From Candidatus Saccharimonadota bacterium (lineage in GTDB: Bacteria > Patescibacteriota > Saccharimonadia > Saccharimonadales > Saccharimonadaceae), in contig VGLK01000005.1 of assembly GCA_016866755.1 (NCBI GenBank), forward strand, positions 10,272 to 74,271: a stretch of 64,000 nucleotides of DNA. The letters are read 5' to 3'. This document shows positions 1 to 64,000 of this stretch, piece after piece (the first letter of the stretch is position 1; each line of letters starts with the position of its first letter). The notes beneath the pieces are model-generated. The model made no database searches and had not been told where the DNA came from. It was given only the letters and a program-made list of their open reading frames with translations. The position numbers were made by a program, and so were the translations under genes.

Positions 1-2
1 TG

Positions 3-494
3 GATTTTGTGAATTTATTTGACGCTATTAATCGGTTAAAAACAGATTACCCTGATATAAAACTTAAAGTATTTGGTAATGGACCTCAGCGGCCTAACCT
101 TGAAAAGTATATACGTGAGCATAAACTTGAAGAACAAGTGCTGTTTATGGGTAAAGTGCCGCTTAGCGATATGCTAAGCCATGTAGCAAGGGCTGGCGTA
201 GGCATTGCACTTTATACTGGCGAATGGGGCTTTAATGAGTACGGCGATAGTACAAAGTGTCGAGAGTATTTTAATTTTGGCTTGCCTGTTCTGTCTACTG
301 ATACTCATTCGACGGTAAAAGAAATAGTAGAATTTGGCGCAGGTGAGATTGTTTCCTTGAGCGCAGAGCAGTATGAGCAAGCACTTCGAAAAATATTTAA
401 TAATTACGAAGTATACTCCAAGCAGTCAAAAAAGCTTGGCGAAAAGTATAGTGGACTCCACACAAAACTACTTTACCGGTTAATTAACCGATAA
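3..494 (+). CDS. glycosyltransferase family 4 (GT-B), C-terminal part; 5' end outside window
   Basis: Frame open to window start; Glycos_transf_1-like C-terminal half (KVFGNGP, EYFNFGLPVLSTD). Confidence 0.7.
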   Translation, partial: DFVNLFDAINRLKTDYPDIKLKVFGNGPQRPNLEKYIREHKLEEQVLFMGKVPLSDMLSHVARAGVGIALYTGEWGFNEYGDSTKCREYFNFGLPVLSTDTHSTVKEIVEFGAGEIVSLSAEQYEQALRKIFNNYEVYSKQSKKLGEKYSGLHTKLLYRLINR

Positions 495-1430
495 GCGTTT
501 TACAGCTCTAGCCACTCCAAAAAACACAAAATCTAACAGCACGCTCCATAATCTGGTAGCTACGGTAATGGCGAGGGCATACTCCGGGGGCATAATAAGA
601 CTAAGAAGCACGAGCTGAATTCCCTCGCGCACACCGAGGCCGCTTGGTGCAAATATTGCCAGCATGCTAACTGCGCTTGCAAGTGTGGTAGCCCCCATAA
701 CAAACAGCAGTTGATCAAAGCCGAGTTCGGGGTAAATAGCCTTGGCAATAAAAAATTGTGATAGGGCGCCAATAACACTGGCAATTATGTAAAGGCTAAA
801 CCCTACGCGAATACTGCGACCGGTAGCGTAATGTTCTTTAGCGAACGGCTTTTTTTTGATTAACCCATAGGCTTTAGAGATGACGCGGTTAAATAGCGGC
901 GGATATAATACAGTGAGTGATACGATAACAATTGCCAACATTCCAAGTTTAAGTGGCCACGCAATAACATCTAATCGTGAATCGAAAGCAAGTAGCGAAA
1001 GGGCAAATGCCATTTGTACAATAATTTGCAGTGCCGCTTCAAGGAGTGAGCTGACGGCTAATTTATTTTTTGAAATTCCTTGTCGAGAGGCGAAATAAAT
1101 TTTACCTAAAATCCATGGTGCGGTACCAGGAATGTAGCGACCCAGCCACGATTTGGCATAGATATACACAAGCTCCCTAGAGAGTCGCACTGATGAAGCG
1201 CCGAGCGAACGGAGTAGAGTCACCCATATGTGAGCACCCCAGAGTCGAAAAGCCAACCCTAAAAGGCACGACAGTATAAAGTAGCCCGGGTGAACACGAA
1301 TAGCTGCAAGCACCTGCGGATCGATACTTTTTAAATAGAGCACCAAAAATATAGCCAACAATCCATAAAATGTACCAGCAATAAGGGCGTGTTTGTGGCG
1401 CTTAAGGCGCAAGGTAAGCGCAGTATGCAT
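480..1430 (-). CDS. flippase-like / LPG-synthase-TM-like (UPF0104) polytopic membrane protein
   Basis: 316 aa with many hydrophobic spans; C-terminal APSGLGVREG motif typical of this family; sits inside the glycan cluster. Confidence 0.6.
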   Translation of the reverse strand: MHTALTLRLKRHKHALIAGTFYGLLAIFLVLYLKSIDPQVLAAIRVHPGYFILSCLLGLAFRLWGAHIWVTLLRSLGASSVRLSRELVYIYAKSWLGRYIPGTAPWILGKIYFASRQGISKNKLAVSSLLEAALQIIVQMAFALSLLAFDSRLDVIAWPLKLGMLAIVIVSLTVLYPPLFNRVISKAYGLIKKKPFAKEHYATGRSIRVGFSLYIIASVIGALSQFFIAKAIYPELGFDQLLFVMGATTLASAVSMLAIFAPSGLGVREGIQLVLLSLIMPPEYALAITVATRLWSVLLDFVFFGVARAVKRLSVN

Positions 1431-1515
1431 ATACGTTAGTGTACCAGTTTATCGAATGAAACGCACCTCTTGAGGTGAAGCGAAAACAGAGGGCTATTCA
1501 TGGTAAAATGAGACA

Positions 1516-2721
1516 ATGAAACATTCACGTCTTTTGGTGATGACCTCCACATACCCGCGTTGGTCGGGCGATGCAACGCCCGATTTTATTGAGCGCTTAG
1601 TAGAGAATACCGAACAGGCACACGAACGTACCTACGTGTTAGCGCCTCATGCTGCTAGAGCAAAGCATTACGAAACAATAGGCCGGCGACGGGTGATACG
1701 CTATCGCTATAGTGTGCCGGCAACCACGCAAAATATTACCTACGATGGCGGCGGAGTTGATAAGGTAAAAATAAACGCACTGTACGGTATTAAGCTTGTA
1801 CTACTTATGGCAAGCCAAACGGCGTATGCGCTTTGGCTGGTTATTTTTCGCCGTATAGAGGTTATTAACGCACACTGGATTGTACCGCAGGGATTTATTG
1901 CAATAGTCGTAAAACTTATTACCGGCACACCAGTGGTAGTGAGTGTACACGGCGGCGACGTGCAAAGTTTGAACGGCAAAATTATGCGTGCATTTAAACG
2001 TTTTGTACTACGGCGAGCCGACGCGGTTATAGTAAACAGTTCGGCTACACGCGCTGAGTGTAAAAAAATTTATGCCGAACGCGAGTATAAAATTATACCT
2101 ATGGGTGTAGATTTTACGCAGTTTACGCCGCGTCAACCAAGTAGTCAGCTGCAGCAAAAATATCAGCTTAACTCTAAGGAGACTACTTTTTTGTTTGTTG
2201 GCCGATTGGCAAAAGTAAAAGGCACCAACTACTTAATAGAGGCGGCGCAACGTCTGGTGGCTGACGGCGTAGCCTTTAAGTTGCTAATTGCCGGCGATGG
2301 ACCACTTAAAAGCGAAATTGAAGCATTTATTGCGAAACACAATTTAAGCCGGCGCGTGCAATGTATAGGTTGGATTGATAAAAGAGACTTAAACGCACTC
2401 TACAGTTCTGTCGATGTGCTTGTGGGCCCATCTGTGCACGAGGCACAAGGTTTGGTGTTTGCCGAAGCGTTAGCAAGCGGTACTCCGGTAATTGCCAGTC
2501 GCGTTGGTGGGATTGTTGATATTGTAAAAGATGGTCATAACGGATTTTTGGTACCGGTTGGCGACGTAGAAGGTTTAGTTGAGCGTATGAAAACGCTTGC
2601 GACTCAACCAAAATTATTAGCAAAATTTAAAGCCAACACGCGCAGCGGAGTTGAAGAAAAATATTCATGGCAAAATGTGGCCACGCAGTACGCAAAAGAA
2701 ATTAAAGGGGTTATAAGATGA
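1516..2721 (+). CDS. glycosyltransferase family 4
   Basis: 401 aa; EAQGLVFAEALASGTPVIASRVGGIVDIVKDGHNGFLV GT-B C-terminal signature. Confidence 0.85.
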   Translation: MKHSRLLVMTSTYPRWSGDATPDFIERLVENTEQAHERTYVLAPHAARAKHYETIGRRRVIRYRYSVPATTQNITYDGGGVDKVKINALYGIKLVLLMASQTAYALWLVIFRRIEVINAHWIVPQGFIAIVVKLITGTPVVVSVHGGDVQSLNGKIMRAFKRFVLRRADAVIVNSSATRAECKKIYAEREYKIIPMGVDFTQFTPRQPSSQLQQKYQLNSKETTFLFVGRLAKVKGTNYLIEAAQRLVADGVAFKLLIAGDGPLKSEIEAFIAKHNLSRRVQCIGWIDKRDLNALYSSVDVLVGPSVHEAQGLVFAEALASGTPVIASRVGGIVDIVKDGHNGFLVPVGDVEGLVERMKTLATQPKLLAKFKANTRSGVEEKYSWQNVATQYAKEIKGVIR

Positions 2722-3875
2722 AAATTTTAATGACAGCATTTATTGGAAGTCGAAATTTAGGTGACGAAGCAATTTTTCGATCAATTATTACCGGGCTTAG
2801 GCTTGATCGCTCAGAGGTAACTGCCCTTAGTGTAAACGAGCAAAAAACTAGAGAGCAGTTTGGTGTTAATACCCGTTTTGCTAAAAGTGTTCCGCAAATT
2901 GTGCGTGCGATTCGTGAATGCGACGTGATGCTGGTTGGCGGTGGCGGTATTATTCAAGATCAATCTAGTATTCTTAACTTTTTTCTGTATGCTGTTCAGA
3001 TTGCGTTGGCAAAATGGTTTAAAAAACCACTCATTTTTACGTTTGTTGGCGTAGGACCGTTAAAGTTTGGTGTAAGCAAATGGTTAATGGCTCGGTTAAT
3101 GCCAAGTGTTCACTTTGCAGTAGTGCGTGACGAAAAATCGGCTGCCACCTTGCGCCGTTACATGCCAAAGGGAGGTCGAATAGTTACGGCACACGATCCG
3201 GTGCTTAATTTTCCGTTTAAGCCAGCCGAGCTACAAGATATATATGCCGAGCAAACGCCATATGCCGTGGTCTCGTTACGTAGGTGGTTTTTTACTAATC
3301 CGCTTTTACCAGTATTTATCTCTCGTAAAATAAATAAACTACGCATATTTAGGCGCCGATATGATGAATATATGAATGCGCTATGCACTGATTTTGACTC
3401 TTACTTAGATGCCTCACCAGAGATGAAGCTGGTACTGGTGTCGTTGTATGATTCTGAAGATGATATTGTAAACGCTGATGTAGTAGCCCGCATGCGAAAC
3501 CGTGAGCGGGTAATTGTGGCCGATAATAAATTGGAAGAGATGCGATTTCTTTCTATTGTAAAAAATGCTCAGTTTACAATTGGTATGCGCCTACATTCGC
3601 TTATTTTAGGAGCCAACCTAGGTACGCCGTTTGTGGCGCTGCGTTATTCAACAAAAGTTGATGAATTTACTGATCAGATGGGACTACTAGACCACTCTAT
3701 TCACGTTGAACGCTATGATAGCGAAGCGCTGCAGGCTGCACTGCAACACGTAGAGGCAAACCGCGAAAAAATTAAGGGTGACATTACTGAGCGCGTTACT
3801 GCCTATCGGGCACGCAACAACGAAGCTTTTAAGTTAATTCGTCAAGAGATTGAGAGGTTGCGAAATAAGTTGTAG
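2718..3875 (+). CDS. polysaccharide pyruvyl transferase (CsaB/WcaK-like)
   Basis: N-terminal MKIL..GSRNLGDEAI and C-terminal RLHSLILGANLGTPFVAL pattern; ATGA overlap with upstream GT4. Confidence 0.7.
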   Translation: MKILMTAFIGSRNLGDEAIFRSIITGLRLDRSEVTALSVNEQKTREQFGVNTRFAKSVPQIVRAIRECDVMLVGGGGIIQDQSSILNFFLYAVQIALAKWFKKPLIFTFVGVGPLKFGVSKWLMARLMPSVHFAVVRDEKSAATLRRYMPKGGRIVTAHDPVLNFPFKPAELQDIYAEQTPYAVVSLRRWFFTNPLLPVFISRKINKLRIFRRRYDEYMNALCTDFDSYLDASPEMKLVLVSLYDSEDDIVNADVVARMRNRERVIVADNKLEEMRFLSIVKNAQFTIGMRLHSLILGANLGTPFVALRYSTKVDEFTDQMGLLDHSIHVERYDSEALQAALQHVEANREKIKGDITERVTAYRARNNEAFKLIRQEIERLRNKL

Positions 3876-3879
3876 CGCG

Positions 3880-4821
3880 TTAACGTCGGTATTGAATTTG
3901 CTTTGTACGTTCTAATTGATCTTCAGCTAAGATTCGATTTGCACGTTGCAACTCGGCAATAACCATAAGTGCAAAGCAAAACAGGGCAATTGCAAGAAAT
4001 ACCGATCCAAACAGGAGCGACTGCAGGTGCTGACCTTGTATTCCTAGGGCGAATAAAATGGCAAAACGTACAAACGGCACCAGCCCAACAGCTAAGGCAA
4101 TACCGCCGAGCAGACCGAAAAACACAAGCGGTTTAAAAAGGAGATAACTGCGGATAATAGCTTTAGCTGATTGCGCCATATGCTGCCAAATGTTTTTAAA
4201 TAGCCGTGATTCACGAGTTTTAGGATTTGTGGTTATCGGAATACTTACAATTGCTAAGCGTTTTTGACCAGCTTGAATAATTGTTTCCATACAGTAACTA
4301 AACTGCGTGAAAATGTTTAACCGTAACAAAGAATTACGGGAGTAGGCACGAAATCCGCTGGCGGCATCGGGGAGTTTGGTGTCGGCGGCATAATTTACCA
4401 CCCAACTACCGAATTGCTGCATTTTTTTCTTAAAGAAAGAGAAATGCTCAATGGTGGCAGTCTGGCGATCAGCAATAACAATATCGGCTCGCCCCTCGAT
4501 GATTGGCTGTACAAGATCGGCAATTTTATCTTGTGGGTACTGATTATCGCCGTCGGTATTAACGACAATATCTGCGCCATGACTAAGGGCGTAATCTATG
4601 CCGTCACGAAACGAGCGAGCTAACCCCATATTACGGGTGTGGTGTACAAAGTGGGTAACGCCAAACTCCTTAGCAATTTTTACAGTGCTATCGGTGGAGC
4701 CGTCGTCAACAATCAATATCTCAATTTCACTAACGCCAGCAATCCTTTTAGGAATAGAATTAAGAACCAGTGGCAAGGTTGATTCTTCGTTAAGGCACGG
4801 AATTTGAACAAAAACTTTCAT
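3880..4821 (-). CDS. glycosyltransferase family 2 (Dpm1/GtrB-like) with C-terminal TM helices
   Basis: VQIPCLNEE, IVDDGSTD, NTDGDNQY (DxD). Start moved to the internal ATG at 4821 (MKVFVQIP), which removes the overlap with galE. Confidence 0.85.
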   Translation of the reverse strand: MKVFVQIPCLNEESTLPLVLNSIPKRIAGVSEIEILIVDDGSTDSTVKIAKEFGVTHFVHHTRNMGLARSFRDGIDYALSHGADIVVNTDGDNQYPQDKIADLVQPIIEGRADIVIADRQTATIEHFSFFKKKMQQFGSWVVNYAADTKLPDAASGFRAYSRNSLLRLNIFTQFSYCMETIIQAGQKRLAIVSIPITTNPKTRESRLFKNIWQHMAQSAKAIIRSYLLFKPLVFFGLLGGIALAVGLVPFVRFAILFALGIQGQHLQSLLFGSVFLAIALFCFALMVIAELQRANRILAEDQLERTKQIQYRR

Positions 4822-4838
4822 ACTGCTTAGTATACCAT

Positions 4839-5849
4839 TTAGCGATAGCCGTTTGGATTTTGCGATTGCCAGCGCCACGAATCACGGCAGGCATCAGCAA
4901 TAGACTTAGTTGGGTGCCAATTAAGTTCTTGTGCAGCCTTTTGGGAGTCGGCGTAGCACTCGGCAATGTCGCCGGGGCGACGAGCAACAATGCGGTATGG
5001 CAGTTCTTTTTTGCAGGCGGCACTAAAGGCAGAGATTAGCTCTAATACAGATGTTCCTTTACCAGTACCTAGGTTGTAGGTATGGACTCCAGGTTGTGCT
5101 GGAGCGAGGGCGGCAACGTGTCCGCGCGCCAAATCTACCACGTGAATGTAGTCACGCACTCCGGTGCCATCAGGGGTTGGGTAATCATCTCCGAACACCT
5201 GTACTTCTGGGCGCTTACCTACCGCAACTTGGGCAATGTAGGGAAGAAGATTATTAGGAACGTCGTGCGGATCTTCGCCTATAGCGCCGCTTTCGTGTGC
5301 GCCAATTGGATTAAAGTAGCGCAAAAGGGTAATTGCTACCGTGGGGTTGCTCTGTGCAAAATCACGCATTATTTGCTCAATCATATATTTTGTGTGGCCG
5401 TAGGGATTAGTGATACCAATACCTGTGCGGCTATTTTCAGTTAGTGGCAAAGACTCCGGCGTACCGTATACAGTGGCCGAAGAGCTGAAAATAAGGTGAG
5501 GAATGTGATATTTTTTAATTACCGAAAGAAGATTAAGACTGGAAGTGATATTGGTTGAGTAATAGCGAAGCGGATTTTGAACCGACTCGCCAACCGATTT
5601 CAAGCCAGCAAAATGAATAATTGCATCAAACGGCTGGTGAGAGAAGAGTTGATCGAGAGCTTGAGCGTTGCAGACGTCAAGCTGGTGAAATGGTATAGAG
5701 ACGTCGAGCATTTTTTCTACGCGGCGTACGGCTTCGACGGAGCTGTTCGCCAGATTATCGGCTACTTCGGCGGTGTGTCCGGCGTGGTAAAGTTCGATAA
5801 GTGTGTGACTGCCAATGTAGCCGGCACCACCGGTAACAAGAATATGCAT
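4839..5849 (-). CDS. galE: UDP-glucose 4-epimerase
   Basis: MHILVTGGAGYIGSH Rossmann motif, YGHTK catalytic motif, length 336 aa. Confidence 0.9.
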   Translation of the reverse strand: MHILVTGGAGYIGSHTLIELYHAGHTAEVADNLANSSVEAVRRVEKMLDVSIPFHQLDVCNAQALDQLFSHQPFDAIIHFAGLKSVGESVQNPLRYYSTNITSSLNLLSVIKKYHIPHLIFSSSATVYGTPESLPLTENSRTGIGITNPYGHTKYMIEQIMRDFAQSNPTVAITLLRYFNPIGAHESGAIGEDPHDVPNNLLPYIAQVAVGKRPEVQVFGDDYPTPDGTGVRDYIHVVDLARGHVAALAPAQPGVHTYNLGTGKGTSVLELISAFSAACKKELPYRIVARRPGDIAECYADSQKAAQELNWHPTKSIADACRDSWRWQSQNPNGYR

Positions 5850-5906
5850 AGCCTTAACTATACTATATTTTAAGCCTAAGCGTCGAGCTTATGGTATAGT
5901 GAGGGT

Positions 5907-6947
5907 ATGATTACCGTGATTATCGCCGGAGGGTCGGGTACGCGCCTATGGCCGCTCTCCACACCAGAGTACCCAAAGCATTTATTGAAGCTAACTTCGG
6001 AACGTTCGATGTTGCAGCAGGCCTATGATCGCGCCTCTCACCTTGGCGACACCGTGTATGTAGTAACCGAGGCTAGTCATTCCGACCATGTCTACGAACA
6101 GCTGAGTGAGCTCGACCCCTCGCATATTTTAATTGAACCAGGACGCAGGGGAACTGCGCACTGTATCATTTTTGCGCTTGATTACATTGCTCGCCACCAT
6201 GATAAAAACGAGCCGGTGGCCTTTATTCACTCCGATCACCATGTGCGTGATACCACTGGTTTTGCTCAGTCGTTTAATCTCGCTGCCCGTATTTCAGGTG
6301 AGCAGCAGGCAATTACGCTTATTGGGATTGAGCCAACGTTTCCAGCGACTGGATTTGGTTATATTGAGCGTGACGGCGTACTCGATGCTGATCGAGGCGT
6401 ATATAGCGTACACAGCTTTAAAGAAAAGCCTGATTACGACACTGCCCAAGGTTACGTTGAATCTGGCCGCTACCTGTGGAACTGTGGGTACTTTGTGGGT
6501 TCGGTTGATGTATTCTTGCGTGAAATGAATCGTTCAGCGCCGGATCTTCTAGCTACATTCGAAGCGCTTGCAGCCCAGCCATCTCACGGAGACGATGCCT
6601 ACAATGCGGCGTATTTGAGTCTAGGAAATGAAGTAATTGACACGGCTTTAATTGAAAAAGCTCAGGCATTGGCGGTGGTTTCGGCCGACTTTGACTGGAT
6701 GGACGTAGGAAACTTTAAAGACTTACATGACGTGGTGCCGCGCGACGAAGCCGGCAATTACGTACACGGACAAAACGTACACGGACTCGATATCGAAAAC
6801 GTCTATGTTCGCAACGAAGAAGAAAAACCAATTGCAGTAATCGGTCTTGATAATATTGTAGTAGTAAATACCGCCGAGGGTATTTTAATCTCTCGTAAAG
6901 ATGTGTCTCATCGAACTGGCGAAGTAGCTAAAAAGCTACAGGCCTAA
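5907..6947 (+). CDS. manC: mannose-1-phosphate guanylyltransferase (nucleotidyltransferase domain only)
   Basis: IIAGGSGTRLWPLS motif; 346 aa; no PMI/cupin C-terminal domain recognised. Confidence 0.8.
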   Translation: MITVIIAGGSGTRLWPLSTPEYPKHLLKLTSERSMLQQAYDRASHLGDTVYVVTEASHSDHVYEQLSELDPSHILIEPGRRGTAHCIIFALDYIARHHDKNEPVAFIHSDHHVRDTTGFAQSFNLAARISGEQQAITLIGIEPTFPATGFGYIERDGVLDADRGVYSVHSFKEKPDYDTAQGYVESGRYLWNCGYFVGSVDVFLREMNRSAPDLLATFEALAAQPSHGDDAYNAAYLSLGNEVIDTALIEKAQALAVVSADFDWMDVGNFKDLHDVVPRDEAGNYVHGQNVHGLDIENVYVRNEEEKPIAVIGLDNIVVVNTAEGILISRKDVSHRTGEVAKKLQA

Positions 6948-6963
6948 ATAAATTCTAAGGTTT

Positions 6964-7000
6964 GAGCGCCGCACCCCCATAAAATGTGTGGCGCTCTTTT
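6964..7000 (+). terminator. rho-independent terminator after manC
   Basis: GAGCGCCGCAC / GTGTGGCGCTC stem (11 bp with one G-U) followed by TTTT. Confidence 0.6.
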
Positions 7001-7075
7001 CGTGAGCGCATACAAGTTAGGGGGTGCGGCCGCATGATGGACAGGGGAGGCTGAAGACAGAACAGCCTTCATGTA

Positions 7076-7507
7076 CTAGCCGAAGAGCGCTCTGAACGTG
7101 TCGTTCACGAAGCTGATCAACTGATCGATCCAGCCGCTCACCACGGGCGATGCGAAGTAGAGAACCGCGAGGGTGATGCCGAACATCAGTCCGCCCTTTT
7201 GGGAGGGGCGCCGCACGTAGCCGATGCCCACCCAGATGGCGACGAGTCCGAGAGCCCCCGTGATCAGCCACGTGGCCAGCCATCCGCTCTGGGAGAGCGC
7301 CACGACGGCGAGCACGGTGAACACCCAGAAGATCAGACTGACGACCCCGAGTACTGCGACCGGACCTTCTTGGCGACCCTCGTTGATGAGGGTTAGCACG
7401 ACGGCGAGTAGTCCGCAGATGACGGCAGTGAGCAGGGCGGCGGGAACCACCACGCTGCCCTCGGTGCTGATCAGCGGGCTTGCTGCAATGTACGGTATGG
7501 ATTGCAT
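7076..7507 (-). CDS. 4-TM membrane protein of unknown function, high-GC xenologue
   Basis: 143 aa hydrophobic protein. Third codon positions are almost all G/C in this frame. GGAGGTGA Shine-Dalgarno 7 nt upstream of the ATG. Confidence 0.75.
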   Translation of the reverse strand: MQSIPYIAASPLISTEGSVVVPAALLTAVICGLLAVVLTLINEGRQEGPVAVLGVVSLIFWVFTVLAVVALSQSGWLATWLITGALGLVAIWVGIGYVRRPSQKGGLMFGITLAVLYFASPVVSGWIDQLISFVNDTFRALFG

Positions 7508-7654
7508 GACATTTCACCTCCAAAAGTGTTGTCTAAATCATGCCTTTCTATCATAAAACATTCTTTTTGCAAATACAATGCCATGATTATTAATATTTTG
7601 CAAAACAGTAAAAGGGTAGTGCAGTGAGCATTAAGCGCGGTATACTAAAAGGTA

Positions 7655-9184
7655 ATGAGGCAGCAAATAGAAAAAATTTATGGCCGATTGGCATCGCCGT
7701 TATTTTTATGGCTAGTGTTTGGGTTTTTTATTCTTCAAAGCCTAGTATTTGCGGTTATTGTTGAGCCATCGTACATAGAAACTAGAAGTGACGGGTATGA
7801 GACGCGAACTGGTGGCGTAGTGCCAGATGGTAATCGGCACATTGCAGCAGTTACCTACTATGCCGAGCAGCCACTATCTGCCGGACCGTTTATACACGAT
7901 ATGTCGGCGAATGAATTATGGCTGGGCGATCTGGAACGGTTTCCAAGTTACCTCTATTATTATTTGTTAAGTTTTCCTATGCGCGTGGCCATTGGGCTTG
8001 GTTTGAGTGATGCAATGATGGTGCTAATGATTCGATTAATAGGCACGGTAGTTGGCGTAATTGGTCTGTGGGTAGTGTACAAAATTGCTCGAGAACTGCG
8101 TACTAGCCAACAGATTGCGCACTTATCGGTTTTAGCAACCGCGTTAACGGGCGTATACGCATGGTTAGCACCAGCAGAAAATTATGATATGCTGGCGCTA
8201 TTATTGTGGCTGGGATTTGTGCTTATGAGTTTGCGGCTATTTACACGCCAACATGCTAAATATCTTGTGCCTATGGCAATTTTGTTTTCTCTCGGTTCAA
8301 TTACCAAGTATACCTACATACCCTTTATGACAATTGCAGGCGGAGCGGCGCTTGCACTATATATTTATGGCTTACGTAACACCGGTGGTTTGCGAGGAGG
8401 ATTTGAGCAACTAAAGCTGTGGATAACATCGCAAAAATGGTGGAAAACTACTTTGGTGTCTCTGTTACTTGTGGTAAGTGCTGGTTTATTTACGGAACGA
8501 ATAATTGGCAATCTGCTTGTGTATCAATCGTTTAGTCCCAGCTGCGCCGTTGTACACTCCAAAGAAAATTGTGGTAATTTTGCAATTTATGATCGCAACG
8601 TTACGCGTAAGGCAGCCTACGAGGCTGAGATTGCCCGCGGCGAAACGGAGCGAGTTATTTATAATCCACTTACCTACACACCGTTTTGGATTGATCGATA
8701 TTATGCCTCGATTTTTGGTTATGTGGGGCACATATGGATTTATAACTTTTGGCCAGGAATGTACATAGGAGCAATCGCGGCTTCCCTATTAGTAGCCTTA
8801 CTACTGGTGGTGGCGAAATTACGACGAATTCGGCTGCTACAAAGTACTGGTGAACGTTGGCTGGCAGGTGTAATAGCGATGTTGGTGATTGCTCAGTACA
8901 CTATTAATGCCCGCACATTTGTAAATTATGGCGGTGAGCTATACGCCTATGCTCACCAAGGGCGATATTTACTTTCAGCTATTTGTATTGGTTATATTCT
9001 TTTGCTGTTGGTAATTACCAGAAGCTTACGCGCGCTTGCACCGTCACGTCACTATAGTTGGCTGTTGCCGCTAAGTGTACTGGTGCTTGTAGCTGCGGCG
9101 GTGACAAATATGGCATTAGTTACGTTTTTTGTGCATGCTACAGGTAGCGATTGGTATTCAACATTTGCCGAAAATTTACTATAG
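7655..9184 (+). CDS. large polytopic membrane protein, possibly GT-C-fold glycosyltransferase (PMT_2/ArnT-like)
   Basis: 509 aa with more than 10 hydrophobic spans, in glycan-cluster context; function is a guess. Confidence 0.4.
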   Translation: MRQQIEKIYGRLASPLFLWLVFGFFILQSLVFAVIVEPSYIETRSDGYETRTGGVVPDGNRHIAAVTYYAEQPLSAGPFIHDMSANELWLGDLERFPSYLYYYLLSFPMRVAIGLGLSDAMMVLMIRLIGTVVGVIGLWVVYKIARELRTSQQIAHLSVLATALTGVYAWLAPAENYDMLALLLWLGFVLMSLRLFTRQHAKYLVPMAILFSLGSITKYTYIPFMTIAGGAALALYIYGLRNTGGLRGGFEQLKLWITSQKWWKTTLVSLLLVVSAGLFTERIIGNLLVYQSFSPSCAVVHSKENCGNFAIYDRNVTRKAAYEAEIARGETERVIYNPLTYTPFWIDRYYASIFGYVGHIWIYNFWPGMYIGAIAASLLVALLLVVAKLRRIRLLQSTGERWLAGVIAMLVIAQYTINARTFVNYGGELYAYAHQGRYLLSAICIGYILLLLVITRSLRALAPSRHYSWLLPLSVLVLVAAAVTNMALVTFFVHATGSDWYSTFAENLL

Positions 9185-10315
9185 GTTTTCTATATGTTTG
9201 GTGTATTCGTCGCTTACCACTTTGCGTAGCTTGGAAATAAATAAGTTTTTATCAAATCGTTTGGCTTTTCGCTGCAGGGTAGCTGGCAAAAAGGTCATAG
9301 ATTCGGCCTTTTGTATTGCTGCTATTACGGCAGTTTTTGTTTGTTCGCTAAATAAAACGCCACTTTCTCCGTCTTGCACAATATCAAGGGTGCCACCCTT
9401 GTTGTAGGCAATAACGGGTGCGCCCGCAGCTAGCGCCTGTACCTGTACAATGCCAAAATCTTCCTCGGCTGGAAATATGTAGCCTTTTGCAGCATTTAGA
9501 GCCACGGTAACCGCTTCATCTGAGGCGTCACCAAAGCGATCGGTGTAAAACTCTACAGTAGAACCAGCCATAGCGACTAGTCGCTGGTGTTCGCTGCCAT
9601 TACCAAACACCTTTAAGGGAATATTAAGACTGGTAGCTGCTTGAACCGCTAGATCAATGCGCTTATAGGGAACTTGACGACCGAGTGCTATGTAATAATC
9701 TTCGCGCTTGCGCGCCGGCGAAAAACGCTTTACATCAACTGGTGGATAAATCACAGTAGACGGTTTATTGTAATACGTAGCAATACGCTGTTTTACTTCT
9801 TCTGAATTAGCAATAAATACATCTACCTCTTGAGCCGCCTTATAGTCAGCTTTTTTTAATGGGGGAACCATTAGCGGCATTGCAAGGCGTACTAGCGGGT
9901 TAAGTTTTCCGAAACCAGGGTCGCGTTTGTAGTCTTTGTAATGACTCCAATAGTAACGTATTGGCGTGTGGCAATAGCAGATGTGCAGCTGATTTGGGCG
10001 CGTTTTGCGTACCTGTTTACTCTCGGCACTTGAACTTGAAATAATAATGTCGTAGTCGCTTAAATCTAAATTTCGAAAGGCACTTACCCGCTGCATAGGA
10101 AAAAATTTATGAAGTTTTTTAAATGGTTTTGGTAAATTTTGCAGATGCGTAGTGCGCACGTCGAGTGTTTTAAATGCTGGCATGGTTTCGGGCGTGTAGG
10201 TGCTGGTAAAAATTGGCGCGCCCGGAAAAGCTTCGGCAAGCGCAAGTACAACATCTTCGGCGCCACCCATGTTTGTAAGCCAATCGGCAACAATAGCAAC
10301 TTTAGGTGCAGGCAT
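9179..10315 (-). CDS. glycosyltransferase family 4
   Basis: 378 aa; EDFGIVQVQALAAGAPVIAYNKGGTLDIVQDG signature. Confidence 0.85.
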   Translation of the reverse strand: MPAPKVAIVADWLTNMGGAEDVVLALAEAFPGAPIFTSTYTPETMPAFKTLDVRTTHLQNLPKPFKKLHKFFPMQRVSAFRNLDLSDYDIIISSSSAESKQVRKTRPNQLHICYCHTPIRYYWSHYKDYKRDPGFGKLNPLVRLAMPLMVPPLKKADYKAAQEVDVFIANSEEVKQRIATYYNKPSTVIYPPVDVKRFSPARKREDYYIALGRQVPYKRIDLAVQAATSLNIPLKVFGNGSEHQRLVAMAGSTVEFYTDRFGDASDEAVTVALNAAKGYIFPAEEDFGIVQVQALAAGAPVIAYNKGGTLDIVQDGESGVLFSEQTKTAVIAAIQKAESMTFLPATLQRKAKRFDKNLFISKLRKVVSDEYTKHIENL

Positions 10316-10317
10316 AG

Positions 10318-11763
10318 TTAGCGCGCCCCTCGCCTAAACACTACAACGGCAATGGTTTTAAATAAAATTTTTATATCGAGCCAAAAGCTCCAGTTCCGAG
10401 CGTAAAATAACTCTAATTCAATTCGCTCTTCGAAAGATAAATTGCTACGCCCAGAGACTTGCCACAACCCAGTAACGCCAGATTTAACACTATGAAGCAA
10501 TGCCGTTCGGGTGCGTGAAAAGTTTACTTCTTGCGGTAGGATTGGCCGCGGACCAACCAGACTTAAATCACCACGTAGTACATTAAAGAACTGCGGTAAT
10601 TCATCAAGTGATGTTTTACGAAGAAAAGCACCGAAACGAGTAATTCGTGGATCTTTACTTACCTTATGGTGTTTTTTATACTCTTTTGCAAGGTCGGCTC
10701 GCCCAATCTCTTTAAACTCTTCCGCGGCATCTTTTTTACCGTAACGAGCATCCATGCTGCGAAATTTAACTAAATTTATAGGTTTAGAAAACTGACTGAG
10801 TCGCTTACTGGTGTAAAACACTGGGCCAGGATTAAAAAGTTTTTGCAGAACAATAAGAACGATGAACAATGGCGAAAGAAGCGTGATGCCTATCACGGCA
10901 GCTATGCGATCGAAGACCTCTTTTACGATTGCTCCCCAGCCAATAAGCGGAGTCTGACTTACGGTGATCATTGGGTAGCCCAAAAAAACATCGACGGTAT
11001 TTTTGCCGGTATAAAACTCAGGCTCACCCGGAATAAAACTATATTCAATATGATGAACCTGCGCGGCTGTAAGTATTTGCTGATTACGTTCTTCCGAATC
11101 GTAGAGGTCGGTTTGAATGATAGTTGATATTCGTTGTGACTCTATATCGCTCAGTGCTGGAGTGACGGATTTGTAATGGGTTACTGTGTGTGATTTTGGT
11201 GTAAACTTTTTAGGGCCGGCTACTGCAATAATTTTGTAACCGCTTCGGGCGGTGTCGGCTAAGGCTTCGGCAATATCTAATGTAGCCTCACTGGTGCCAA
11301 TAAGTAGCACCCGACGCACGCCAATTCCGTAGCGAAACAATGCACCTCGCAAAATTCGTAACACCTCGCGCTCAAAAATGGTAAGCAATAAGGTGGCGAT
11401 AAAGGCATAGAGTGCGACGAGTCGAGCGGGGAAAAGACGAGCTTCGGATACGTATTCTACGCCAATCACTAAAAGCACACCAATAAATACACCAATACCA
11501 ATTTTTGCCCATTCTACCAAGCGGCGATTATAAGTGCTTGAGCGATACAAGCCCAAGGTAGCGAAGATCAAAATCCAGATTGGTGTAATAAGCAGAAACG
11601 ACAGGAAATATTCAACAGCGTAAACTTCTGCAAGGAGTGGTCGGGGGTCGTACTGCACGCGCAAAATGTAGGCTGCGGTGAATGCCAGCATAAGTGTAAA
11701 AATGTCGGCAAATATAAGAATAACACTGTAAAACTTGGAGTTTCTGGTTGGCATATATGACAA
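10318..11763 (-). CDS. polyprenyl-phosphate sugar-phosphotransferase (WbaP/EpsL-type priming enzyme)
   Basis: N-terminal TM block, central Rossmann-like region, C-terminal [21 protein letters not shown] bacterial sugar transferase motif. Confidence 0.9.
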
Positions 11764-11791
11764 TTATACCACTGTTTTACGCTTAACTAGA

Positions 11792-12262
11792 CTAGTTTGA
11801 GCAGTTGTAAAATGGGATCATAATTGTTGCAATACCTTTATTAGAGGTACCTGCGGTAACGCTATCTCTGTTAGAGCACTGTGCCGCCTGAGTTGAGCCT
11901 TCGCCTTCATTTTCATCAATGCCGTACGGGTCACCCCAAGGGTTGCCGTCTTTAATGCTGTCAAGATTGGTTTGACTAGCTGCAGCAATACGATCGATGC
12001 TTAAAACGTAGCGGGCTGGGTCGGTTGAGCAGCGCGTGCAGTTAGATCCGGTAATAGAATAGAGTGTTCTATCGGTGTTAAGTCTGGCGGTGTGAATAGC
12101 TTTTATAAACATGTTTAATTCGCTATTGGCTTGTGAAACCTTTGCTCGTTCCTGAATGCCGTTATAGGCAACTACAGTAATTGCCGCCAGAATGGCAATA
12201 ACAACAATAACAATAAGTAGCTCTACAATAGTAAAGCCGCGTGGTGAATGGGGCTTGTTCAT
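11792..12262 (-). CDS. type IV pilin-like protein (prepilin N-terminal methylation domain)
   Basis: RGFTIVELLIVIVVIAILAAITVVAYNGIQ; start placed at internal ATG 12262 (MNKPHSPRGF). Confidence 0.85.
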   Translation of the reverse strand: MNKPHSPRGFTIVELLIVIVVIAILAAITVVAYNGIQERAKVSQANSELNMFIKAIHTARLNTDRTLYSITGSNCTRCSTDPARYVLSIDRIAAASQTNLDSIKDGNPWGDPYGIDENEGEGSTQAAQCSNRDSVTAGTSNKGIATIMIPFYNCSN

Positions 12263-12282
12263 GTGCTTAGTATAGCATAAGC

Positions 12283-12813
12283 CTAATTGCCACCGGCCCA
12301 ACTTCGCCATGGTCCGGTACTGGTGTCGGTTTGAGAGTAGCCAGCCTGCTGCCAGCCCATCTCACTGTTTACAATACTATTACAGTTAATGCCAGTCGGG
12401 TTCCAGCTGGTCGCTCCCGTGTATTGCTGCGGGCCACTATTATGAGTTATATAATAAATATTTCCAGAAATACTGAGAGCTACTACTGCGTAGCGTATGC
12501 GTCCACTGTTGCGGCAATACCATAAATTTCCTTCGGTGGTAGGCGAGGTAGCGTACGATTTTTTACTCGCTTTAAAATTAAAAGCCTCTAGTTCGGCAAC
12601 CGAATTTGCGCCCGCCGGGTACAGGTCGTTTTCTGCCTTGTACATCTCAATTTTAGTGCGCAGCGTACGAAGATCACTCTGCACTGCCGTATCATTAGCC
12701 CTATTTTGAATGCCATTATACGCAACAATCGTAATGGCCGCTAAAATGGCAATTACCACAATTACAATAAGCAGTTCAACAATGGTAAAGCCACGCGATT
12801 GTATATTTTTCAT
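12283..12813 (-). CDS. type IV pilin-like protein (subfamily with NRANDTAVQSDLR)
   Basis: SRGFTIVELL class III signal; start at ATG 12813 (MKNIQSRGF). Confidence 0.85.
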   Translation of the reverse strand: MKNIQSRGFTIVELLIVIVVIAILAAITIVAYNGIQNRANDTAVQSDLRTLRTKIEMYKAENDLYPAGANSVAELEAFNFKASKKSYATSPTTEGNLWYCRNSGRIRYAVVALSISGNIYYITHNSGPQQYTGATSWNPTGINCNSIVNSEMGWQQAGYSQTDTSTGPWRSWAGGN

Positions 12814-12817
12814 GAGC

Positions 12818-13429
12818 TTAAGCTCCATTTGGTGGTGTTTCGTTACAGCCAGTTATATTTGAGAGTGTGTAGGAATGTTTGTAATAATCCCAGTTAATGT
12901 TATAAGTTCCCGATGATGCGCCACCAATGTTGGTGTGGTTGCAAATATAAAACTGCGAGCTTAACGAAGCTTCTCGAAAGCCAAGACGACGATATAGGGT
13001 ATTGGTCTGTGGTTCACCGGATACCATATTCCATGCAGAAACTACATAATTAGTGCCATCGCTTGCATAAATATAACAACCACCCCGCGAACTCACACCG
13101 CTTGGGAGCGTGTGACTTTGTGGTAAGGATATGTCTGCTGCTAAATCTGGTACCCAATTGGCAGTGCGGTTAGTGCCTGGTATGTTGCAGTTAGCATCAG
13201 TTAAAGTAGTGTTAAGCCCACCCGTAGATGGATAGCTGCCGTTTTCAGAGGCGTAAAGCTGCACAAGTTTATGAACGCGATTAAGCTCTGATTGCACCTT
13301 AGAATTATGGGCGCGATCTTGAATGCCATTATACGCAACAATCGTAATGGCGGCCAAAATAGCAATGACCACAATGACAATTAGAAGTTCTACGATGGTA
13401 AAGCCAGTGCGTGAAGTAGAATTTTTCAT
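12818..13429 (-). CDS. type IV pilin-like protein
   Basis: RTGFTIVELL; start at ATG 13429 (MKNSTSRTGF), 1 nt after the upstream stop. Confidence 0.85.
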   Translation of the reverse strand: MKNSTSRTGFTIVELLIVIVVIAILAAITIVAYNGIQDRAHNSKVQSELNRVHKLVQLYASENGSYPSTGGLNTTLTDANCNIPGTNRTANWVPDLAADISLPQSHTLPSGVSSRGGCYIYASDGTNYVVSAWNMVSGEPQTNTLYRRLGFREASLSSQFYICNHTNIGGASSGTYNINWDYYKHSYTLSNITGCNETPPNGA

Positions 13430-13430
13430 A

Positions 13431-13976
13431 TTATATTGCTGGCAATCCCGTATGACAGCCAGTTGTTTCTGTGTCGAATATACGATTAATTTGTCGCAAC
13501 CCCGAACCCACGTCGCAGCTGACATTGCCTTTTAGGTAGTACATTATTTCTGCCGAAGTACCGTCACTGTTTCCATGAAACCAAGCACCGCTATAGCTGT
13601 CGCCTCGACATGTCATTCGTTGGGCGCTCGGCTCTGGTACTTGGCCGTTAAAGATAGTTTTCATCTCGTCTTCAAACCCTATTTGGCTGCCAGCGCCACC
13701 GCCGATACACATGTTTGAGGTGTTTGAGGTTCGTTTACCGCAAGAAGTGGGATGCTTACCTAGGCAGGGCCAGCCGGCGAATTTTGGATAATGTCCATTT
13801 TGCGCCTGATACGACATGATGGCTGTTGCATATGAACGAACCGCCGACATTGTTTTGGTGTTTTCGGCGCGGGTTTGTATACCATTATAAGCCACAATAG
13901 TAATGGCGGCTAGAATGGCAATTACCACAATTACAATTAGAAGTTCGACGATGGTAAAGCCTTTGTTTTTAACCAT
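13431..13976 (-). CDS. type IV pilin-like protein (CLG subfamily)
   Basis: MVKNKGFTIVELL. Confidence 0.9.
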   Translation of the reverse strand: MVKNKGFTIVELLIVIVVIAILAAITIVAYNGIQTRAENTKTMSAVRSYATAIMSYQAQNGHYPKFAGWPCLGKHPTSCGKRTSNTSNMCIGGGAGSQIGFEDEMKTIFNGQVPEPSAQRMTCRGDSYSGAWFHGNSDGTSAEIMYYLKGNVSCDVGSGLRQINRIFDTETTGCHTGLPAI

Positions 13977-14143
13977 AAGTACTTTAAATAGTAACTCAAA
14001 CCGACTATTTGTTCAAATGCTAAAGCCCTATTACTCTATGTTTGCTACGGTGAATTGCTGCCGATAGAACGGAACTAACCCAAGGCAATTACTGTGTGCA
14101 AGCCGCGCGGTCGCGGCAGTACGGTTAGTAAAAAATATCTACT

Positions 14144-14650
14144 TTATGAGCTTGCATGGATATAATTAAATGGTTCGCCATCAAAGGTGAAGGTAGAAGC
14201 CGAGCTGCCCTCAAGATTGCCGATAATTACGTAGTCGCTGTGGTTGCCGCCAGTAATACTTAACCCATCGCTCGATTTTCTCATTCCTCGTGCGTACACA
14301 TAGCGGTACGTGCCATCGTTGATTGGATCGGTCGGCAGCGTAGCATTACCAAGGTATTGAGAGATATTGCGCAAACTATTGAGCGACTCGCAACCGGAGG
14401 CGACGTTGCTACGGGCGTGATAGCAACCACTCGTGGTAGTTGGCGGTGCGCCATTATCGGCAACATAAAGCTTTACATAGCGCTCAATTGATGCCATTTC
14501 ACTCACACGTTCGCTATTACGGGCGCGCTGCTGTATACCGTTATAGGCCACAATTGTAATGGCGGCTAGAATGGCGATGACAACGATGACAATAAGGAGC
14601 TCAACGATAGTAAAGCCACGTAACTGCATAGATTTTCGGGGAGAATTCAT
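14144..14650 (-). CDS. type IV pilin-like protein
   Basis: LRGFTIVELL; ATG 14650 overlaps the upstream TAA by 1 nt (TAATG); protein ends in Ser-Ser. Confidence 0.85.
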   Translation of the reverse strand: MNSPRKSMQLRGFTIVELLIVIVVIAILAAITIVAYNGIQQRARNSERVSEMASIERYVKLYVADNGAPPTTTSGCYHARSNVASGCESLNSLRNISQYLGNATLPTDPINDGTYRYVYARGMRKSSDGLSITGGNHSDYVIIGNLEGSSASTFTFDGEPFNYIHASS

Positions 14651-15120
14651 TATAAGTTTACGCCTCCGGCCGACCACACACCCCATCCTCTACCGGGTCG
14701 ACGAGTATCAAGACTAGGGTGTGATTTCTCTATTTCAGGAAATTGCTCAGCCAGATTTACGAGGCGAACTACCTTATATTCTGTGCCGCCGGTTGTCCAT
14801 ATATAAGCATAATAACTATTTGGGGCGTTCGGTAGAGGGGTTCGCGGTAAATAATTGCTACCAAGCATGGCACCTATATTGGTATTTGTTGTACTGCCAG
14901 CACCTACGCCGTTATGCGGGTAATGTCCGTTGTCTGCGTGGTACATTTTTATAGCCGTATCAATATTTTTAATATCTGACTGCATTGAACTATATCGTGC
15001 TCGTTCTTGAATACCATTATAAGCCACAATCGTAATCGCCGCCAAAATGGCAATCACTACAATTACAATAAGTAATTCAACGATAGTAAAGCCGGGCGAC
15101 CGCTTAAGAGTAATAACCAT
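14650..15120 (-). CDS. type IV pilin-like protein
   Basis: SPGFTIVELL. Confidence 0.9.
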   Translation of the reverse strand: MVITLKRSPGFTIVELLIVIVVIAILAAITIVAYNGIQERARYSSMQSDIKNIDTAIKMYHADNGHYPHNGVGAGSTTNTNIGAMLGSNYLPRTPLPNAPNSYYAYIWTTGGTEYKVVRLVNLAEQFPEIEKSHPSLDTRRPGRGWGVWSAGGVNL

Positions 15121-15130
15121 AAGTATTTTA

Positions 15131-15160
15131 AGTATACCCGATCGCGCAGCGCTTTATCAA
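15131..15160 (-). promoter_or_regulatory. sigma70-like promoter for pilin gene 14650..15120
   Basis: Minus strand TTGATA-18 nt-TATACT; -10 ends 10 nt before the ATG; no SD in between. Confidence 0.45.
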
Positions 15161-15170
15161 GGTAGGGGTA

Positions 15171-15671
15171 TTAAACGTTAAACGACCAAATTTGATTATT
15201 AGATTCGGGAAGGGCGATACTACAGGCTCGTGTACCGGTACCGGTACTTGCTACAGAGGTGTCGTAGGTTATTTCTATTAAGCCACGAGACGAAGTGAGA
15301 GCCTGTAGTGTGTCGCCGTTTGCAACTGACGTGCTTGGAGTAAGTGGATCGAAGGCAATAATAGCAAACTGAGAATTATTTGCGCCATTATAGCAAAACG
15401 AGAATACTTTTTGGCGAGTAGACGTCGCCTGATACATGCCAGACTCTTGCAGTATAGAAGTAATTGTTGAGGTATTGAGCGGCACGCTGTCGGCTGTTTT
15501 AAGGCGAACAAGTTGCGACAGATTACGTAAATCTGATTGGACTGCTGCAGTACGACTGCGCTCTTGAATACCGTTATACGCCACAATTGTAATCGCCGCC
15601 AAAATGGTAATCACTACAATCACAATTAACAATTCAACGATGGTAAAGCCGCCGAGGCGCCTATGCGTCAT
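15171..15671 (-). CDS. type IV pilin-like protein
   Basis: LGGFTIVELL; ATG 15671 in an ATGA overlap with the upstream stop. Confidence 0.85.
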   Translation of the reverse strand: MTHRRLGGFTIVELLIVIVVITILAAITIVAYNGIQERSRTAAVQSDLRNLSQLVRLKTADSVPLNTSTITSILQESGMYQATSTRQKVFSFCYNGANNSQFAIIAFDPLTPSTSVANGDTLQALTSSRGLIEITYDTSVASTGTGTRACSIALPESNNQIWSFNV

Positions 15672-16210
15672 CGTAAATCTCCTAAGAAAATATAACACAC
15701 AGTTGTAACTGTAGAGCGGTTGGTGTGGTCAGCTCCAGAAAGTGTCATTTCGTGCCAAGGTAAACTAAGAACATTCGGAAGTCCGCACGGTTGGCTAGCA
15801 TCGACCCCATATACAAGCACCTGGTAATCGCCAAACCAGTTTCCGTGGTAGTATAATCCACCATTATTCCATTTTGGGTTCATTCGTGTCGATGAGCTAG
15901 CGCCAGCCTGGGCTAATCTTTCGTTCAGGTCGTTATTGACACTACCGGTCGAACCGTTAAATGTACAGTTACCACCCGAATATACAGCTGGATCGCCAAG
16001 ACAATGTGCACCAGAGGGTAGAGACCCTTCTTGCTGCAGTAACTTAAAAGCAGTAACAAATGAACGTGCATGAGCAACATTTTTAGCCGTTTCGGCCCGC
16101 GTTTGAATACCGTTATAAGCCACAATTGTAATCGCCGCCAAAATGGCAATGACTACAATCACAATAAGTAATTCAACGATTGTAAACCCGAGTTTAAGTT
16201 TTATTTTCAT
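15668..16210 (-). CDS. type IV pilin-like protein (CLG subfamily)
   Basis: KLGFTIVELL. Confidence 0.9.
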   Translation of the reverse strand: MKIKLKLGFTIVELLIVIVVIAILAAITIVAYNGIQTRAETAKNVAHARSFVTAFKLLQQEGSLPSGAHCLGDPAVYSGGNCTFNGSTGSVNNDLNERLAQAGASSSTRMNPKWNNGGLYYHGNWFGDYQVLVYGVDASQPCGLPNVLSLPWHEMTLSGADHTNRSTVTTVCYIFLGDLR

Positions 16211-16245
16211 AACGTATTATAATTTTAGCATAAGCAGTATGCTTA

Positions 16246-16767
16246 CTACAGGTTCGCAAATCGATACACGCACTGAGTAACTAAGCCGCCTTCGTTGGCC
16301 GAGGTGCTGCCAGGTAGACAGGGTTGATCAGTACCTTTTAGATAATAAATTATTCGCTCACCCCCACTGTTTTGATACATTGCACCTGCACGCATATTAT
16401 CACCAATACCAATTGAAAAGCGGCTTGTAGCGAGCGTTGGCTTACTGGTAAGTACCTGAGAAATTTGGGTATCTAAGCTAGCATTGACTGAAATATTGCC
16501 GCTTGTACCAGCCCAGCACTGATTACCTGGATACCCGGCGCCAAGACAGCCTAAGTGTGATGGGTAACTTGAATTAAGGGTTGCGTATTGTTGAATGGCG
16601 GTAATATAGGTGCGTACGCCAGCGGTTACCTGTGAGTTGGTTGCTCGATTTTGTATGCCGTTATACGCCACAATTGTAATGGCCGCCAAAATGGCAATTA
16701 CTACAATTACGATTAACAATTCAACAATGGTAAAACCGCGAGATGTTGCTGTATTTATTTTAAGCAT
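16246..16767 (-). CDS. type IV pilin-like protein (CLG subfamily)
   Basis: SRGFTIVELL. Confidence 0.9.
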   Translation of the reverse strand: MLKINTATSRGFTIVELLIVIVVIAILAAITIVAYNGIQNRATNSQVTAGVRTYITAIQQYATLNSSYPSHLGCLGAGYPGNQCWAGTSGNISVNASLDTQISQVLTSKPTLATSRFSIGIGDNMRAGAMYQNSGGERIIYYLKGTDQPCLPGSTSANEGGLVTQCVYRFANL

Positions 16768-16777
16768 AAGTAATTTA

Positions 16778-16806
16778 AGTATAATTCACAATGTGTTCAC
16801 CAGCAA
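16778..16806 (-). promoter_or_regulatory. sigma70-like promoter for pilin gene 16246..16767
   Basis: Minus strand TTGCTG-17 nt-TATACT; -10 ends 10 nt before the ATG. Confidence 0.5.
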
Positions 16807-16821
16807 GTTGAGGCATGATTT

Positions 16822-17340
16822 TTAAACACTAGGTAGGTAGATACGACAAAAAATATCATCGCCGTAAACGGCGCGACTCATAAATCGGGCACCTGCAATA
16901 GAAGGACAATCTCCCGAGCCTTGGATTAAAAAGCCAATATAGTTACCGCTTTGGTAGTAAAATATTCCTCGCGCTACACTGGCGCCATTAACAGCAGAAT
17001 TCATTGGTACAGTTGGCGGCGAAGAGACATAGGGTCGCAGAGCATTCTCGAGCGCTGAATTGTAGTTGTATGTTCCCGCACCTACGTAGCATGGCTGAGA
17101 ATTATAGGCTGATTCTGCACCAAGGCAGCTATTAAATGCCGGCAAGCTACCATTGTCAACACCATAGGATTGTAGTGCGGTGTAGTAAGTGCGAACGGCT
17201 GTGGTCATTTGTTGATTAGCTGCTCGCTCTTGAATACCATTGTAGGCCACAATCGTAATGGCCGCCAAAATGGCAATTACTACAATTACAATTAGTAACT
17301 CTACGATAGTAAAACCAGATTGTTTTTTCAATAAACTCAT
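16822..17340 (-). CDS. type IV pilin-like protein (CLG subfamily)
   Basis: QSGFTIVELL. Confidence 0.9.
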   Translation of the reverse strand: MSLLKKQSGFTIVELLIVIVVIAILAAITIVAYNGIQERAANQQMTTAVRTYYTALQSYGVDNGSLPAFNSCLGAESAYNSQPCYVGAGTYNYNSALENALRPYVSSPPTVPMNSAVNGASVARGIFYYQSGNYIGFLIQGSGDCPSIAGARFMSRAVYGDDIFCRIYLPSV

Positions 17341-17348
17341 CTAGTACA

Positions 17349-17376
17349 AGTATACAGATTGATTAAGCATAAGCAA
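17349..17376 (-). promoter_or_regulatory. sigma70-like promoter for pilin gene 16822..17340
   Basis: Minus strand TTGCTT-16 nt-TATACT; -10 ends 8 nt before the ATG. Confidence 0.45.
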
Positions 17377-17378
17377 AA

Positions 17379-17978
17379 TTATAGGGTTGCCGGATTGGGC
17401 AGTATAACGCGGCAAAGGGAGGTACCCGAGGTTTGCTCTGTCCAGCCATTTTGCGTAGGAGAGCTGGTGGCTGCCGACCATGAACCACCACTCAGGCCGC
17501 TTAAGGTGCAGCTTGCGTTATGGGAAAGTACATAAATTAGATACCAACTATGTGGTTGTTCATCGAGTGGGACATTTGAAGCGGAGTAAGAAGCACTAAT
17601 GCGACAGCCCGTATACATTGGCAGGCAGCGGGTTGAAGGTGCTGGATAGCTGCCACCCAGAAACGGTCGCAGCCGTGCCATAAAGTCGTCATCTACTGTA
17701 CCACCGTAACAGTTAGCGCTATAAACGGTAGAATCGCCAAGACAAACTGATTTTCGGTTAGTGCCATCTGGATAGCTTCCGTTTTCGATTGCGTACTGAA
17801 TAAGAGCTTTTCGATACGCATTAACTGCAGATTCGGTTTTAGCGTTCTCGGCTCTCCCTTGAATACCATTGTAGGCCACAATTGTAATCGCCGCCAAAAT
17901 TGCAATGACTACAATTACGATTAGTAGCTCGACAATTGTAAAGCCGCGCCGATTAGTAGTGGAGGTTATGGTAGCCAT
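17379..17978 (-). CDS. type IV pilin-like protein (CLG subfamily)
   Basis: RRGFTIVELL. Confidence 0.9.
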   Translation of the reverse strand: MATITSTTNRRGFTIVELLIVIVVIAILAAITIVAYNGIQGRAENAKTESAVNAYRKALIQYAIENGSYPDGTNRKSVCLGDSTVYSANCYGGTVDDDFMARLRPFLGGSYPAPSTRCLPMYTGCRISASYSASNVPLDEQPHSWYLIYVLSHNASCTLSGLSGGSWSAATSSPTQNGWTEQTSGTSLCRVILPNPATL

Positions 17979-18502
17979 GGTGCCCAGTTGTTATTTAAGT
18001 ATAAAATATCGCGATCGGTACTAGCGGCTTGTGGTATGCCGGCATTATTGCAGATAGTGTGTGAATAATCGTGATGCCAAGCCGAGGCTTCTGTATAGGC
18101 TCCGGTGGCAGAAGAGTAGGTAAAGACAGTACCAGATTTACTAGAGGCAAGTAGAGCAAATTGTGTTGGCGGCGTATCAACGGCAACACGGCAGTAGATA
18201 AGATTGTGTATACCGCCAGCAAACCCACTACCGTAGGCATTTCTTGAAACACGCAGATCTAGGTTAGAAAGCTGAGCAGTGCCTGCTGGATACACCTGAT
18301 GTTCGGCACGATAAAGTTCAAATTTCTTTACAATTGCAGCCATGTCAGCCTTTACTGAGGTATCGTTGGCTCGATTCTGTATACCGTTGTAGGCCACAAT
18401 TGTAATCGCCGCCAAAATGGCAATGACTACAATTACGATTAACAATTCAACGATGGTAAAGCCACGCTGCCGCAAGTGTGAGATGGTTTTGTTTACGCTC
18501 AT
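17966..18502 (-). CDS. type IV pilin-like protein (NRANDT subfamily)
   Basis: QRGFTIVELL. Confidence 0.9.
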   Translation of the reverse strand: MSVNKTISHLRQRGFTIVELLIVIVVIAILAAITIVAYNGIQNRANDTSVKADMAAIVKKFELYRAEHQVYPAGTAQLSNLDLRVSRNAYGSGFAGGIHNLIYCRVAVDTPPTQFALLASSKSGTVFTYSSATGAYTEASAWHHDYSHTICNNAGIPQAASTDRDILYLNNNWAPWLP

Positions 18503-18504
18503 GG

Positions 18505-19272
18505 CTATTGCTCCTTTTTTCCAACAATAATTACATCGTCTATAAGGCCGTTAAAATTACTGGCAGTTCGATGAGCACCAATATTAACACCAGACTCTAC
18601 TGGGTTTAAAGCAGGATGTCCGGTTGATTCGCGTATTTTTTTGCCGTCAAGAAACAGGCTGTAGGTACCATTATCAAATTCCACTGCCACATGATACCAA
18701 GTGTTTAATTTTAGTGTTTCGCTTGAACTAATGCGACCATAACTACCATTGTGACCGGCAAAAATACGCGGTTGACAGTTTGATGCAGGTGAAGTTGGAA
18801 TGTAGAATGGCGAGTCTTGGCCACCAGTGTCAGGACTAGAGATAATATTATTGTTAGCATCACAGCGGGTGAGATTAATCCAGGCTGCCTTGAGGTAGTA
18901 ATTTTCACCTAGTGTGGCGTTAGTGCGAATACGGGTTGAGCCATTAAACTGGCCGGCACAGCCGCTGCCTGTGGGAGTGTTACTTGACCACTCAAGAGTG
19001 CCGACTATATTGCTAGTTATCTGGCTACTCGCGTTGTTGGCCGCGGTTGTACCGCTACATTCATCAAATGACCATACTCCGTCGGCAGACAGTAAATGTT
19101 TCTTTTTTAGCTGTGAGGCAAACGCCGTAGCCGAAGCCACGCGTGCCCGTTCTTGTATTCCGTTATAAGCGATAATTGTAATGGCCGCCAAAATTGCAAT
19201 GACTACAATTACAATTAGTAGCTCGACAATTGTAAATCCACGCTGAGTAAAAGAACGCTGTGAATAATTCAT
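18505..19272 (-). CDS. modular type IV pilin-like protein with C-terminal LamG/concanavalin-A-like module
   Basis: QRGFTIVELL N-terminus, plus NTWYHVAVEFDNGTYSLFLDGKK and FNGLIDDVIIV, typical of the Laminin_G_3 jelly-roll. Confidence 0.8.
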   Translation of the reverse strand: MNYSQRSFTQRGFTIVELLIVIVVIAILAAITIIAYNGIQERARVASATAFASQLKKKHLLSADGVWSFDECSGTTAANNASSQITSNIVGTLEWSSNTPTGSGCAGQFNGSTRIRTNATLGENYYLKAAWINLTRCDANNNIISSPDTGGQDSPFYIPTSPASNCQPRIFAGHNGSYGRISSSETLKLNTWYHVAVEFDNGTYSLFLDGKKIRESTGHPALNPVESGVNIGAHRTASNFNGLIDDVIIVGKKEQ

Positions 19273-19276
19273 AAGA

Positions 19277-19768
19277 TTAGGTTGTCCAGTTTACCCAACC
19301 GCCATTAGTAAGACCCCAGGTTCCAGCCGAAGATACTCCTTGATTCGAGCAAGTTGTAGTGTGAGTAACGAGCGCGCCAGCATCGCGTACAAGACCGCCC
19401 TGAGAGCGAAACGCGAATGTAGTACCAGATTTACTGCCGGCTACAATGGCAAAGCGGGTGCCATCAGAACAGTACAGCAAATTATAATCACTTAAGCCGG
19501 AAGGCGTATAGTGTGCCCCATAGGCGCGCTGGGTGGCAGTAAATCCTAGCTGATCAAGATCTGCGGCGTTAATTGCCGGAAGTCGATCATTAATCACTTG
19601 AAATTCGCGAATTTTACCAGCAATGTTACGAAGATCACTCTGCACTGCCGTATCATTAGCCCTATTTTGAATGCCATTATACGCAACAATCGTAATAGCC
19701 GCTAAAATGGCAATTACAACAATTACGATTAACAATTCAACAATGGTAAAACCTGTTTGTTTTTTCAT
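19277..19768 (-). CDS. type IV pilin-like protein (NRANDT subfamily)
   Basis: QTGFTIVELL. Confidence 0.9.
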   Translation of the reverse strand: MKKQTGFTIVELLIVIVVIAILAAITIVAYNGIQNRANDTAVQSDLRNIAGKIREFQVINDRLPAINAADLDQLGFTATQRAYGAHYTPSGLSDYNLLYCSDGTRFAIVAGSKSGTTFAFRSQGGLVRDAGALVTHTTTCSNQGVSSAGTWGLTNGGWVNWTT

Positions 19769-19792
19769 GCTGTCACCATTTTAGCATAAGCT

Positions 19793-20338
19793 TTATGGAC
19801 CGATAATACTTACTACACAGGTGGTGATTGTGCCGGTGGTTGCGGTAAACCGTGCAGTAGGAGTGGCCATGGTAGCTCCGCCGCTATTTGTTAGATTAGA
19901 GAGTTGGCAATCTTGCGAGCCGCCCTTTAAGAAGTAAACAATAGCCAAAGGTTGATTAACGCCATTAAAAGTACGAGAGCCGACGTAATTATATACAATG
20001 CCAAAATTTGTATCGTCGGCGCGTGGCGTTGAACCTGGTAGCGAAGCAATGGCAGTAATATTGCCCGGTGCCGAACCAGCTGAATTTGGCGGTACGTTAG
20101 TAGACCAATTGCAACCGCTTTGTGTAGTTAGGCAAAAGCTGCTGGTTGCGGGGTAGCTATCATGAGTGGTGATGTATGAGCGTAGGGCACTTACGGCATT
20201 TTTGGCCGCCGAAAGCGTTGCAGTATTGTTCGCCCTATTTTGAATGCCATTATACGCAACAATTGTAATAGCCGCTAAAATTGCAATCACTACAATAACA
20301 ATAAGTAATTCAACAATGGTAAAGCCGCGCGATTTCAT
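19793..20338 (-). CDS. type IV pilin-like protein (CLG-like subfamily)
   Basis: MKSRGFTIVELL. Confidence 0.9.
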   Translation of the reverse strand: MKSRGFTIVELLIVIVVIAILAAITIVAYNGIQNRANNTATLSAAKNAVSALRSYITTHDSYPATSSFCLTTQSGCNWSTNVPPNSAGSAPGNITAIASLPGSTPRADDTNFGIVYNYVGSRTFNGVNQPLAIVYFLKGGSQDCQLSNLTNSGGATMATPTARFTATTGTITTCVVSIIGP

Positions 20339-20415
20339 ATGGGTATCATACCATATTGCTTATGGCTGATTCTAGCTTGTAAAATTCATGAAATTAAAAT
20401 GATATAGTAAAAGAG

Positions 20416-21726
20416 ATGACGCGGATTGACACATGGATAACCGGACTTTTAGTAGTGGTAATTATTGGATTATCGCTGCATGCGCCCTTTACGGTACTAA
20501 TTACCACGCATGTTCCAAGTATGGAACTAGCGGCAAAAGCCTGGAAAGAAGTACTGTTATTTATTGCGTTAAGTCTTTGCGTGATAAAGGCGGTGCAATT
20601 AAAAAAGTTACAGCTTTTAACGCGTGATCGACTGCTTCAGCTTTTGGCACTTTACGTTTTGCTACATGTTATTTTACTTGGCTTTATGTGGCAAGGCATT
20701 GTACCAGCGCTGGCGGGATTGCTTATTGATTTACGCTGGGTGCTTGGATTTATAACTGTATACTGCGCGGTTAAGTTGGTGCCGTCTCTGTCGCCGGTAT
20801 TGTTAAAGTCAGCAATCATTGGCGCCGCAATAATTATTGGGTTTGGTGTATTACAGTTGTTTCTTCCGCACGATAGCTTAAAATACATTGGCTACGACAG
20901 GCGGGAAACTATCGCTCCCTATCTTACAGTCGACCAAAACTATGATTATATTCGAATAAACAGTACTATGCGAGGGCCAAATCCGCTAGGCGCTTACGTT
21001 ATGATTGTATTGGCGCTGGTACTAGCTGCAGCGGTAAGGGGTAAGTTGTTATTACATACCACCCGGCAAAAAGTTGCCGTAGCAGCCTTGCTAGCGGCCT
21101 GCGCTAGCGTATTATGGGTTACGTATTCACGGAGCGCCCAAGGTGCTGCAGCTATAGCGGTTGGTATTGTAGGTGTCGTGGGGCTTTGGCGGCTTTATTC
21201 ATGGCGGATTATAGCCGTGTTTGGAATTGTGGGATTAATGATGCTAGGCGGACTTTATGCAGCGCGCGAAAGTGATTTTGTGTCGCATGTTATTTTGCAC
21301 GAAGACCCAAATGAAGGCAACGATATAAACTCTAACGATGGCCACGTAGATTCTGTGGCGCTTGGTTTAGAGCGAATGGCTGCTCAGCCGCTAGGGGCGG
21401 GTATTGGTAGTACCGGTTCAGCTTCACTGTTAGGCGACGGCGAGCCAATTATTATTGAAAATCAATATTTATTTATTGCCCATGAGGTGGGCTGGTTGGG
21501 GATGGCGTTATTTTTAGTACTACAAGCCTATATTTTGCAACAGTTATGGCGGCGTAAAGATGATTGGCTTAACCTTGGTTTGTTTGCGAGCGGCGTAGGC
21601 TTGCTTGCGATTGGTATGCTGCTGCCGGTGTTGGTAGATGATACGATTGCGATTATATGGTATGCGCTGGCGGCACTTGCACTTGCTGGCGGGCGAACTC
21701 TACCGGCTAAAAATAAAAAACATTAG
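20416..21726 (+). CDS. O-antigen ligase family (Wzy_C) membrane protein; possible pilin O-oligosaccharyltransferase
   Basis: 436 aa polytopic; WVTYSRSAQG, then a periplasmic loop with His and AAQPLGAGIGSTG, matching the Wzy_C pattern; divergent from the pilin array. Confidence 0.7.
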   Translation: MTRIDTWITGLLVVVIIGLSLHAPFTVLITTHVPSMELAAKAWKEVLLFIALSLCVIKAVQLKKLQLLTRDRLLQLLALYVLLHVILLGFMWQGIVPALAGLLIDLRWVLGFITVYCAVKLVPSLSPVLLKSAIIGAAIIIGFGVLQLFLPHDSLKYIGYDRRETIAPYLTVDQNYDYIRINSTMRGPNPLGAYVMIVLALVLAAAVRGKLLLHTTRQKVAVAALLAACASVLWVTYSRSAQGAAAIAVGIVGVVGLWRLYSWRIIAVFGIVGLMMLGGLYAARESDFVSHVILHEDPNEGNDINSNDGHVDSVALGLERMAAQPLGAGIGSTGSASLLGDGEPIIIENQYLFIAHEVGWLGMALFLVLQAYILQQLWRRKDDWLNLGLFASGVGLLAIGMLLPVLVDDTIAIIWYALAALALAGGRTLPAKNKKH

Positions 21727-21751
21727 CAATACACGGTATACTAAAAAGAGT

Positions 21752-23482
21752 ATGAAGCAAAAATTATTTCGTTTACAGCGCTGGGTTCGGTGGCATCCGC
21801 GTAAAACTGCTCTTATAATTGTCGCTGGATTATTATTGCTAGTTATTATTATTCAGTTGCTGTACCCGTTTTCACGTCTGCCACTTTACCTTACAATTGA
21901 CGGCAAAAATGTAGGCGGTATGCCTATGGGTCAGATTGCGAGTCAGCTTGATAAGGCGTATGCAAACGAGACTATTGAACTTTACTATGGCAGTCGAGAT
22001 GAGGCGTATATGTCGCCAAAGCCCGCTGAATTTGGCGTACAGGTAACAAACAGAGAGCGCGTTGAGGCGGCTGGATATCCGCTCTTATTACGCCTTGTGC
22101 CAACCTCACTATTTTGGGCGCACACTCAAGTAGAAGTTAGCGCGCCGGAATATATTCGCGATCAATCAAGGTTAACAAAGTTTGTAAACGAGAAACTTGG
22201 CGAGTCGTGTAATGTAGAGCCAAAAAATGCTTCATTTGTGGTACGTAATAATGAGGCAGTGGCTGAGCGCGCCTTGCCGGGTGGAACGTGCTCACTTGAT
22301 GACGTAAAATCGGTGCTTGAAGCTGTAGAGGTTTCAATCACAAAAAAGAATCTCTCTCGAATTGCTATGGACGAAATTCCGGCAGACATACCAACCGAGC
22401 AAGCAGCGGAATTAGTGGCGCGCATTAATCAGCAAACCGATGGTGGTATTCCTTTGCGGGTGAACGAAGAGACTTACACGTTGCCTAAAAAGTCGGCACT
22501 AGAGTGGATAATGCCTGTTGAAAAAGACGGAAAACTTACGGTGACGTTTGATGCGGCAAAAGTTAGTGAAGGCTTAAAAGAGCCGGTAGAAGCCAAAGTG
22601 TATCAGGCTGCCGGCACCACAAAAGTATTTACTAAAGATTTCCAAGAGGTTCGTCGCGAGGTAGGGCCTGACGGTCGCCAGCTCGATATTCCAGCTACTA
22701 TTGATAGCATGGCTCGGTTTGCGACTGGCGAAGATAATGTTGCCGCAGCGCAAACAAAAGCTTTGCCAGCTACGCTGGTGTACGAACGCAGCTATAGCAA
22801 TAGCGACGAAGGACTTTCGGCGCTATTAAAGCAGCATGCAGAAGACAACAAGGGCGGAGAGTTTGGCGTATCGCTCATAGAATTATCAGGTGATCGTCGC
22901 CGGGCCGATTACAATGGTGATAAGCAGTTTGTAAGCGCTAGTACGTATAAACTTTACGTGGCCTACAGCGTACTTAAAAGAGTAGAAAATGGCACCATGA
23001 AATGGGGCGACACGCTTACGGCTGGCATATCGGTAGAACAGTGTTTTAATGCTATGATTTCGCGCTCGGATAACGCATGTGCCGAAAGTTTTGTAAAAAA
23101 AATTGGTTATCGACCACTTACAAACGAGGCGGTTAATTTGGGTGCAAAAAATACTACCTTTGTAGACATGGAAAGTTACAAGACGACCGCAAATGATCTG
23201 TCGCTTTTTAATGCCGCGCTAGAATCGTCTCAGTCGCTGCAGGGTGATAGCCGAGCTAAGCTGCTTGATGCTATGCGTAAGAATATTTTCCGTCAGGGTG
23301 TGCCGGCGGGGGTACAGGGCTCGGTGGCAAATAAGGTTGGTTTTTTAGATGGGTACCTACACGATGCAGCGATTGTTTATTCTGATCAAGGTACGTATGT
23401 GTTAAGTGTAATGACTAAAGATAGCAGCTGGAATACGATCAAGGCACTTAGTAAAAAGATAGACGAAGTCCGCAGGCAGTAG
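21752..23482 (+). CDS. membrane-anchored serine hydrolase, class A beta-lactamase/PBP-like C-terminal domain
   Basis: SxxK (ASTYK), SDN (SRSDN) and KxG (NKVGF) in canonical order; N-terminal TM helix; start set at ATG 21752 (MKQKLF). Confidence 0.6.
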   Translation: MKQKLFRLQRWVRWHPRKTALIIVAGLLLLVIIIQLLYPFSRLPLYLTIDGKNVGGMPMGQIASQLDKAYANETIELYYGSRDEAYMSPKPAEFGVQVTNRERVEAAGYPLLLRLVPTSLFWAHTQVEVSAPEYIRDQSRLTKFVNEKLGESCNVEPKNASFVVRNNEAVAERALPGGTCSLDDVKSVLEAVEVSITKKNLSRIAMDEIPADIPTEQAAELVARINQQTDGGIPLRVNEETYTLPKKSALEWIMPVEKDGKLTVTFDAAKVSEGLKEPVEAKVYQAAGTTKVFTKDFQEVRREVGPDGRQLDIPATIDSMARFATGEDNVAAAQTKALPATLVYERSYSNSDEGLSALLKQHAEDNKGGEFGVSLIELSGDRRRADYNGDKQFVSASTYKLYVAYSVLKRVENGTMKWGDTLTAGISVEQCFNAMISRSDNACAESFVKKIGYRPLTNEAVNLGAKNTTFVDMESYKTTANDLSLFNAALESSQSLQGDSRAKLLDAMRKNIFRQGVPAGVQGSVANKVGFLDGYLHDAAIVYSDQGTYVLSVMTKDSSWNTIKALSKKIDEVRRQ

Positions 23483-23527
23483 CCCCTTGACCTCGGGGTA
23501 GATTTTGGGCTATAATCCTATTTGTAT

Positions 23528-23602
23528 TCCGGCGTAGCTCAGTGGTAGAGCGGTTGGCTGTTAACCAATAGGTCACTGGTTCGAGCCCAGTCGCCGGAGC
23601 CA
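23528..23602 (+). tRNA. tRNA-Asn (anticodon GTT)
   Basis: Acceptor TCCGGCG/CGCCGGA, D arm GCTC-AGTGGTA-GAGC, anticodon arm GTTGG-CTGTTAA-CCAAT, T arm ACTGG-TTCGAGC-CCAGT, discriminator G, encoded CCA. Confidence 0.92.
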
Positions 23603-23825
23603 GAGCAAGCAGAGAAAAACGCAAACCTAGTTCCTAGACCTGCAATAACTTCTCTCCTTGCTCAGTCGAGAAGACAAAGTGCCGACAACAAGGTGCAGAT
23701 GTTGGAACCGTCCGAAAGGGCGGTTCTTTCATTTGACCCCTGTTACTTGGTTCTAGCCCAGCCCGTCCCGTCTTGAGGGAGCAAGCAGCCAAAAAGCTGA
23801 CCCGTTCCCTAGACCTGTCCCTGTC
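23603..23825 (+). repeat. tRNA-trailing block, copy 1 (hairpins, terminator, degenerate tRNA-3'-end remnant at 23749-23780)
   Basis: About 85 percent identical by eye to 26837-27055. Contains the 14-bp-arm inverted repeat 23603-23616/23650-23663 and the terminator hairpin 23705-23726 followed by a T-run. Confidence 0.8.
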
Positions 23826-23898
23826 TTAAAGCTTCATAAACAGCTTCATAAAATAACAACATGATGCTAGAAAACACTAAATCTGATATCATATATGC

Positions 23899-24225
23899 AT
23901 GACTGCGCATATACGCAAAGAACCGTCGAAAGAGCACATCGGAATTGCTACCGATATATTCAAGCTGGTAAGCGACCCGACAAGACTTAAAATACTGTGG
24001 TCATTACTGCACGGCGAACATTCAGTTGGAGAGCTTGCGGATGAAGTGGGTATGCAACCATCTGTTGTTTCGCAGCATCTCGCCAAACTACGGATATCGC
24101 ATATGGTAAGCATGCGGCGCGAGGGTACAAAAATATTCTATAAGGCAGAAAACGAACATGTATTACACCTGATCGAACATGCTTTTACCCAAGCAGATCA
24201 CATCAGGAGCGGTGAACATGAATAA
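23899..24225 (+). CDS. ArsR/SmtB-family metalloregulator
   Basis: DPTRLKILWSLLHGEHSVGELADEVGMQPSVVSQHLAKLR winged-HTH; 7-bp inverted repeat TATATGC/GCATATA spans its start codon (23892-23913). Confidence 0.85.
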   Translation: MTAHIRKEPSKEHIGIATDIFKLVSDPTRLKILWSLLHGEHSVGELADEVGMQPSVVSQHLAKLRISHMVSMRREGTKIFYKAENEHVLHLIEHAFTQADHIRSGEHE

Positions 24226-24243
24226 ATATAGAAAGGGACAATA

Positions 24244-24528
24244 ATGGGCCACGGATACAAGCTAGACAGATTTAGGGGTATAAATAAAAAGAAGCTAGCA
24301 GTTGCCGCTCTATTCGTTGGTATTATGCTAGTGATAATACTGATCATTATAGGTGCAATTGCCATAGCTATCGTTAGCACATTGCTTGGCCAAGCCGATA
24401 CTAACATCGGGCAAAGTATTAGCAATATCATCACAACGCTATGGAATTATGCTGTCGATTTTGTTACTGCGTTATGGAAGCAGGTTATTGCTAACCCACT
24501 ACAATTCCTAACAGGTGGAAATAGTTAG
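24244..24528 (+). CDS. small membrane protein, unknown function
   Basis: 94 aa with one long hydrophobic span; abuts the ATPase start. Confidence 0.5.
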   Translation: MGHGYKLDRFRGINKKKLAVAALFVGIMLVIILIIIGAIAIAIVSTLLGQADTNIGQSISNIITTLWNYAVDFVTALWKQVIANPLQFLTGGNS

Positions 24529-26436
24529 ATGAGTGCTGATCATCAAGAGCCCAAGCATGGACGCATGAATAAAGTTTTAACTGTGGTGGCTGCTATCAGT
24601 TTTATCGGAGGATTGGCTTTTAGCCTATTCAAACTACCCGGAGCCGAAGCACTATATCTCGTCTCATTGGCAGCAGGTGGAATACCAGTTGCAATCTCAG
24701 CCATACGAAAAATCTTAAAGCGGAAGATATCCATTAGCCTACTGGTCACCATTGCTGCCCTTGGGGCATTATATCTTGGCCAGTTCGCCGAGGCTGCAGC
24801 TGTCATGTTCTTTTTCGCGCTGGCCGAGGCCTTCGAGGAGTTCGGCGAAGCTCGCTCGCAAAAAGCGGTCGCCGCCTTACTTGAGAAGTCTCCAAAGATC
24901 GCTCGCATGAAAGATGGACGTGAGGTTCCTGTTGAAGAAGTAAAAGAGGGCGAAATATTCAAAGTCAGACCTGGCGATATGGTACCACTTGACGGCATGG
25001 TTGTAGATGGAGAGTCCTCGATTGACGAAGCCACTATTACGGGTGAAAGTGTACCCAAAGAAAAGTACAAAGGGCAGGCAGTTTACGCGGGTACCTTAAA
25101 CCAAAGTGGCTATTTGGAAGTCAAAGTTACTAAAATAGCCGCCAATAGTACCTTGCAGAAAATCGTTACATTAATCGAACAGGCGCAGAAGTCACGCCCG
25201 GAAATGCAGGAATTCCTGGATAAGTTTGCTAGTTACTATATTCCTATTGCCATAGGGTTGGCAGTGTTAGTTGCCGTTGTACCGCCCGTATTTTTCGGCG
25301 AGCCATTTAGTGATTGGTTCACTAGAGCACTCATTTTATTGGTATTAGCGTGTCCAGACGCACTGGTCGTCTCGGCGCCAGTTGCGGTAGCAGCAGCTAT
25401 CGGAGGCGCTTCAAAGCGGGGCGTACTCATTAAAGGCGGCCGCTTCCTGGAAGTTTTAAGCAAAACCAGAGCGATTGCTTTCGATAAAACCAAGACCCTA
25501 ACCGTCGGAACGCCAGTGGTCGCGGAGGTAGTACTTCTGCACGGCGCCACAGAAGAAGATGTTATAGGTGATGCCGCTGGTATTGAAAAGTTCTCGTCGC
25601 ATCCACTAGCCAAGGCTATTGAGGATTATGCAAAACAGAAGGGCATCAAGCCGCACAAGATGGATAAATTCAAAAACGTCGCTGGCCGTGGCGGCAATGC
25701 TAACTGCTTGGTGTGCGATTCAAAAGAACATGCAATAGGCAACTTGCAACATATTGGTGCCAGCGCTGAAACCTGCGATCATGTGTTACCGGAAGTTGAA
25801 CGTCTTGAGGGCATGGGCATGACCGCTGTGCTGGTTAGTGAGGGCAAGAAAGTCATTGGCATCATCGGCATCACCGACGAACTGCGCAGCGATTCAAAGA
25901 GTGTCATTGATGCCCTAAAGAGGCTCAGGGTCACTCCTGTAATGCTAACCGGTGATAATCAGCGGGCGGCAGACTACATTGCCCAAAAGGTCGGCATTAA
26001 AGAAGCCTACGGGGCGCTCTTGCCCGAGCAAAAATCAGAACTTATCGAGAAGTTACAAGCTCGCTATCAGCGAGTGGCTATGGTTGGTGATGGCGTCAAT
26101 GACGCACCCTCACTCGCACGAGCTGATGTCGGCATCGCCATGGGCGGAGGAGGCTCTGACGTAGCAATTGAAACAGCAGATGTGACACTAATGAATGACG
26201 CCATAGGCACCATCCCCTATCTCCTGGGAGTTGGTCAGCAGACCTTCAGGGTGGTACGGCAGAATGTGTACGGCTCACTCATCGTTAAAGGTGTTATCCT
26301 GGTGCTCGGTATCGCAGGAGTTATCGGACTCAGCGTAGCCGTGGCAGCTGACGCTATAATGGCTGTGCTAGTAGTCCTGAATGGCTTACGCCTATTCAAT
26401 GCTGGCGGTAGCCAAGTTGCTATAATTAAAAAGTAA
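24529..26436 (+). CDS. heavy-metal P1B-type ATPase lacking an N-terminal metal-binding domain
   Basis: TGES, MLTGDN and GDGVNDAP motifs present. The TM6 motif is CPD and the phosphorylation motif reads DKTKT. Confidence 0.85.
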   Translation: MSADHQEPKHGRMNKVLTVVAAISFIGGLAFSLFKLPGAEALYLVSLAAGGIPVAISAIRKILKRKISISLLVTIAALGALYLGQFAEAAAVMFFFALAEAFEEFGEARSQKAVAALLEKSPKIARMKDGREVPVEEVKEGEIFKVRPGDMVPLDGMVVDGESSIDEATITGESVPKEKYKGQAVYAGTLNQSGYLEVKVTKIAANSTLQKIVTLIEQAQKSRPEMQEFLDKFASYYIPIAIGLAVLVAVVPPVFFGEPFSDWFTRALILLVLACPDALVVSAPVAVAAAIGGASKRGVLIKGGRFLEVLSKTRAIAFDKTKTLTVGTPVVAEVVLLHGATEEDVIGDAAGIEKFSSHPLAKAIEDYAKQKGIKPHKMDKFKNVAGRGGNANCLVCDSKEHAIGNLQHIGASAETCDHVLPEVERLEGMGMTAVLVSEGKKVIGIIGITDELRSDSKSVIDALKRLRVTPVMLTGDNQRAADYIAQKVGIKEAYGALLPEQKSELIEKLQARYQRVAMVGDGVNDAPSLARADVGIAMGGGGSDVAIETADVTLMNDAIGTIPYLLGVGQQTFRVVRQNVYGSLIVKGVILVLGIAGVIGLSVAVAADAIMAVLVVLNGLRLFNAGGSQVAIIKK

Positions 26437-26448
26437 GGGAGAAAATAC

Positions 26449-26736
26449 ATGCAATGTCCAATAGATAAAACAGATTTAGTAATGACCGACCGTCAAGGTG
26501 TCGAGATTGATTATTGTCCGAAGTGCCGGGGGGTGTGGCTGGACCGAGGTGAACTGGACAAAATCATTGAACGTGGGTCCGTCCAGACTCCACCAGCCCC
26601 TACACCACAAGCCTATCAAGAGCCGAATTATCCTCCACAGCAGTACGACAAGCACGGTAATCAAGGCAGGAACAGTCAAGGTTATCCACGCAAAAAGCGC
26701 AAAGAATCATTCTTAGGTGATCTGTTCGATTTTTAA
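26449..26736 (+). CDS. zinc-ribbon protein (zf-TFIIB-like)
   Basis: MQCPIDKTDL...DYCPKCRGVWLDRGELDKI. Confidence 0.7.
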   Translation: MQCPIDKTDLVMTDRQGVEIDYCPKCRGVWLDRGELDKIIERGSVQTPPAPTPQAYQEPNYPPQQYDKHGNQGRNSQGYPRKKRKESFLGDLFDF

Positions 26737-26810
26737 TCAGGCGGAAGCTTTCAAGATATTACAATCTAAGCTAAAGTAAAGCGAGCCTAAAATTAGGCGA
26801 TAGAAACACG

Positions 26811-26836
26811 TGGTTCGAATCCAGCCGCCGGAGCCA
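26811..26836 (+). pseudogene. displaced tRNA-Asn 3'-end fragment (T-arm half, acceptor, GCCA)
   Basis: TGGTTCGAATCCAGCCGCCGGAGCCA versus tRNA TGGTTCGAGCCCAGTCGCCGGAGCCA; no 5' half upstream. Confidence 0.8.
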
Positions 26837-27055
26837 AGCCAAGCAGAGAAAATCGCAGACCTAGTTCCTAGACCTGCAATAACTTCTCTCCTTGGTCAGT
26901 CAAGAAGAAGTTGTACTGACAACAAGGTACAAATGTTGGAACCGCCAGAAATGGCGGTTCTTTCATTGCATCTCTGTAGGCTGGTTCTAACCCAGCCTCT
27001 CCCGTCCTGAGGGAGCAAGCAGCTCCAAAGCCGACCTATTCCCCAGACCTGTTCA
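26837..27055 (+). repeat. tRNA-trailing block, copy 2 (second degenerate tRNA-end remnant at 26983-27014)
   Basis: Collinear with 23603-23825; same hairpins (26837-26850/26884-26897; terminator 26939-26960). Confidence 0.8.
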
Positions 27056-27087
27056 CTCAAGTAAGAAAGTATATAATTAGAATCAAT

Positions 27088-27660
27088 ATGAATACGGAAA
27101 AACTCATCAAATTCTTCAACGCTAAGCTAGAGAAGATATCAGAAATCAAAAATTTAAATGACTCCGATGATCCGGAATTTAAAGCCTGGTGGAATACAAT
27201 CACATCGACTTGTGAGCGCATGGGTGAATCCTACAAAAAACGTGCCGACCAAATTCGTTTTTATCCGAGTATAACGTTTGGAGATGGAGACAGTCGTCCG
27301 TATGTTCGTGCATTTCAGAGTGGAGTCAGTAGTGCAGATGCCTTTGTAAGATCTATTATTGAAGAGCTTGAAACATGGGGCTATGAGCCTAAGACATTAA
27401 CTGATTCTTCACAGACGCTTGACCGGGATAAGTTGATTCTAAACCTTACAATAAGCCAGCAACAAGTGCAGCAAATTACACAAACTATAAACCTGTCTCA
27501 ATATGATGCCGATGTGCAGGAGAAGGTGCAAGAGCTCCTCGACGAGCTCAAAAAAGAGACAAAGGATAAACCAAAAATAGTAAATTTAGTTAAGTGGCTA
27601 GCAGATAAAGGTACAGATGCACTAATAGCAGTATTGTTAGCAGCAGCGCATCTTACTTAA
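27088..27660 (+). CDS. hypothetical protein
   Basis: 190 aa ORF with no recognisable motif; hydrophobic C-terminus. Confidence 0.5.
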   Translation: MNTEKLIKFFNAKLEKISEIKNLNDSDDPEFKAWWNTITSTCERMGESYKKRADQIRFYPSITFGDGDSRPYVRAFQSGVSSADAFVRSIIEELETWGYEPKTLTDSSQTLDRDKLILNLTISQQQVQQITQTINLSQYDADVQEKVQELLDELKKETKDKPKIVNLVKWLADKGTDALIAVLLAAAHLT

Positions 27661-27662
27661 GC

Positions 27663-28934
27663 CTATAGCTTATAAAATTCAAGCTCACCGTTCTTTATCT
27701 GTAGCATCGGTCCCATGTTTGCTGCCAGGGCGGTTCTCTCGCTATCGGTACCATCAGCAAGTACATATCGAGCATACTCCACGAACGGGTTATCAAGTTT
27801 TTGGTCAATCTTGTAGTGTGTGAATATCGTCTTGGTTGTAAAAAAGTGTTTATCTACTCTGGCGCGAAGCTTATCCGTTATTTTTATATCTTCATGATGT
27901 TTCTCAATAAAGCTCTGCATTAACTCGCAAAGTTTTTCCTCATTCACATACTTCTCAGCACAATTCGGGTCTTTACGTTTTGTGCAGTTGTAATAGACGA
28001 ACCTCTTTACATCACCACTCTTTAGGGTTTTGAACTTGTCCTGAGCTGTGATATCAGCTGTACATCTTCCGCATTTCAGTAATCCTCGAAAAGCAAAGGT
28101 CTTTGACCCCCATATACCCTTATTTACTCCTCGTGTTTCCTGCACTATATCAAATAGTTCTTTGGATATGAGTGGCTTATGAGCGCCGTTGTACCATGGC
28201 GCATCCGGTGCTTCAGGATACTGAAACTTACCGTAGTAGAAGGGTGTACTTAAGATTACTAGTATCTGACTCACGCTTATTGGTTTGCCTGAGCGGTTCG
28301 TGAAACCTTGTTCATCGAGCCATGCTTTTATCCTGCGCCCGCTCCAGCGTTCGTATCCTGCTTTTTGAAAGGCTTCAATAATAAACTCTGCACGATCTGG
28401 GTCGATAATAATATCGTTAACTCCAGCGAAAGCACGGTTCATATAGCCAAGTGGAGCGACTCCGGGTCGCCACCCCATTTCACATTTGTTTCTGATGCCT
28501 CGTTTGACGTTAATACTCTTGTTGTCATTCTCGAGTTTTGCCTGAGAACAGAGAATCATTAGTAGAAACTTCTCATTCGGGTTATTCGTGAATGTCTGCG
28601 AATAGGTGCGTATATGCAGTAGTTTGCCTTGATCCATCAAGTCTACAACCGCACCTAAGTCACCAGCATTCCTGCTTAATCGATCAGGAGCCCACGTTAA
28701 AATGGCGTTATATTCTTCGTTTGTGATTCCTTTGAGTAATTTGTTATATTGCGGGCGTTTTCCTGAATCTTTAGCAGAGTGGCTTTCTTCTAATTCACAA
28801 ACCACGTTCAGGCCTTCATTATCAGCTAGGGCGCGCATTTCGTTGAGTTGAGAGTCAATAGACATTGCTTGACGCTCATCGCTCTCGGAGCTCTTACGTG
28901 CGTATAAACAGTATCTTAGTGGTGCTATTTCCAT
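27663..28934 (-). CDS. large serine recombinase
   Basis: Resolvase-type N-terminus YARKSS...SIDSQ, DRLSRN; recombinase domain; Cys-rich zinc-ribbon region (CGRC...YYNCTKRKDPNC); 423 aa. Confidence 0.9.
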   Translation of the reverse strand: MEIAPLRYCLYARKSSESDERQAMSIDSQLNEMRALADNEGLNVVCELEESHSAKDSGKRPQYNKLLKGITNEEYNAILTWAPDRLSRNAGDLGAVVDLMDQGKLLHIRTYSQTFTNNPNEKFLLMILCSQAKLENDNKSINVKRGIRNKCEMGWRPGVAPLGYMNRAFAGVNDIIIDPDRAEFIIEAFQKAGYERWSGRRIKAWLDEQGFTNRSGKPISVSQILVILSTPFYYGKFQYPEAPDAPWYNGAHKPLISKELFDIVQETRGVNKGIWGSKTFAFRGLLKCGRCTADITAQDKFKTLKSGDVKRFVYYNCTKRKDPNCAEKYVNEEKLCELMQSFIEKHHEDIKITDKLRARVDKHFFTTKTIFTHYKIDQKLDNPFVEYARYVLADGTDSERTALAANMGPMLQIKNGELEFYKL

Positions 28935-28983
28935 ACCAAGGACAACTGTACCGCGATGGCTATGTAAGTCTAGCCCTAATTGA

Positions 28984-29631
28984 TTATTTTATTGGGTAAA
29001 AGAGTCCTTTGTATTTCTGCTCATCAATGCCATAGCTGACCAGTATTTCCAATACATTATCCAAGCTATTTTTTGTAGGGATGAGGTAATACGAATCACT
29101 TCTAGCATCAAAGCCATTTTCAGTCCATGCGAGAACAGCCAGGGCGAGTATACTGCAAGTTTTTATTTCAATGCTTAGTACATCTTTTATGTCTTTAACG
29201 ACATTCCAATAGTCGGTTCTGTTATTTGGAAAGTCCCAACACATAACAAGAGGTATTAGATTGTCGGTTTTTACCCCACGTCTATTTGTTAATACTGCTA
29301 TGTCATCTAGAAGATTTCGTGGTGCATCGAGGATCGCAGTGGATGGAATCTCAACCTCAGTGACTATCCCGTAGCCGCCGCTAGGGTTATCAATAAGTAC
29401 ATCATACCGTTCATTTACGTCACCTTTGCGAGGGAAGTGTGGGTTCAGGTCTAGTTTTTCGCACAGAGCCTTGATTAGATATTTAAAGCCATTTGGGTCT
29501 AGTTTTAACCTCTGATAACTTGATACTAATAGATCCATCTTTTGATTTAATTCAAAGTCATTACTTACAAGCTCGAATATGTAATCATTCTCTTCGGGCT
29601 TTAATTCTTGTTTTGTCTTATAGATTTGCAA
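28984..29631 (-). CDS. putative small nuclease subunit of the restriction enzyme
   Basis: ERYDVLIDNPSGGYGIVTEVEIPST aligns by eye with ERFDVIIPDTKYSIPVEVKSPT of the 568 aa neighbour; 14-nt overlap with it. Confidence 0.5.
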   Translation of the reverse strand: MQIYKTKQELKPEENDYIFELVSNDFELNQKMDLLVSSYQRLKLDPNGFKYLIKALCEKLDLNPHFPRKGDVNERYDVLIDNPSGGYGIVTEVEIPSTAILDAPRNLLDDIAVLTNRRGVKTDNLIPLVMCWDFPNNRTDYWNVVKDIKDVLSIEIKTCSILALAVLAWTENGFDARSDSYYLIPTKNSLDNVLEILVSYGIDEQKYKGLFYPIK

Positions 29632-31324
29632 AGCTGATCACTCCTCTTACATCAGAAAAATCAGAGATTAAATAAGTCTTATTATTTAACAAACAATAAT
29701 AAGCCGCCGTCAGTAATACATCTACGTTTGATATGGCTACATTAATATCATATGTATTATGTATATCTTCGATTAGTTTATAAACATCAGAGCGTTCATT
29801 CGGTATATTATATCCAACCGCAAACGTGCTAATTTCCCGAATAGTAGGGTATGGTCGGCTATATCTCGACAACAGAACAACTTTGTTTTCTAGGGCCTGC
29901 CTAACGGCCTTTACTGAAAGCATTACTTCTTCTGTTGGCGACTTAACTTCTACAGGGATCGAATATTTCGTATCCGGAATTATTACGTCGAAACGTTCAT
30001 TGTTTACGCCTGCCTGGGGAGCCCTAGCGTCTAAACCAAAAATTATTTGAAATAGTTCAGCTATAAAAGGATAGAATTCCACCTGCTTCATGCCTATAGC
30101 ATCCTTGTTTATGCTTTTGATTGCATTGTGCGTACTGCCATCCCATTTATCCAATTCATCTAGCAGTTTATGCTTGGCACTGTTACGCTTAGTCGCTATA
30201 GAGTTGGTCGTCCCAATGGGCTTATTTGATTTAAATGTGTAGCCGGTTGAAGTAGAGTCACCTACTGAAAAGTCTATAGTCTTGTCGCCAATATCGGTTT
30301 CGTATTCAGGAAATAAATCCCTGGCATCTTGCTTATTGAAGTATTGATATGGAGAGAATAGTATATCCTTTCCGCCAAATACCTCTTCTGCTATGTTACC
30401 GGCATCAGTCATGTTCGCCAACTCCTTGTCTACGATGAAGTCTGCTCGCTGTAACATCTGTAGAAAGCTCAATTTAGAGACCTCCCGAACCACTTTGTCG
30501 TCTTTTTTGAGCAAAGTATTGCCATCAATAGAGACTGTGTTATCTAACCAGGTTATCATCTCACTACCCTTTGAAGTAACCTTCAGAAAATCTTTATTAG
30601 ACCCATAGACCGTACTAACATCTTTTTCTAGCCAACCAGAAAACACTAAGGCAGATATCACGAAACGTGTGTAGTTTCTCATGGTATTGAGAGTGATACC
30701 AAGTTTATCCGACAATTTGAGTAGCTCTAACTCTAAATTAGAGTACTTCTTTGTAGAGCGGATAACCTTTATCTTATTGGCGGCTTGTTTAATTTCATCA
30801 GAATTATACCCATTTGATAAGTTCATTGGTCCGACTAAAATTTCGTCACGGCAAATTTCACCATCCAGTAAGGCTACGGTTTTCATGATACTAACAAACG
30901 GCTTGTTAATGTCGCTGAATCTAACATCCAGAATTTTATTAGGGTAATTGATGCCCAAGAGGCATTGCTCGAAGAGTTTGTTGGAGGAATCTCCAGCAGT
31001 TGCGACGTGAATTCCGAGAAATGTAAAATTGAACCTTAACGCTGCATCCTCACCGGAAACAATCCATCCGAGAAAACGGTAAACCTCGGCATACATTTTC
31101 GCTTGGTTGTATAGGGGGTTTCTGGACGTGTCTTTTCGCTCATATGACCTTTCGAGTGCTTGTATCCCGATATATCCTGATGAGCTTGCAACGTTTTCGC
31201 TCACCATGATATCCGCCATGTTATTCAAATCAAATGACTGAGTCTCGGACAAGTTCGCGTATAGAAGCTTAAAGATATTTATCAACTGATTAATATCAGA
31301 GCCAGGGTTTGGGAAGCGGATCAT
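29618..31324 (-). CDS. putative Type II/IIS restriction endonuclease, large subunit (AlwI/BstNBI-like architecture is a guess)
   Basis: 568 aa; C-terminal PD-(D/E)xK-like IPD...VEVK; adjacent to two methyltransferases. Confidence 0.55.
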   Translation of the reverse strand: MIRFPNPGSDINQLINIFKLLYANLSETQSFDLNNMADIMVSENVASSSGYIGIQALERSYERKDTSRNPLYNQAKMYAEVYRFLGWIVSGEDAALRFNFTFLGIHVATAGDSSNKLFEQCLLGINYPNKILDVRFSDINKPFVSIMKTVALLDGEICRDEILVGPMNLSNGYNSDEIKQAANKIKVIRSTKKYSNLELELLKLSDKLGITLNTMRNYTRFVISALVFSGWLEKDVSTVYGSNKDFLKVTSKGSEMITWLDNTVSIDGNTLLKKDDKVVREVSKLSFLQMLQRADFIVDKELANMTDAGNIAEEVFGGKDILFSPYQYFNKQDARDLFPEYETDIGDKTIDFSVGDSTSTGYTFKSNKPIGTTNSIATKRNSAKHKLLDELDKWDGSTHNAIKSINKDAIGMKQVEFYPFIAELFQIIFGLDARAPQAGVNNERFDVIIPDTKYSIPVEVKSPTEEVMLSVKAVRQALENKVVLLSRYSRPYPTIREISTFAVGYNIPNERSDVYKLIEDIHNTYDINVAISNVDVLLTAAYYCLLNNKTYLISDFSDVRGVISFANL

Positions 31325-31356
31325 ATGTCCGTTATTATAGTGCAGTCAGAAACAGT

Positions 31357-32196
31357 TTACAAACTAAGAGTATGATTGTGAAGCTTTTGTAGGCGCTCAT
31401 TTGTTACATCAACCCACCTCTGCTCAAGCTCCAGGCCAATCCATTTAATATCATGGCCTTGTTGGTTTAGCTTTTCGCAACAAACACCTAATGTGCCAGA
31501 TCCATGAAATGGGTCCAGGATTGTGCCATTATATTTTCCATTTGAATCTTTTGGGCAGTACGCCTTGATAAGCTCGGTAATTAGAGTCTCTGGCTTCTGG
31601 GTAGGGTGGGCGGTTCTTTCTTTGGCGAAGTTTTTACCTGCAAGTGTGGGGTATGCCCATATGTCGCCTCGTAGTGCACCTGCCGGGTTTGCCGTCCACT
31701 CTTTTTTAATTCCATTTTTATCCTTGTAATAAACAGGAGATTTTAACCTATCGGTGCTTTTGTAGGGAACTCTTACGTCATCAGCGTTGTAGGTCCACTC
31801 CTTGTTAGAATTGGAAAACCATAGAAAAGGCTCGTATTGAGTCGCGGGTGATTTTTTACTCCTGGAGAATCCGTTTTCGTAAAACCAGATATTCATACCC
31901 CTGTAAAACATACCTTCTTCATACATAAGAACCTGTAGGTAGCCGATGTATCTGTGTATGCCGAACCAAATCAAACTGCCACTATTAGTAAGTAGTCTGT
32001 GACATTTGTTAATGCGTTCACGACTTGTAGATATAAACTCATCAAGCGGCAGGGAGTCTGATTTATTTCCAAAATCTTTATCAAGGTTGTAGGGAGGGTC
32101 AGTGAGTATTAAGTCAAATTTAATGCCTTCATCGATCATTTGTGACATTACCTCGTCACAGTCGCCCTGGTACGCCCGATTGTATTCAAAGGTCAT
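31357..32196 (-). CDS. DNA methyltransferase (N6-A/N4-C, beta-class motif order)
   Basis: LILTDPPYNL (motif IV) then LDPFHGSGTLG (motif I). Confidence 0.85.
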   Translation of the reverse strand: MTFEYNRAYQGDCDEVMSQMIDEGIKFDLILTDPPYNLDKDFGNKSDSLPLDEFISTSRERINKCHRLLTNSGSLIWFGIHRYIGYLQVLMYEEGMFYRGMNIWFYENGFSRSKKSPATQYEPFLWFSNSNKEWTYNADDVRVPYKSTDRLKSPVYYKDKNGIKKEWTANPAGALRGDIWAYPTLAGKNFAKERTAHPTQKPETLITELIKAYCPKDSNGKYNGTILDPFHGSGTLGVCCEKLNQQGHDIKWIGLELEQRWVDVTNERLQKLHNHTLSL

Positions 32197-33323
32197 GCCT
32201 TTTTCGCCTCCATCTTTCTGAAAATAAGAATGTACTGATGGTGGATGTTTTCTACGTATGCAAACGGATAGCCATATGGCAGAAGGCTTTTATGGTTCTG
32301 TATTAAAACTTTTACACCCTGCAGCACCATTTGATATCCATCGCTAGTAAGTTTCTGGTCCATGGCCTGGATTAAATCGCTGTGAAAACTGATGAACTTT
32401 GATTTGTTTCGGAAGTCAGATACTACCAGACACATATATTTGTTAGGCCTGAGTACGCGACCGCTCTCCATAAAAAAGTCATCGACTAATATCTTCAGGA
32501 ATTCATCATAATCTTGAACATTCCCAAGGTCTCTTGCGTCGCCGTCTGAATAGTTTGTCGCTAAGTTGTTGGATACCCGGTCTTTTACCTTGTGGTCGGC
32601 CTTTTTGTTTAGGATTGACCAGTAAGGTGGACTGGTAACCATGAAGTCAAAAGAGGAGTCCTCAAAGTTGCGCAATAACTCTCTTGAGTCGCCTGTGATG
32701 AAGTCGTGCTTTTTTGATGCACCTTCCGACACCTCTGTCTCTATACGTTCTTTCGCTAACTCACTCCACGTTTCTTGAAGCTCTATACTCGTACAAAAGC
32801 GACCGTTTAGTTCACAGGCTTTAGCTGTTGAACCGATGCCGCCAAACGGATCTAACACACGTGCACCCTTCTTTGTAAAGAAAGTGATTAGCTGTTCGAT
32901 ATCTTGGAATGAGTATGGCGCAGGGTGCATCCTTTCAATTTGAGCATGTGGATGCTTGGAGCCAAGCCCTTTCTGGTACATATAACTTTTAGTTGCGGGT
33001 AGCCACTCTGTGCCATTTAAGTCATTTAGCGAGTTTCTCTTATCGACGGGCTTTCTCTCATCAACAAGGGATTCGATTGCGTTGTCTTTCTTAAATTTTG
33101 ACGGCTTTTGAGGCGCCTCTATACTTTTGCTTGCCTCCTTGAAGTTCTCAAGTGTATCCATGTCAAATCGTCGCTGACCACCTGGCGTCTTTGACGGCTC
33201 TAATGCCCCTGTCTCGACCATTCTATAAACAGTAGAGATACTTACGCCCAAAAAATCAGCCGCTTTTTTAGTGCTAACGGGATGGTTATTTTGTGATTTT
33301 TTCGTTTCCAAAGTTTCTTCCAT
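32193..33323 (-). CDS. DNA methyltransferase with N-terminal excisionase/MerR-type HTH
   Basis: STKKAADFLGVSISTVYRMVETG HTH; LDPFGGIGSTAKA (motif I) then MVTSPPYWS (motif IV); ATGA overlap with the downstream methylase. Confidence 0.85.
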   Translation of the reverse strand: MEETLETKKSQNNHPVSTKKAADFLGVSISTVYRMVETGALEPSKTPGGQRRFDMDTLENFKEASKSIEAPQKPSKFKKDNAIESLVDERKPVDKRNSLNDLNGTEWLPATKSYMYQKGLGSKHPHAQIERMHPAPYSFQDIEQLITFFTKKGARVLDPFGGIGSTAKACELNGRFCTSIELQETWSELAKERIETEVSEGASKKHDFITGDSRELLRNFEDSSFDFMVTSPPYWSILNKKADHKVKDRVSNNLATNYSDGDARDLGNVQDYDEFLKILVDDFFMESGRVLRPNKYMCLVVSDFRNKSKFISFHSDLIQAMDQKLTSDGYQMVLQGVKVLIQNHKSLLPYGYPFAYVENIHHQYILIFRKMEAKKA

Positions 33324-33344
33324 ACATTAATTGTACCGCTACTA

Positions 33345-33374
33345 TCAACACTAATCAACACTAATCAACACTAA
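33345..33374. repeat. three perfect tandem 10-bp units (TCAACACTAA) 22 nt upstream of the HTH-methylase start
   Basis: Read directly: ACTA-TCAACACTAA-TCAACACTAA-TCAACACTAA-TTAATA. Confidence 0.9.
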
Positions 33375-33512
33375 TTAATATATCTTCAATAAAATTGGTA
33401 CTACATAGACACAATCTTTTCACAGCTAACAAGCGATTGCCTAATCAAAAGATACTGTTCTGTATACAAACTGGATGCTACTATTCAAGTAATACAGTGC
33501 ACATATAGTAAA

Positions 33513-33980
33513 TTAGTAGGATTTTTCCAAACAACTTACTTCACTTTTTGTTGCATAAGCAGCCCCGTCTCGAGATATAGTCACCAAACCTTCGAAGTAC
33601 TTAGTCTCTCCAGGTTTAAGCAATGTGTCCCAGGTGACATAATCAATACCTTGGTATTGGCCATCTGGGCTTTGTATGCGGATATTACATGCAGGATTTG
33701 CGTCTACGACGCCCGTATTAGTAACAGTGAAAGTCAATCTTCGCCGGGTGTCGTCAGCGAAGGTGTTGCCAACGACTTTTATTTTGTAGTCAGGCTTTGC
33801 TGCAGGTTCTCCGGCGTTATCTTGTGTTTGGTTAGTGATAGGTTCTTCGTAGGCGCTGTCCATACTGCTACCTAAGAATCCTGACAAGAAGGGTAAGAAC
33901 ATAAAGATAATTATCAAGATTCCCCACCATCTGGTATACCATTTCTTTTTGCTAGATTGTTTAACGGGCTGTTCCTGCAT
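33513..33980 (-). CDS. membrane-anchored protein, possibly Ig-like (DUF4352-like)
   Basis: N-terminal TM helix, beta-rich C-terminal part; weak family guess. Confidence 0.45.
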   Translation of the reverse strand: MQEQPVKQSSKKKWYTRWWGILIIIFMFLPFLSGFLGSSMDSAYEEPITNQTQDNAGEPAAKPDYKIKVVGNTFADDTRRRLTFTVTNTGVVDANPACNIRIQSPDGQYQGIDYVTWDTLLKPGETKYFEGLVTISRDGAAYATKSEVSCLEKSY

Positions 33981-34178
33981 ATGTGTTCTCCTTCGCCAAA
34001 GTAATGCCGCACTTCAGCGAAGAAGTCCATATAAATAAAAAGGACAGCCACGCTGGACTGTCTAGGACCCAAACAAGCAGTTATGCCTATTCTTTTTTAC
34101 GTAGCTGCCCATTTTACGGCACAACTACGCAAACGTTTGCGTTAACTAATTGTTTGAATCCTAGACAGTCTTATTATA

Positions 34179-34631
34179 TCAGCTATTATCCAAAGGAGAC
34201 TGGTGGTCGACAAAATCTCTGTGATTAGATATAAACTGTCTAAGCGCATCGTAGCCTGCCTCGGTTTTCAGGATGTCGGCTAGCTCTTCATACGCTCGGT
34301 GCGATAGTCGAAGACGTTTAATTTCATCCGTGTACACATTCTTAGGGTAGGGTCGATATCGAGTAGTGTTGTGACTCAACCAATATGCAATAGACGCATA
34401 CTGGTTGTTCGAAATATTCTCGAGTAGTTTTGACTCGACAAAGTCGGTAAGTTTCTCACGTCCCTTATCCTGGGCCTGTTCCGCGGAATGCTTGAAAACG
34501 ATATCTGCATTGCACCAACGATAATAGGTAGAGCGTGCAATACCGATCTTTTTGCACGCTCGCTCTACCAAAGGATTATCCTCAAGCTCCTTTAAGACGC
34601 GTGCTCGTTTACCTCTCCACTTTTTCTCCAT
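34179..34631 (-). CDS. small HTH protein (terminase-small-subunit-like or regulator)
   Basis: ACKKIGIARSTYYRWCNAD helix-turn-helix; overlaps the ParB-methylase 3' end. Confidence 0.5.
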   Translation of the reverse strand: MEKKWRGKRARVLKELEDNPLVERACKKIGIARSTYYRWCNADIVFKHSAEQAQDKGREKLTDFVESKLLENISNNQYASIAYWLSHNTTRYRPYPKNVYTDEIKRLRLSHRAYEELADILKTEAGYDALRQFISNHRDFVDHQSPLDNS

Positions 34632-35952
34632 CGAGCTTCACCCTTTTCTGACCAGTTAGATTTTCCCAGCGTTTCAGTGCAACTTCGGCATACACGGGAG
34701 ATTTCTCCATAATGTAGCAGCGTCGATTCAATTTGGTTGCTGCAATTAAAGTCGATCCGCTACCGCAAAAAGGCTCGACGACTAAATCATCACGCTTTGT
34801 CAGCACCTTGATATACGGAATGAGGATTGGTAGCGGTTTTGTCCCAAAAATAACGCCTTGGCCACTATTCTTTTCATCCTCAGCGTTATGTGTGATGAAA
34901 TCAGTCGGCTGATATTTCTTACCCTTAGCATGAGATTCCCATTGGGGTTTACCGGATATAGCGTAGATCGCCGTCTCATACTCTTCTTGTAGGCCGCCAA
35001 CTTCTTCATCGTGGTTATACTCGACAGTACCATTTGCGCCGACCATAGCAATGTCATATTTACTAAAGAACTTATACTTACTGGCAAAGTTTTGATGACG
35101 AGTGGGGACGTGCCAGACTATCATATTCTTTACCTTGAAGTGCTTTTCCATTTCGCCCCATATGGTACGGAGGTTTTTCCAGTTTTCATACACAATGATG
35201 CTGAAGTCTGGCTTGGCGTTATCAGCGACGTTTTTCATCCATAGTTCAGTAAAGTCATCGGGCAGAACGTCCGTTTCAAGATAGCGTCGGTTGCGCTTCG
35301 ACCCAAAACCCGTCACAGGTTTGCCTTGTCGCTTAGCGTGGAGGTAATCGAGAATATATGGAGGATCGGTCATGCACATATCGGCCTTCTGTCCGTTCAT
35401 GAGTTTGGTGAAATCCTCACTTATTGTCGAATCACCACACATGAGCCGACTTTCACCCAGTTGATACACGTCTCCCTTTTTCACTTCGACATTATGTATG
35501 TCTAGTTTCTCAAGTTCCTTTTTTAGATTAAAACTTTCTGGTGTATCATCGACTTCAAACACACTATCAAGATCCTCACTAGTGAATCCGATGTCGGCTA
35601 GGATTGCTTCATCGAATTCCTTTAGTAAATCAAGATCCCATTCGCCAAGATTTTTGTTTAGGCGAAGATTTAACTCTTTCTCTCGCTCAAGCTCTGGAAT
35701 GGTAACGTATACGACAGGTAGCTCAGTAAAACCAAGATCCTTAGCGACTTTGAGTCGAAAATGTCCTCCGATTACCACATTTTCGCGACCGGGCGCGTTG
35801 TTAGCTAGGATTGGATCGACTATTCCAAATCGGCCAATACTATCTTTAAGTTGTTCTATGGCATCTTCTGACCATTTTCGCGGATTGTAAGGCGCAGCGT
35901 TTAAATCAGTTATTCTTATAGTTTGTATTTTTAATGTGTTATTTTGCTTCAT
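34609..35952 (-). CDS. ParB-like nuclease domain fused to DNA methyltransferase
   Basis: N-terminal ParB/Srx-like region (LNAAPYNPRKW, GGHFRL), CMTDPPYIL and EPFCGSGSTLIAA; start set at ATG 35952, preceded by AGGAGG. Confidence 0.85.
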   Translation of the reverse strand: MKQNNTLKIQTIRITDLNAAPYNPRKWSEDAIEQLKDSIGRFGIVDPILANNAPGRENVVIGGHFRLKVAKDLGFTELPVVYVTIPELEREKELNLRLNKNLGEWDLDLLKEFDEAILADIGFTSEDLDSVFEVDDTPESFNLKKELEKLDIHNVEVKKGDVYQLGESRLMCGDSTISEDFTKLMNGQKADMCMTDPPYILDYLHAKRQGKPVTGFGSKRNRRYLETDVLPDDFTELWMKNVADNAKPDFSIIVYENWKNLRTIWGEMEKHFKVKNMIVWHVPTRHQNFASKYKFFSKYDIAMVGANGTVEYNHDEEVGGLQEEYETAIYAISGKPQWESHAKGKKYQPTDFITHNAEDEKNSGQGVIFGTKPLPILIPYIKVLTKRDDLVVEPFCGSGSTLIAATKLNRRCYIMEKSPVYAEVALKRWENLTGQKRVKLDGEKVER

Positions 35953-36124
35953 GGCAAAACCTCCTATGTGAGGCTGTCGTCGACTGGAATAAAAAGAGCG
36001 TTCCAGGAATCGATCGAACAGCTGTTTAATACTGTTGATCAACTCGTGAAACGCGATATATTGCGTGTTAACTGGTTACACACGGTGATTGATAATCTTA
36101 TTTAAGCATAAAAAATTTGATAAA

Positions 36125-36766
36125 TCAATTACTGGTCTTTCGCATACGTTGGAGCCTCTTATATATAGGTTCGCCATAGATTCTTTCTTCAAGCTTCTTC
36201 CAGCCTGTTCTTGGCAGGCTCTTTTTTGCGGCATAGCCCGTAAATTCTGCCCGTTTTACGAGTGCGGCGTAGCTAAGACTTGTTGCGGTTTGATGTTTTA
36301 ATACAACCAGATCTCTTGCTGTGCACGAACCTTTAACCACATCCATTTTATCAAGGTCTTCGTGGAACATGGATGTTGGGTAGATGAATTCGGCAGCAAA
36401 AACTTCAGCGCCAATTTCTTTTAATTCATCTTGGACTTGGGTGAGACAGAAAGCTCCCACGGAATCCCGATCCATGAGATGATGCTTCAGTTCATGCGCA
36501 AGAGTAAAAATATATGGCTCATCGGGCAGTCGTGCGATAAGAACTGCAGGTATCCCGCTAAGGTCGGGGAAGTAAACACCCCTCAGTTTCTTAAAAGCCT
36601 TACCGCCCATGCCTGCCATCGGCCATTGATCGATGCCTATTCCGTAATGTTTGTAGATTTTTCTAAATTCAGTACGTGATATGCGTGCGCCGCTAATGTT
36701 AAATAGCGCTCTTTGCTCGTGCGCCAGAGTCTCCATTTTCTTGTAGTAATCTGAACGCTCCGACAT
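36125..36766 (-). CDS. ImmA/IrrE-family zinc metalloprotease
   Basis: HExxH as LAHELKHHL; located directly downstream of the XRE repressor gene. Confidence 0.8.
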   Translation of the reverse strand: MSERSDYYKKMETLAHEQRALFNISGARISRTEFRKIYKHYGIGIDQWPMAGMGGKAFKKLRGVYFPDLSGIPAVLIARLPDEPYIFTLAHELKHHLMDRDSVGAFCLTQVQDELKEIGAEVFAAEFIYPTSMFHEDLDKMDVVKGSCTARDLVVLKHQTATSLSYAALVKRAEFTGYAAKKSLPRTGWKKLEERIYGEPIYKRLQRMRKTSN

Positions 36767-36777
36767 CTTAGGCTAAC

Positions 36778-37119
36778 CTACTTTTTTCTCAACTGACTTT
36801 GTGCATTTTTTATTTGTGCAAACTGAGTTAATGCCTCTATGTCATCTTTATGAAGACCTTGAGCTGCGCGCATCAGTCCCGCGAGGGGAGCGGGTGTATT
36901 TTCCTCCGGGAAGAAAGATGAAATTGGCTTACTAAAAAATTTCGCTAAATCATCGAGATCCTTGAGTTTTGGCTTGTATACGGCCTTTTCCCATCTAGAA
37001 ACGGTATTAGCTGCAACACCGAGTTTACTAGCTAAATCTTCTTGAGAGAGACCCTTGCCTCCGTTGTAAGAGGTACGGAATTCTTTGATTCTTTCGCCCA
37101 CATATTTTGATACTTCCAT
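36778..37119 (-). CDS. XRE-family HTH repressor
   Basis: LSQEDLASKLGVAANTVSRWEKAV. Confidence 0.85.
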   Translation of the reverse strand: MEVSKYVGERIKEFRTSYNGGKGLSQEDLASKLGVAANTVSRWEKAVYKPKLKDLDDLAKFFSKPISSFFPEENTPAPLAGLMRAAQGLHKDDIEALTQFAQIKNAQSQLRKK

Positions 37120-37138
37120 GATACTCCATTCCTTATAA

Positions 37139-37190
37139 AGGATATTATATTCCTATTTTTGTTGACATGCAAGTTAAATAGGAATATCCT
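37139..37190. promoter_or_regulatory. divergent control region: two AGGA..TCCT palindromic boxes bracketing a TTGACA-17-TATCCT promoter
   Basis: AGGATATTATATTCCT (37139-37154), TTGACA (37162-37167), AGGAATATCCT (37180-37190, overlapping the -10). Confidence 0.5.
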
Positions 37191-37286
37191 ATAAATGTAG
37201 CAGTTACTCAACACAAAAAGGATTGCTTAACTGACGGAGTGATGAGGTGTATCACTTTTAAAATCCTAACAGAAAGGGGATATGGT

Positions 37287-37535
37287 ATGACACAACGTGA
37301 TTATCACGTAACCCGGCGACCAGACGGTCAATGGCAATATAAACTTCCACATGCACAACGTGCATCGGGTATAGCAAGTACGCAGGCTAAAGCTGAAATA
37401 GCAGCTAAACAGTCGGCTCGTAATGGTGGTGCCGGTGGTGAAATTACAATTCACCGACCAAACGGTCAAATACGTGATCGCGACACAATTTCACCCGCAA
37501 ATGATCCTAATCCACCCAAAGATGCGAGGCATTGA
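37287..37535 (+). CDS. DUF2188-like small protein
   Basis: HVTRRPDGQWQYK...ASTQAKAEIAAKQSARNGG..ITIHRPNGQIRDRDT pattern; GGGGA upstream of ATG 37287. Confidence 0.6.
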   Translation: MTQRDYHVTRRPDGQWQYKLPHAQRASGIASTQAKAEIAAKQSARNGGAGGEITIHRPNGQIRDRDTISPANDPNPPKDARH

Positions 37536-37536
37536 T

Positions 37537-38463
37537 ATGGGTGGATTTGTTATTAGCAACAAGCGTCGCATCCGGTCTCTGGTAAGTAATTTGCCAGAGA
37601 CCCTGAAGGGCAAGAGTATTGTACTGGCGGTTGATTTGTCGTCAAACCTCGCAAAGGCGCGACGCATAGGTTTCAGCGAGAATCCGACAGTGGGCGACAC
37701 TCTGCTTCCAAATGTCATTGGTCCTGCAACGCGTCTCAATACCTATGGCCGTGACATTATCCGTCGCGACAAAGAGAAAGAGACGCTGTATCGTGAACAT
37801 GCTTGGACTCATCAAGAGTGGGCAGGACGGGGTGAAACACGGACCGTAACTACTTATGTATCGATTCCTTACAAGCGCTTCCCGCGCGATCATGTCGAAG
37901 GATTTGAGATTGAGTTGTCGATTCGTGAGAGCAATGGAAAATTGATTATTGCTACGCTAGACCCAATTACGTACGATGACAAAAGCGCAGCTTTACTGAC
38001 TGCAGCAATTAACGTATATCTTGAAGTATTTGGATATGTGGAACTTTTTGATCAAAAACTCAGTCCGATACCGAAGCCAATGACCGTACGTCGCCTGAAC
38101 TGGGATGTATTGCCTAAAGGTGAAAAAATTACCAAAGAGAAGCTGAAAAATATTCTGTCGAAGTCGAAGCGAATTCGACCCGTAGAATGGAATCGTCAAG
38201 AAAAAATCAGTAGTTATAACCCTACCGAAATCGCCATCGGTACCGCAGGGTTTTCAGGGTATATAATTTACGTATTTCCTGAAAAGAAACTGGCCGTGCT
38301 AGAGAGTCTAAAGTACGGCAATGCAAGTTACATACTCGATGACGGTAGGTGGGAGGATCTGTCAAAATTAACTAAGCAACAGTTGCTATCGGCAAAACTG
38401 GTAAAAGCCCGTGAAGTACATTATGGTGCATGGGGTACGCGCATCGATAGGATACTGAAGTAG
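37537..38463 (+). CDS. hypothetical protein (308 aa)
   Basis: ATG 1 nt after the upstream TGA; no recognisable motif. Confidence 0.6.
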   Translation: MGGFVISNKRRIRSLVSNLPETLKGKSIVLAVDLSSNLAKARRIGFSENPTVGDTLLPNVIGPATRLNTYGRDIIRRDKEKETLYREHAWTHQEWAGRGETRTVTTYVSIPYKRFPRDHVEGFEIELSIRESNGKLIIATLDPITYDDKSAALLTAAINVYLEVFGYVELFDQKLSPIPKPMTVRRLNWDVLPKGEKITKEKLKNILSKSKRIRPVEWNRQEKISSYNPTEIAIGTAGFSGYIIYVFPEKKLAVLESLKYGNASYILDDGRWEDLSKLTKQQLLSAKLVKAREVHYGAWGTRIDRILK

Positions 38464-38464
38464 C

Positions 38465-38968
38465 GTGAGTCGTCGCACGCCCTGGTTTGAACACGTTTTA
38501 AGCGAGTATTCGCGGAGTACTGTGGTTGCAGTCTCCGCGATACTTGCCGTATTGCTGATGCTGTCGCTGGTCCAATTCGTGAAGGGCGGCGCTTTTGTTT
38601 GGAATGATATTGCGCTAATAGATCAACCAGATATTCTTAGCAGGACGTTCTATAGCGCATTAACGTTTGTATCAATAGGGGCTATTCTTTACCAACTACA
38701 ATTCTATAGGTTCTTGTCGTGGATATTCGGCTCTGACCGTAGCAGCTACAAAGAAGCAAAGCGCATCATATGGGTTGGTCTGATATTAATCATGTATTGG
38801 TATATCGTGCCGGTTATCGTTGATTTGTTGAATTCTACCGTGTCATTCGCATACAATGTTTCACTACTTGTATTGTATTTGTCACCTGTTCTTTTTATAG
38901 GCGTGGCAGGCTTATTTATTGTAGCCACTGTTTACCGAGTAAAATTAAAGAATGTACAAACACCTTAA
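38465..38968 (+). CDS. polytopic membrane protein (4-5 TM)
   Basis: GTG start 1 nt after the upstream stop; hydrophobic spans. Confidence 0.55.
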   Translation: MSRRTPWFEHVLSEYSRSTVVAVSAILAVLLMLSLVQFVKGGAFVWNDIALIDQPDILSRTFYSALTFVSIGAILYQLQFYRFLSWIFGSDRSSYKEAKRIIWVGLILIMYWYIVPVIVDLLNSTVSFAYNVSLLVLYLSPVLFIGVAGLFIVATVYRVKLKNVQTP

Positions 38969-39584
38969 AGATCACCGGTACTATAAAGAACTTTATGATC
39001 GACTGACCGTTGAGTCTGCTCGTCGCGGTATGAGCCATTACGATACCTTTTACTCTGAATTCGAAAGTAAGCTTCCTGTAAGTGAGAAGGTCGACAAGCC
39101 CGGTAGTGCTTTCTTGCTGAATGTTTTCTATATGGAAACTGTTGGTAGCGAACTCCTTGATCGTTATGAAAACCGAGATAGTAAAATCCAGGAATGGATC
39201 AATAGGGATCGGGCAAAAGATGAACAGATATCGTCAGCACGACTAGCAGAAGAACCTTCGTGTCAACACTGTGACAAACAGGGGCTCCGGATTATCGACA
39301 AATCGCTGATGCATCGAGGTGATGCATATGAGATTGATGATCCCGAAGAGGTTCTCTTTATGTTGCGGTGTCCTCACTGCGACAAGAACAGCGCTTTTTG
39401 GGAAGATGGCAAGGAGCGTGTAGATTTCAGCTACAGACCTGCTGGTACTACTGTATTTTACGGTACTAAAGTTCGTGAGCAGCCAGACGTAGACCTGAAC
39501 GCTCTTTGTGCTCACACGCCAGCAAACTCAACCTTCCGTGCTGACTGCATAGAAAGATATAGGCGTCAGTATTATGGCAACTAA
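38952..39584 (+). CDS. hypothetical protein with CxxC...CxxC zinc ribbon
   Basis: CQHCDK ... CPHCDK; overlaps the upstream gene by 17 nt. Confidence 0.6.
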   Translation: MYKHLKDHRYYKELYDRLTVESARRGMSHYDTFYSEFESKLPVSEKVDKPGSAFLLNVFYMETVGSELLDRYENRDSKIQEWINRDRAKDEQISSARLAEEPSCQHCDKQGLRIIDKSLMHRGDAYEIDDPEEVLFMLRCPHCDKNSAFWEDGKERVDFSYRPAGTTVFYGTKVREQPDVDLNALCAHTPANSTFRADCIERYRRQYYGN

Positions 39585-39605
39585 ACTTATGATATATTTA
39601 TACTA

Positions 39606-40223
39606 ATGCCATTCCCTGCCACAACGAATGCCGACTACTTCACCTTTAATGTTCACAGCTCCCTTCTGCTTGTGGGGCAGACTGGCTCTGGCAAAACGGA
39701 GCTGGTGCAGCGATACATCAAACGACTAGAGCGAGCGTTTACGCCTGAGCAAATGCAGTATATTCTATATGACCTTAAGCAGGTTGGGATTGGCACCAAG
39801 GACGGAGGCGGTGCAAAAGCAGAATACCTTTATACACCGGTACGTACTGGTAAACCAGAATACGTGGATTACCTTGAAGAGCTAGCCGACCTAGCTCAAG
39901 CGAGAGCTGAGGGCAAGGAGCCAAAGGACAAGCTCCTATTTATCTATATCGAGGAGTGCGACCTCGCTGTCCAATATCCAGAGAGATTTCATGCTGCGGT
40001 AATGACAATAAACAAGTACGCTAGAATGGCTAATATGAAGCTAGTCTTCTCTACATCTAGCCCAAGGCGAGACGTCATCCCTCCAGATTTCCGCGATAGC
40101 TTCGAGCTAATACTGAGCGGGCCACTTGCAGGCAAGTTTGATGAAGAGACGCTAGGCGTATCCGACACACAGAGTATAATGTTTCCGTATGAATTTATAG
40201 TCAAAGAGGTCAAAGCAGGCTGA
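39606..40223 (+). CDS. minimal FtsK/SpoIIIE-like P-loop ATPase
   Basis: Walker A GQTGSGKT, Walker B LLFIYIEECD, then MKLVFSTSSPRRDVIPPDFRDSFELIL resembling the FtsK motor RAxGIHLIxATQRP..VI block; only 205 aa, no TM region. Confidence 0.6.
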   Translation: MPFPATTNADYFTFNVHSSLLLVGQTGSGKTELVQRYIKRLERAFTPEQMQYILYDLKQVGIGTKDGGGAKAEYLYTPVRTGKPEYVDYLEELADLAQARAEGKEPKDKLLFIYIEECDLAVQYPERFHAAVMTINKYARMANMKLVFSTSSPRRDVIPPDFRDSFELILSGPLAGKFDEETLGVSDTQSIMFPYEFIVKEVKAG

Positions 40224-40224
40224 T

Positions 40225-40857
40225 ATGGCATATATCACCGACCAACTTCGCTGGCAAGAAACAATGAACACCGTCACAGTAGACTGTTCGCTAGATATTG
40301 CTATACATCCTGCAGAGTCTGATACGGTGCTACTAATCATTCCTGGTGTAGACGGCTCAGTGAATGGCTATCAAGACAAGTACATACGCATAGCCGAGCA
40401 GGCACAAGACAGGTATGGTATAGCGGCTGTGCGTATTGCTAACCCATTCATCAGTTCATTCCACTGGGAGAGTAATCCTCGCCGCATACTGGACTACATA
40501 GCTAGTAACACTGACACTATCGCGGGAGGTGGTGAAGCAATTCGCATTAAGATAATGGCTCACTCTGCTGGGGCATCAATAATAACGAAGATAGCCCACG
40601 AGTACGACAATATAACCGACCTGCTGCTTGTTAATCCAGCCGAGAAGCTTGACGGTGATGCTATACGCAGCGGACTTAAGAAGACTGACGCCAAGGTAAC
40701 AGTAATATTTGGCGAGAAAGACCCCTCTGTGAGCTTCTCAGAGGCTCTACGAGGCGATGGACGCAGGGTTGTAGTACTTGAGGGTGCTGACCACAATTTC
40801 TCTGGTGAAAACCTACAAGCATTTATAGAACTACCCGAAAGGTACTTGCTATCATGA
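40225..40857 (+). CDS. alpha/beta hydrolase
   Basis: Nucleophile elbow MAHSAGAS; C-terminal EGADHNF His. Confidence 0.6.
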   Translation: MAYITDQLRWQETMNTVTVDCSLDIAIHPAESDTVLLIIPGVDGSVNGYQDKYIRIAEQAQDRYGIAAVRIANPFISSFHWESNPRRILDYIASNTDTIAGGGEAIRIKIMAHSAGASIITKIAHEYDNITDLLLVNPAEKLDGDAIRSGLKKTDAKVTVIFGEKDPSVSFSEALRGDGRRVVVLEGADHNFSGENLQAFIELPERYLLS

Positions 40858-41279
40858 ACATCTATCTAGACATCGACGGCGTACTACTTGCAAATGAGGA
40901 GAACTTGGCGATCGGTGCGGCTGAGTTTATCAAATACGCCGCAGATAATTTCGATGTATATTGGCTCACAACCCACTGCATGGATGGTACGACCGATCAC
41001 GCAATAGAATATCTGCAGCGCGGAAGCGATGAAGACTTGCGGCCATGGTTAGAAAAGTTTAAACCTGTCACGTGGAGCTTAAAAAAGACGGAAGCGATCG
41101 ATTTCACAAAACCATTTATGTGGTTCGATGACGATTGCTTTAGCGGTGAGAAGATTGATCTTCACGAGCACGGAGTGTTCAATTCATGGATTGAGGTTAA
41201 TCTAGCTAAATATCCAGATCAAATGGTGCATGAGCTAAAGTTGCTAAAGTCTATCGCCGAGGAAAAGGCCACAATATGA
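40854..41279 (+). CDS. HAD-superfamily phosphatase-like protein
   Basis: Motif I IYLDIDGVLL, motif IV-like WFDDD; ATGA coupling on both sides. Confidence 0.6.
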   Translation: MNIYLDIDGVLLANEENLAIGAAEFIKYAADNFDVYWLTTHCMDGTTDHAIEYLQRGSDEDLRPWLEKFKPVTWSLKKTEAIDFTKPFMWFDDDCFSGEKIDLHEHGVFNSWIEVNLAKYPDQMVHELKLLKSIAEEKATI

Positions 41280-42010
41280 GTACTATTGATGTTGAGTTTG
41301 ATTTTCAGCAAGAGGCTGGTTTTGATAGAGCCGGCGTCCAGCGAGATTCGGATAAATACAGTCCAACACTACAGGAGTATCATCGAATCCTGTGGAGTAA
41401 ACCGCTACCAAATAGAAAAATGTTCGAGCTAACAAAAATAAGCAATAACCGCCTGTACCATAAGTCAGAATTAGGTGAGTTCTATTTATCAAGCGATAGA
41501 GCAATCGCTACCTTTTCGTCATGGGTAAAAATGAAACCCATAATCGATCAGATTTCAGCGAAAGAGCTGGATGATTTTATTCGGCTTACTGACACTATTG
41601 GCGGTATTGTGATTTGGCCGAGCAATAAAATAAATGGCTCCCAGACTATCAATGCCGCCAGGGGCTTTAACCGGCAGATAGTTGATCGCCTAGATCTGAC
41701 TATTGAGTGTATCCGGCGCTTTTATTTAGGTGAAGCTAGCCCGCTATATGAAACCTTCGTGAGGTATAGTGACTTCTTTCAACTTTTCGATGATTTTAAG
41801 GGCTATATCGACTTCTTTTTGCTACAAGATTACGTGACAGAAGATTATATGAGCGTAAAAATAGCAAAGCCTTTCGACGACTTCCGCTCGACACCGATAC
41901 CGAAAACGGTCGACGAATACCTGTCGTATATGAATATGACGAGTGAGCTGATAAAGCTAAGGAATCAAAGAATTAAAAATAACTCAACTCAAGTAAAACA
42001 ACTATCGTAG
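41276..42010 (+). CDS. hypothetical protein (244 aa)
   Basis: ATGA-coupled last gene of the operon; no recognisable motif. Confidence 0.6.
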   Translation: MSTIDVEFDFQQEAGFDRAGVQRDSDKYSPTLQEYHRILWSKPLPNRKMFELTKISNNRLYHKSELGEFYLSSDRAIATFSSWVKMKPIIDQISAKELDDFIRLTDTIGGIVIWPSNKINGSQTINAARGFNRQIVDRLDLTIECIRRFYLGEASPLYETFVRYSDFFQLFDDFKGYIDFFLLQDYVTEDYMSVKIAKPFDDFRSTPIPKTVDEYLSYMNMTSELIKLRNQRIKNNSTQVKQLS

Positions 42011-42598
42011 CATTAATCTTGATAGTCTGAAGGTTCTTTTTTCATTTCTTAAATGACAGAACGCAACAAGATAAGCAATGCCATGCTCTTTTGTGAAGTG
42101 GGATGGCGTAATTTCACGATAGGTAACTTTTTCATTAATATCTGTATATGTTATCTTTATGCGTGATTTCATAGCTATAGCACGTTCGATAGATTGCACG
42201 GTAGAGCTAGGCGTAGCCCTGGATCCATAGTTGCTGTCATGGTTGAATGATTCGCCAAAAATTTTTCGGTTATCTTTTTTCTCGTGACAGTATTTACACA
42301 GCGTCTGCAAGTTTTCCAGATTATTCGTGCCGCCCTGCGATAGCTGAACAATATGATCAACCGTAAGGTTATCTTTTCTCCTACATGAACGACAAGTATA
42401 ACTGTCACGAGCGAGTACCGCTTTTCGGATACGATCCCAGCTACTTCCAGAGGCAATTCCTTTACCTTGAATCTCACTGTCCCACTCGTTTGTCTCTCGC
42501 GGTGTAGTAACCTTTGTGGAATGCGAAGAATCTTTAGACTTTTTGTCAAAAATTGAGGAAATTATTCCAATACCTACGAGTAACGCTAACCACTCCAT
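42002..42598 (-). CDS. membrane-anchored HNH endonuclease with C-terminal WYL-like domain
   Basis: N-terminal TM helix; CRSCRRKDNLTVDHIVQLSQGGTNNLENLQTLCKYCHEKK; IKITYTD...REITPSHF...IAYLVAFCHLRNEKRTFRLSRL. Confidence 0.75.
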   Translation of the reverse strand: MEWLALLVGIGIISSIFDKKSKDSSHSTKVTTPRETNEWDSEIQGKGIASGSSWDRIRKAVLARDSYTCRSCRRKDNLTVDHIVQLSQGGTNNLENLQTLCKYCHEKKDNRKIFGESFNHDSNYGSRATPSSTVQSIERAIAMKSRIKITYTDINEKVTYREITPSHFTKEHGIAYLVAFCHLRNEKRTFRLSRLMLR

Positions 42599-42608
42599 GT
42601 AGTGCTAA

Positions 42609-43079
42609 TTATACAACGGTCTCGTGGTTAAAGACTAACTTCGGATTATCCTTCCGTAATATCATGTACGGCCCATTCGGAATTCCTCGCCCAATTATCT
42701 TTCCTTCGTGAATCTGCTTGCGAATTGTTCGCACGCTTATATTCAGCTTCGATGCGAGAATCGTATCAGGAATAGATTTCTCGTGTCGATAATCGCCGCA
42801 TAAAGATCCGGGTATCTTCCGCTTATTGATTGCATTTTGGCAATTTGAGCATTTAAAGCCCCATTTATCGAACCAGCCAGGTGTATCATATACGGATTTG
42901 AAACATAGCCCACATTGGCGGCCTTCGCCGTCCATGGCAAACCCTTTGGGGGAATCTTTGAGTTTGGCAAAGCGTGCTTTTTCTTGTTGATCTATCTCAA
43001 TTAGTAAGCTAAAGTAATCAACTAATCTACGGCGCTCGTCATTCGTAAATTCACGTCCTAATTGCTCATTATCGTTCAT
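42609..43079 (-). CDS. zinc-ribbon plus excisionase-type HTH protein (candidate recombination directionality factor)
   Basis: CGLC...CSNC; LASKLNISVRTIRKQIHEGKI; ATG 43079 preferred over GTG 43130. Confidence 0.5.
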   Translation of the reverse strand: MNDNEQLGREFTNDERRRLVDYFSLLIEIDQQEKARFAKLKDSPKGFAMDGEGRQCGLCFKSVYDTPGWFDKWGFKCSNCQNAINKRKIPGSLCGDYRHEKSIPDTILASKLNISVRTIRKQIHEGKIIGRGIPNGPYMILRKDNPKLVFNHETVV

Positions 43080-43170
43080 AGCTACATCTTCTCGTGGTTC
43101 ATTATTGCTACGATCCAATTCTATACACACCGTGTCCGATTTGTAGCGTTCTAACCCTGTTGAAAGGTTC

Positions 43171-43255
43171 GTGACCTGTAAGCGGAGCCAAGAGTATATA
43201 TGTGACAGGAAGTCCAGTAAGCATTCACGCTACAGGACTTCTTTTCGTATTAGGT
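43171..43255 (+). repeat. R-family repeat copy R1 (core GTGACCTGTAAGCGGAGCCAAG plus degenerate hairpin)
   Basis: Matches R2-R5 cores; hairpin GAAGTCC/GGACTTC followed by a T-run. Confidence 0.8.
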
Positions 43256-43267
43256 ATAATAAGTTGT

Positions 43268-43816
43268 ATGACAAAACCTATGAATATCGCATCAATCGAA
43301 AAGGCGACAAATAAATCTTGGGATCAATGGGTAAGAGAACTCGATAAGAGTGGTGCACGAGAGTTGTCTCATGCCGACTTAGCGCACAAGCTCAATGACG
43401 AGCTTGAGGGTGAACTTGAAAGTCATGGATGGTGGGCGCAGGGTATTACAGTGGCGTATGAGCAGCATATAGGTAAGCGCGTCCCAGGTCAGTTAGCCAA
43501 TGGACTATTTGAACTAGCTGTATCGAAAACAGCGGCGACTTCACGTAATACATTATTTCCACAACTTGTTGAATGGTTTGAAAATCAAAGTGAATTCAAT
43601 GGATCCGCGCCCTTGAAGTCCCGTAGCAGTGAGACTCCCAAGCGCAGCACATGGAGGTGTGACTTTGCTGACGGAAGTAAATTCTCATCAACTGTTGAGG
43701 AAAATAAAGAAAAATCTAAACTTATTCTTTCACACACCGCTGTTCCTACTAAACAAGAAGCCGATGATTGGAAGGATTTTTGGCGCAATACTGCTGAGCA
43801 ATTGATTAAACAATAG
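43268..43816 (+). CDS. DUF4287-like protein
   Basis: IEKATNKSWDQWV...GWWAQGITVAYEQHIGKR; ATG 43268 preferred because GTG 43202 lies inside repeat R1. Confidence 0.5.
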   Translation: MTKPMNIASIEKATNKSWDQWVRELDKSGARELSHADLAHKLNDELEGELESHGWWAQGITVAYEQHIGKRVPGQLANGLFELAVSKTAATSRNTLFPQLVEWFENQSEFNGSAPLKSRSSETPKRSTWRCDFADGSKFSSTVEENKEKSKLILSHTAVPTKQEADDWKDFWRNTAEQLIKQ

Positions 43817-43818
43817 TC

Positions 43819-43889
43819 TTTGATCTGTAAGCGGAGCCAAGACAAGATATTTGAACAGAAGTCCAGTAAGTATACACGCTGGACTTTTT
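43819..43889 (+). repeat. R-family repeat copy R2 with terminator hairpin (43859-43889)
   Basis: TGATCTGTAAGCGGAGCCAAGACAAGATATTTGAACAGAAGTCCAG..CTGGACTTTTT. Confidence 0.85.
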
Positions 43890-43905
43890 GATATAATAAT
43901 CAGTA

Positions 43906-44295
43906 ATGAAAACTAATATTCCCGTCAATTGTGGCAACTCGCCTCGTTCACTTCTTGCGATAGAAATTGCAGTCAATCTGGCTTCTAATAAATACGATAA
44001 ACTCGAACCTCTGCTGGCTGAATATTTTACATGGTGCATTGCAGGTAGTAATGAAAAAGTACCGAAATCAAAACTAAAATCATATATGGATAAGGTGACT
44101 CAATCAAAAATTCACATAGATAAGTATGATATTTTAACTTCAATTTCACATGGCAAATACGCAGCGGTAAGTAGTTGCGCGTATGCGTCGAATGGGTATA
44201 TATTCAATTCTCATGACTTGTATGAATTTACAGGTGCTGGTGCCTCGGCAAAGCTTCTTAAAGTAACGTCATACATAGTTGGTAGTAAACACTAG
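43906..44295 (+). CDS. hypothetical protein (129 aa)
   Basis: ORF bounded by R2 and R3; a decayed paralogue lies at 47204-47494. Confidence 0.6.
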   Translation: MKTNIPVNCGNSPRSLLAIEIAVNLASNKYDKLEPLLAEYFTWCIAGSNEKVPKSKLKSYMDKVTQSKIHIDKYDILTSISHGKYAAVSSCAYASNGYIFNSHDLYEFTGAGASAKLLKVTSYIVGSKH

Positions 44296-44368
44296 TCCGT
44301 GACCTGTAAGCGGAGCCAAGACAAGATATTTGAGCAGAAGTCCAGTAAGTATTTACGCTGGACTTTTT
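44296..44368 (+). repeat. R-family repeat copy R3 with terminator hairpin (44338-44368)
   Basis: TCCGTGACCTGTAAGCGGAGCCAAGACAAGATATTTGAGCAGAAGTCCAG..CTGGACTTTTT. Confidence 0.85.
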
Positions 44369-44419
44369 GTTATAACAGAAATAAATAACTGACCATAAAA
44401 CAACTGTGGAGAATCTATC

Positions 44420-44791
44420 GTGAATATGAAATTAGAACTCATCCCCGTTCCTGTAACCGATGCTGATCGAGCTAAGGCATTCTATGTTGACCAAGTTAGT
44501 TTTGTGGCTGATCACGATATTCCTGTTAGTGACGGGTTGCGGTTTATACAGCTCACCCCACCAGGCTCAGCTTGCTCAATAGTACTTGGTGAAGGCATTA
44601 GTGAAATGGCACCTGGGTCGCAAAAAGGCTTACAGATGGTTGTAGATAGCGCTCAAGAAGCGCACGATGAGCTTAAGCAACGTGGTGTTGAAGTTAGTGA
44701 TTTAGATGTTCAAGAATGGGGCACTTTTGTATACTTTAGCGACCCAGACGGGAATACCTGGGCTTTGCAGCAAATGCCAGATAAGAATTAG
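44420..44791 (+). CDS. glyoxalase/bleomycin-resistance (VOC) family protein
   Basis: 123 aa; LIPVPVTDADRAKAFY ... FSDPDGNTWALQQ. Confidence 0.75.
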   Translation: MNMKLELIPVPVTDADRAKAFYVDQVSFVADHDIPVSDGLRFIQLTPPGSACSIVLGEGISEMAPGSQKGLQMVVDSAQEAHDELKQRGVEVSDLDVQEWGTFVYFSDPDGNTWALQQMPDKN

Positions 44792-44809
44792 TAGTTATCA
44801 ATTAATAAC

Positions 44810-44866
44810 TCCGTGACCTGTAAGCGGAGCCAAGGAAAAAGATTCACAATTTAGTGGATCTTTTTC
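44810..44866 (+). repeat. R-family repeat copy R4 (core plus a different hairpin)
   Basis: TCCGTGACCTGTAAGCGGAGCCAAG, then GAAAAAGATTCAC/GTGGATCTTTTTC. Confidence 0.8.
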
Positions 44867-45286
44867 TATTGCGTGTTGACCGCTATTTCGTAGCAATGTA
44901 TATGAAAAAGGTTATGATCGTAGCTAGAGAAGCTGTTACGGAAATCATAGTTTTAGAAGAACTGAATATTGCATAAATGGGTGAACCTACTTTGGTGCTG
45001 TATGTTTTATTAGCATATTTTTGTTGATAAAATAATGTTATCCCAGCCATCTTGTGTCATGTCTGCGAAGAACAGCGGTCGAAAACCAAGCCTTAAGTGT
45101 GCTGACGGGAATCAGCCACCATAGAAGATTCCACCCGCCACCAAATAATACAATTACTAAAGCTGGTATTAATAAAATATAACTAAGTAGATTAAATAGC
45201 CAATATCTTTTCAAGAATACAACGAAATGTGGAGCATTGATGAAAAACCCACACTGAGGTGGGTATTTCGTAAACTTGCATGTTAT

Positions 45287-47071
45287 CTAATATTCTCGCA
45301 TCCAGTGCCAGTGAGTCCAAAGGCTATTATTGCGGGTCCAGCACGGAGGGCTAAGCCATGCGTACGCTTGGTTGTAGGTGCCATTTGGGCAGGCAATCAT
45401 GCTTTCAAACAAATCCTTTCCCATGTTGGCACCGCCATTCACGGACGGGTTGTATCCACCGTGAAACGTCAGTTTGTTTGGATGATTATAGGCCATAATT
45501 GCTTGCTCAATAACACGATGCTCTGGGTGATCGTACAAGCCGCATAGGTAGTCGGATTTAGTGGTTGGGCACTTCGGATCCCTAGTGTTGTCCCAATAAT
45601 TACCACTTGCTATATAGTTTTCGGTACTCACGCCGTAATCAACTTGTCGTGCCATGTTGATTGCCTGTGTAGCTTCAGCGGCTGTAAGTGAATTGCTGCC
45701 ATAGTCAAAAACCAGACGGGCTGAATTTGCTCCCTTGTAAAGGCGAAATCCGCCGGCCTGCATGCCGTAATCAGAGACAGTGTGGTAGTTATTGAGGAAC
45801 GCATGCCACGAGCTGACGCGCCGAGCCTTACATTGGCTGCTTCCTTTACCGCCGTTCCTATCGCAGTATGCCGAGTATTCGCCTTGCGTCGTCAGGATAA
45901 ATACTGGATATTCTGACGCGCCGATTGCCGCCCATGCGGCTATTTCGTCGTCAGGGTGGGCAAGTATAAAGTATGAAACGCCATTCGCTAGGCGATTTTT
46001 TATTTGAGAGCCACGCATAATTAAGCTGGTTTGTCGTGCAATATCGCCGTTCACTCGATTTATACCACCAACAATCGTTGCCTTAGATGCGCCTAGGCGT
46101 TGAATCTCGGTCATAACGTTGTCTGGAATATTTTGGGATACGTACAGTAATGCGCCGGGTGTCGGGATTGAGCCGATTAAGATGCCATCAGCGTACGCCG
46201 TGCCATTAGCTATAAATACTTGGTCTGTGCCGTTAGGAAATATCTGTTGAGATAGTGAAACAGCGGTGGCGTATCGATCGGCTCCTCCTCGTCGCGTAAT
46301 GGTTGCACCGGTGGAATTTGCAATAGCTTGGGCGGCCGTTTGACTCACCACAGACACATCGCCAATCACAATAACTTGCTGAGGCTTTAGTCGTTTAAGC
46401 TCGGCCGTAACCACTGCCGGAATACTATCTTTGTTGATGTAGAGCAAAGGGCCTTTTGCGCCTTGTTGAGTTCCAGCAATGGCATCGGCGTAGGCGTCTC
46501 CATTGGATACGTAGACTACGGGTGATGTTTGCGGGTAGTCGGCTTTTGATACGCTCACGGCCGTATCGTAACGACTCTGTCCGGCGAGGCGAGTTAGGCT
46601 TGAGGTGGCTGGTATGCGTGCTTTAACTTGGTTTGCTACGTTTGAATTTACTACTACGTCGCCGCCAACTATTACAACTTTTTGCGGACGCAGACGTCCG
46701 AGCTCCGCGGCTACGTTAGTGGGTAGAGACGAAGTGTTGGTATATAAAATCGGACCCGATGTTTTCATGGCCCCGGCGATAATGCCGTCAGCATAGGCGC
46801 TATGATTGACAATGTACGCCACCGGAGTGCCGGCAGCGTAGTATTTGCGGGATACAGAGACGGACGTATCGATCGCACTTGGTCCACTGAGGCGCTCGAC
46901 TGCTGGATTGACGCGCTGGTGTCGTAAGGTGGTTTTAGGTGAAATGCTCTGAGGATTCACTGCTGCCTGTTCTGCTGATGCATTGCTACTGAAAGGCGTG
47001 ATCGGTAGTATAGTCAAGCAAATCAGCAGGCTGATTTTTGCGCGTAATAAATTATTGTGGCGTAAAGTCAC
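45287..47071 (-). CDS. secreted protein: signal peptide, 3x cell-wall-binding repeat 2 (CWB2), PIG-L/LmbE-family deacetylase
   Basis: Three RL(S/A)G..R(Y)(D)T(A/S)V..S...gap...ADG/ADA...GP(I/L)LY...VV(I)VGG repeats; FILAHPDDE and DHPEHR motifs. Confidence 0.75.
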   Translation of the reverse strand: MTLRHNNLLRAKISLLICLTILPITPFSSNASAEQAAVNPQSISPKTTLRHQRVNPAVERLSGPSAIDTSVSVSRKYYAAGTPVAYIVNHSAYADGIIAGAMKTSGPILYTNTSSLPTNVAAELGRLRPQKVVIVGGDVVVNSNVANQVKARIPATSSLTRLAGQSRYDTAVSVSKADYPQTSPVVYVSNGDAYADAIAGTQQGAKGPLLYINKDSIPAVVTAELKRLKPQQVIVIGDVSVVSQTAAQAIANSTGATITRRGGADRYATAVSLSQQIFPNGTDQVFIANGTAYADGILIGSIPTPGALLYVSQNIPDNVMTEIQRLGASKATIVGGINRVNGDIARQTSLIMRGSQIKNRLANGVSYFILAHPDDEIAAWAAIGASEYPVFILTTQGEYSAYCDRNGGKGSSQCKARRVSSWHAFLNNYHTVSDYGMQAGGFRLYKGANSARLVFDYGSNSLTAAEATQAINMARQVDYGVSTENYIASGNYWDNTRDPKCPTTKSDYLCGLYDHPEHRVIEQAIMAYNHPNKLTFHGGYNPSVNGGANMGKDLFESMIACPNGTYNQAYAWLSPPCWTRNNSLWTHWHWMREY

Positions 47072-47203
47072 AGTTTGAGTCTCCTAAACTTTATATTTAG
47101 CATACTGTAACATTTTATTTACTATAAATCAATAAAGTTTCTATGTATTCCCTTGGCGGTTTCACTGCAAATGGGGCTGGACTTTTTGGTATATAAAATA
47201 GTA

Positions 47204-47494
47204 ATGAAATCCCATATTCCCGGCAATCGCGGCAACTCACCTCGTTCGCTCCTTGCGATAGAATCGAGAAATTTCTTGCTAAAGATTTTCGTGGGGTGCA
47301 GCGGGTAGCGATAGGGTTATATTAAATTCGATATTCTGACGTCGATTTCTCACGGCAAATACACAGCCGTCAGCAGCCGTGCGTATATGTCGAATGGGGC
47401 AATCTTAAACTCTTACGACCTGTACAAATTTACAAGTACTGATAGTCAAGCAAAGCTTCGCAAAATAACATCGTACGTAGTTGATACGCTATAA
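47204..47494 (+). pseudogene. decayed paralogue of 43906..44295
   Basis: The first ~85 nt and last ~170 nt align with 43906-44295, together with the upstream CTGGACTTTTTGGTATATAAAATAGTAATG. There is an internal deletion and an in-frame TAG after 34 codons. Confidence 0.75.
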
Positions 47495-47501
47495 TTAATA
47501 C

Positions 47502-48287
47502 ATGAAACAATTATGGCAACTAGGTAATATACTTTCACTAATTTTTGCGCTTGTCGCTAATTTTTTGGTAGGTGCGCAAATACTAGGCCTCCCATCAATT
47601 AATCAGATCTCCGACAAGTACGCTACGCTTCTAACGCCAGCTGGCTATGCCTTTTCGATATGGTCGCTGATATACGTATTTTTAATTGTCTTTGTTATTT
47701 ACCAGGCTAGGGATATAGTAAAGCCACGCCAAGAAAATAATCTGCCCCGCTTAGTCGGTCCGTTTTTTATTATCGCCAGTATATGTAACGGCTTGTGGAC
47801 ATATGTATTTGTTAATGAAATGGTAGGCCTGTCGGTTTTCGTTCTCTTGCTCTTAGCTGGGTCGCTTTATGCTTTATTGTGGCGTCTTAAAATTGCTATC
47901 ACCGATCCACCGATAAAAACCATTTTATGCGTTTGGTGGCCGCTAATGATTTATACGGGTTGGGTGACGGTGGCTAGTTTAGTAAACGCTGCTAGTTGGT
48001 TGGAATCGTTAAATATAACGCTCACCCCAACAATAGCTAGTATTGTGTTAATTGTATTCGCCATTATCCTTCTAATTCTGCTTATTAAACGCAACGTACG
48101 CGAACTGCTACTTGCCTGCATATGGGGCATTGTGGCGATAGGTGTTCAACAAATGCAGTTGTTGGGTAGCCAAAGAGTAGTTATTACTGCATTTACAGTG
48201 GCTGGTCTACTCCTGATTGCGGTAGGCGTTCATGCCTATATAAACCGGAAGTCAAACCTATTGGCAAGGCTCAGTAAAGGTCGGTAA
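47502..48287 (+). CDS. TspO/MBR-like tryptophan-rich membrane protein (long form)
   Basis: LTPAGYAFSIWSLIY motif; 7-8 hydrophobic spans. Confidence 0.5.
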   Translation: MKQLWQLGNILSLIFALVANFLVGAQILGLPSINQISDKYATLLTPAGYAFSIWSLIYVFLIVFVIYQARDIVKPRQENNLPRLVGPFFIIASICNGLWTYVFVNEMVGLSVFVLLLLAGSLYALLWRLKIAITDPPIKTILCVWWPLMIYTGWVTVASLVNAASWLESLNITLTPTIASIVLIVFAIILLILLIKRNVRELLLACIWGIVAIGVQQMQLLGSQRVVITAFTVAGLLLIAVGVHAYINRKSNLLARLSKGR

Positions 48288-48357
48288 AGCAAAATTTTTG
48301 CATAAATAATACTGTAGCTATTACGAAAAATACAAGTTATATAAATAAGCATTTAGA

Positions 48358-48386
48358 GTCCGCGACCTGTAAACGGTAGCCAAGAC
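48358..48386 (+). repeat. R-family repeat copy R5 (diverged core only)
   Basis: GTCCGCGACCTGTAAACGGTAGCCAAGACA. Confidence 0.6.
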
Positions 48387-48750
48387 ATGATAGATAAAAT
48401 TAGAGTAAGGATTGAGCTCATGGTTAATGATACTAATCTCGGCGTGAGCGTTGGCTTATAGAGAATAATTATTAAAAAAATGTAAAGTAGTTGTATTAAA
48501 ATGAACAATTAATTGCTTTTAGCCCGACTAGAAAAAGAGGCAAATTAATTTATGTAATTATATGATATGTAACAAGTGAAATATAGCTAGAGTAGTAACT
48601 TATTAAAATACATTATAATAAGCCTGTCTTGTTTTGCTGTGGCTATAACACCGTCTATTTTAGTGAGCGTCAGAATGGTGTTGTGTACTTGAGAAATTGC
48701 TTATCTGATAAGTTAGCTTGTGCGCAAATTACTCATGCTATTATTAATGT

Positions 48751-49809
48751 ATGAAAAATGACAATACTCCTCGGCATACCCCACATCAGCCCCGTTCGAA
48801 GACTGACGGTGTGCCACTGCAGACACCTACGCCTACGCGACAAGCAACTAGATGGTATAAGTCGACACTGTTCGTTGTACTACTTCTTGTTTTTATTCCG
48901 CCACTCGGACTTATACTTATGTGGCTAGCTGCCCCATGGAAAAAATACATAAAGGTGCTCGTAACGATACCAGTTATTTTTAGCTCCGCAGTATTTTTGC
49001 TAATATCTGCTACTATTGCCCAGTCGGCAATAACACAGATTGATACATTAAAGAACGAACGAGCAAGGATGGAGCAGTTCTTGGAAGAGAAGTATGGTAA
49101 AAACTTTTCTATAAAGAATGGCAAAATTGTCAATCGTGGCGACGCATTATTAGGATTTAACTTTAAAACTTACGAAGCAGAGGTGTCACCGATGGACGAT
49201 GATAGCGTAGTCTTTACTGCTTCTCGCATAGTAAAAGGGCAGTCGCTAGATGGAGGAGAAAGTTCGCCAGATAAACTGAATTATTCAGATGATTATTTAC
49301 TACAGTCGTGGACCCGTGAGCTTGAAGAAGGAGTGGATAAGGTTGTAATGAATCAACCTATTGGAGCGACTGATGTTAACTTTCGTGTAGGGTTTACCAA
49401 AACAAGAGCAAGCATAGCCGAGTTTTATGACAAAATTTGGGGAACCGCACCTACCTATCAGAAGCTTCCTCTTGAGTTAAAACAAGAACTTATCTTGATG
49501 AGCGACATTAAAGCTGCAGGACAGGTTGATTCTAGTAATATTGAGGATTATGCGTCAACAATGATTGCCGTGCGAGACTGGCTCGATCCAGATAGGCAGG
49601 GTCTAGCTGTGCGAGTTAATTCATTCGAAATATACAACCGAAAAGAAGATAAAAATCCTCGTTGGGAGTGGCAAAATGTAGGGTTTATAAAGCTAGATAA
49701 AGTTGAATCAGTACATGAACTTACGCCATATTTTATACAGTGGGGTCCAGATACTGGACGGTACTATAACCCAAAGTCTCGTGAGTTTGATATGAGACAT
49801 CCCGAATAG
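48751..49809 (+). CDS. membrane-anchored hypothetical protein
   Basis: 352 aa; Pro/Thr-rich N-terminus, two TM helices, soluble C-terminal domain. Confidence 0.6.
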   Translation: MKNDNTPRHTPHQPRSKTDGVPLQTPTPTRQATRWYKSTLFVVLLLVFIPPLGLILMWLAAPWKKYIKVLVTIPVIFSSAVFLLISATIAQSAITQIDTLKNERARMEQFLEEKYGKNFSIKNGKIVNRGDALLGFNFKTYEAEVSPMDDDSVVFTASRIVKGQSLDGGESSPDKLNYSDDYLLQSWTRELEEGVDKVVMNQPIGATDVNFRVGFTKTRASIAEFYDKIWGTAPTYQKLPLELKQELILMSDIKAAGQVDSSNIEDYASTMIAVRDWLDPDRQGLAVRVNSFEIYNRKEDKNPRWEWQNVGFIKLDKVESVHELTPYFIQWGPDTGRYYNPKSREFDMRHPE

Positions 49810-50004
49810 AAGCGTTAGGATGAAGATCATTTAATGACCTAAGGATTATGCGTCTGAGTTTATGGTGATTATAAATTCATCTCTCTTTAATAAGATTGGT
49901 TTGTTGCCAACTTAAAACTACATAGTCTGTTTACATGGCGTAAATTAGACCGAGTAGCTAAACCCTTATCGAGTCGTCTAGCCGATTATTGATACAATAC
50001 TAAT

Positions 50005-50436
50005 ATGAAAGAAATGCAGTTTAAAATTAAAATAAATGCCACAAGAGAAAAAGTTTGGGGCACTCTGTGGCGCGATAAAACCCTACGGGAATGGGCTGGC
50101 TTGGTAGATCCGGGAACGTACATGGCTGGAGAACTTAATGAGGGTAACACGGTGCAATTTATATCTGGAGAGGGCTATGGTGTGACGAGTTTGGTTGCAA
50201 AATTAGTACCAAATGAATACATACTTTTTAAACATCAAGCCGATACACAAGATAAAGGTTTGTATAGTCGTGAGGACCAATGGACGGGAGGTAAAGAAAG
50301 TTACTCTCTTACGCATAAAGACGGCATTACAACTTTAGTTATGACCTTTGATGTACCGACAGAATTAGAGCAGGTGATGAGCAGTAGTTATCCTAAAGCT
50401 TTGCAGCGAGTTAAGGAATTATCTGAAAATAATTAA
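50005..50436 (+). CDS. SRPBCC/AHSA1-like protein
   Basis: 143 aa; REKVWGTLW..., START-like pattern. Confidence 0.6.
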   Translation: MKEMQFKIKINATREKVWGTLWRDKTLREWAGLVDPGTYMAGELNEGNTVQFISGEGYGVTSLVAKLVPNEYILFKHQADTQDKGLYSREDQWTGGKESYSLTHKDGITTLVMTFDVPTELEQVMSSSYPKALQRVKELSENN

Positions 50437-50466
50437 TTTAGGGAAGCGAATAAAATAGAACAGTCG

Positions 50467-51096
50467 CTACTGTGATTTGTTAATTTTGGCACTACGCAGG
50501 CGCGAAGCGATAAAATAGGTGATACCCGCTAACACAAGTGCAATGACGACATATTGGAAATAACTAACGTATTCAGCGACAAGATGAAAATTTTCACCAA
50601 GTATAAACCCAATAGTAACAAGAGTGCTGTTCCAGATAAGGCTTCCGGCTGCGGTGTAGAGAATAAATAATGTCATATTCATGCGCTCTACGCCAGCGGG
50701 TATAGATATTAGACTGCGAAAGATTGGCACCATACGACCAAAAAACACAGTTTTAACCTCGTGCTTAATAAACCAAGCTTCAGTTTTGTCAACGTCTTTC
50801 ATGCTTACCAGCGGCATTTTCTGAAAAATATAACGCGTCCTCTCTCGTCCTAAAATTGCCCCCACATAGTACAGGGCAATTGCGCCAATAACTGAACCTA
50901 AGGTCGCCCAAAATATCACACCAATTAGAGTGAACTCCCCTTGGCTGGCGGTAAATCCAGCTAGTGGCAAAATAATTTCGCTAGGGATTGGTGGAAAAAG
51001 ATTTTCAAGCAAGACAAGTAAGCCAACTCCTGGTTCGCCGAGTCGTTCCATTACAGCTGTAACCCACGCCTCAATATCTTTAAAAATACCTAACAT
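50467..51096 (-). CDS. DedA-family membrane protein
   Basis: LENLFPPIPSEIILPLAGF and FFGRMVPIFRSLISIPAG. Confidence 0.85.
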   Translation of the reverse strand: MLGIFKDIEAWVTAVMERLGEPGVGLLVLLENLFPPIPSEIILPLAGFTASQGEFTLIGVIFWATLGSVIGAIALYYVGAILGRERTRYIFQKMPLVSMKDVDKTEAWFIKHEVKTVFFGRMVPIFRSLISIPAGVERMNMTLFILYTAAGSLIWNSTLVTIGFILGENFHLVAEYVSYFQYVVIALVLAGITYFIASRLRSAKINKSQ

Positions 51097-51168
51097 AATA
51101 TAAGTATACTGTATTGATGGATAATTACCTTAGCTGATATTTTTAAACTCTAAAATATATGCCGAAAA

Positions 51169-52143
51169 TTATTTACTAGCCCCTTGGCCTTCAATTTCTT
51201 TCATCTCTTGCTTAAAATCTTGCGTTTCAATATCGTCATGTTCTTTGGCTACGCCAATTCGTTCAAGAATAATTACAATTACAAAACCTGCAACCATAAG
51301 TAGAAGCGCCCACAGGAGAGAGACTTCTAGCTGTGGCAAAATATTGCTCACCGCGCCGCTTGTGTCGGTGGATTGCCACGGCCAAATTCGGCGCAGTGAA
51401 CCGGCCATTACACCAATTAAAAAAGCAATAACAGCAAAATGGTAATGTTTTAAAAGCCAGGTTAGTAAGCGCACAAACAGCGCGAGGCCAATGATTGCGC
51501 CAGCTGCAAAAAAGACTAATGTGGCAAAGTTACGGTCGGCTACGGCGCTAATCACCGTTTCATATTGACCAAGAAGCACCATAATGAGTGAGCCAGAGAT
51601 TCCGGGTAAAATCATAGCCGTTATGGCAATTGCGCCGGTAGCAAACAGGGCAAGTGGGGCATCGCTACCACCAATTGAAGGTAGGCCTACAATAATAAAC
51701 GTAAGTGCAAAACCAAGTATAAGCAGTAGGCTACGGCGAACCGTCCACTGGGTAATACGTCGCGACACAATATAGACAGAGCCAAGTACTAATCCAAAAA
51801 AAAGCGCCCACACTAAGGTTGGTTGAGTCTCAAGTAGGAAAGAAACGATATGGACTAGGCCAAATATTGCTAGTACGATGCCAATGCCAAGCGGTAGCAA
51901 AAATGAAAATGGTATGAGACTAAATGCTTGTTTAAGCTTGCCGGCTAAAATAAGTTTTGGCACCTGACCAGTAACAAGTTTGATGGTGTAGAGAAGTTCA
52001 TCGTAAATACCAAACAAAAAAGCAATAGTACCGCCCGATACTCCCGGAATTAAATCGGCTATTCCCATAGTGAGTCCGGTAATAAACAGGCGAATTTTGC
52101 GTTTTTCGGGTGCTGGCTGAGTAAAGGGAGAGGATTTTGTCAT
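51169..52143 (-). CDS. DUF368-family membrane protein
   Basis: GIADLIPGVSGGTIAFLFGIYDEL and a second ILPGISGSLIMVLLGQY half. Confidence 0.85.
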   Translation of the reverse strand: MTKSSPFTQPAPEKRKIRLFITGLTMGIADLIPGVSGGTIAFLFGIYDELLYTIKLVTGQVPKLILAGKLKQAFSLIPFSFLLPLGIGIVLAIFGLVHIVSFLLETQPTLVWALFFGLVLGSVYIVSRRITQWTVRRSLLLILGFALTFIIVGLPSIGGSDAPLALFATGAIAITAMILPGISGSLIMVLLGQYETVISAVADRNFATLVFFAAGAIIGLALFVRLLTWLLKHYHFAVIAFLIGVMAGSLRRIWPWQSTDTSGAVSNILPQLEVSLLWALLLMVAGFVIVIILERIGVAKEHDDIETQDFKQEMKEIEGQGASK

Positions 52144-52206
52144 ACTCTACAGTATACGTGCGACGGAAGGGTAAGGTAAATAGATTTTGTATAGAATATT
52201 AGTAGG

Positions 52207-52485
52207 TTACTGGTTTGAATCAGCTTTTCTATGCCCGCAACCACCCCAGCAGCAGGGTCGGCGCATGCCAGCGTTTAGTTCACTGCCCATTCGTTCAATG
52301 CGGCGCGTTCTGGTTTGAGGGCGTTTAGCCGATTCGATCCAACAAATCCACTCGTTACGGGCTAGCGGTGTAAGGTTTTGCCAAATTTTTTCGTGACTTT
52401 GAGAGGCTAGCGCAATACGCATATCGGAGGGTAGTGTGTGCACCACACCGTTTTTAAGAGTTTTGGGTGAAGATAAATCTTTCAT
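52207..52485 (-). CDS. YdeI/OmdA-like protein
   Basis: LTPLARNEWICWIESAKRPQTRTRRIERM; ATG 52485 preferred over GTG 52494. Confidence 0.6.
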   Translation of the reverse strand: MKDLSSPKTLKNGVVHTLPSDMRIALASQSHEKIWQNLTPLARNEWICWIESAKRPQTRTRRIERMGSELNAGMRRPCCWGGCGHRKADSNQ

Positions 52486-52527
52486 TAACCACAACTATAT
52501 CACGGCCTTGTGTAATATACTAAGGCA

Positions 52528-52968
52528 ATGAATAACACAGAGTGGGAAGCGTTGGTTGAACGAGTCGGGGTAGTGGCTGCGTGCGTGGTAGAAAAAGACG
52601 GCAGGTACTTAGTTGTACAAGAAAGCCCAGACGGAAGAAAGGTGTGGAACGTACCTGCGGGCCATGTAGACAAAGGCGAAACACTTGAGGAGGCTGCGGT
52701 TCGCGAGACAAAAGAAGAGACAGGATATGACGTGCGCTTAATTAAACAAATAGCACTGTACCACGAATCGGCTACAAAATCGGTTAAACACGTATACGAG
52801 GCGGTAGTTATTGGCGGTAGGGCTAAACCGCAAGAAGGTGAAATTATAGACGTTGCATGGTTAACCTACAGTGAGCTGGCAGATATAGAGCGCTGCGGTG
52901 ATTTTAGGCGGCCATGGGTTTGGGATGTTATCTCGCGTCATCATGCAGCTTTACACTCTAATGCCTAA
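52528..52968 (+). CDS. NUDIX hydrolase
   Basis: GHVDKGETLEEAAVRETKEETG Nudix box. Confidence 0.9.
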   Translation: MNNTEWEALVERVGVVAACVVEKDGRYLVVQESPDGRKVWNVPAGHVDKGETLEEAAVRETKEETGYDVRLIKQIALYHESATKSVKHVYEAVVIGGRAKPQEGEIIDVAWLTYSELADIERCGDFRRPWVWDVISRHHAALHSNA

Positions 52969-53007
52969 AAGCGTGGTGTCGGCTTAGTATTTTGTTATAG
53001 TAACAGT

Positions 53008-53667
53008 ATGAGTATTGCTGGTTTTTTTCGTGCCACTAAACTAACATTGGTTGAAAAAATACCTGAGAATAGCGACGTGGTAACATTTTACTTTGCACCG
53101 GCTCGTCCCCTACGACATCGCGCTGGGCAGCACGGATTGTTTATGCTGCCACATCTTCAGGGCGCGCGGGTGTTTTCGCTCGCCTCGGCACCCAGCGAAA
53201 AATATGTTGCTATTAGTACGCATATACGGGCAGGCAGCGTTTATAAACAACATTTGGCCGCTATGCGCAAGGGTGATACACTTACGCTGCTTGGCCCCAC
53301 GCTTAATTTTACGTTTATGCCGCAAGTGTCGCGTTATGTGTTTGTTGCTCAAGGTATTGGAATAACGCCGTTCCGCTCTATGCTACTTGAGGCTGAGGCA
53401 CAAAATATGCAAATTGAAACTACGTTGATTCACGTTAGTAGCGGAGCGCATTTGTTTCGCCGCGAGACCGAAACAGCTGCCACACACGCCTACTACTCGT
53501 CTACATCTAAAGAGCTTACAAAGCAGCTTTTAAAACTGCCTAAAAGCTATGAGGTTCAGTACTATTTATCTGGCAGCCCGGTGTTTATACGTGCTGCCAA
53601 ACAAACGCTTATTGATAGTGGAGTAAGTCGTCGCTGCATAAAAACCGATGGATTTCATGGGTATTAA
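53008..53667 (+). CDS. FNR-like FAD/NAD(P)-binding oxidoreductase
   Basis: RVFSLAS (RxYS-like) and AQGIGITPFRSM. Confidence 0.7.
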   Translation: MSIAGFFRATKLTLVEKIPENSDVVTFYFAPARPLRHRAGQHGLFMLPHLQGARVFSLASAPSEKYVAISTHIRAGSVYKQHLAAMRKGDTLTLLGPTLNFTFMPQVSRYVFVAQGIGITPFRSMLLEAEAQNMQIETTLIHVSSGAHLFRRETETAATHAYYSSTSKELTKQLLKLPKSYEVQYYLSGSPVFIRAAKQTLIDSGVSRRCIKTDGFHGY

Positions 53668-53674
53668 CAAGGCG

Positions 53675-54523
53675 TTACTTTTTTAAAAAGCTAATAAGCG
53701 CATCGTTAAATTCATCAGTATGGCTAACGTTTATGCCGTGTGGGCCGCCAGCAAGCAGCCGTAGTTCGCTGTGAGTAATTGCTTGGTGTGTGCGTGCACC
53801 AGAGCCTTCAAACGGCACGATTCCGTCAGCGTCGCCATGGATTACCAGCGTGGGAACGGTAATTTTCTGTAAATCATCGCGAAAATCGCTTATACCGAAT
53901 GATTGCATCGCCTCAAGAGCTGCCACTTTATCGGCTTTTTTACACAAAGAAATAGCCGCTTGGCGCTCATTTTCGCTTACTAAAATGTTTCCATCCGCAT
54001 TGGCCGAAAAGAATTCTTTAGTAAATTGATCAAAGAAAGCATCTGAATCGGCTGTTAATTGCGCAGTCATTTCAGCTGCTTTTGATTTTTCAAGTGGACC
54101 TTCTGGATTGTTTGGTAGATTCATCATCATTGGCGGTATTGCGGCTGCAAATACTACGCTATGAATGCGCTCTTCGCCATACTTTGCAATATAGCGCGCT
54201 ACCTCACCGCCACCCATTGAAAAGCCAACTAGGGTTACATTGTTAAGATCAAGCTCTTTAAGTAAGCCATGCAAATCTTCGGCCAGTGTGTCGTAATCGT
54301 AGCCAGTTTTTGGCTTATCGCTATCGCCAAATCCACGCCGGTCGTAGGTGATGGTTCTAAACCCGGCACGTTGCAGAGCGGAGGTTTGAAGTTTCCACGA
54401 TTCGCCCGAGAGCGGCCAGCCATGAATTAATACAACTGGCCGTCCGTCGCTGCGGCTATCATTAATATGTATTTTTACATCTTTAAGCCCTAATAGTCGA
54501 TCATTTACAATTAGCTCTGCCAT
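53675..54523 (-). CDS. alpha/beta hydrolase (non-haem haloperoxidase/arylesterase-like)
   Basis: VLIHGWPLSGESW, YDRRGFGDS, GFSMGGGE; ATG 54523 preceded by GGAGG. Confidence 0.85.
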   Translation of the reverse strand: MAELIVNDRLLGLKDVKIHINDSRSDGRPVVLIHGWPLSGESWKLQTSALQRAGFRTITYDRRGFGDSDKPKTGYDYDTLAEDLHGLLKELDLNNVTLVGFSMGGGEVARYIAKYGEERIHSVVFAAAIPPMMMNLPNNPEGPLEKSKAAEMTAQLTADSDAFFDQFTKEFFSANADGNILVSENERQAAISLCKKADKVAALEAMQSFGISDFRDDLQKITVPTLVIHGDADGIVPFEGSGARTHQAITHSELRLLAGGPHGINVSHTDEFNDALISFLKK

Positions 54524-54714
54524 AATGCCTCCGATCATTACTTAGTGTAATTTAATTGTAGTTTATATATGGCGCACTGACTGTAAGTAATATTACGCCG
54601 TAGCTAACGGCACCCTGTGGATATTCGCTCGGCTATAACAAAATATGTAATAAATCCCACGTTGTTATTATGCAAGGCTTTATATACTAAAAAAATAAAC
54701 GAGAGGAGGATACT

Positions 54715-55257
54715 ATGGGAGAGACTCAAACACTTGATGGTGTGCGTGTAGCACTGGTGGCAACTGATGGATTTGAAGATTCAGAGTTAACGCGTCCACT
54801 TGAAGCCGTTGAAGCCGCAGGCGGTGATGTGCTAGTTATCTCTGATAAATCTGGTGAAATTGTAGGAAAAAACGGTACCGCCGTGGAGGTTGAGGCGCTA
54901 TTTGATTCTGTTTCGCCCGGTGATTTTCACGCGTTACTACTTCCTGGTGGCGTACAAAACCCAGACGCCCTGCGTATGAACGAGCAGGCAATTGAATTTA
55001 TAAAAACCTTTTTTACCGACAAAAAACCGGTGGCTGCGATTTGTCATGCGCCTTGGTTATTAGCTGAAGCCGATGTACTTGAGGGAAGGACTATCACCTC
55101 GTGGCGAAGCATAAAAACCGATGTGATTAACGCTGGCGCTCATTGGGTAGATGAGCCGGTAGTAGTAGATGATCTGTTAGTTACGAGCCGTAAGCCAGAT
55201 GACTTAAGTGACTTTTGCGACTCGATGGTAGAGGTTTTTGGGTCGCAAACACAGTAA
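54715..55257 (+). CDS. DJ-1/PfpI-family protein
   Basis: VAAICHAPWLL nucleophile elbow; GAGGAGG SD. Confidence 0.85.
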   Translation: MGETQTLDGVRVALVATDGFEDSELTRPLEAVEAAGGDVLVISDKSGEIVGKNGTAVEVEALFDSVSPGDFHALLLPGGVQNPDALRMNEQAIEFIKTFFTDKKPVAAICHAPWLLAEADVLEGRTITSWRSIKTDVINAGAHWVDEPVVVDDLLVTSRKPDDLSDFCDSMVEVFGSQTQ

Positions 55258-55264
55258 CGCCTAC

Positions 55265-55966
55265 ATGCCAAAACGTCGCCACATTTCAACCACGCAACGG
55301 CGCAACATTATTATTGCAATTGTTAGTGCTGTGGTAGCAATTATTGTTATATGGGGAACACTACTTATGAATACTGCATCATCAGGTACGCCACTTACCT
55401 ACCGCACTAGCGGCGTAACAATTTCGTGGTTGCCCGAATCTGTTTCGCGCTGGAATAATCAGATTAAGCAATATGCCCAAAGCTATAACGTAGATGCGAA
55501 CCTTGTGGCTATTCTTATGACGCTGGAATCGGGTGGTTACTCGCGCGCCGACAGTGGAGTGGCAAGAGGTTTGATGCAGGTAACAGACTATACGGGTGGC
55601 GACATTGCAAGCAAATACCTTAACCAGCCGGTAGTAGAATTTGACTTATTTAAGCCAGAGACCAGCATAGAGTTTGGAACTGCTTACATTAGATACCTTC
55701 GAGACACGCTGTGTGTGCCGCAAGAGTCGTTGTCGATTAACGAATGCGTAGAGTTAATTGCGGCAGGCTACAATGGCGGTCCGGGTGCGGCAGGAGCGCT
55801 GTATCGTGGCGAAGGGTTAAAGAGTGTTGAAACTTTAAGCTATAGCCGTGACGCGATGAATATGTGGCGAGAACGAAATGCAGGAGAGAGTGTAACGTAT
55901 ACCCGCTGGTTTGACCGCGGTGGACGTTCGCTTGTTTTGGCGGCGCGTGATGAAGAAATGCAGTAA
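55265..55966 (+). CDS. membrane-anchored lytic transglycosylase (SLT domain)
   Basis: LMTLESGG, GLMQV, AGYNGGPG; N-terminal TM helix. Confidence 0.8.
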   Translation: MPKRRHISTTQRRNIIIAIVSAVVAIIVIWGTLLMNTASSGTPLTYRTSGVTISWLPESVSRWNNQIKQYAQSYNVDANLVAILMTLESGGYSRADSGVARGLMQVTDYTGGDIASKYLNQPVVEFDLFKPETSIEFGTAYIRYLRDTLCVPQESLSINECVELIAAGYNGGPGAAGALYRGEGLKSVETLSYSRDAMNMWRERNAGESVTYTRWFDRGGRSLVLAARDEEMQ

Positions 55967-56103
55967 AAAAACACCCCGCTAGTGACACATCCTAGTACTC
56001 GCACCGCAGGCGATTTACAAGGAGACATTAGCGACACCACTGGGGGTGCGAGGTGTTCCTGAAGATCAACCCATGGGAATACATAAAGGTCTCGAGCGGG
56101 GAA

Positions 56104-56505
56104 CTAGTGGGAAACCGTGTAGCTGAACTTGAACGTGACGCTGTCGTAGGTGTGCGGGTCGTACTTCTCCGGCTCCCACTTGGTGATGGTGATGGCGGTC
56201 TTGTCGAGCTTGAGCGGCAGCGCAGCAGTGCTAAGGCGCTTGATGATCTCGTGCTTGAGCGGCGGCAGCATGTCCCTCTCGAAACGCGACCGCTTGATGC
56301 CCTTGGGCACGTGGTGGTAGGTGAAGAGAACTTCGAACTTGCCATCGGTACGTACGTTGTTGATGCTGCGGCGAAGGCTCTTGGTGCGATCAGCCACACG
56401 AATGGCGATGATGGGCACGTGCGTGTCCCGCCATACCGTGAACGACTGGGCGCGCTTATTTCTGCTGTTCGGCGACAGCAGGTCTTTCATGTCACGAGCA
56501 CGCAT
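56104..56505 (-). CDS. hypothetical protein, high-GC xenologue
   Basis: 133 aa; strongly G/C-ending codons in this frame only; AGGAGA SD; AT-rich native-looking upstream region. Confidence 0.65.
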   Translation of the reverse strand: MRARDMKDLLSPNSRNKRAQSFTVWRDTHVPIIAIRVADRTKSLRRSINNVRTDGKFEVLFTYHHVPKGIKRSRFERDMLPPLKHEIIKRLSTAALPLKLDKTAITITKWEPEKYDPHTYDSVTFKFSYTVSH

Positions 56506-56620
56506 GGTTTCTCCTAGAATAGGGGCAACATAGGTTGCCGATGTACACTGCCCTAAAATAAGGTGCAGATGATATATTTATAACATAAAAATACGTAAAA
56601 TACAATAGACTATAAATTAA

Positions 56621-56661
56621 GCAAAAAGCCCCGTATCTCCAAAGAGAGCCATGCGGGGCTT
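56621..56661 (-). terminator. rho-independent terminator of 56710..57075
   Basis: Minus strand AAGCCCCG..CGGGGCTTTTTG. Confidence 0.7.
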
Positions 56662-56709
56662 AATGCTCTCAATTTGGCGGTGCGGGGTGTAGTTGCTGGC
56701 TACGAGTAG

Positions 56710-57075
56710 CTAGCTGGTTACTTCAATCAGGTTTTTGCTGTGCAGGCTGAACATGTTGCTGCCATCGTCGATTACCTCAAGTGTGACTAGAGTCAACCGA
56801 ACTGGCTTACCCGCAATTACCTTGTTGATGTAGTGTACAAGGCGAACTTTCAGTCGATCCTGAAAACGCTGCTCGCTAACTACTGCGGGGTCTACTTTGG
56901 TATCAATCGGTCCAAAGTAAAGTTGGGCACTTGGATTGATGGGCGGATCTTTTTCGCCAATGTTGTACGGCGTCACGTTGGTGGCCGACAGCAAGGCAAA
57001 GCGCTTAATCTCGTCGCCCCTGCGCTGCATAAACGCGTCAATCTCATCGTCAATCTTTTGAAGGGTGATGTTCAC
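56710..57075 (-). CDS. hypothetical protein (121 aa)
   Basis: Normal-GC ORF; the C-terminal half weakly resembles that of 56104..56505 by eye. Confidence 0.6.
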   Translation of the reverse strand: MNITLQKIDDEIDAFMQRRGDEIKRFALLSATNVTPYNIGEKDPPINPSAQLYFGPIDTKVDPAVVSEQRFQDRLKVRLVHYINKVIAGKPVRLTLVTLEVIDDGSNMFSLHSKNLIEVTS

Positions 57076-57205
57076 GGCAATTCCTATTTACTACAAGAGC
57101 AATTTGCTCTGACTGAGTGAAGCAATTATTTATATTATAGCATAAATATAAAAAAAGTCCATACAGTGATTCTAATAGTGGTATTAGTGTTAAACTTAGT
57201 AGAGT

Positions 57206-58489
57206 ATGAACGAAATTATCTGTCCACATTGTAAAAAAGCATTTAAAGTAGATGAGTCTGGGTTTGCGGATATTTTAAAGCAGGTACGTGACGAGGAATT
57301 TAGTAGGGAATTGCATGAGCGTGTGGCGCTTTTAGAGCGCGAAAAGCATAGCGCGGTTGAACTTGCAGCCGAGAAAACGCGCGGCGAATTGGCGGCAGAT
57401 ATTGCAAAACGTGACGCCGAAATTGCCGATCTTACTGCGCGAGCAACCGCTAAAATTAATGCGCTCGAAGCCCAGGCTCGCTTAAACACGGCTCAACTAA
57501 GTGCCCAAAAAGACGCCGAGTTAGCTGAATTAAAGGCCAGGCTACAATCTATTGAGAGCGAAAAGCAATTGGCGCTTTCGGAAGCGGTATATAAGGTGGA
57601 AAAAGAGCGCGACGAACTGGCGGGCGAGTTAAAGAATAAAGAGGCGGAGAAGCAGCTAGCCGAGGCATCGCTCCGGCGTGAGTTTGAAAATGAACTTAAA
57701 ACTAAAGAAGAAATGATTGCCTACTATAAAGATATGAAGGCAAAACTTTCTACTAAAATGGTGGGCGAAACACTCGAACAGCACTGCGAAATTGAGTTTA
57801 ATAAACTGCGCTCAACTGCTTTTATGGGTGCCTATTTTGAAAAGGACAACGATGCGCGATCGGGAAGTAAAGGCGATTATATTTATCGTGAAACCGATGA
57901 ACAGGATAATGAAATAATTTCAATTATGTTCGAGATGAAAAACGAAGGCGACGAAACGGCGACTAAAAAACGAAACGAAGATTTTCTAAAAGAGTTAGAT
58001 AAAGATCGTAACGAAAAAAGATGCGAATATGCTATTTTGGTAACGTTACTAGAATCTGATAATGAGCTTTATAATTCTGGTATTGTTGATGTGGCACATA
58101 AATATCCAAAAATGTATGTAATTCGTCCCCAATTTTTCATTCCAATGATTACTTTACTACGGAACGCTGCTATGAATTCTATGAAATATAAGGGCGAACT
58201 GGCGTTGGTTAAGGCGCAAAATATTGACGTAACTAATTTTGAAGAACAACTAAACGATTTTCGCGATTCTTTTGGGCGAAATTATCGGTTGGCATCGGAT
58301 AAATTTAAGGTGGCGGTTGATAGTATTGATAAATCAATTGCGCAGCTACAAAAAACTAAAGAGGCTTTGTTGTCATCTGAGAATAATTTGCGAATTGCCA
58401 ATAACAAAGCCGACGAACTTTCTGTTAAAAAACTGACTCGCAACAACCCAACTATGACGGCAAAATTTGAAGAGCAAAATAATACCTAA
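57206..58489 (+). CDS. DUF2130-family protein
   Basis: N-terminal zinc-ribbon-like ICPHCKKAF, long coiled coil, conserved C-terminal region. Confidence 0.7.
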
Positions 58490-58507
58490 AAGCTAGAGTT
58501 AACTAGA

Positions 58508-59959
58508 TTAGACCGATGTCGGCTCTGGGGAATTTGCAGGTGTTTTTACGCGCTGCGAGTGTCGGAAGAGATGAGGAAACGGCAGCATGTTGCGGCGCAT
58601 GGTAAGTTGCTTATGCAGCGGCTGACCAATCAGGCTACCAAACGAGGCGCCGGCGGCAATGGCTAACGCAATAGCAACAGCGTTAAAAAGAGTGCCTAAT
58701 CCACGGAAAAAGAATGGGTCTCCTGGTGGATAATTAATAAGTTGCATGAGTCCGTTGTAAAGGGCTAACCCAGGAACGAGCGGTAGAATTCCGGCGGCAA
58801 TCATTCCGGCTGATGGCGTACGCCACCAACGCGAGAGAAGTGAGGCGACGAGTCCGACAAAAATTGCTGCAACACCGCTGGCTGGTATGGCGGCAATTTC
58901 GTATTCACGCACGTTAAACGATATAGCTAGTCCACCGGCTGCAATTAATCCAGCCCATAATACAGCTCTAAAGTGTGTATGCGTAAAAATGGCATACGCT
59001 ACAGCAAGCACTGCGGCACCAAGTAGTTGCATATTAAGGGTGCCAGCAAGCAGCGGATCTGGCGATACGGCAATACCATAGCCAAGCTTGCGTGCCGAGT
59101 AGAGACCAATCAAAATACCAATTACAATACCGACCGTTAGCATGGCGACTTTTAATATTCGTGCTGTGGCAGTTAGGTAATACTCATCAATGGCATCTTG
59201 AATAGCACTTACAATAGTGAGGCCGGCAACTAACATAATAATTCCACCCACTACAATAAGTGTTGGATTCATGCCGCTAAAGAAATCGACGCCTTGATTA
59301 CCCAAAAATGCCACTAATGCAGCTAAAATTGTAGCGGAGGCGGCAGCAGCAATCTGGCGAAAAAAAGTTGGAATGGCACGTTTAATAAGCAGCGCTAACA
59401 CGCGGTCGATAACAATACCAATTAGAAAAGTTGTAAGAATGGCGCGCCAGTCGCGGGTGAACATAATGGCAACGCCGGCAGCCACACTGGCGTTTGCAAT
59501 CATAACAACCCACCACGGGTAAGTGCTAGGCTTTTTAATAATTGCATCAAGTTCAATCTCGGCATGATCGAGGGTAAGTCGACCCTCTTTAATGTGACGG
59601 ATAAGGCGCTGTAGGGCTTGAATCGTCATATTATTAGTGTCGCGAGCCACTACCGAACGAATAAGTGTGAGCGGTTCTTTGTCGATGCCACGGAGCTGCG
59701 AAAACATAATAAGGTTTGAGCTGATGTCTACATGCACGCGTCGGGTGCAGTAGGTTTCGGTAATGTCGAGTGCCATAGCAACTACCGAGTTGGCTGATAC
59801 TCCCATGGCGAGTAGTAATTCGGAGGTGGTCATTGCAAAGCGAATCGCACGAAGATTTGGCGTAAGATTTTCGCCGAATTTTTCAAATTGGGGGTATGCC
59901 GAGGCAACATCGGGGCTGCTAGCGTCGGTGTGTGGTCGCAGTCGGGGCCACCATTTCAT
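58508..59959 (-). CDS. threonine/serine exporter family (ThrE-like, DUF1212 plus DUF3815)
   Basis: 483 aa with about 10 TM; soluble N-terminal region then a Gly/Ala-rich TM bundle. Confidence 0.6.
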   Translation of the reverse strand: MKWWPRLRPHTDASSPDVASAYPQFEKFGENLTPNLRAIRFAMTTSELLLAMGVSANSVVAMALDITETYCTRRVHVDISSNLIMFSQLRGIDKEPLTLIRSVVARDTNNMTIQALQRLIRHIKEGRLTLDHAEIELDAIIKKPSTYPWWVVMIANASVAAGVAIMFTRDWRAILTTFLIGIVIDRVLALLIKRAIPTFFRQIAAAASATILAALVAFLGNQGVDFFSGMNPTLIVVGGIIMLVAGLTIVSAIQDAIDEYYLTATARILKVAMLTVGIVIGILIGLYSARKLGYGIAVSPDPLLAGTLNMQLLGAAVLAVAYAIFTHTHFRAVLWAGLIAAGGLAISFNVREYEIAAIPASGVAAIFVGLVASLLSRWWRTPSAGMIAAGILPLVPGLALYNGLMQLINYPPGDPFFFRGLGTLFNAVAIALAIAAGASFGSLIGQPLHKQLTMRRNMLPFPHLFRHSQRVKTPANSPEPTSV

Positions 59960-60047
59960 AAATTACGTCCTGTTTGTGTTAGATAGCCTTACTATTAGTA
60001 TAGCAAAAATAAGTTTAAATAAGTGCTGCAAGAGTTGTTATGCCGAG

Positions 60048-60085
60048 GTCTGGCGCGTCACGTAAAAATGTGTGACGCGCCAGAC
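60048..60085. terminator. perfect 14-bp inverted repeat downstream of the high-GC gene 60118..61020
   Basis: GTCTGGCGCGTCAC-10 nt-GTGACGCGCCAGAC; no U-tract on the minus strand. Confidence 0.5.
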
Positions 60086-60117
60086 AGCTCGGCGAGGGCT
60101 TGGTGTTACGACATGGG

Positions 60118-61020
60118 TTATGGAAGCCGCATGTAGGCATTCTGGTCGATGAGCGACTTAAGCTCCTCGAGCTGATCCTTCAGGCGCCAGCCATCTTTGA
60201 TGTGGTGCAGGTTGTGCAGGTCTTTCGTGTCGTCTTCTCCTCTCACGTTGATGGTGACGGTGTAGTTGTTCCATCCGAACAGACGAGAGAAAAACCCGTG
60301 CTTTACATCGACGTAGTCGAGATTGGAGATGAAGTAGGTTTTTGGCCGCTTAATGAGGAGCCACCGCAGGCTTTGGGCTTTGTCGAGGTAGATTCGAGTC
60401 GAATCGTATCCCAGCCTCCAGCCGCGATAGTTAATCTGTGTGCGGCGGATAGCGAGCCCACACACGACGCCACCAATCAGACCAACCCAGATGCCAAATG
60501 CGCTACCGGATTGATCGCCTTCGGTAAACACTGCCGACCAAAAGCTCAGCAAAAAGATGAGCGCAAACGTGGCTGCCACAACCCCCCAGCCAACCACGCG
60601 CTTCAGAAACGAGAAAATGAACTTGTTCTCGCGGTACTGGTAGGCGCGCGGTTCGGTTGAGGGCAACGATGGATCTTGCGGGTGATACGGCGACCAGCGC
60701 GAGTTTGCGACTCGGTGCTGGTGTTGTGTCGAGCTCATGCGCGACGTCTCCTCGTACGAGGCTTGGTTGTCGCGAAGGGTTGGAATCGGCTCGGTGCGCT
60801 GAGAATCACTGCTGCGCTCATACCAGGCACCGTTCACAAAAACCGCATCGGTTTCTAGAGCGCTAGCGTGCGACTGAGGCTGGACAGACTGAACGCGTGG
60901 CTCAGCCTGCTCGGCGGCCGGTGTGCTAGCCGATCTGCTAGAATCGACCGGCTCAGGCTTTGTTTCGGTTTGCTCGCGCATGTGGCGGTAGATATTTTTA
61001 ACATCGTCAAAGTATCCCAT
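60118..61020 (-). CDS. membrane protein with bacterial PH (bPH_2/YdbT-like) domain, high-GC xenologue
   Basis: Disordered N-terminus, 2 TM, C-terminal YFISNLDYVDVKHGFFSRLFGWNNYTVTINV; G/C-ending codons; ATG 61020 preceded by AAGGAG. Confidence 0.7.
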   Translation of the reverse strand: MGYFDDVKNIYRHMREQTETKPEPVDSSRSASTPAAEQAEPRVQSVQPQSHASALETDAVFVNGAWYERSSDSQRTEPIPTLRDNQASYEETSRMSSTQHQHRVANSRWSPYHPQDPSLPSTEPRAYQYRENKFIFSFLKRVVGWGVVAATFALIFLLSFWSAVFTEGDQSGSAFGIWVGLIGGVVCGLAIRRTQINYRGWRLGYDSTRIYLDKAQSLRWLLIKRPKTYFISNLDYVDVKHGFFSRLFGWNNYTVTINVRGEDDTKDLHNLHHIKDGWRLKDQLEELKSLIDQNAYMRLP

Positions 61021-61257
61021 GATACTCACACTCCTTGTGTGGTGCAAAAAAGGTTCAAACTGCATAGGTCGTAACGTCTACAATCCCTACGCTATATTAA
61101 ACTGCTAATTTGTATATTTGTAAAACATAAGCCTAAATATTAGATACTATCTGTACTGTTGTGCATACTACATATGTATAAGAGGTGAGGTAAAAAGTTG
61201 TATTGTGCCTATGGTGAGCAGTGTGTTTAAATTTAAACATTACTAACAAGGAGAGTT

Positions 61258-62517
61258 ATGAAGCAGTGGTATAAAGTAGTAACAGCCGGTGCCGTGGCCA
61301 GTTTACTGGTGGCATTAGTAGCACCAGGTGTGAACGCAGCAGAACGAGTTTTAGAAGCTGAAAATATGTACCGCGACTATGGGTCGCAAAGTGTTTATAA
61401 TGACAGGACTGCCTCTGGTGGTAAAAAACGTATTCTATGGACAAATGGTGGAGCATGGGGATATCTTCAGGCCTCAGCAGATTTTACTACGATAGAATTT
61501 CGTGCCAAAGGTGATCACTGGGGATCGGCCTATCCACGTGTTGATGTGTGGGTAGATAGTAAATACGTTTCAAGCGTTAATCTTGATAGTCAATCTTGGA
61601 AAACCTACTCTGTAAAGGGCGACTGGAGCAAGGGTAGTCATACTGTATATTTTGAGTATCGCAACGACTACAAGCAGCGTAATGTTCACCTAGACTCAGC
61701 GGTCGCTGCTGGTATGGTAGCTCCTGAGGTACCGACTCCAGCTCCAACACCCGAGCCTACGCCAGCACCAGTTACAAACACCGGGGGAACGGGTGGCGCA
61801 AAAGCAGATCAAACCTTCCAAACCTATTCCAATGGAACGTATACGTCTCGTTACCATCTTTATGCAGCTGGCTTGGACTGGTCGAAACCAGTGGGTGCCT
61901 TAATTTACGCTGATGGTTCGGGTGAGTATGGACTAAAAAATCCATCGAGTAACTATTTGCTCTCAGGTGCAGATGGGTTGATTGCGGTAGCTAAACGTAA
62001 CAATATGATCCTTCTTACGCCGTTTGCTCCTAATACGGCATGTTCAGACGGCGACGGGTCTTGTTGGTATTTAGGCGATCCAGTTGGCTATACCAAGTGG
62101 GCCGAATCACTCGTAACTAATATTTATGGCAAATATCCAATCGACACTAACCGCGTAGCCTTTGGTGGTTACTCATCGGGGGCGCAATTAGCTACCGAGT
62201 ACTGGACACCATCTGGTGCTGCTCAGCGAACTATGACCGATGGCGTGGTGGTTGCAATTTCATACGGTGGTGCTCCACTTATGACACAAACCAGCACGGG
62301 TGCAGACTTTAAGTCTAAGGTTCACTTTAACTGGAACACTGGCGACAAGGACGAGGCCTACACGCGAACAGACAAGTATGGAGTTCAAGCTGGTTATAAC
62401 GCGTATACAAATTCTGGGTACGCAACCTCGCTCGATTTAATTCCTGGGCTTGGGCATGATCGCTGGGGGCACTTTGGGCCTGTGATGGAAGCGCAAATTA
62501 AAAAGCATATTCAGTAG
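61258..62517 (+). CDS. secreted CBM (CBM6/35-like), Pro-Thr linker, alpha/beta-hydrolase esterase
   Basis: Signal peptide; LEAENM... jelly-roll module; PTPAPTPEPTPAP linker; FGGYSSGAQ nucleophile elbow. Confidence 0.55.
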   Translation: MKQWYKVVTAGAVASLLVALVAPGVNAAERVLEAENMYRDYGSQSVYNDRTASGGKKRILWTNGGAWGYLQASADFTTIEFRAKGDHWGSAYPRVDVWVDSKYVSSVNLDSQSWKTYSVKGDWSKGSHTVYFEYRNDYKQRNVHLDSAVAAGMVAPEVPTPAPTPEPTPAPVTNTGGTGGAKADQTFQTYSNGTYTSRYHLYAAGLDWSKPVGALIYADGSGEYGLKNPSSNYLLSGADGLIAVAKRNNMILLTPFAPNTACSDGDGSCWYLGDPVGYTKWAESLVTNIYGKYPIDTNRVAFGGYSSGAQLATEYWTPSGAAQRTMTDGVVVAISYGGAPLMTQTSTGADFKSKVHFNWNTGDKDEAYTRTDKYGVQAGYNAYTNSGYATSLDLIPGLGHDRWGHFGPVMEAQIKKHIQ

Positions 62518-62569
62518 TTTAAGCATCTACATGTAAAGCAAAAAAAGGTGTAATGCCTTTTTTTGCTTT

Positions 62570-63442
62570 TTAGGTGGCCGTAAGTGCAATATAGATCAGA
62601 ACGTTGGTTACAACGGCGCCAGTAATAAGATTAAGCCAAATGAATTGCCGCCAACCGCGATTTGCTCGACCAGATTCTTTATCGGAGAGTGACACATAGG
62701 GCCAAGCCATTGCAATGTAGAGCAGGCCGCAGGCAGCAACAATTAGCGCTAGTCCACCGGCATAAATTAACAGACCAACAGCACCCACGTAGCAAAGCAC
62801 CACAAATTTCATCGTAGCGCTTGCCCCAAGTACAGTAGCTATTGAGGCAAGATTGCCAGCGCGGTCGGGAACAATATCTTGTACGGCACCAAACGCATGC
62901 GAGGCCATTCCCCACAAAAAGAATGCAGCGATAAACGGCCAGTAGTGTAGCAGCGCCGCATCGGTAAGGAGTAGTCCATAAATTAGGGGGCCGACAAAAT
63001 GGAGACTTGAGGTGATAGAATCAAGAAACGGAATTTCTTTAAACCGTAAACCTTTTAGGCTGTAGGCAACTACAAAAAACAATAGTATCGCCAGCCAAAC
63101 GTTAGCCGAGACCGAACCTTGCAGAGATAGCCACGCCACAAACGGTAGCGGCACGAGTAGTGATGCGGTGAGTATGGCATGGTGATAAGAGGTGTCGCTT
63201 AATGCACCCTCAATGCTACCTTTTCTAGGATTGCGAAGGTCTGATTCGTAATCGAATACGTCGTTCACGCCATACATAAGTAAATTATAGGCAACAAGAA
63301 AAAAGAGGCTTCCTACAACAAGTACCGCCAGGTTTGTTCCGCCACTTACTAAGTAGGCGGCTGCAAACGGAAAAGCGGTGTTAATCCACGAGATTGGTCG
63401 CGAGGTAAAAAAAAGTGTTTTAGGTAGAGTGGTTAATTTCAT
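62570..63442 (-). CDS. UbiA-family prenyltransferase (lycopene-elongase/CrtEb-like by context)
   Basis: Polytopic; NDVFDYESD Asp-rich motif; ATG 63442 preceded by AAGGAG; downstream of two lycopene-cyclase-domain genes. Confidence 0.65.
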   Translation of the reverse strand: MKLTTLPKTLFFTSRPISWINTAFPFAAAYLVSGGTNLAVLVVGSLFFLVAYNLLMYGVNDVFDYESDLRNPRKGSIEGALSDTSYHHAILTASLLVPLPFVAWLSLQGSVSANVWLAILLFFVVAYSLKGLRFKEIPFLDSITSSLHFVGPLIYGLLLTDAALLHYWPFIAAFFLWGMASHAFGAVQDIVPDRAGNLASIATVLGASATMKFVVLCYVGAVGLLIYAGGLALIVAACGLLYIAMAWPYVSLSDKESGRANRGWRQFIWLNLITGAVVTNVLIYIALTAT

Positions 63443-63755
63443 GATTCTCCTTTGTTGGTTTTGACGTAAAAGTATGCCAGAGTCCACCGGCAAGCAATAG
63501 GGCGATAATTGTATAGAAAAAATCTTCAACCGGAGCGCGCCAAGCGTAAAGCCCCAAAATATGCTCGGGGGTGTAGCGGACAATATCGAGACTGATGATA
63601 AGAGAATCGAACACTAGCGTAAGAAATAGTAGGCCAACGAGCGGTAGTAAGAGGTGACTTGGTGAAGTAAAGGCACGACGTAGCGGACGTGCAAGTAACG
63701 CAACTACAAAGGCGCTAAAAACTAGATTCAGCGTTAGGTAGGTTAACGATTCCAT
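63420..63755 (-). CDS. lycopene cyclase domain protein (CrtYf-like)
   Basis: 111 aa, 3 TM, APVEDFFYT (PxE(E/D) motif). Confidence 0.65.
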   Translation of the reverse strand: MESLTYLTLNLVFSAFVVALLARPLRRAFTSPSHLLLPLVGLLFLTLVFDSLIISLDIVRYTPEHILGLYAWRAPVEDFFYTIIALLLAGGLWHTFTSKPTKENHEINHST

Positions 63756-64000
63756 CGCTGCCCCCCTAGAAAACTTAGCAGACTTACATACGAAAGAAGC
63801 AGTAGAAAGAATAATTCTTCAAGTGGAAATTCTGGGCCCAGTACAATGCCACTTAAGTACGCCGAGTCGCCTTTGTAAAAAATATTAAAGCCTATCCCCA
63901 AAATATCCCATACAACAAACACGCTAATCATTATTGCAAGTACAAGTACGGTGCGTTTTGGCTTAAAGAATAACGCCAATTTATAACGTTTATCGAGTAC
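63743..64000 (-). CDS. lycopene cyclase domain protein (CrtYe-like), 5' end probably outside window
   Basis: FPLEELFFLLL motif; frame stays open to the window edge upstream of the TTG used in the ORF track. Confidence 0.55.
   Translation of the reverse strand, partial: VLDKRYKLALFFKPKRTVLVLAIMISVFVVWDILGIGFNIFYKGDSAYLSGIVLGPEFPLEELFFLLLLSYVSLLSFLGGQRWNR

Follow-up and report, generated by a model that had tools for sequence, protein, structure and literature searches.

An eight-gene array on a Candidatus Saccharibacteria island is probably a chimera of independently circulating cassettes, one of them built around a minimal FtsK-type ATPase

The stretch of DNA analysed here (the window; 64,000 nucleotides) belongs to a Candidatus Saccharibacteria contig and contains eight open reading frames, g1 to g8, strung along the plus strand from 37287 to 42010 and never more than 21 nt apart. 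One nucleotide separates g1 (37287-37535) from g2 (37537-38463), and another separates g2 from g3 (38465-38968, GTG start); g3 overlaps g4 (38952-39584) by 17 nt, a 21-nt gap precedes g5 (39606-40223), a 1-nt gap lies between g5 and g6 (40225-40857), and ATGA overlaps join g6 to g7 (40854-41279) and g7 to g8 (41276-42010). Coordinates and junctions, read from the sequence, all agree with the operon-like packing given in a preliminary description of the locus. The array is probably a single co-directional, co-transcribed string, judging by spacing alone; promoter and terminator scans across it gave nothing above shuffled expectation. A promoter-like site, TTGACA-17-TATCCT (37162-37190, plus strand; a consensus match only), lies between the arms of a 17-nt inverted repeat; 37142-37192 (plus strand) is a candidate for the array's operator and promoter. 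If the eight genes are co-transcribed in this genome, their products could still act together.

The first gene encodes a DUF2188 protein (Pfam E 4.5e-18), which is also the PADLOC candidate PDC-S16 (E 1.9e-19), and g2 a 308-aa member of a widespread family of ~300-aa proteins. They are followed by a 167-aa membrane protein with four to five hydrophobic segments by hydropathy (g3), a zinc-ribbon protein with two CxxC pairs (g4), a 205-aa ATPase of the FtsK/HerA superfamily consisting of a RecA-like beta domain only (g5; motifs, profiles and AF2 model), a 210-aa alpha/beta hydrolase (g6) and a 141-aa capless HAD-type phosphatase-like protein (g7). Most domain calls made earlier are retained (DUF2188, the transmembrane character of g3, the CxxC pairs, the FtsK-like ATPase, the hydrolase and the HAD protein), as is the statement that the genes match no described multi-gene defence system; g8, formerly listed as “unknown,” belongs to DUF6994 (Pfam E 7.8e-85), for which an HNH-like beta-beta-alpha fold has been predicted (PMC11701544).

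The array sits on an island with a large serine recombinase (27663-28934, minus strand; Pfam Resolvase, Recombinase and Zn_ribbon_recom) and three orphan DNA methylases; the carrier would be an integrative island of the Saccharibacteria genome extending from ~26.8 kb to ~44 kb. A recombinase copy 82% identical, with the same neighbors, is found in a related locus, L036. The conserved backbone of this island family includes two overlapping genes, one for a terminase-small-like HTH protein and one for a ParB_N-DNA methylase (34179-36042, minus strand): copies of the pair, 72-80% identical, adjoin relatives of g2 or g4 in L090, L169, and L172. No relaxase or replication gene was recognized on the island in Pfam and PHROG scans.

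Divergent from the array are genes for an XRE-family HTH repressor (CapH/ImmR-like; 36778-37119, minus strand; Pfam HTH_3 E 1.7e-11) and, second in the pair, an ImmA/IrrE-type M78 metallopeptidase (CapP-like; 36125-36766, minus strand; Pfam Peptidase_M78 E 2.3e-8). The divergent regulator pair is as originally proposed, but is conserved with g1-g2 only, XRE/ImmA likewise adjoining DUF2188 and g2 in L056 and L172. CapH/CapP pairs divergent from “DUF2188 + hypothetical protein” operons have been described, and this arrangement already proposed as a defense cassette (Lau et al., 2022, bioRxiv 10.1101/2022.04.27.489752). The g1-g2 segment and its regulators appear to match that published candidate, g2 being likened by position to the hypothetical protein, and g2 is the likely effector. 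Its family (67 clusters and 298 metagenome relatives) corresponds to none in Pfam, NCBIfam, PADLOC, or PHROG, and its AF2 model (pLDDT 91) has no Foldseek match in PDB or BFVD; as modeled, with good confidence, g2 would have no known fold. Immediate neighbors of g2 homologs include DUF2188 (directly downstream in 10 of 58), LexA-like S24 repressors (directly upstream in 7 of 59), XRE/ImmA, and DUF3892. The LexA-like repressors fit damage-inducible control: the cassette here would be repressor/protease-controlled, of CapH/CapP type, and probably inducible by DNA damage.

Co-occurrence of the array genes was counted over ~115 related loci, all those fetched; these were gathered by anchoring on g5, g2, or g4, and many contigs are short, and the counts are therefore conditional. 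Among 86 g2 loci, g1 is present in 15, adjoining the g2 homolog, and g5, g6, g7, and g8 in none; among 29 g5 loci, g6 is present in 10, g7 in 12, and a serine recombinase in 10, with g1, g2, g3, and g8 in none. The DUF6994 gene never adjoins another array gene in the other loci examined. Individual loci display the same mosaic structure. In L056, ImmA-XRE is divergent from DUF2188-g2 and the other strand carries a g4-like gene, with nothing of g3 or g5-g8; in L172 (g2 87% identical), HTH, ParB-methylase, ImmA, and XRE genes are divergent from g1-g2-g3; and in L173 (g5 85% identical), nucleotide homology runs from 39608, the start of g5, to about 40805, inside g6, the genes upstream being unrelated to those of this array.

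These loci bear directly on the proposal that the eight genes together make up a single new inducible system, whether a split TraB-like dsDNA translocase (g3, g4, and g5) or a multi-enzyme abortive module. Tight packing with junctions of the translational-coupling type, a single promoter/operator-like site upstream, and an array without strong internal terminators would all suit such a system, but the full set, or even g2 together with g5, occurs in none of the ~115 loci. The closest g5 relatives are preceded by unrelated genes, g4 is a truncated version of its family's protein, and g5 lacks both a TM and a wHTH domain. With conserved co-occurrence missing from both g2 loci (n = 86) and g5 loci (n = 29), a single eight-gene system is largely refuted by synteny, and we consider it very unlikely.

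The break within the array falls in g4. Its homologs align only over residues 1 to about 153, and it is the N-terminal remnant of an island gene of 340-397 aa: the window does not contain the ~200-aa C-terminal domain that its full-length relatives have. Nucleotide homology to relatives stops at 39409, and the g5-g6 cassette starts just past the break. Relatives of g4 elsewhere adjoin ParB-methylase or ImmA genes; this, and its truncation, argue against the zinc-ribbon protein as a partner of the ATPase. For g3, a single relative was found, immediately behind g1-g2 in L172. In the reading favored here, the array is probably a chimera of independently circulating cassettes on a Saccharibacteria mobile island: behind the regulated g1-g2 cassette, g3 and the truncated g4 would be leftovers of the island backbone, the ATPase, serine hydrolase, and capless HAD phosphatase (g5-g6-g7) would have recombined in behind the broken g4, and the HNH-like g8 would be a separate, nuclease-like cargo gene.

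Within the g5 family, GQTGSGK[TS], IEE.D, R127, and STS.P are invariant. Its profile matches in PDB are to EccC and FtsK (E 1e-10 to 1e-12), and the AF2 model (pLDDT 89) matches the FtsK motor in Foldseek (E 2e-10, TMq 0.75-0.79), upholding the earlier view of a minimal FtsK-like ATPase that lacks TM and gamma domains; there is no alpha domain either, and the TraB features sought in g5 (TM domain, wHTH) were not found. The membrane partner suggested for it is weakly supported: unrelated small membrane proteins are encoded directly upstream of g5 in L052, L054, L036, and L173, and ~190 nt upstream in L005.

Another possibility is that a prophage or phage satellite has decayed here, g5 being its A32/B204-type genome-packaging ATPase; it would act together with membrane proteins, like its counterparts in membrane-containing tailless viruses. 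The protein is sized like B204 of STIV/STIV2 and gives a full-length alignment to it (PDB profile E 1e-4; Foldseek E 7e-7), small membrane proteins adjoin it, and the terminase-small-like HTH and ParB-methylase genes lie upstream. Against this, TMq drops from the values for cellular FtsK to 0.55-0.61 for B204, no capsid, portal, or tail genes were detected on the island (Pfam, PHROGs), and 2.9 million IMG/VR contigs hold no close g5 relative (best 33% identical). An 11-kb element containing the trio (99% identical in L054 and L055, in two different flanking contexts) is too small to hold structural genes. We consider this reading very unlikely.

The hydrolase g6 adjoins g5 in L003, L052-55, and L173; its triad (Ser114 in HSAGA, Asp166, His190) is invariant in the alignment, and its PDB profile match is to cinnamoyl esterases (E 1e-7). 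The g7 protein falls below every Pfam HAD model threshold and has a marginal PDB sequence match (E 0.015). Its HAD motif residues (D6, D8, T39, K78, and D92-D93) recur throughout a set of 34 family members; the family has 518 representatives, some fused to HAD_SAK_2, ADP-ribosylglycohydrolase, HD, or GNAT domains and one to FtsK_gamma.

The trio is specific to Saccharibacteria; its usual setting is near a serine recombinase, with genes for small membrane proteins immediately upstream, and it also occurs without a recombinase in defense-island-like settings (L003, L001). Its order varies: g7-g5-g6 (L003), g5-g6-g7 (L054), g5-g7 (L016), or divergent (L009, L010). L036, L052, and L054 have a common layout, namely recombinase (minus), a 233-270-aa gene (minus), a 189-229-aa gene (plus), a 72-77-aa 2-TM gene (plus), and g5 (plus); the conserved backbone proteins of g5 elements gave no family matches, no relaxase or replication gene was recognized around g5, and its neighbors had no capsid or T4SS annotations. 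The trio's cassette-like mobility is just as typical of defense genes. As its likeliest role we tentatively propose that of a DNA-handling module of serine-recombinase elements: g5, docked on a small membrane protein, would move or process the DNA of the element in transfer or maintenance, with nucleic-acid ends or adducts as the targets of g7 and g6. We know of no established role for g6- or g7-type enzymes in DNA transfer.

A close rival, which we hold to be possible but rather doubtful, is that the trio is a self-contained defense cassette against phages or plasmids (or a counter-defense cassette), merely carried as cargo by serine-recombinase elements; g5 would sense or load onto foreign DNA, and g6 and g7, as effectors, would target nucleotides, nucleic-acid ends, or signaling molecules. 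The trio does travel as a sharply bounded cassette, surrounded by T5orf172, HATPase_c_3/Ymh, and methylases in L003, with an SLFN-type helicase in L001 and AAA_12-REase, ApeA-HEPN, and DUF6414 in L052-55; g7 relatives are fused to the conflict-type domains listed above (ADP-ribosylglycohydrolase, HD, HAD_SAK_2), and g5 has weak PADLOC matches to mad8 and HerA. These matches, however, span the P-loop region only, and g6 and g7 fit no PADLOC model; the g5 family is strongly conserved (61% mean column identity) and confined to Saccharibacteria, and the trio is repeatedly preceded by membrane proteins and keeps a fixed position beside the recombinase/regulatory region in three divergent elements whose downstream cargo varies.

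Among known systems, CapH/CapP operons share with the g1-g2 cassette the HTH repressor and M78 peptidase upstream on the opposite strand and, in the “DUF2188 + hypothetical protein” arrangement, DUF2188 as first controlled gene; the DUF2188 gene lies ahead of g2 here but behind it in most loci, and six further unrelated genes are appended in this window. Capless HADs of the HAD_SAK/polynucleotide-phosphatase type (PF18143 context) resemble g7 in size (~140 aa), in DxD, T, K, and DD motifs, and in the fusions of its relatives, but g7 misses the Pfam thresholds and is only marginally matched in PDB. A32/B204-type packaging ATPases (STIV2 B204) are, like g5, single-domain FtsK/HerA-type proteins of the same size; unlike those of membrane-containing viruses, g5 has no detected viral structural genes or close viral-contig relative, and its fold match is weaker to B204 than to FtsK. 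Compared with the FtsK/SpoIIIE-family translocases of mobile elements, TraB (actinomycete plasmids and AICEs) and the TcpA-type coupling proteins of monoderm conjugation, g5 is short (~200 aa), with no alpha domain, gamma/wHTH domain, or TM segment in the same chain; it is regularly linked to esterase-like and HAD-like enzymes, which TraB/TcpA systems lack, and its island has no recognized relaxase or replication gene. It nevertheless shares with them the RecA-like FtsK beta-domain fold, Walker A/B, and STS(R)PS motif, its nearest plasmid relatives are FtsK-domain proteins of Streptomyces, Paenibacillus, and Streptococcus (24-29% identity), and its position on integrative elements, often just behind a small 2-TM protein, resembles a split version of the TcpA layout of TM segment plus ATPase.

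The eight plus-strand ORFs at 37287-42010 (g1 to g8) are all present as first described, and their junctions are as tight: 1-nt gaps separate g1/g2, g2/g3 and g5/g6, g3 and g4 overlap by 17 nt, 21 nt lie between g4 and g5, and ATGA overlaps join g6 to g7 and g7 to g8. They diverge from genes for an XRE repressor (36778-37119) and an ImmA/M78 peptidase (36125-36766), and the 167-nt intergenic region contains a promoter-like site (TTGACA-17-TATCCT, 37162-37190) bracketed by a 17-nt inverted repeat (37142-37158 and 37176-37192). At the other end, the end of g8 is overlapped by that of a convergent HNH-WYL gene (42002-42598). Gene spacing suggests that the array is co-transcribed. Seen as a whole it is nothing unusual in kind: an accessory operon of mosaic make-up, carried by an integrative island. 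One of its cassettes matches an architecture already published as candidate defence, and another, the trio of g5, g6 and g7, is lineage-specific and uncharacterised.

The preliminary description had taken the eight genes for a single transfer or defence system, and this is where it fails. Loci were fetched by anchoring on homologues of g5, of g2 and of g4, and every window protein was then searched against them; g1-g2 and g5-g6-g7 were found apart, with g8 accompanying neither. Among 86 g2 loci, g1 is present in 15, and g5, g6, g7 and g8 are absent from all. Where a g5 relative of at least 32% identity is present (29 loci), g6 occurs in 10, g7 in 12 and a serine recombinase in 10, and g1, g2, g3 and g8 in none; no relative of g8 was found in any fetched locus. 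Three loci show how the array came together. In one from Saccharimonadales (L056), ImmA-XRE diverges from DUF2188-g2, followed by unrelated genes; in another (L172), with g1 and g2 88% and 87% identical in amino-acid sequence to those of the window, the order is hth, ParB-methylase, ImmA, XRE diverging from g1-g2-g3, then the contig end. A third (L173) has a g5 85% identical to the window's and nucleotide homology from 39608 (the g5 start) to about 40805, inside g6, the genes upstream there being unrelated.

The break before g5 can be placed more closely. The membrane protein g3 (38465-38968) has 4-5 hydrophobic segments by hydropathy, and g4 (38952-39584) has two CxxC pairs. Relatives of g4 match residues 1 to ~153 only; those of full length have 340-397 aa, with a C-terminal domain of ~200 aa that is missing from the window, and nucleotide homology to them ends at 39409. 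On these alignments g4 is a remnant of a longer gene. Since homology to g4 relatives stops at 39409 and that to L173 begins at 39608, the junction between backbone and g5-g6 cassette lies within 39410-39607. A split FtsK motor built from g3, g4 and g5, as had been proposed, is unsupported. The idea of g4 and g5 as co-evolved partners was rejected, g4 being truncated and found elsewhere without g5. Nor is the zinc-ribbon protein a dedicated partner of the ATPase; its relatives elsewhere adjoin ParB-methylase or ImmA genes. The apparent eight-gene system splits into smaller units, each testable, and the eight-gene reading should not be carried forward.

Upstream of the array, on the minus strand, are a large serine recombinase gene (27663-28934), two unknown genes, a terminase-small-like HTH gene and, in the island stretch 31357-36042, three DNA methylase genes (N6_N4_Mtase; HTH_17 + N6_N4_Mtase; ParB_N + N6_N4_Mtase). 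No cognate restriction endonuclease was recognised adjoining these methylases, which look like self-protection or anti-restriction cargo. A 190-aa gene to the left of the recombinase accompanies it in another locus (L036) as well; the region is therefore an integrative island, starting near 26.8 kb. A Candidatus Saccharibacteria MAG encodes proteins 100% identical to g4 and g5, and no near-identical DNA was matched in phage and plasmid collections. A 568-aa island protein had no match in a PDB sequence search, and Rfam found only tRNA-Asn in the whole window.

The 3' part of that tRNA gene (23528-23602) and ~200 nt downstream form a 242-bp direct repeat (83% identity) at 23577-23818 and 26811-27052, bracketing a ~3 kb segment with a gene for a P-type ATPase (24529-26436). 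The left end of the island with the serine recombinase lies directly against the second copy, and a similar tRNA-3' fragment adjoins the homologous recombinase in L036; this suggests serial integration at tRNA-Asn. On the right side of the island, a 129-aa ORF (43906-44295) has a 44%-identical paralogous stretch at 47204-47488, 3 kb on and past a CWB2-repeat protein gene. The minus strand at 11792-20338 has 15 paralogous genes in tandem (156-255 aa). Each product starts with a type IV prepilin-like N-terminus (GFTIVELLIVIVVIAILAAITIVAYNGIQ), whereas the C-termini diverge; 105/105 pairs match at E<1e-3.

The first unit comprises the XRE/ImmA pair, g1 and g2. The g1 product is a DUF2188 protein (Pfam, 65.6 bits, cut-off 22) that also matches the PADLOC candidate PDC-S16 (E 1.9e-19). 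No family was found for g2 (37537-38463) in Pfam, NCBIfam, PADLOC or PHROGs, and the clusters of its relatives contain no informatively named members. The g2 family (~300 aa, 67 clusters, 298 metagenome relatives) extends well beyond Saccharibacteria, to plasmids of Lactococcus, Leptospira, Acinetobacter, Bacillus and Deinococcus and to 11 IMG/VR contigs. Its AlphaFold model is confident (pLDDT 91), with no Foldseek match in PDB or BFVD (best E 0.1) and no enzyme-like fold recognised. A double-jelly-roll capsid protein of a tectivirus- or corticovirus-like prophage was considered for g2 and rejected, there being no viral fold match and no relatives of g5 in viral contigs (best IMG/VR identity 33%).

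Pfam scans of the genes immediately adjoining g2 in ~58 distinct loci found DUF2188 directly downstream in 10 and a LexA-like Peptidase_S24 repressor directly upstream in 7; other neighbours are XRE/ImmA pairs, DUF3892, scattered defence-type genes (SLATT, TIR, AbiEii-like, restriction-modification) and, once, RelA_SpoT, also seen in L058. In the marine TARA contigs L058 (~6911-8927), L059 and L060, the g2 homologue follows a 341-aa RelA_SpoT (small alarmone synthetase-like) gene at a distance of 64 nt and is itself followed by GmrSD and HEPN RiboL-PSP genes; a toxSAS-type pairing of RelA_SpoT with the g2 family is possible. On plasmid 5 of Lactococcus cremoris SK11 (NC_008507.1), 18 nt separate a g2 homologue (3989-4900) from the preceding gene, which encodes a ~1560-aa DEAD/DEAH helicase; this mobilisable, dairy-lactococcal plasmid also encodes a 358-aa FtsK-like protein. 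DUF2188 and g2 form a widespread, repressor-controlled pair, g2 having a confidently predicted structure unlike solved or viral ones.

In the second unit, g5 (39606-40223) is the best defined. The motifs GQTGSGK[TS] and IEE.D, and R127, are invariant (the motifs in 25 sequences), and an STS(R)PS motif is also carried. A g5 profile matches EccC and FtsK chains in the PDB (E 1e-10 to 1e-12), and the model (pLDDT 89) superposes best on the FtsK motor beta domain (2IUS, 6T8B; Foldseek E 2e-10, TMq 0.75-0.79). This match covers the 205-aa protein end to end, and that to Pfam PF01580 only residues 17-64 (21.4 bits, under the cut-off of 24). Neither a hydrophobic segment nor a Pfam FtsK_gamma match was found. 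The motifs, PDB profile matches and model superposition make g5 a true FtsK-type ATPase of which only the RecA-like domain remains, and the motifs, the Foldseek result and the lack of an FtsK_gamma match bear out its description as a minimal FtsK-like ATPase with no TM or gamma domain. The next-best structures are EccC, TcpA and STIV2 B204. A prophage packaging role, as an A32/B204-type viral ATPase, is unlikely: no structural genes were detected, and no relative in IMG/VR viral contigs exceeds 33% identity. The g5 family is essentially confined to Saccharibacteria. Membership in MADS (mad1-8), whose published model makes mad6, mad7 and mad8 mandatory, was rejected as well: mad6 and mad7 are absent and mad8 matches partially, over the g5 P-loop only (E 3.5e-6). 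Further matches are generic ones of mad1/mad2 to HTH and methylase genes.

The g6 product (40225-40857) has the nucleophile-elbow Ser, acid and His of an alpha/beta hydrolase (S114, D166 and H190, invariant in 7 sequences) and a profile match to a cinnamoyl esterase in the PDB (E 1e-7), with Pfam Hydrolase_4 below threshold. In g7 (40854-41279), which has no cap domain, HAD motifs I-IV are retained (D6 34/34, D8 29/34, T39 33/34, K78 33/34, D92 32/34, D93 33/34); no Pfam HAD model scores above threshold, and the PDB profile match is marginal and over motif I only (E 0.015). The g7 family (518 representatives) includes fusions with FtsK_gamma, HAD_SAK_2, ADP-ribosylglycohydrolase, HD or GNAT domains. 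P0378 (314 aa), a g7-like HAD with a C-terminal FtsK gamma (KOPS-type winged-helix) domain, is the sole such fusion among ten long g7 relatives scanned. The last gene, g8 (41276-42010), had been listed as an unknown; a PDB sequence search found nothing, and Pfam assigns it full length to DUF6994 (284.6 bits, cut-off 27, E 7.8e-85), for which the Pfam authors predict an HNH-like beta-beta-alpha fold resembling that of type IV restriction enzymes (PMC11701544).

The trio occurs as g7-g5-g6 (L003), g5-g6-g7 (L054/L055), g5-g6 (L052/L053, L173) and g5-g7 (L016), with g6-g7 divergent from g5 in L009 and L010 and a g7 remnant adjoining g5 in L001/L008; this persistence through reshuffling argues for a functional link. 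A common layout is seen in three elements, whose g5 copies have 33%, 69% and 73% identity to that of the window: recombinase (minus), a 233-270-aa gene (minus), a 189-229-aa gene (plus), a 72-77-aa two-TM gene (plus), g5 (plus), then variable cargo. PHROGs gave no family for the backbone proteins conserved in the L036, L052 and L054 elements, nor for the membrane proteins upstream of g5. An 11-kb element of this kind is present in two metagenome contigs with different flanks (L054 5175-16159, L055 4647-15630) and is therefore mobile; the stretch of 99% identity starts within the recombinase gene, 24 nt from its 3' end. Roughly one in four of the element's genes belongs to the g5-g6-g7 trio; the others include the serine recombinase, a weakly HNH-like gene and a gene for a 1289-aa AAA_12 helicase that has an MTES_1575 nuclease domain. 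Unrelated membrane proteins directly precede g5 in L173, L052, L054 and L036, and one lies ~190 nt before it in L005; in the window, g3 is one gene away.

What might the trio do? Our preferred reading, held tentatively, is a DNA-handling module of serine-recombinase elements. A small partner would tether the minimal FtsK ATPase to the membrane, much as in a split TcpA/TraB-type translocase, and nucleic-acid ends or adducts would be the substrates of the capless HAD and the esterase. That one g7 relative has a fused FtsK gamma DNA-binding domain fits this. As to whether g5 could be a TcpA/VirD4-type coupling protein, with linked relaxase and/or T4SS genes, of a conjugative or mobilisable element, no relaxase or T4SS family was found in general Pfam and PHROG scans of island genes, or in precomputed Pfam for the neighbours in L052-L055, and only L005 among the g5 loci has a Replic_Relax gene. 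Patescibacteria have a chromosomal monoderm-type T4SS and very few relaxases (10.1101/2025.01.22.634366), which leaves room for unconventional mobilisation, in which any part of the trio would be conjectural. A literature search found nothing specific on Saccharibacteria integrative elements with FtsK-like genes. A close rival, which we think somewhat less likely, makes the trio defence or counter-defence cargo in its own right: it travels as a cassette, is found in the company of defence genes, in L003 and L001 even with no recombinase, and its g7 has fusion partners typical of conflict systems.

Saccharibacteria genomes are about 1 Mb, and both the movement of their mobile elements and their resistance to phage are poorly understood. 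Taking the DNA-handling reading to its limit, the two-TM protein, beta-domain-only ATPase, esterase and HAD might be an unrecognised minimal DNA-translocation or mobilisation module moving serine-recombinase elements between epibiotic cells, possibly via the relaxase-poor chromosomal T4SS, with g2 independently a new fold family of damage-induced effectors; we think it quite improbable that all of this holds. A new effector, or a new means of moving DNA, could emerge from either unit. The value of the locus rests mainly on g2, widespread, repressor-controlled and with a fold that has no match, and on the trio, which is specific to its lineage, has an FtsK-type ATPase of the smallest format and is tied to Saccharibacteria serine-recombinase elements.

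Both units can be set beside known systems. FtsK proper and TraB-type translocases have N-terminal membrane, alpha and C-terminal gamma/wHTH domains, all of which g5 lacks. CapH (HTH)/CapP (ImmA-like peptidase) pairs control defence operons from an upstream position on the opposite strand, and respond to DNA damage; they include a "DUF2188 + hypothetical protein" arrangement in Extensimonas, and DUF2188 and DUF3892 had earlier been predicted to act in defence (Lau et al., bioRxiv 10.1101/2022.04.27.489752, and prediction cited there). By analogy, peptidase activated by ssDNA or DNA damage would cleave the XRE repressor, allowing expression of g1 and of g2, the putative effector. An HTH repressor and M78/ImmA peptidase, upstream and divergent, are found in the window and again in L056 and L172, the same architecture as in the CapH/CapP-regulated operons; the likeness is one of gene arrangement.

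Follow-up and report, generated by a model that had tools for sequence, protein, structure and literature searches.

The closest published systems to the locus described here are the ssrA islands of Dehalococcoides and the SCCmec composite islands. The ssrA islands are associated with a CcrB-like serine recombinase, DsiB, and 15 of 31 islands lack an integration module and are proposed to be cis-mobilisable by accretion (PMC3146451). The locus analysed here lies in a 64,000-nt stretch of a Candidatus Saccharimonadota genome (the window). As in Dehalococcoides, it contains tandem islands that follow a single-copy small-RNA gene and are delimited by copies of the 3' end of that gene, and a large serine recombinase (LSR) gene is located by attL on the reverse strand (McMurdie et al. 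2011, PMC3146451). The target, however, is tRNA-Asn instead of tmRNA, and the repeat (here named R) is a diverged 30-nt mimic, whereas the Dehalococcoides repeat is a plain 20-bp copy of the target. Only one gene with a Resolvase domain was found in the window, and no second small serine recombinase (DsiA/CcrA) is seen in the element. In addition, the smallest units are single genes of ~0.5 kb, each with a terminator and a promoter of its own, and in one recombinase clade the site is found inside the recombinase gene.

In SCCmec and other SCC elements at rlmH/orfX, the LSR also inserts at the 3' end of a conserved gene, which stays functional (PMC3146451). Direct repeats of the target end bound those elements, which form tandem composite islands including recombinase-less pseudo-SCC units. 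The same composite arrangement was found here: tandem units past the 3' end of a conserved gene, bounded by copies of that end, some of them without a recombinase. The best NCBIfam model for the window LSR was CcrB (E 2.7e-38), although it is not a CcrB orthologue, since it scored 132 bits against the equivalog cut-off of 900. The host phylum and the target also differ, the units are far smaller, and there is one recombinase gene in place of the ccrAB pair.

Islands formed in a streamlined genome by repeated integration at tRNA genes are known as well from the tycheposons of Prochlorococcus, where 910 of 937 elements use tyrosine recombinases (Hackl et al., bioRxiv 10.1101/2020.12.28.424599). 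Further likenesses are the partial tRNAs scattered in the island, the displacement of older elements further in by newer ones, and cargo in the form of 'plug-in' units. Unlike the present units, tycheposons carry replication modules, and no single-gene cassettes with a conserved half-site are described for them.

The array resembles integrons in that it is oriented at one fixed site, its cassettes are mostly single-gene, a conserved site follows each gene and often overlaps the stop codon, the exchange point is at the 3' edge of the site, and distant genomes share cassettes. It differs in that no IntI-type tyrosine recombinase was found by the array in 21 genomes, no attC-type imperfect palindrome is present (the hairpins after the site vary in sequence and look like terminators), and by inspection the cassettes have their own promoter-like sequences and do not depend on a Pc; moreover, the anchor is a tRNA end. 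Our best reading is that the array is integron-like in function, yet not an integron. An earlier note on this DNA had proposed the integron analogy, which holds for function and breaks down on the recombinase, the attC-like dyad and the promoters.

In SSV1-type archaeal viruses attP is located inside the integrase gene, which encodes a tyrosine recombinase, and integration at a tRNA gene splits the ORF into two non-functional parts. One LSR clade described below also has its attachment site within the recombinase gene, so that integration at the tRNA alters the ORF, but here the enzyme is a serine recombinase and only a C-terminal tail is exchanged. Literature searches found no description of such an array in Saccharibacteria.

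Organization of the island

The island comprises 25 kb and starts at tRNA-Asn (23528). Six units were delimited between 23603 and 48382, each of them closed by an R-type motif, and the recombinase is found in unit 2 only. The features are as follows:

23528..23602, + strand: tRNA-Asn(GTT), island anchor (ARAGORN, Rfam), with the natural left half-site formed by the final 25 nt, GGTTCGAGCCCAGTCGCCGGAGCCA
23603..26838, + strand: unit 1, 3.2 kb, without recombinase, cargo of an ArsR-type regulator, a 94-aa ORF, a P-type ATPase and a zinc-ribbon protein (Pfam)
26812-26836: 25-nt tRNA-Asn-like half-site, right end of unit 1
26839..43190, + strand: unit 2, 16.4-kb element bearing the recombinase, with R1 as right end
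26839-27050: left arm of unit 2, a conserved ~210-nt non-coding module
27663..28934, - strand: LSR of 423 aa with Resolvase, Recombinase and Zn_ribbon_recom domains, apparently intact and oriented towards tRNA-Asn
42609..43190, - strand: zinc-ribbon and excisionase-type HTH gene, annotated ATG at 43080 (weak HTH_17 and 'excise' matches)
43161..43190, + strand: R1, right end of unit 2, with a ~30-nt left arm and the invariant core GAGCCA at 43185-43190
43191..43839, + strand: cassette 1, with terminator hairpin (43207-43243), promoter-like TAGGTATAAT, ORF and R2
43202/43269-43816, + strand: ORF of cassette 1, weakly DUF4287-like
43810-43839, + strand: R2
43840..44318, + strand: cassette 2, with terminator hairpin, extended -10 TGATATAAT, ORF and R3
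43906-44295, + strand: 129-aa ORF of cassette 2
44289-44318, + strand: R3
44319..44832, + strand: cassette 3, with terminator hairpin, ORF and R4
44420-44791, + strand: glyoxalase-family ORF of cassette 3 (PF00903)
44803-44832, + strand: R4
44833..48382, + strand: unit 6, composite and decayed, with a 14-bp terminator hairpin, ending in R5 (repeat families D2, D4 and D5)
45287-47071, - strand: CWB2 cell-wall-binding protein of unit 6, 594 aa
47176-47490: cassette-2-type arm remnant with a pseudogene copy of the 129-aa gene
47502-48287: membrane ORF of unit 6, 261 aa

Several of these units have close relatives elsewhere. The tRNA-Asn remnant of unit 1 shows three mismatches to the resident tRNA-Asn and none to the 3' end of tRNA-Asn from another genus, and unit 1 is 84-86% identical to units adjoining tRNA-Asn in two other genomes (G088 and G362). 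The layout of unit 2, with tRNA-Asn or a remnant followed by the left arm, an LSR on the opposite strand and an R-type motif 10-25 kb on, was also found in G278, G088, G117 and G362. Two other genera (L036/G211 and L037/G224) have a block that shows 93% identity to cassettes 1 and 2 together and ends exactly at R3. Cassette 2 alone is present in L053/G071, where it is 87% identical from GGAGCCAAG to GAGCCA and follows a different upstream cassette. Past R5, synteny comparison with two genomes of the same genus gave no right border, the flanking gene being absent from both.

Inspection of the right arms revealed a promoter-like extended -10 in each: TAGGTATAAT after R1, TGATATAAT at 43887-43895, and TGTTATAAC after R3. 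A consensus promoter and terminator scan was uninformative, as it missed hairpins with loops longer than 8 nt. Regarding the gene names given in the earlier note, the glyoxalase was recovered by PF00903 (E 1.4e-9), the DUF4287-like assignment corresponds to a sub-threshold match (E 0.022), and the TspO-like name found no support in Pfam or NCBIfam.

The repeat R and its relation to tRNA-Asn

R is a motif of ~30 nt with GAGCCA at its 3' end. The core used for scanning, CCGTGACCTGTAAGCGGAGCCAAG, matched the plus strand at 43169, 43818, 44297 and 44811 with 1, 3, 0 and 0 mismatches, respectively, and no matches are expected in shuffled sequence. Four good copies and a decayed one are thus distributed between 43161 and 48382. 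The decayed copy, R5 (48357-48382), is the fifth member of repeat family D5, and its core is broken by an extra T (GGTAGCCA). The earlier note had reported five copies at positions that proved accurate to within 3 nt, and had described R2 and R3 as alike into a hairpin, which was also borne out: they share 91% identity across 90 nt, reaching into AAGTCCAG...CTGGACTTTTT, and R1 is 67% identical over this span. Folding detected strong hairpins followed by U-runs 3' of R1 to R4 (z -2.2 to -5.1) and none 3' of R5 (z +0.3).

What the note had taken for a single repeat of ~80 nt beginning like a tRNA acceptor end resolved into two separable modules, a ~30-nt left arm and a terminator arm, the first of which ends like a tRNA 3' end, from the T-loop to CCA. 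R is identical to the last 25 nt of tRNA-Asn at 19 of 25 positions, including the eight bases beside the exchange point (CGGAGCCA). The 10-mer CGGAGCCAAG is common to R and the tRNA-Asn remnant at 26812-26838, as the note had pointed out.

R2 (core match at 43818) begins 1 nt past the stop of ORF 43202-43816, R3 immediately 3' of the 129-aa ORF stop, R4 18 nt past the glyoxalase ORF stop, and R5 ~70 nt past the stop of the 261-aa ORF. The statement that the copies follow the stop codons of plus-strand genes applies to these four; R1 abuts a minus-strand gene and is preceded by no plus-strand gene.

A 17-mer of R occurs four times in the 848-kb genome, always at the island, and a scan of the genome allowing six mismatches added only R5 and tRNA-Asn itself. 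All copies therefore lie within one island, and the REP-like family that the earlier note had considered, dispersed in many copies at unrelated intergenic sites, is absent. R was also considered as the 3' end of tmRNA, which is located on another contig, and as a missed tRNA gene, although the 41 tRNAs of the genome already cover all amino acids; both candidates were rejected.

Distribution in relatives and re-assortment at the site

The R motif gave ~14 exact and 18 one-mismatch matches, against a chance expectation of about 2; they came from some 30 genera and were frequently grouped on a single strand. With a reversed-pattern control, noise appeared only at the two-mismatch level. The records are almost exclusively from Saccharibacteria, and about 30 of the 95 genera sampled in the family have the site. 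Adjacent motifs are separated by a median of 1.1 kb, with 33 of 57 spacings at or below 1.3 kb.

Relatives and metagenomes provided 145 unique junctions, with 78 upstream and 98 downstream types. Several downstream partners were seen for each of 24 upstream types, and several upstream partners for each of 12 downstream types; the R1-type upstream end was joined to 17 different downstream arms. At the variable positions from -32 to -7, agreement was 83-99% in pairs sharing the upstream flank and at baseline in pairs sharing the downstream flank. From +1 on the pattern was reversed, with agreement tracking the downstream flank (0.94 vs 0.59). The hexamer GAGCCA is invariant across junctions, and the switch of flanks falls within it. 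BLAST blocks stop at 43190-43193, 43833 and 44318-44320, and more than 20 homology blocks of other genomes terminate at 43190-43193. Cassette content thus varies strongly between genomes precisely at the motif, as anticipated by the cassette reading of the earlier note. The exchange is confined to GAGCCA, within which the sequence does not pinpoint the dinucleotide of the 2-bp staggered cut expected of an LSR. The dinucleotide after GAGCCA was rejected as crossover, since +1 and +2 go along with whichever downstream flank is present.

Conservation is one-sided, comprising ~30 nt to the left of the core, with information content near zero beyond +8 on the right, and inspection revealed no dyad between the left arm and right arms of either type. 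Strong folding was predicted for 81 of 98 right arms, compared to 39 of 98 shuffles. A gene stop lies within 45 nt of the motif in 45 of 131 junctions, mostly within 7 nt.

The first 21 array loci have tRNA-Asn as the only tRNA beside the motifs, and tRNA-Asn adjoins a recombinase in seven further regions. In relatives, the 3' end of tRNA-Asn continues into the arms of R1, of R2/R3 and into the left arm at the unit 1/2 junction.

Serine recombinases at tRNA-Asn and R

The window LSR carries an N-terminal YARKSSESDERQ motif, and its stop lies 825 nt from the left junction of unit 2. Orthologues with 60-89% identity were found in 20 other genomes of the family. An LSR is present by tRNA-Asn or the R motif in all eight relatives examined: in G278, G088, G117 and G362 it is 70-84% identical to the window LSR and lies on the strand opposite to tRNA-Asn, at a distance of 1-6 kb, and in G116, G332, G201 and G071 tRNA-Asn or the motif is directly adjoined by an LSR from another clade. 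Co-occurrence with the motif was found for orthologues of 60% identity or more (14/21 vs 49/380, odds ratio 13.5, p 7e-8). The serine recombinase that the earlier note had mentioned as lying 15 kb away is not incidental; the same class sits at tRNA-Asn in relatives.

A PF00589 search of the 21 array-bearing genomes detected one Xer-like tyrosine recombinase in each (E ~1e-42 to 1e-46), far from the array, and a few extra matches, also located elsewhere. No match to the Resolvase domain was found in G211, G224 and G019, which have arrays; some arrays, at least, are immobile at present. Recurrent neighbours of the arrays are limited to LSRs, an HTH/zinc-ribbon gene, Hsp20 and ClpB, with no other candidate gene in common. 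Beside a paralogous LSR on contig 1, no series of tRNA-Gln remnants was found.

Some right arms are LSR 3' ends in decay, as in L109, L130 and L155/G019. Such an origin for all right arms was rejected, as it is true of few and the mean alignment score was barely above that of shuffles; for the D1/D8 arms of the window and for the right arms of cassettes 1 to 3, similarity to LSR 3' ends was not significant.

A site inside the recombinase gene

One LSR clade has genes that run on across the junction, and the reverse complement of the motif (W-L-R-L-Q-V-T) encodes the C-terminal tail of the enzyme. These ORFs end as ...S|WLRQLGSNQRPNR* when crossing tRNA-Asn, and as ...|WLPIQVTN.. or ...|WLRLQVTE.. 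when crossing R. In the same genome, tRNA-Pro and tRNA-Glu are also entered by LSR ORFs. The window LSR belongs to a clade without site read-through, and the enzyme acting on R may be of this or of another LSR clade.

In the zinc-ribbon/HTH gene at the right end of unit 2, the frame continues stop-free upstream of the annotated ATG and through R1 (W-L-R-L-Q-V-T-N...), extending stop-to-stop from 42609 to 43229. The part between R1 and the ATG shows protein-level conservation in 19 unique homologues, and L066 has an LSR body of 536 aa joined in frame to this zinc-ribbon/HTH stretch.

Discussion

We consider it likely that R is the conserved left half-site plus crossover core GAGCCA of LSR sites, and that the locus is an accretion array built by LSRs and including recombinase-less single-gene cassettes. 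Catalysis of the exchange at R by an LSR is our reading of the sequence comparisons. According to this model, LSRs of Saccharibacteria would integrate at the extreme 3' end of tRNA-Asn, which remains intact, as only the final six bases are involved in the exchange. Since R mimics the last 25 nt of tRNA-Asn, with CGGAGCCA identical, a junction between R and any right arm could be reused as a target, and units would then accrete downstream of tRNA-Asn, each composed of a variable right arm (usually a terminator hairpin and then a promoter), cargo and R. In the read-through clade, the codons past the crossover (TGG CTC ...) read R in reverse complement, or the tRNA after integration; a recombinase gene spanning the site would explain why 30 nt are conserved on one side and nothing on the other. 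The suggestion of the earlier note that the copies are att scars of serial insertions fits this model, in which they are recombination-site remnants in an island built at tRNA-Asn, and as a whole its interpretation is partly supported.

Cassettes 1 to 3 (0.5-0.65 kb) have no recombinase and were most likely carried and re-sorted by LSR elements via alternative R sites, a cis-mobilisation like that proposed for recombinase-less ssrA islands and pseudo-SCC elements; they may still be mobile. The LSR gene, with Resolvase, Recombinase and zinc-ribbon domains, is inside its element near one end, as expected for LSR elements, but no quasi-palindromic attP/attB with two half-sites was found. Serine integrase sites are normally quasi-palindromic, and R lacks a conserved right side. 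In addition, the textbook rule for LSRs is that attL and attR are not used as targets, so repeated insertion at the R junction needs relaxed partner choice.

A rather unlikely alternative is that the copies are only scars, each R being what is left, at the right end, of a formerly complete LSR element that subsequently lost its recombinase part. Under this view the small cassettes would never move, and the variety of junctions would reflect serial integration and excision of full elements around static genes. The decayed LSR 3' ends described above (one of them in G019, which has no Resolvase match), the decay of R5 and, in L053, of the site to the left of the 129-aa cassette, and the persistence of arrays in LSR-less genomes are consistent with this. 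Against it, the left boundaries of cassettes are exact instead of ragged, most cassettes have no LSR relic, well-conserved R sites close recombinase-less units, and one cassette recurs across genera (87-93% identity) with varying upstream cassettes and four different downstream arms. Arrays in LSR-free genomes, the one-sided site, the single-gene units and the fixed distance from stop codon to site could also point to an independent integron-like system, in which a dedicated, unrecognised non-LSR recombinase acts on R and LSR elements merely share the tRNA-Asn hot spot. This is very unlikely, given that the array neighbourhoods share no further candidate gene, R is the literal 3' coding end of LSR genes, and LSR elements start and stop exactly at GAGCCA.

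In a further alternative, R would be no site-specific recombination site but a 3'-UTR or terminator module, transcribed as a tRNA-like RNA element that serves processing or stability and spread by homologous recombination. Its location between stop codon and terminator, which implies transcription, its likeness to a tRNA 3' end and a weak stem of 4-5 bp would allow this. However, R matched no Rfam family at gathering or permissive thresholds, and inspection of the GGGG variant showed no compensatory change in the stem, for which reason a functional RNA hairpin was rejected. Exchanges occur at the 3' edge of the 30-nt identity and never spread through it, and the motif is confined to the tRNA-Asn island and unused at other genes, making this explanation highly improbable. 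Even harder to credit is the movement of modules by the housekeeping Xer-type tyrosine recombinase, as with IMEX elements or pdif modules. With one such enzyme per genome it would always be at hand, LSR-free genomes included, but R lacks a dif-like inverted pair of binding sites separated by a 6-8-nt spacer, the copies are without exception direct repeats and do not alternate, the site is a tRNA end, and the Xer-like gene is never close to the arrays.

Within the preferred reading, an LSR-built accretion array, a more elaborate version is doubtful: a gene-capture platform with the site inside the recombinase gene, where integration and excision would swap the C-terminal tail and recombinase-less single-gene cassettes with R at their end would serve as cross-genus substrates. 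According to the partner, the tail would be a peptide of 10-30 aa, a tRNA-Asn antisense peptide, or a zinc-ribbon/excisionase-HTH domain of ~200 aa, for which the gene at 42609-43080 would be joined in frame as in L066, and its exchange would act as a built-in switch of LSR direction or activity.

Saccharibacteria and other CPR bacteria are epibionts with tiny genomes, in which the gain of accessory genes is little understood. The array represents a defined and widespread route for accessory genes in Saccharibacteria, where tRNA-Asn is followed by a stack of single genes that serve stress, metal and envelope functions or have no known role, common to several genera and with a single exchange point of six bases. 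If the recombinases are active on R sites, they would provide a natural LSR that accepts a very asymmetric site and a host-adapted tool for gene insertion in Saccharibacteria, which are hard to manipulate, and the overlap of site and recombinase gene would offer a testable idea on the control of direction.

Organization of the tRNA-Asn island

The island is anchored at a tRNA-Asn gene, and six units follow it downstream, through the last copy of R, a motif of ~30 nt ending in GAGCCA. Units 3, 4 and 5 are referred to as cassettes 1, 2 and 3, and LSR stands for large serine recombinase.

23528-23602: tRNA-Asn, island anchor
23603-26838: unit 1, with an ArsR-type regulator, a P-type ATPase and a zinc-ribbon protein; ends in a 25-nt tRNA-Asn-like remnant (26812-26836)
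26839-43190: unit 2, with an intact LSR (27663-28934, minus strand, 423 aa), two DNA methylases and others; ends in R1
43191-43839: unit 3 (cassette 1), ORF weakly DUF4287-like; ends in R2
43840-44318: unit 4 (cassette 2), 129-aa ORF; ends in R3
44319-44832: unit 5 (cassette 3), ORF of the glyoxalase family; ends in R4
44833-48382: unit 6, composite and decayed; ends in R5

As the earlier note had claimed, five copies were seen. The core CCGTGACCTGTAAGCGGAGCCAAG lies on the plus strand at 43169, 43818, 44297 and 44811, with 1, 3, 0 and 0 mismatches and none expected by chance, and a fifth, diverged copy (R5, repeat family D5; 48357-48382) has its core broken by an inserted T. The likeness of R2 and R3 beyond the core also held (91% identity across 90 nt, against 67% for R1 over the same span). 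Strong hairpins with U-runs follow R1 to R4 (folding z -2.2 to -5.1), while R5 is without such a hairpin. Each of R2, R3, R4 and R5 comes after the stop codon of its own plus-strand ORF, as had been proposed for all copies; R1 adjoins a minus-strand gene instead. Among the gene names given previously, glyoxalase was supported, but DUF4287-like was sub-threshold (E 0.022) and TspO-like found no support.

In the source genome (848 kb, 7 contigs), a search for the 17-mer CTGTAAGCGGAGCCAAG that tolerated 2 mismatches gave only the four places R1 to R4, and the extra matches in a 6-mismatch scan were only R5 and the true tRNA-Asn. All copies are therefore at the tRNA-Asn island, and the dispersed REP-like family that would have spoken against cassettes was not seen. 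An Rfam search with the motif gave no matching family.

R (GGTTCGTGACCTGTAAGCGGAGCCA) and the tRNA-Asn 3' end (GGTTCGAGCCCAGTCGCCGGAGCCA) are identical at 19 of 25 positions, including the final eight bases. The unit 1 remnant has 3 differences from the resident tRNA-Asn and is the exact tRNA-Asn 3' end of genomes of another genus (g9; G290 and G278), which points to unit 1 having been imported from a different genus.

Behind both the tRNA-Asn and the remnant (23603-23820 and 26839-27050) is a non-coding left arm of ~210 nt with hairpins (GCAAGCAGAGAAAA...AGTTCCTAGACCTG...), which had no match in Rfam. It recurs in many genomes (70-85% identity) behind tRNA-Asn or R, with differing cargo (ATPase, ABC transporter or LSR element), and may act as a promoter, as a regulatory region or as the right half-site for LSRs of the CcrB-like clade. 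At the right end of unit 2, a gene for a 198-aa protein with HNH nuclease and WYL domains (42002-42598, minus strand) is located between DUF6994 and an HTH/zinc-ribbon gene. In unit 6, at 47157-47490, the 3' part of a cassette 2-type arm (CTGGACTTTTTGGTATATAA) precedes a paralogue of the 129-aa gene with a broken frame (73-84% identity to 43878-44284), which abuts a 261-aa membrane ORF with no intervening R and is an older cassette copy whose site was lost.

Exchange point and anatomy of the site

Sorted by flank, the 145 unique junctions gave 78 types upstream and 98 downstream. Two or more downstream partners were seen for 24 upstream types, and two or more upstream partners for 12 downstream types; the R1-type end alone had 17 different downstream arms. 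The arms behind R1, R2/R3 and the unit 1/2 junction were also found directly 3' of tRNA-Asn, which argues that the tRNA end and R are interchangeable left partners. In a linkage test, agreement at the variable positions from -32 to -7 was 83-99% in pairs sharing the upstream flank and at background in pairs sharing the downstream flank, and from +1 onwards the pattern was the opposite. All six bases of GAGCCA were invariant, and the test places the switch between flanks within them.

BLAST blocks against other genomes end at 43190-43193 (more than 20 loci), 43833 and 44318-44320. The 129-aa cassette is present in G071 as a whole unit, with a different cassette upstream and a decayed left site, and cassettes 1 and 2 recur as one block, at 93% identity, in two other genera. 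Cassette content, whose variation the earlier note proposed to test, does vary: units sit in different contexts across genomes, and their flanks re-assort at the motif.

Conservation extends ~30 nt leftward of the exchange point, including positions -21 to -30 outside the search pattern, with essentially none to the right, where the arms are diverse (strong folding in 81/98 versus 39/98 shuffles; T-run in 79/98). The repeat described earlier as ~80 nt long therefore consists of two modules, a 30-nt arm of the left-hand unit and a terminator/promoter arm of the right-hand unit. By inspection, the right arms of the window continue with extended -10-like sequences. In the stretches 43244-43271 (cassette 1) and 43887-43908 (cassette 2), the promoter-like -10 boxes are just 7-10 nt upstream of the ATG, which suggests leaderless or near-leaderless mRNAs. 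Adjacent motifs are spaced at a median of 1.1 kb (at most 1.3 kb in 33/57). At 45/131 junctions the motif has the end of a gene (60 codons or longer) no more than 45 nt away, in most cases 7 nt or less.

Distribution in related genomes

The search in relatives, advised in the earlier note, gave matches in roughly 30 of the 95 sampled genera of the family (401 genomes). About 14 were exact and 18 had one mismatch, often in same-strand clusters, against a chance expectation of about two; a reversed-pattern control gave 2-mismatch noise only. Further scans covered one genome per species (23 loci) and metagenomes (76 loci), and almost all records sharing the motif were Saccharibacteria (TM7) metagenome-assembled genomes. 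The sole tRNA at the first 21 motif loci was tRNA-Asn, which adjoins a recombinase in seven more regions.

A GGGG variant of the motif (GTGACCTGTATGGGGAGCCA; loci L035, L037, L039, L040, L042 and L048) is regularly behind a stress-gene set composed of an Hsp20-like small heat-shock protein, a ClpB/ClpC-like ATPase and a 165-aa unknown. The conserved 40 nt upstream of it encode the LSR tail ...VTEQS(H/Q)GWQDTR, followed by the stop.

Association with large serine recombinases

The 21 array-bearing genomes contain one tyrosine recombinase each, Xer-like and away from the array, which speaks against tyrosine integrases of the integron or phage kind. Serine recombinases are numerous. Orthologues of the window LSR, at 60% identity or more, occur together with the motif (14/21 versus 49/380 genomes; odds ratio 13.5, p 7e-8). 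In G278, G088, G117 and G362, an LSR 70-84% identical to it is found on the strand opposite tRNA-Asn at a distance of 1-6 kb, behind the conserved left arm, and the element ends with an R-type motif 10-25 kb on. LSRs of other clades (26-33% identity) adjoin tRNA-Asn or an R motif in G116, G332, G201 and G071. The closest named relative of the window LSR is CcrB of SCC elements, far under the family cut-off. A 6.4-kb contig of G065 (C27; L018/L074) shows a minimal layout within ~2.3 kb, where an R motif and a truncated HTH/zinc-ribbon gene are accompanied by a 435-aa LSR (70% identity to the window LSR) immediately behind that gene, suggesting that these three are the element's core module.

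In G116 and G332 the LSR ORF spans the junction, passing from ...S into WLRQLGSNQRPNR and its stop; the final 13 codons are antisense tRNA-Asn, with the stop in the anticodon loop. Like ORFs in G071 and several metagenome contigs cross the R motif and continue as WLPIQVTN... or WLRLQVTE.... The one-sided conservation arises because the left arm is half-site and recombinase codons at once. Longer conserved stretches upstream of "primary" copies, considered as accessory sites, proved to be LSR C-terminal tails.

At R1 the frame (W-L-R-L-Q-V-T-N-L-S-T-G-L-E-R-Y-K-S-D-T-V-C...; 42609-43229, minus strand) is stop-free into the zinc-ribbon/excisionase-HTH gene (42609-43080), and the 37-codon stretch that separates R1 from its ATG shows protein-level conservation in 19 unique homologues. 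At L066 a single ORF joins this gene in frame to a 536-aa LSR body (735 aa in total). The gene may encode a detachable C-terminal domain or a directionality factor.

Elsewhere in the source genome, a 580-aa LSR ORF (C4:32262-34004, minus strand) enters tRNA-Pro on the opposite strand, covering the whole tRNA gene, and a 589-aa one (C1:2224-3993, minus strand) enters tRNA-Glu likewise with 41 nt overlap; the C-terminal residues of both are antisense tRNA. A site inside the recombinase gene thus seems to be a general design of the LSR elements of this organism, used at several tRNAs. A few right arms are recognisable as decayed 3' ends of LSR genes, including one from a genome without any serine recombinase; those of cassettes 1-3 in the window were not recognisable as such.

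Proposed mechanism and comparison with known systems

We infer that an LSR would catalyse the exchange, by recombining a circular element, at the joint of its two ends, with a tRNA-Asn/x junction, x being the flank that follows. Strand exchange inside GAGCCA would keep the tRNA, and the R/x junction left by insertion would be reusable as a target because R mimics the tRNA end, so that units could accrete. Units lacking a recombinase would require just their own R, and would move out and in when a neighbouring LSR element pairs with a more distant R. What the sequences show is how the site is built, where the exchange falls, that R and the tRNA end are equivalent, the link with LSRs and the overlap with coding sequence; LSR catalysis, the clade involved and any mobility of the cassettes today are inferences.

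Against this mechanism count the arrays in some genomes without an LSR, the window LSR, which does not read through the site, and the junctions themselves, at which neither dyad symmetry nor a conserved right half-site was found. Textbook LSRs do not use attL/attR as targets, which counts against repeated insertion at R/x.

The array is not an integron: three defining features of integrons were tested and none was found, and the integron analogy drawn previously applies to function alone. It works like SCC composite islands and the Dehalococcoides ssrA islands, 15/31 of which are without an integration module and for which carriage via a neighbour was proposed (McMurdie et al. 2011, PMC3146451), and has a looser likeness to tycheposon islands (Hackl et al., bioRxiv 10.1101/2020.12.28.424599). 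Unlike these systems, the array uses tRNA-Asn as its target, has a half-site that mimics this target in diverged form, carries only one recombinase gene and includes units as small as single genes; in one clade, moreover, the site falls within the recombinase gene.

Our literature search found no description of such a system in Saccharibacteria. The window is informative, as it brings together an intact LSR element, a tRNA-like remnant that was apparently imported and three clean cassettes of one gene each.
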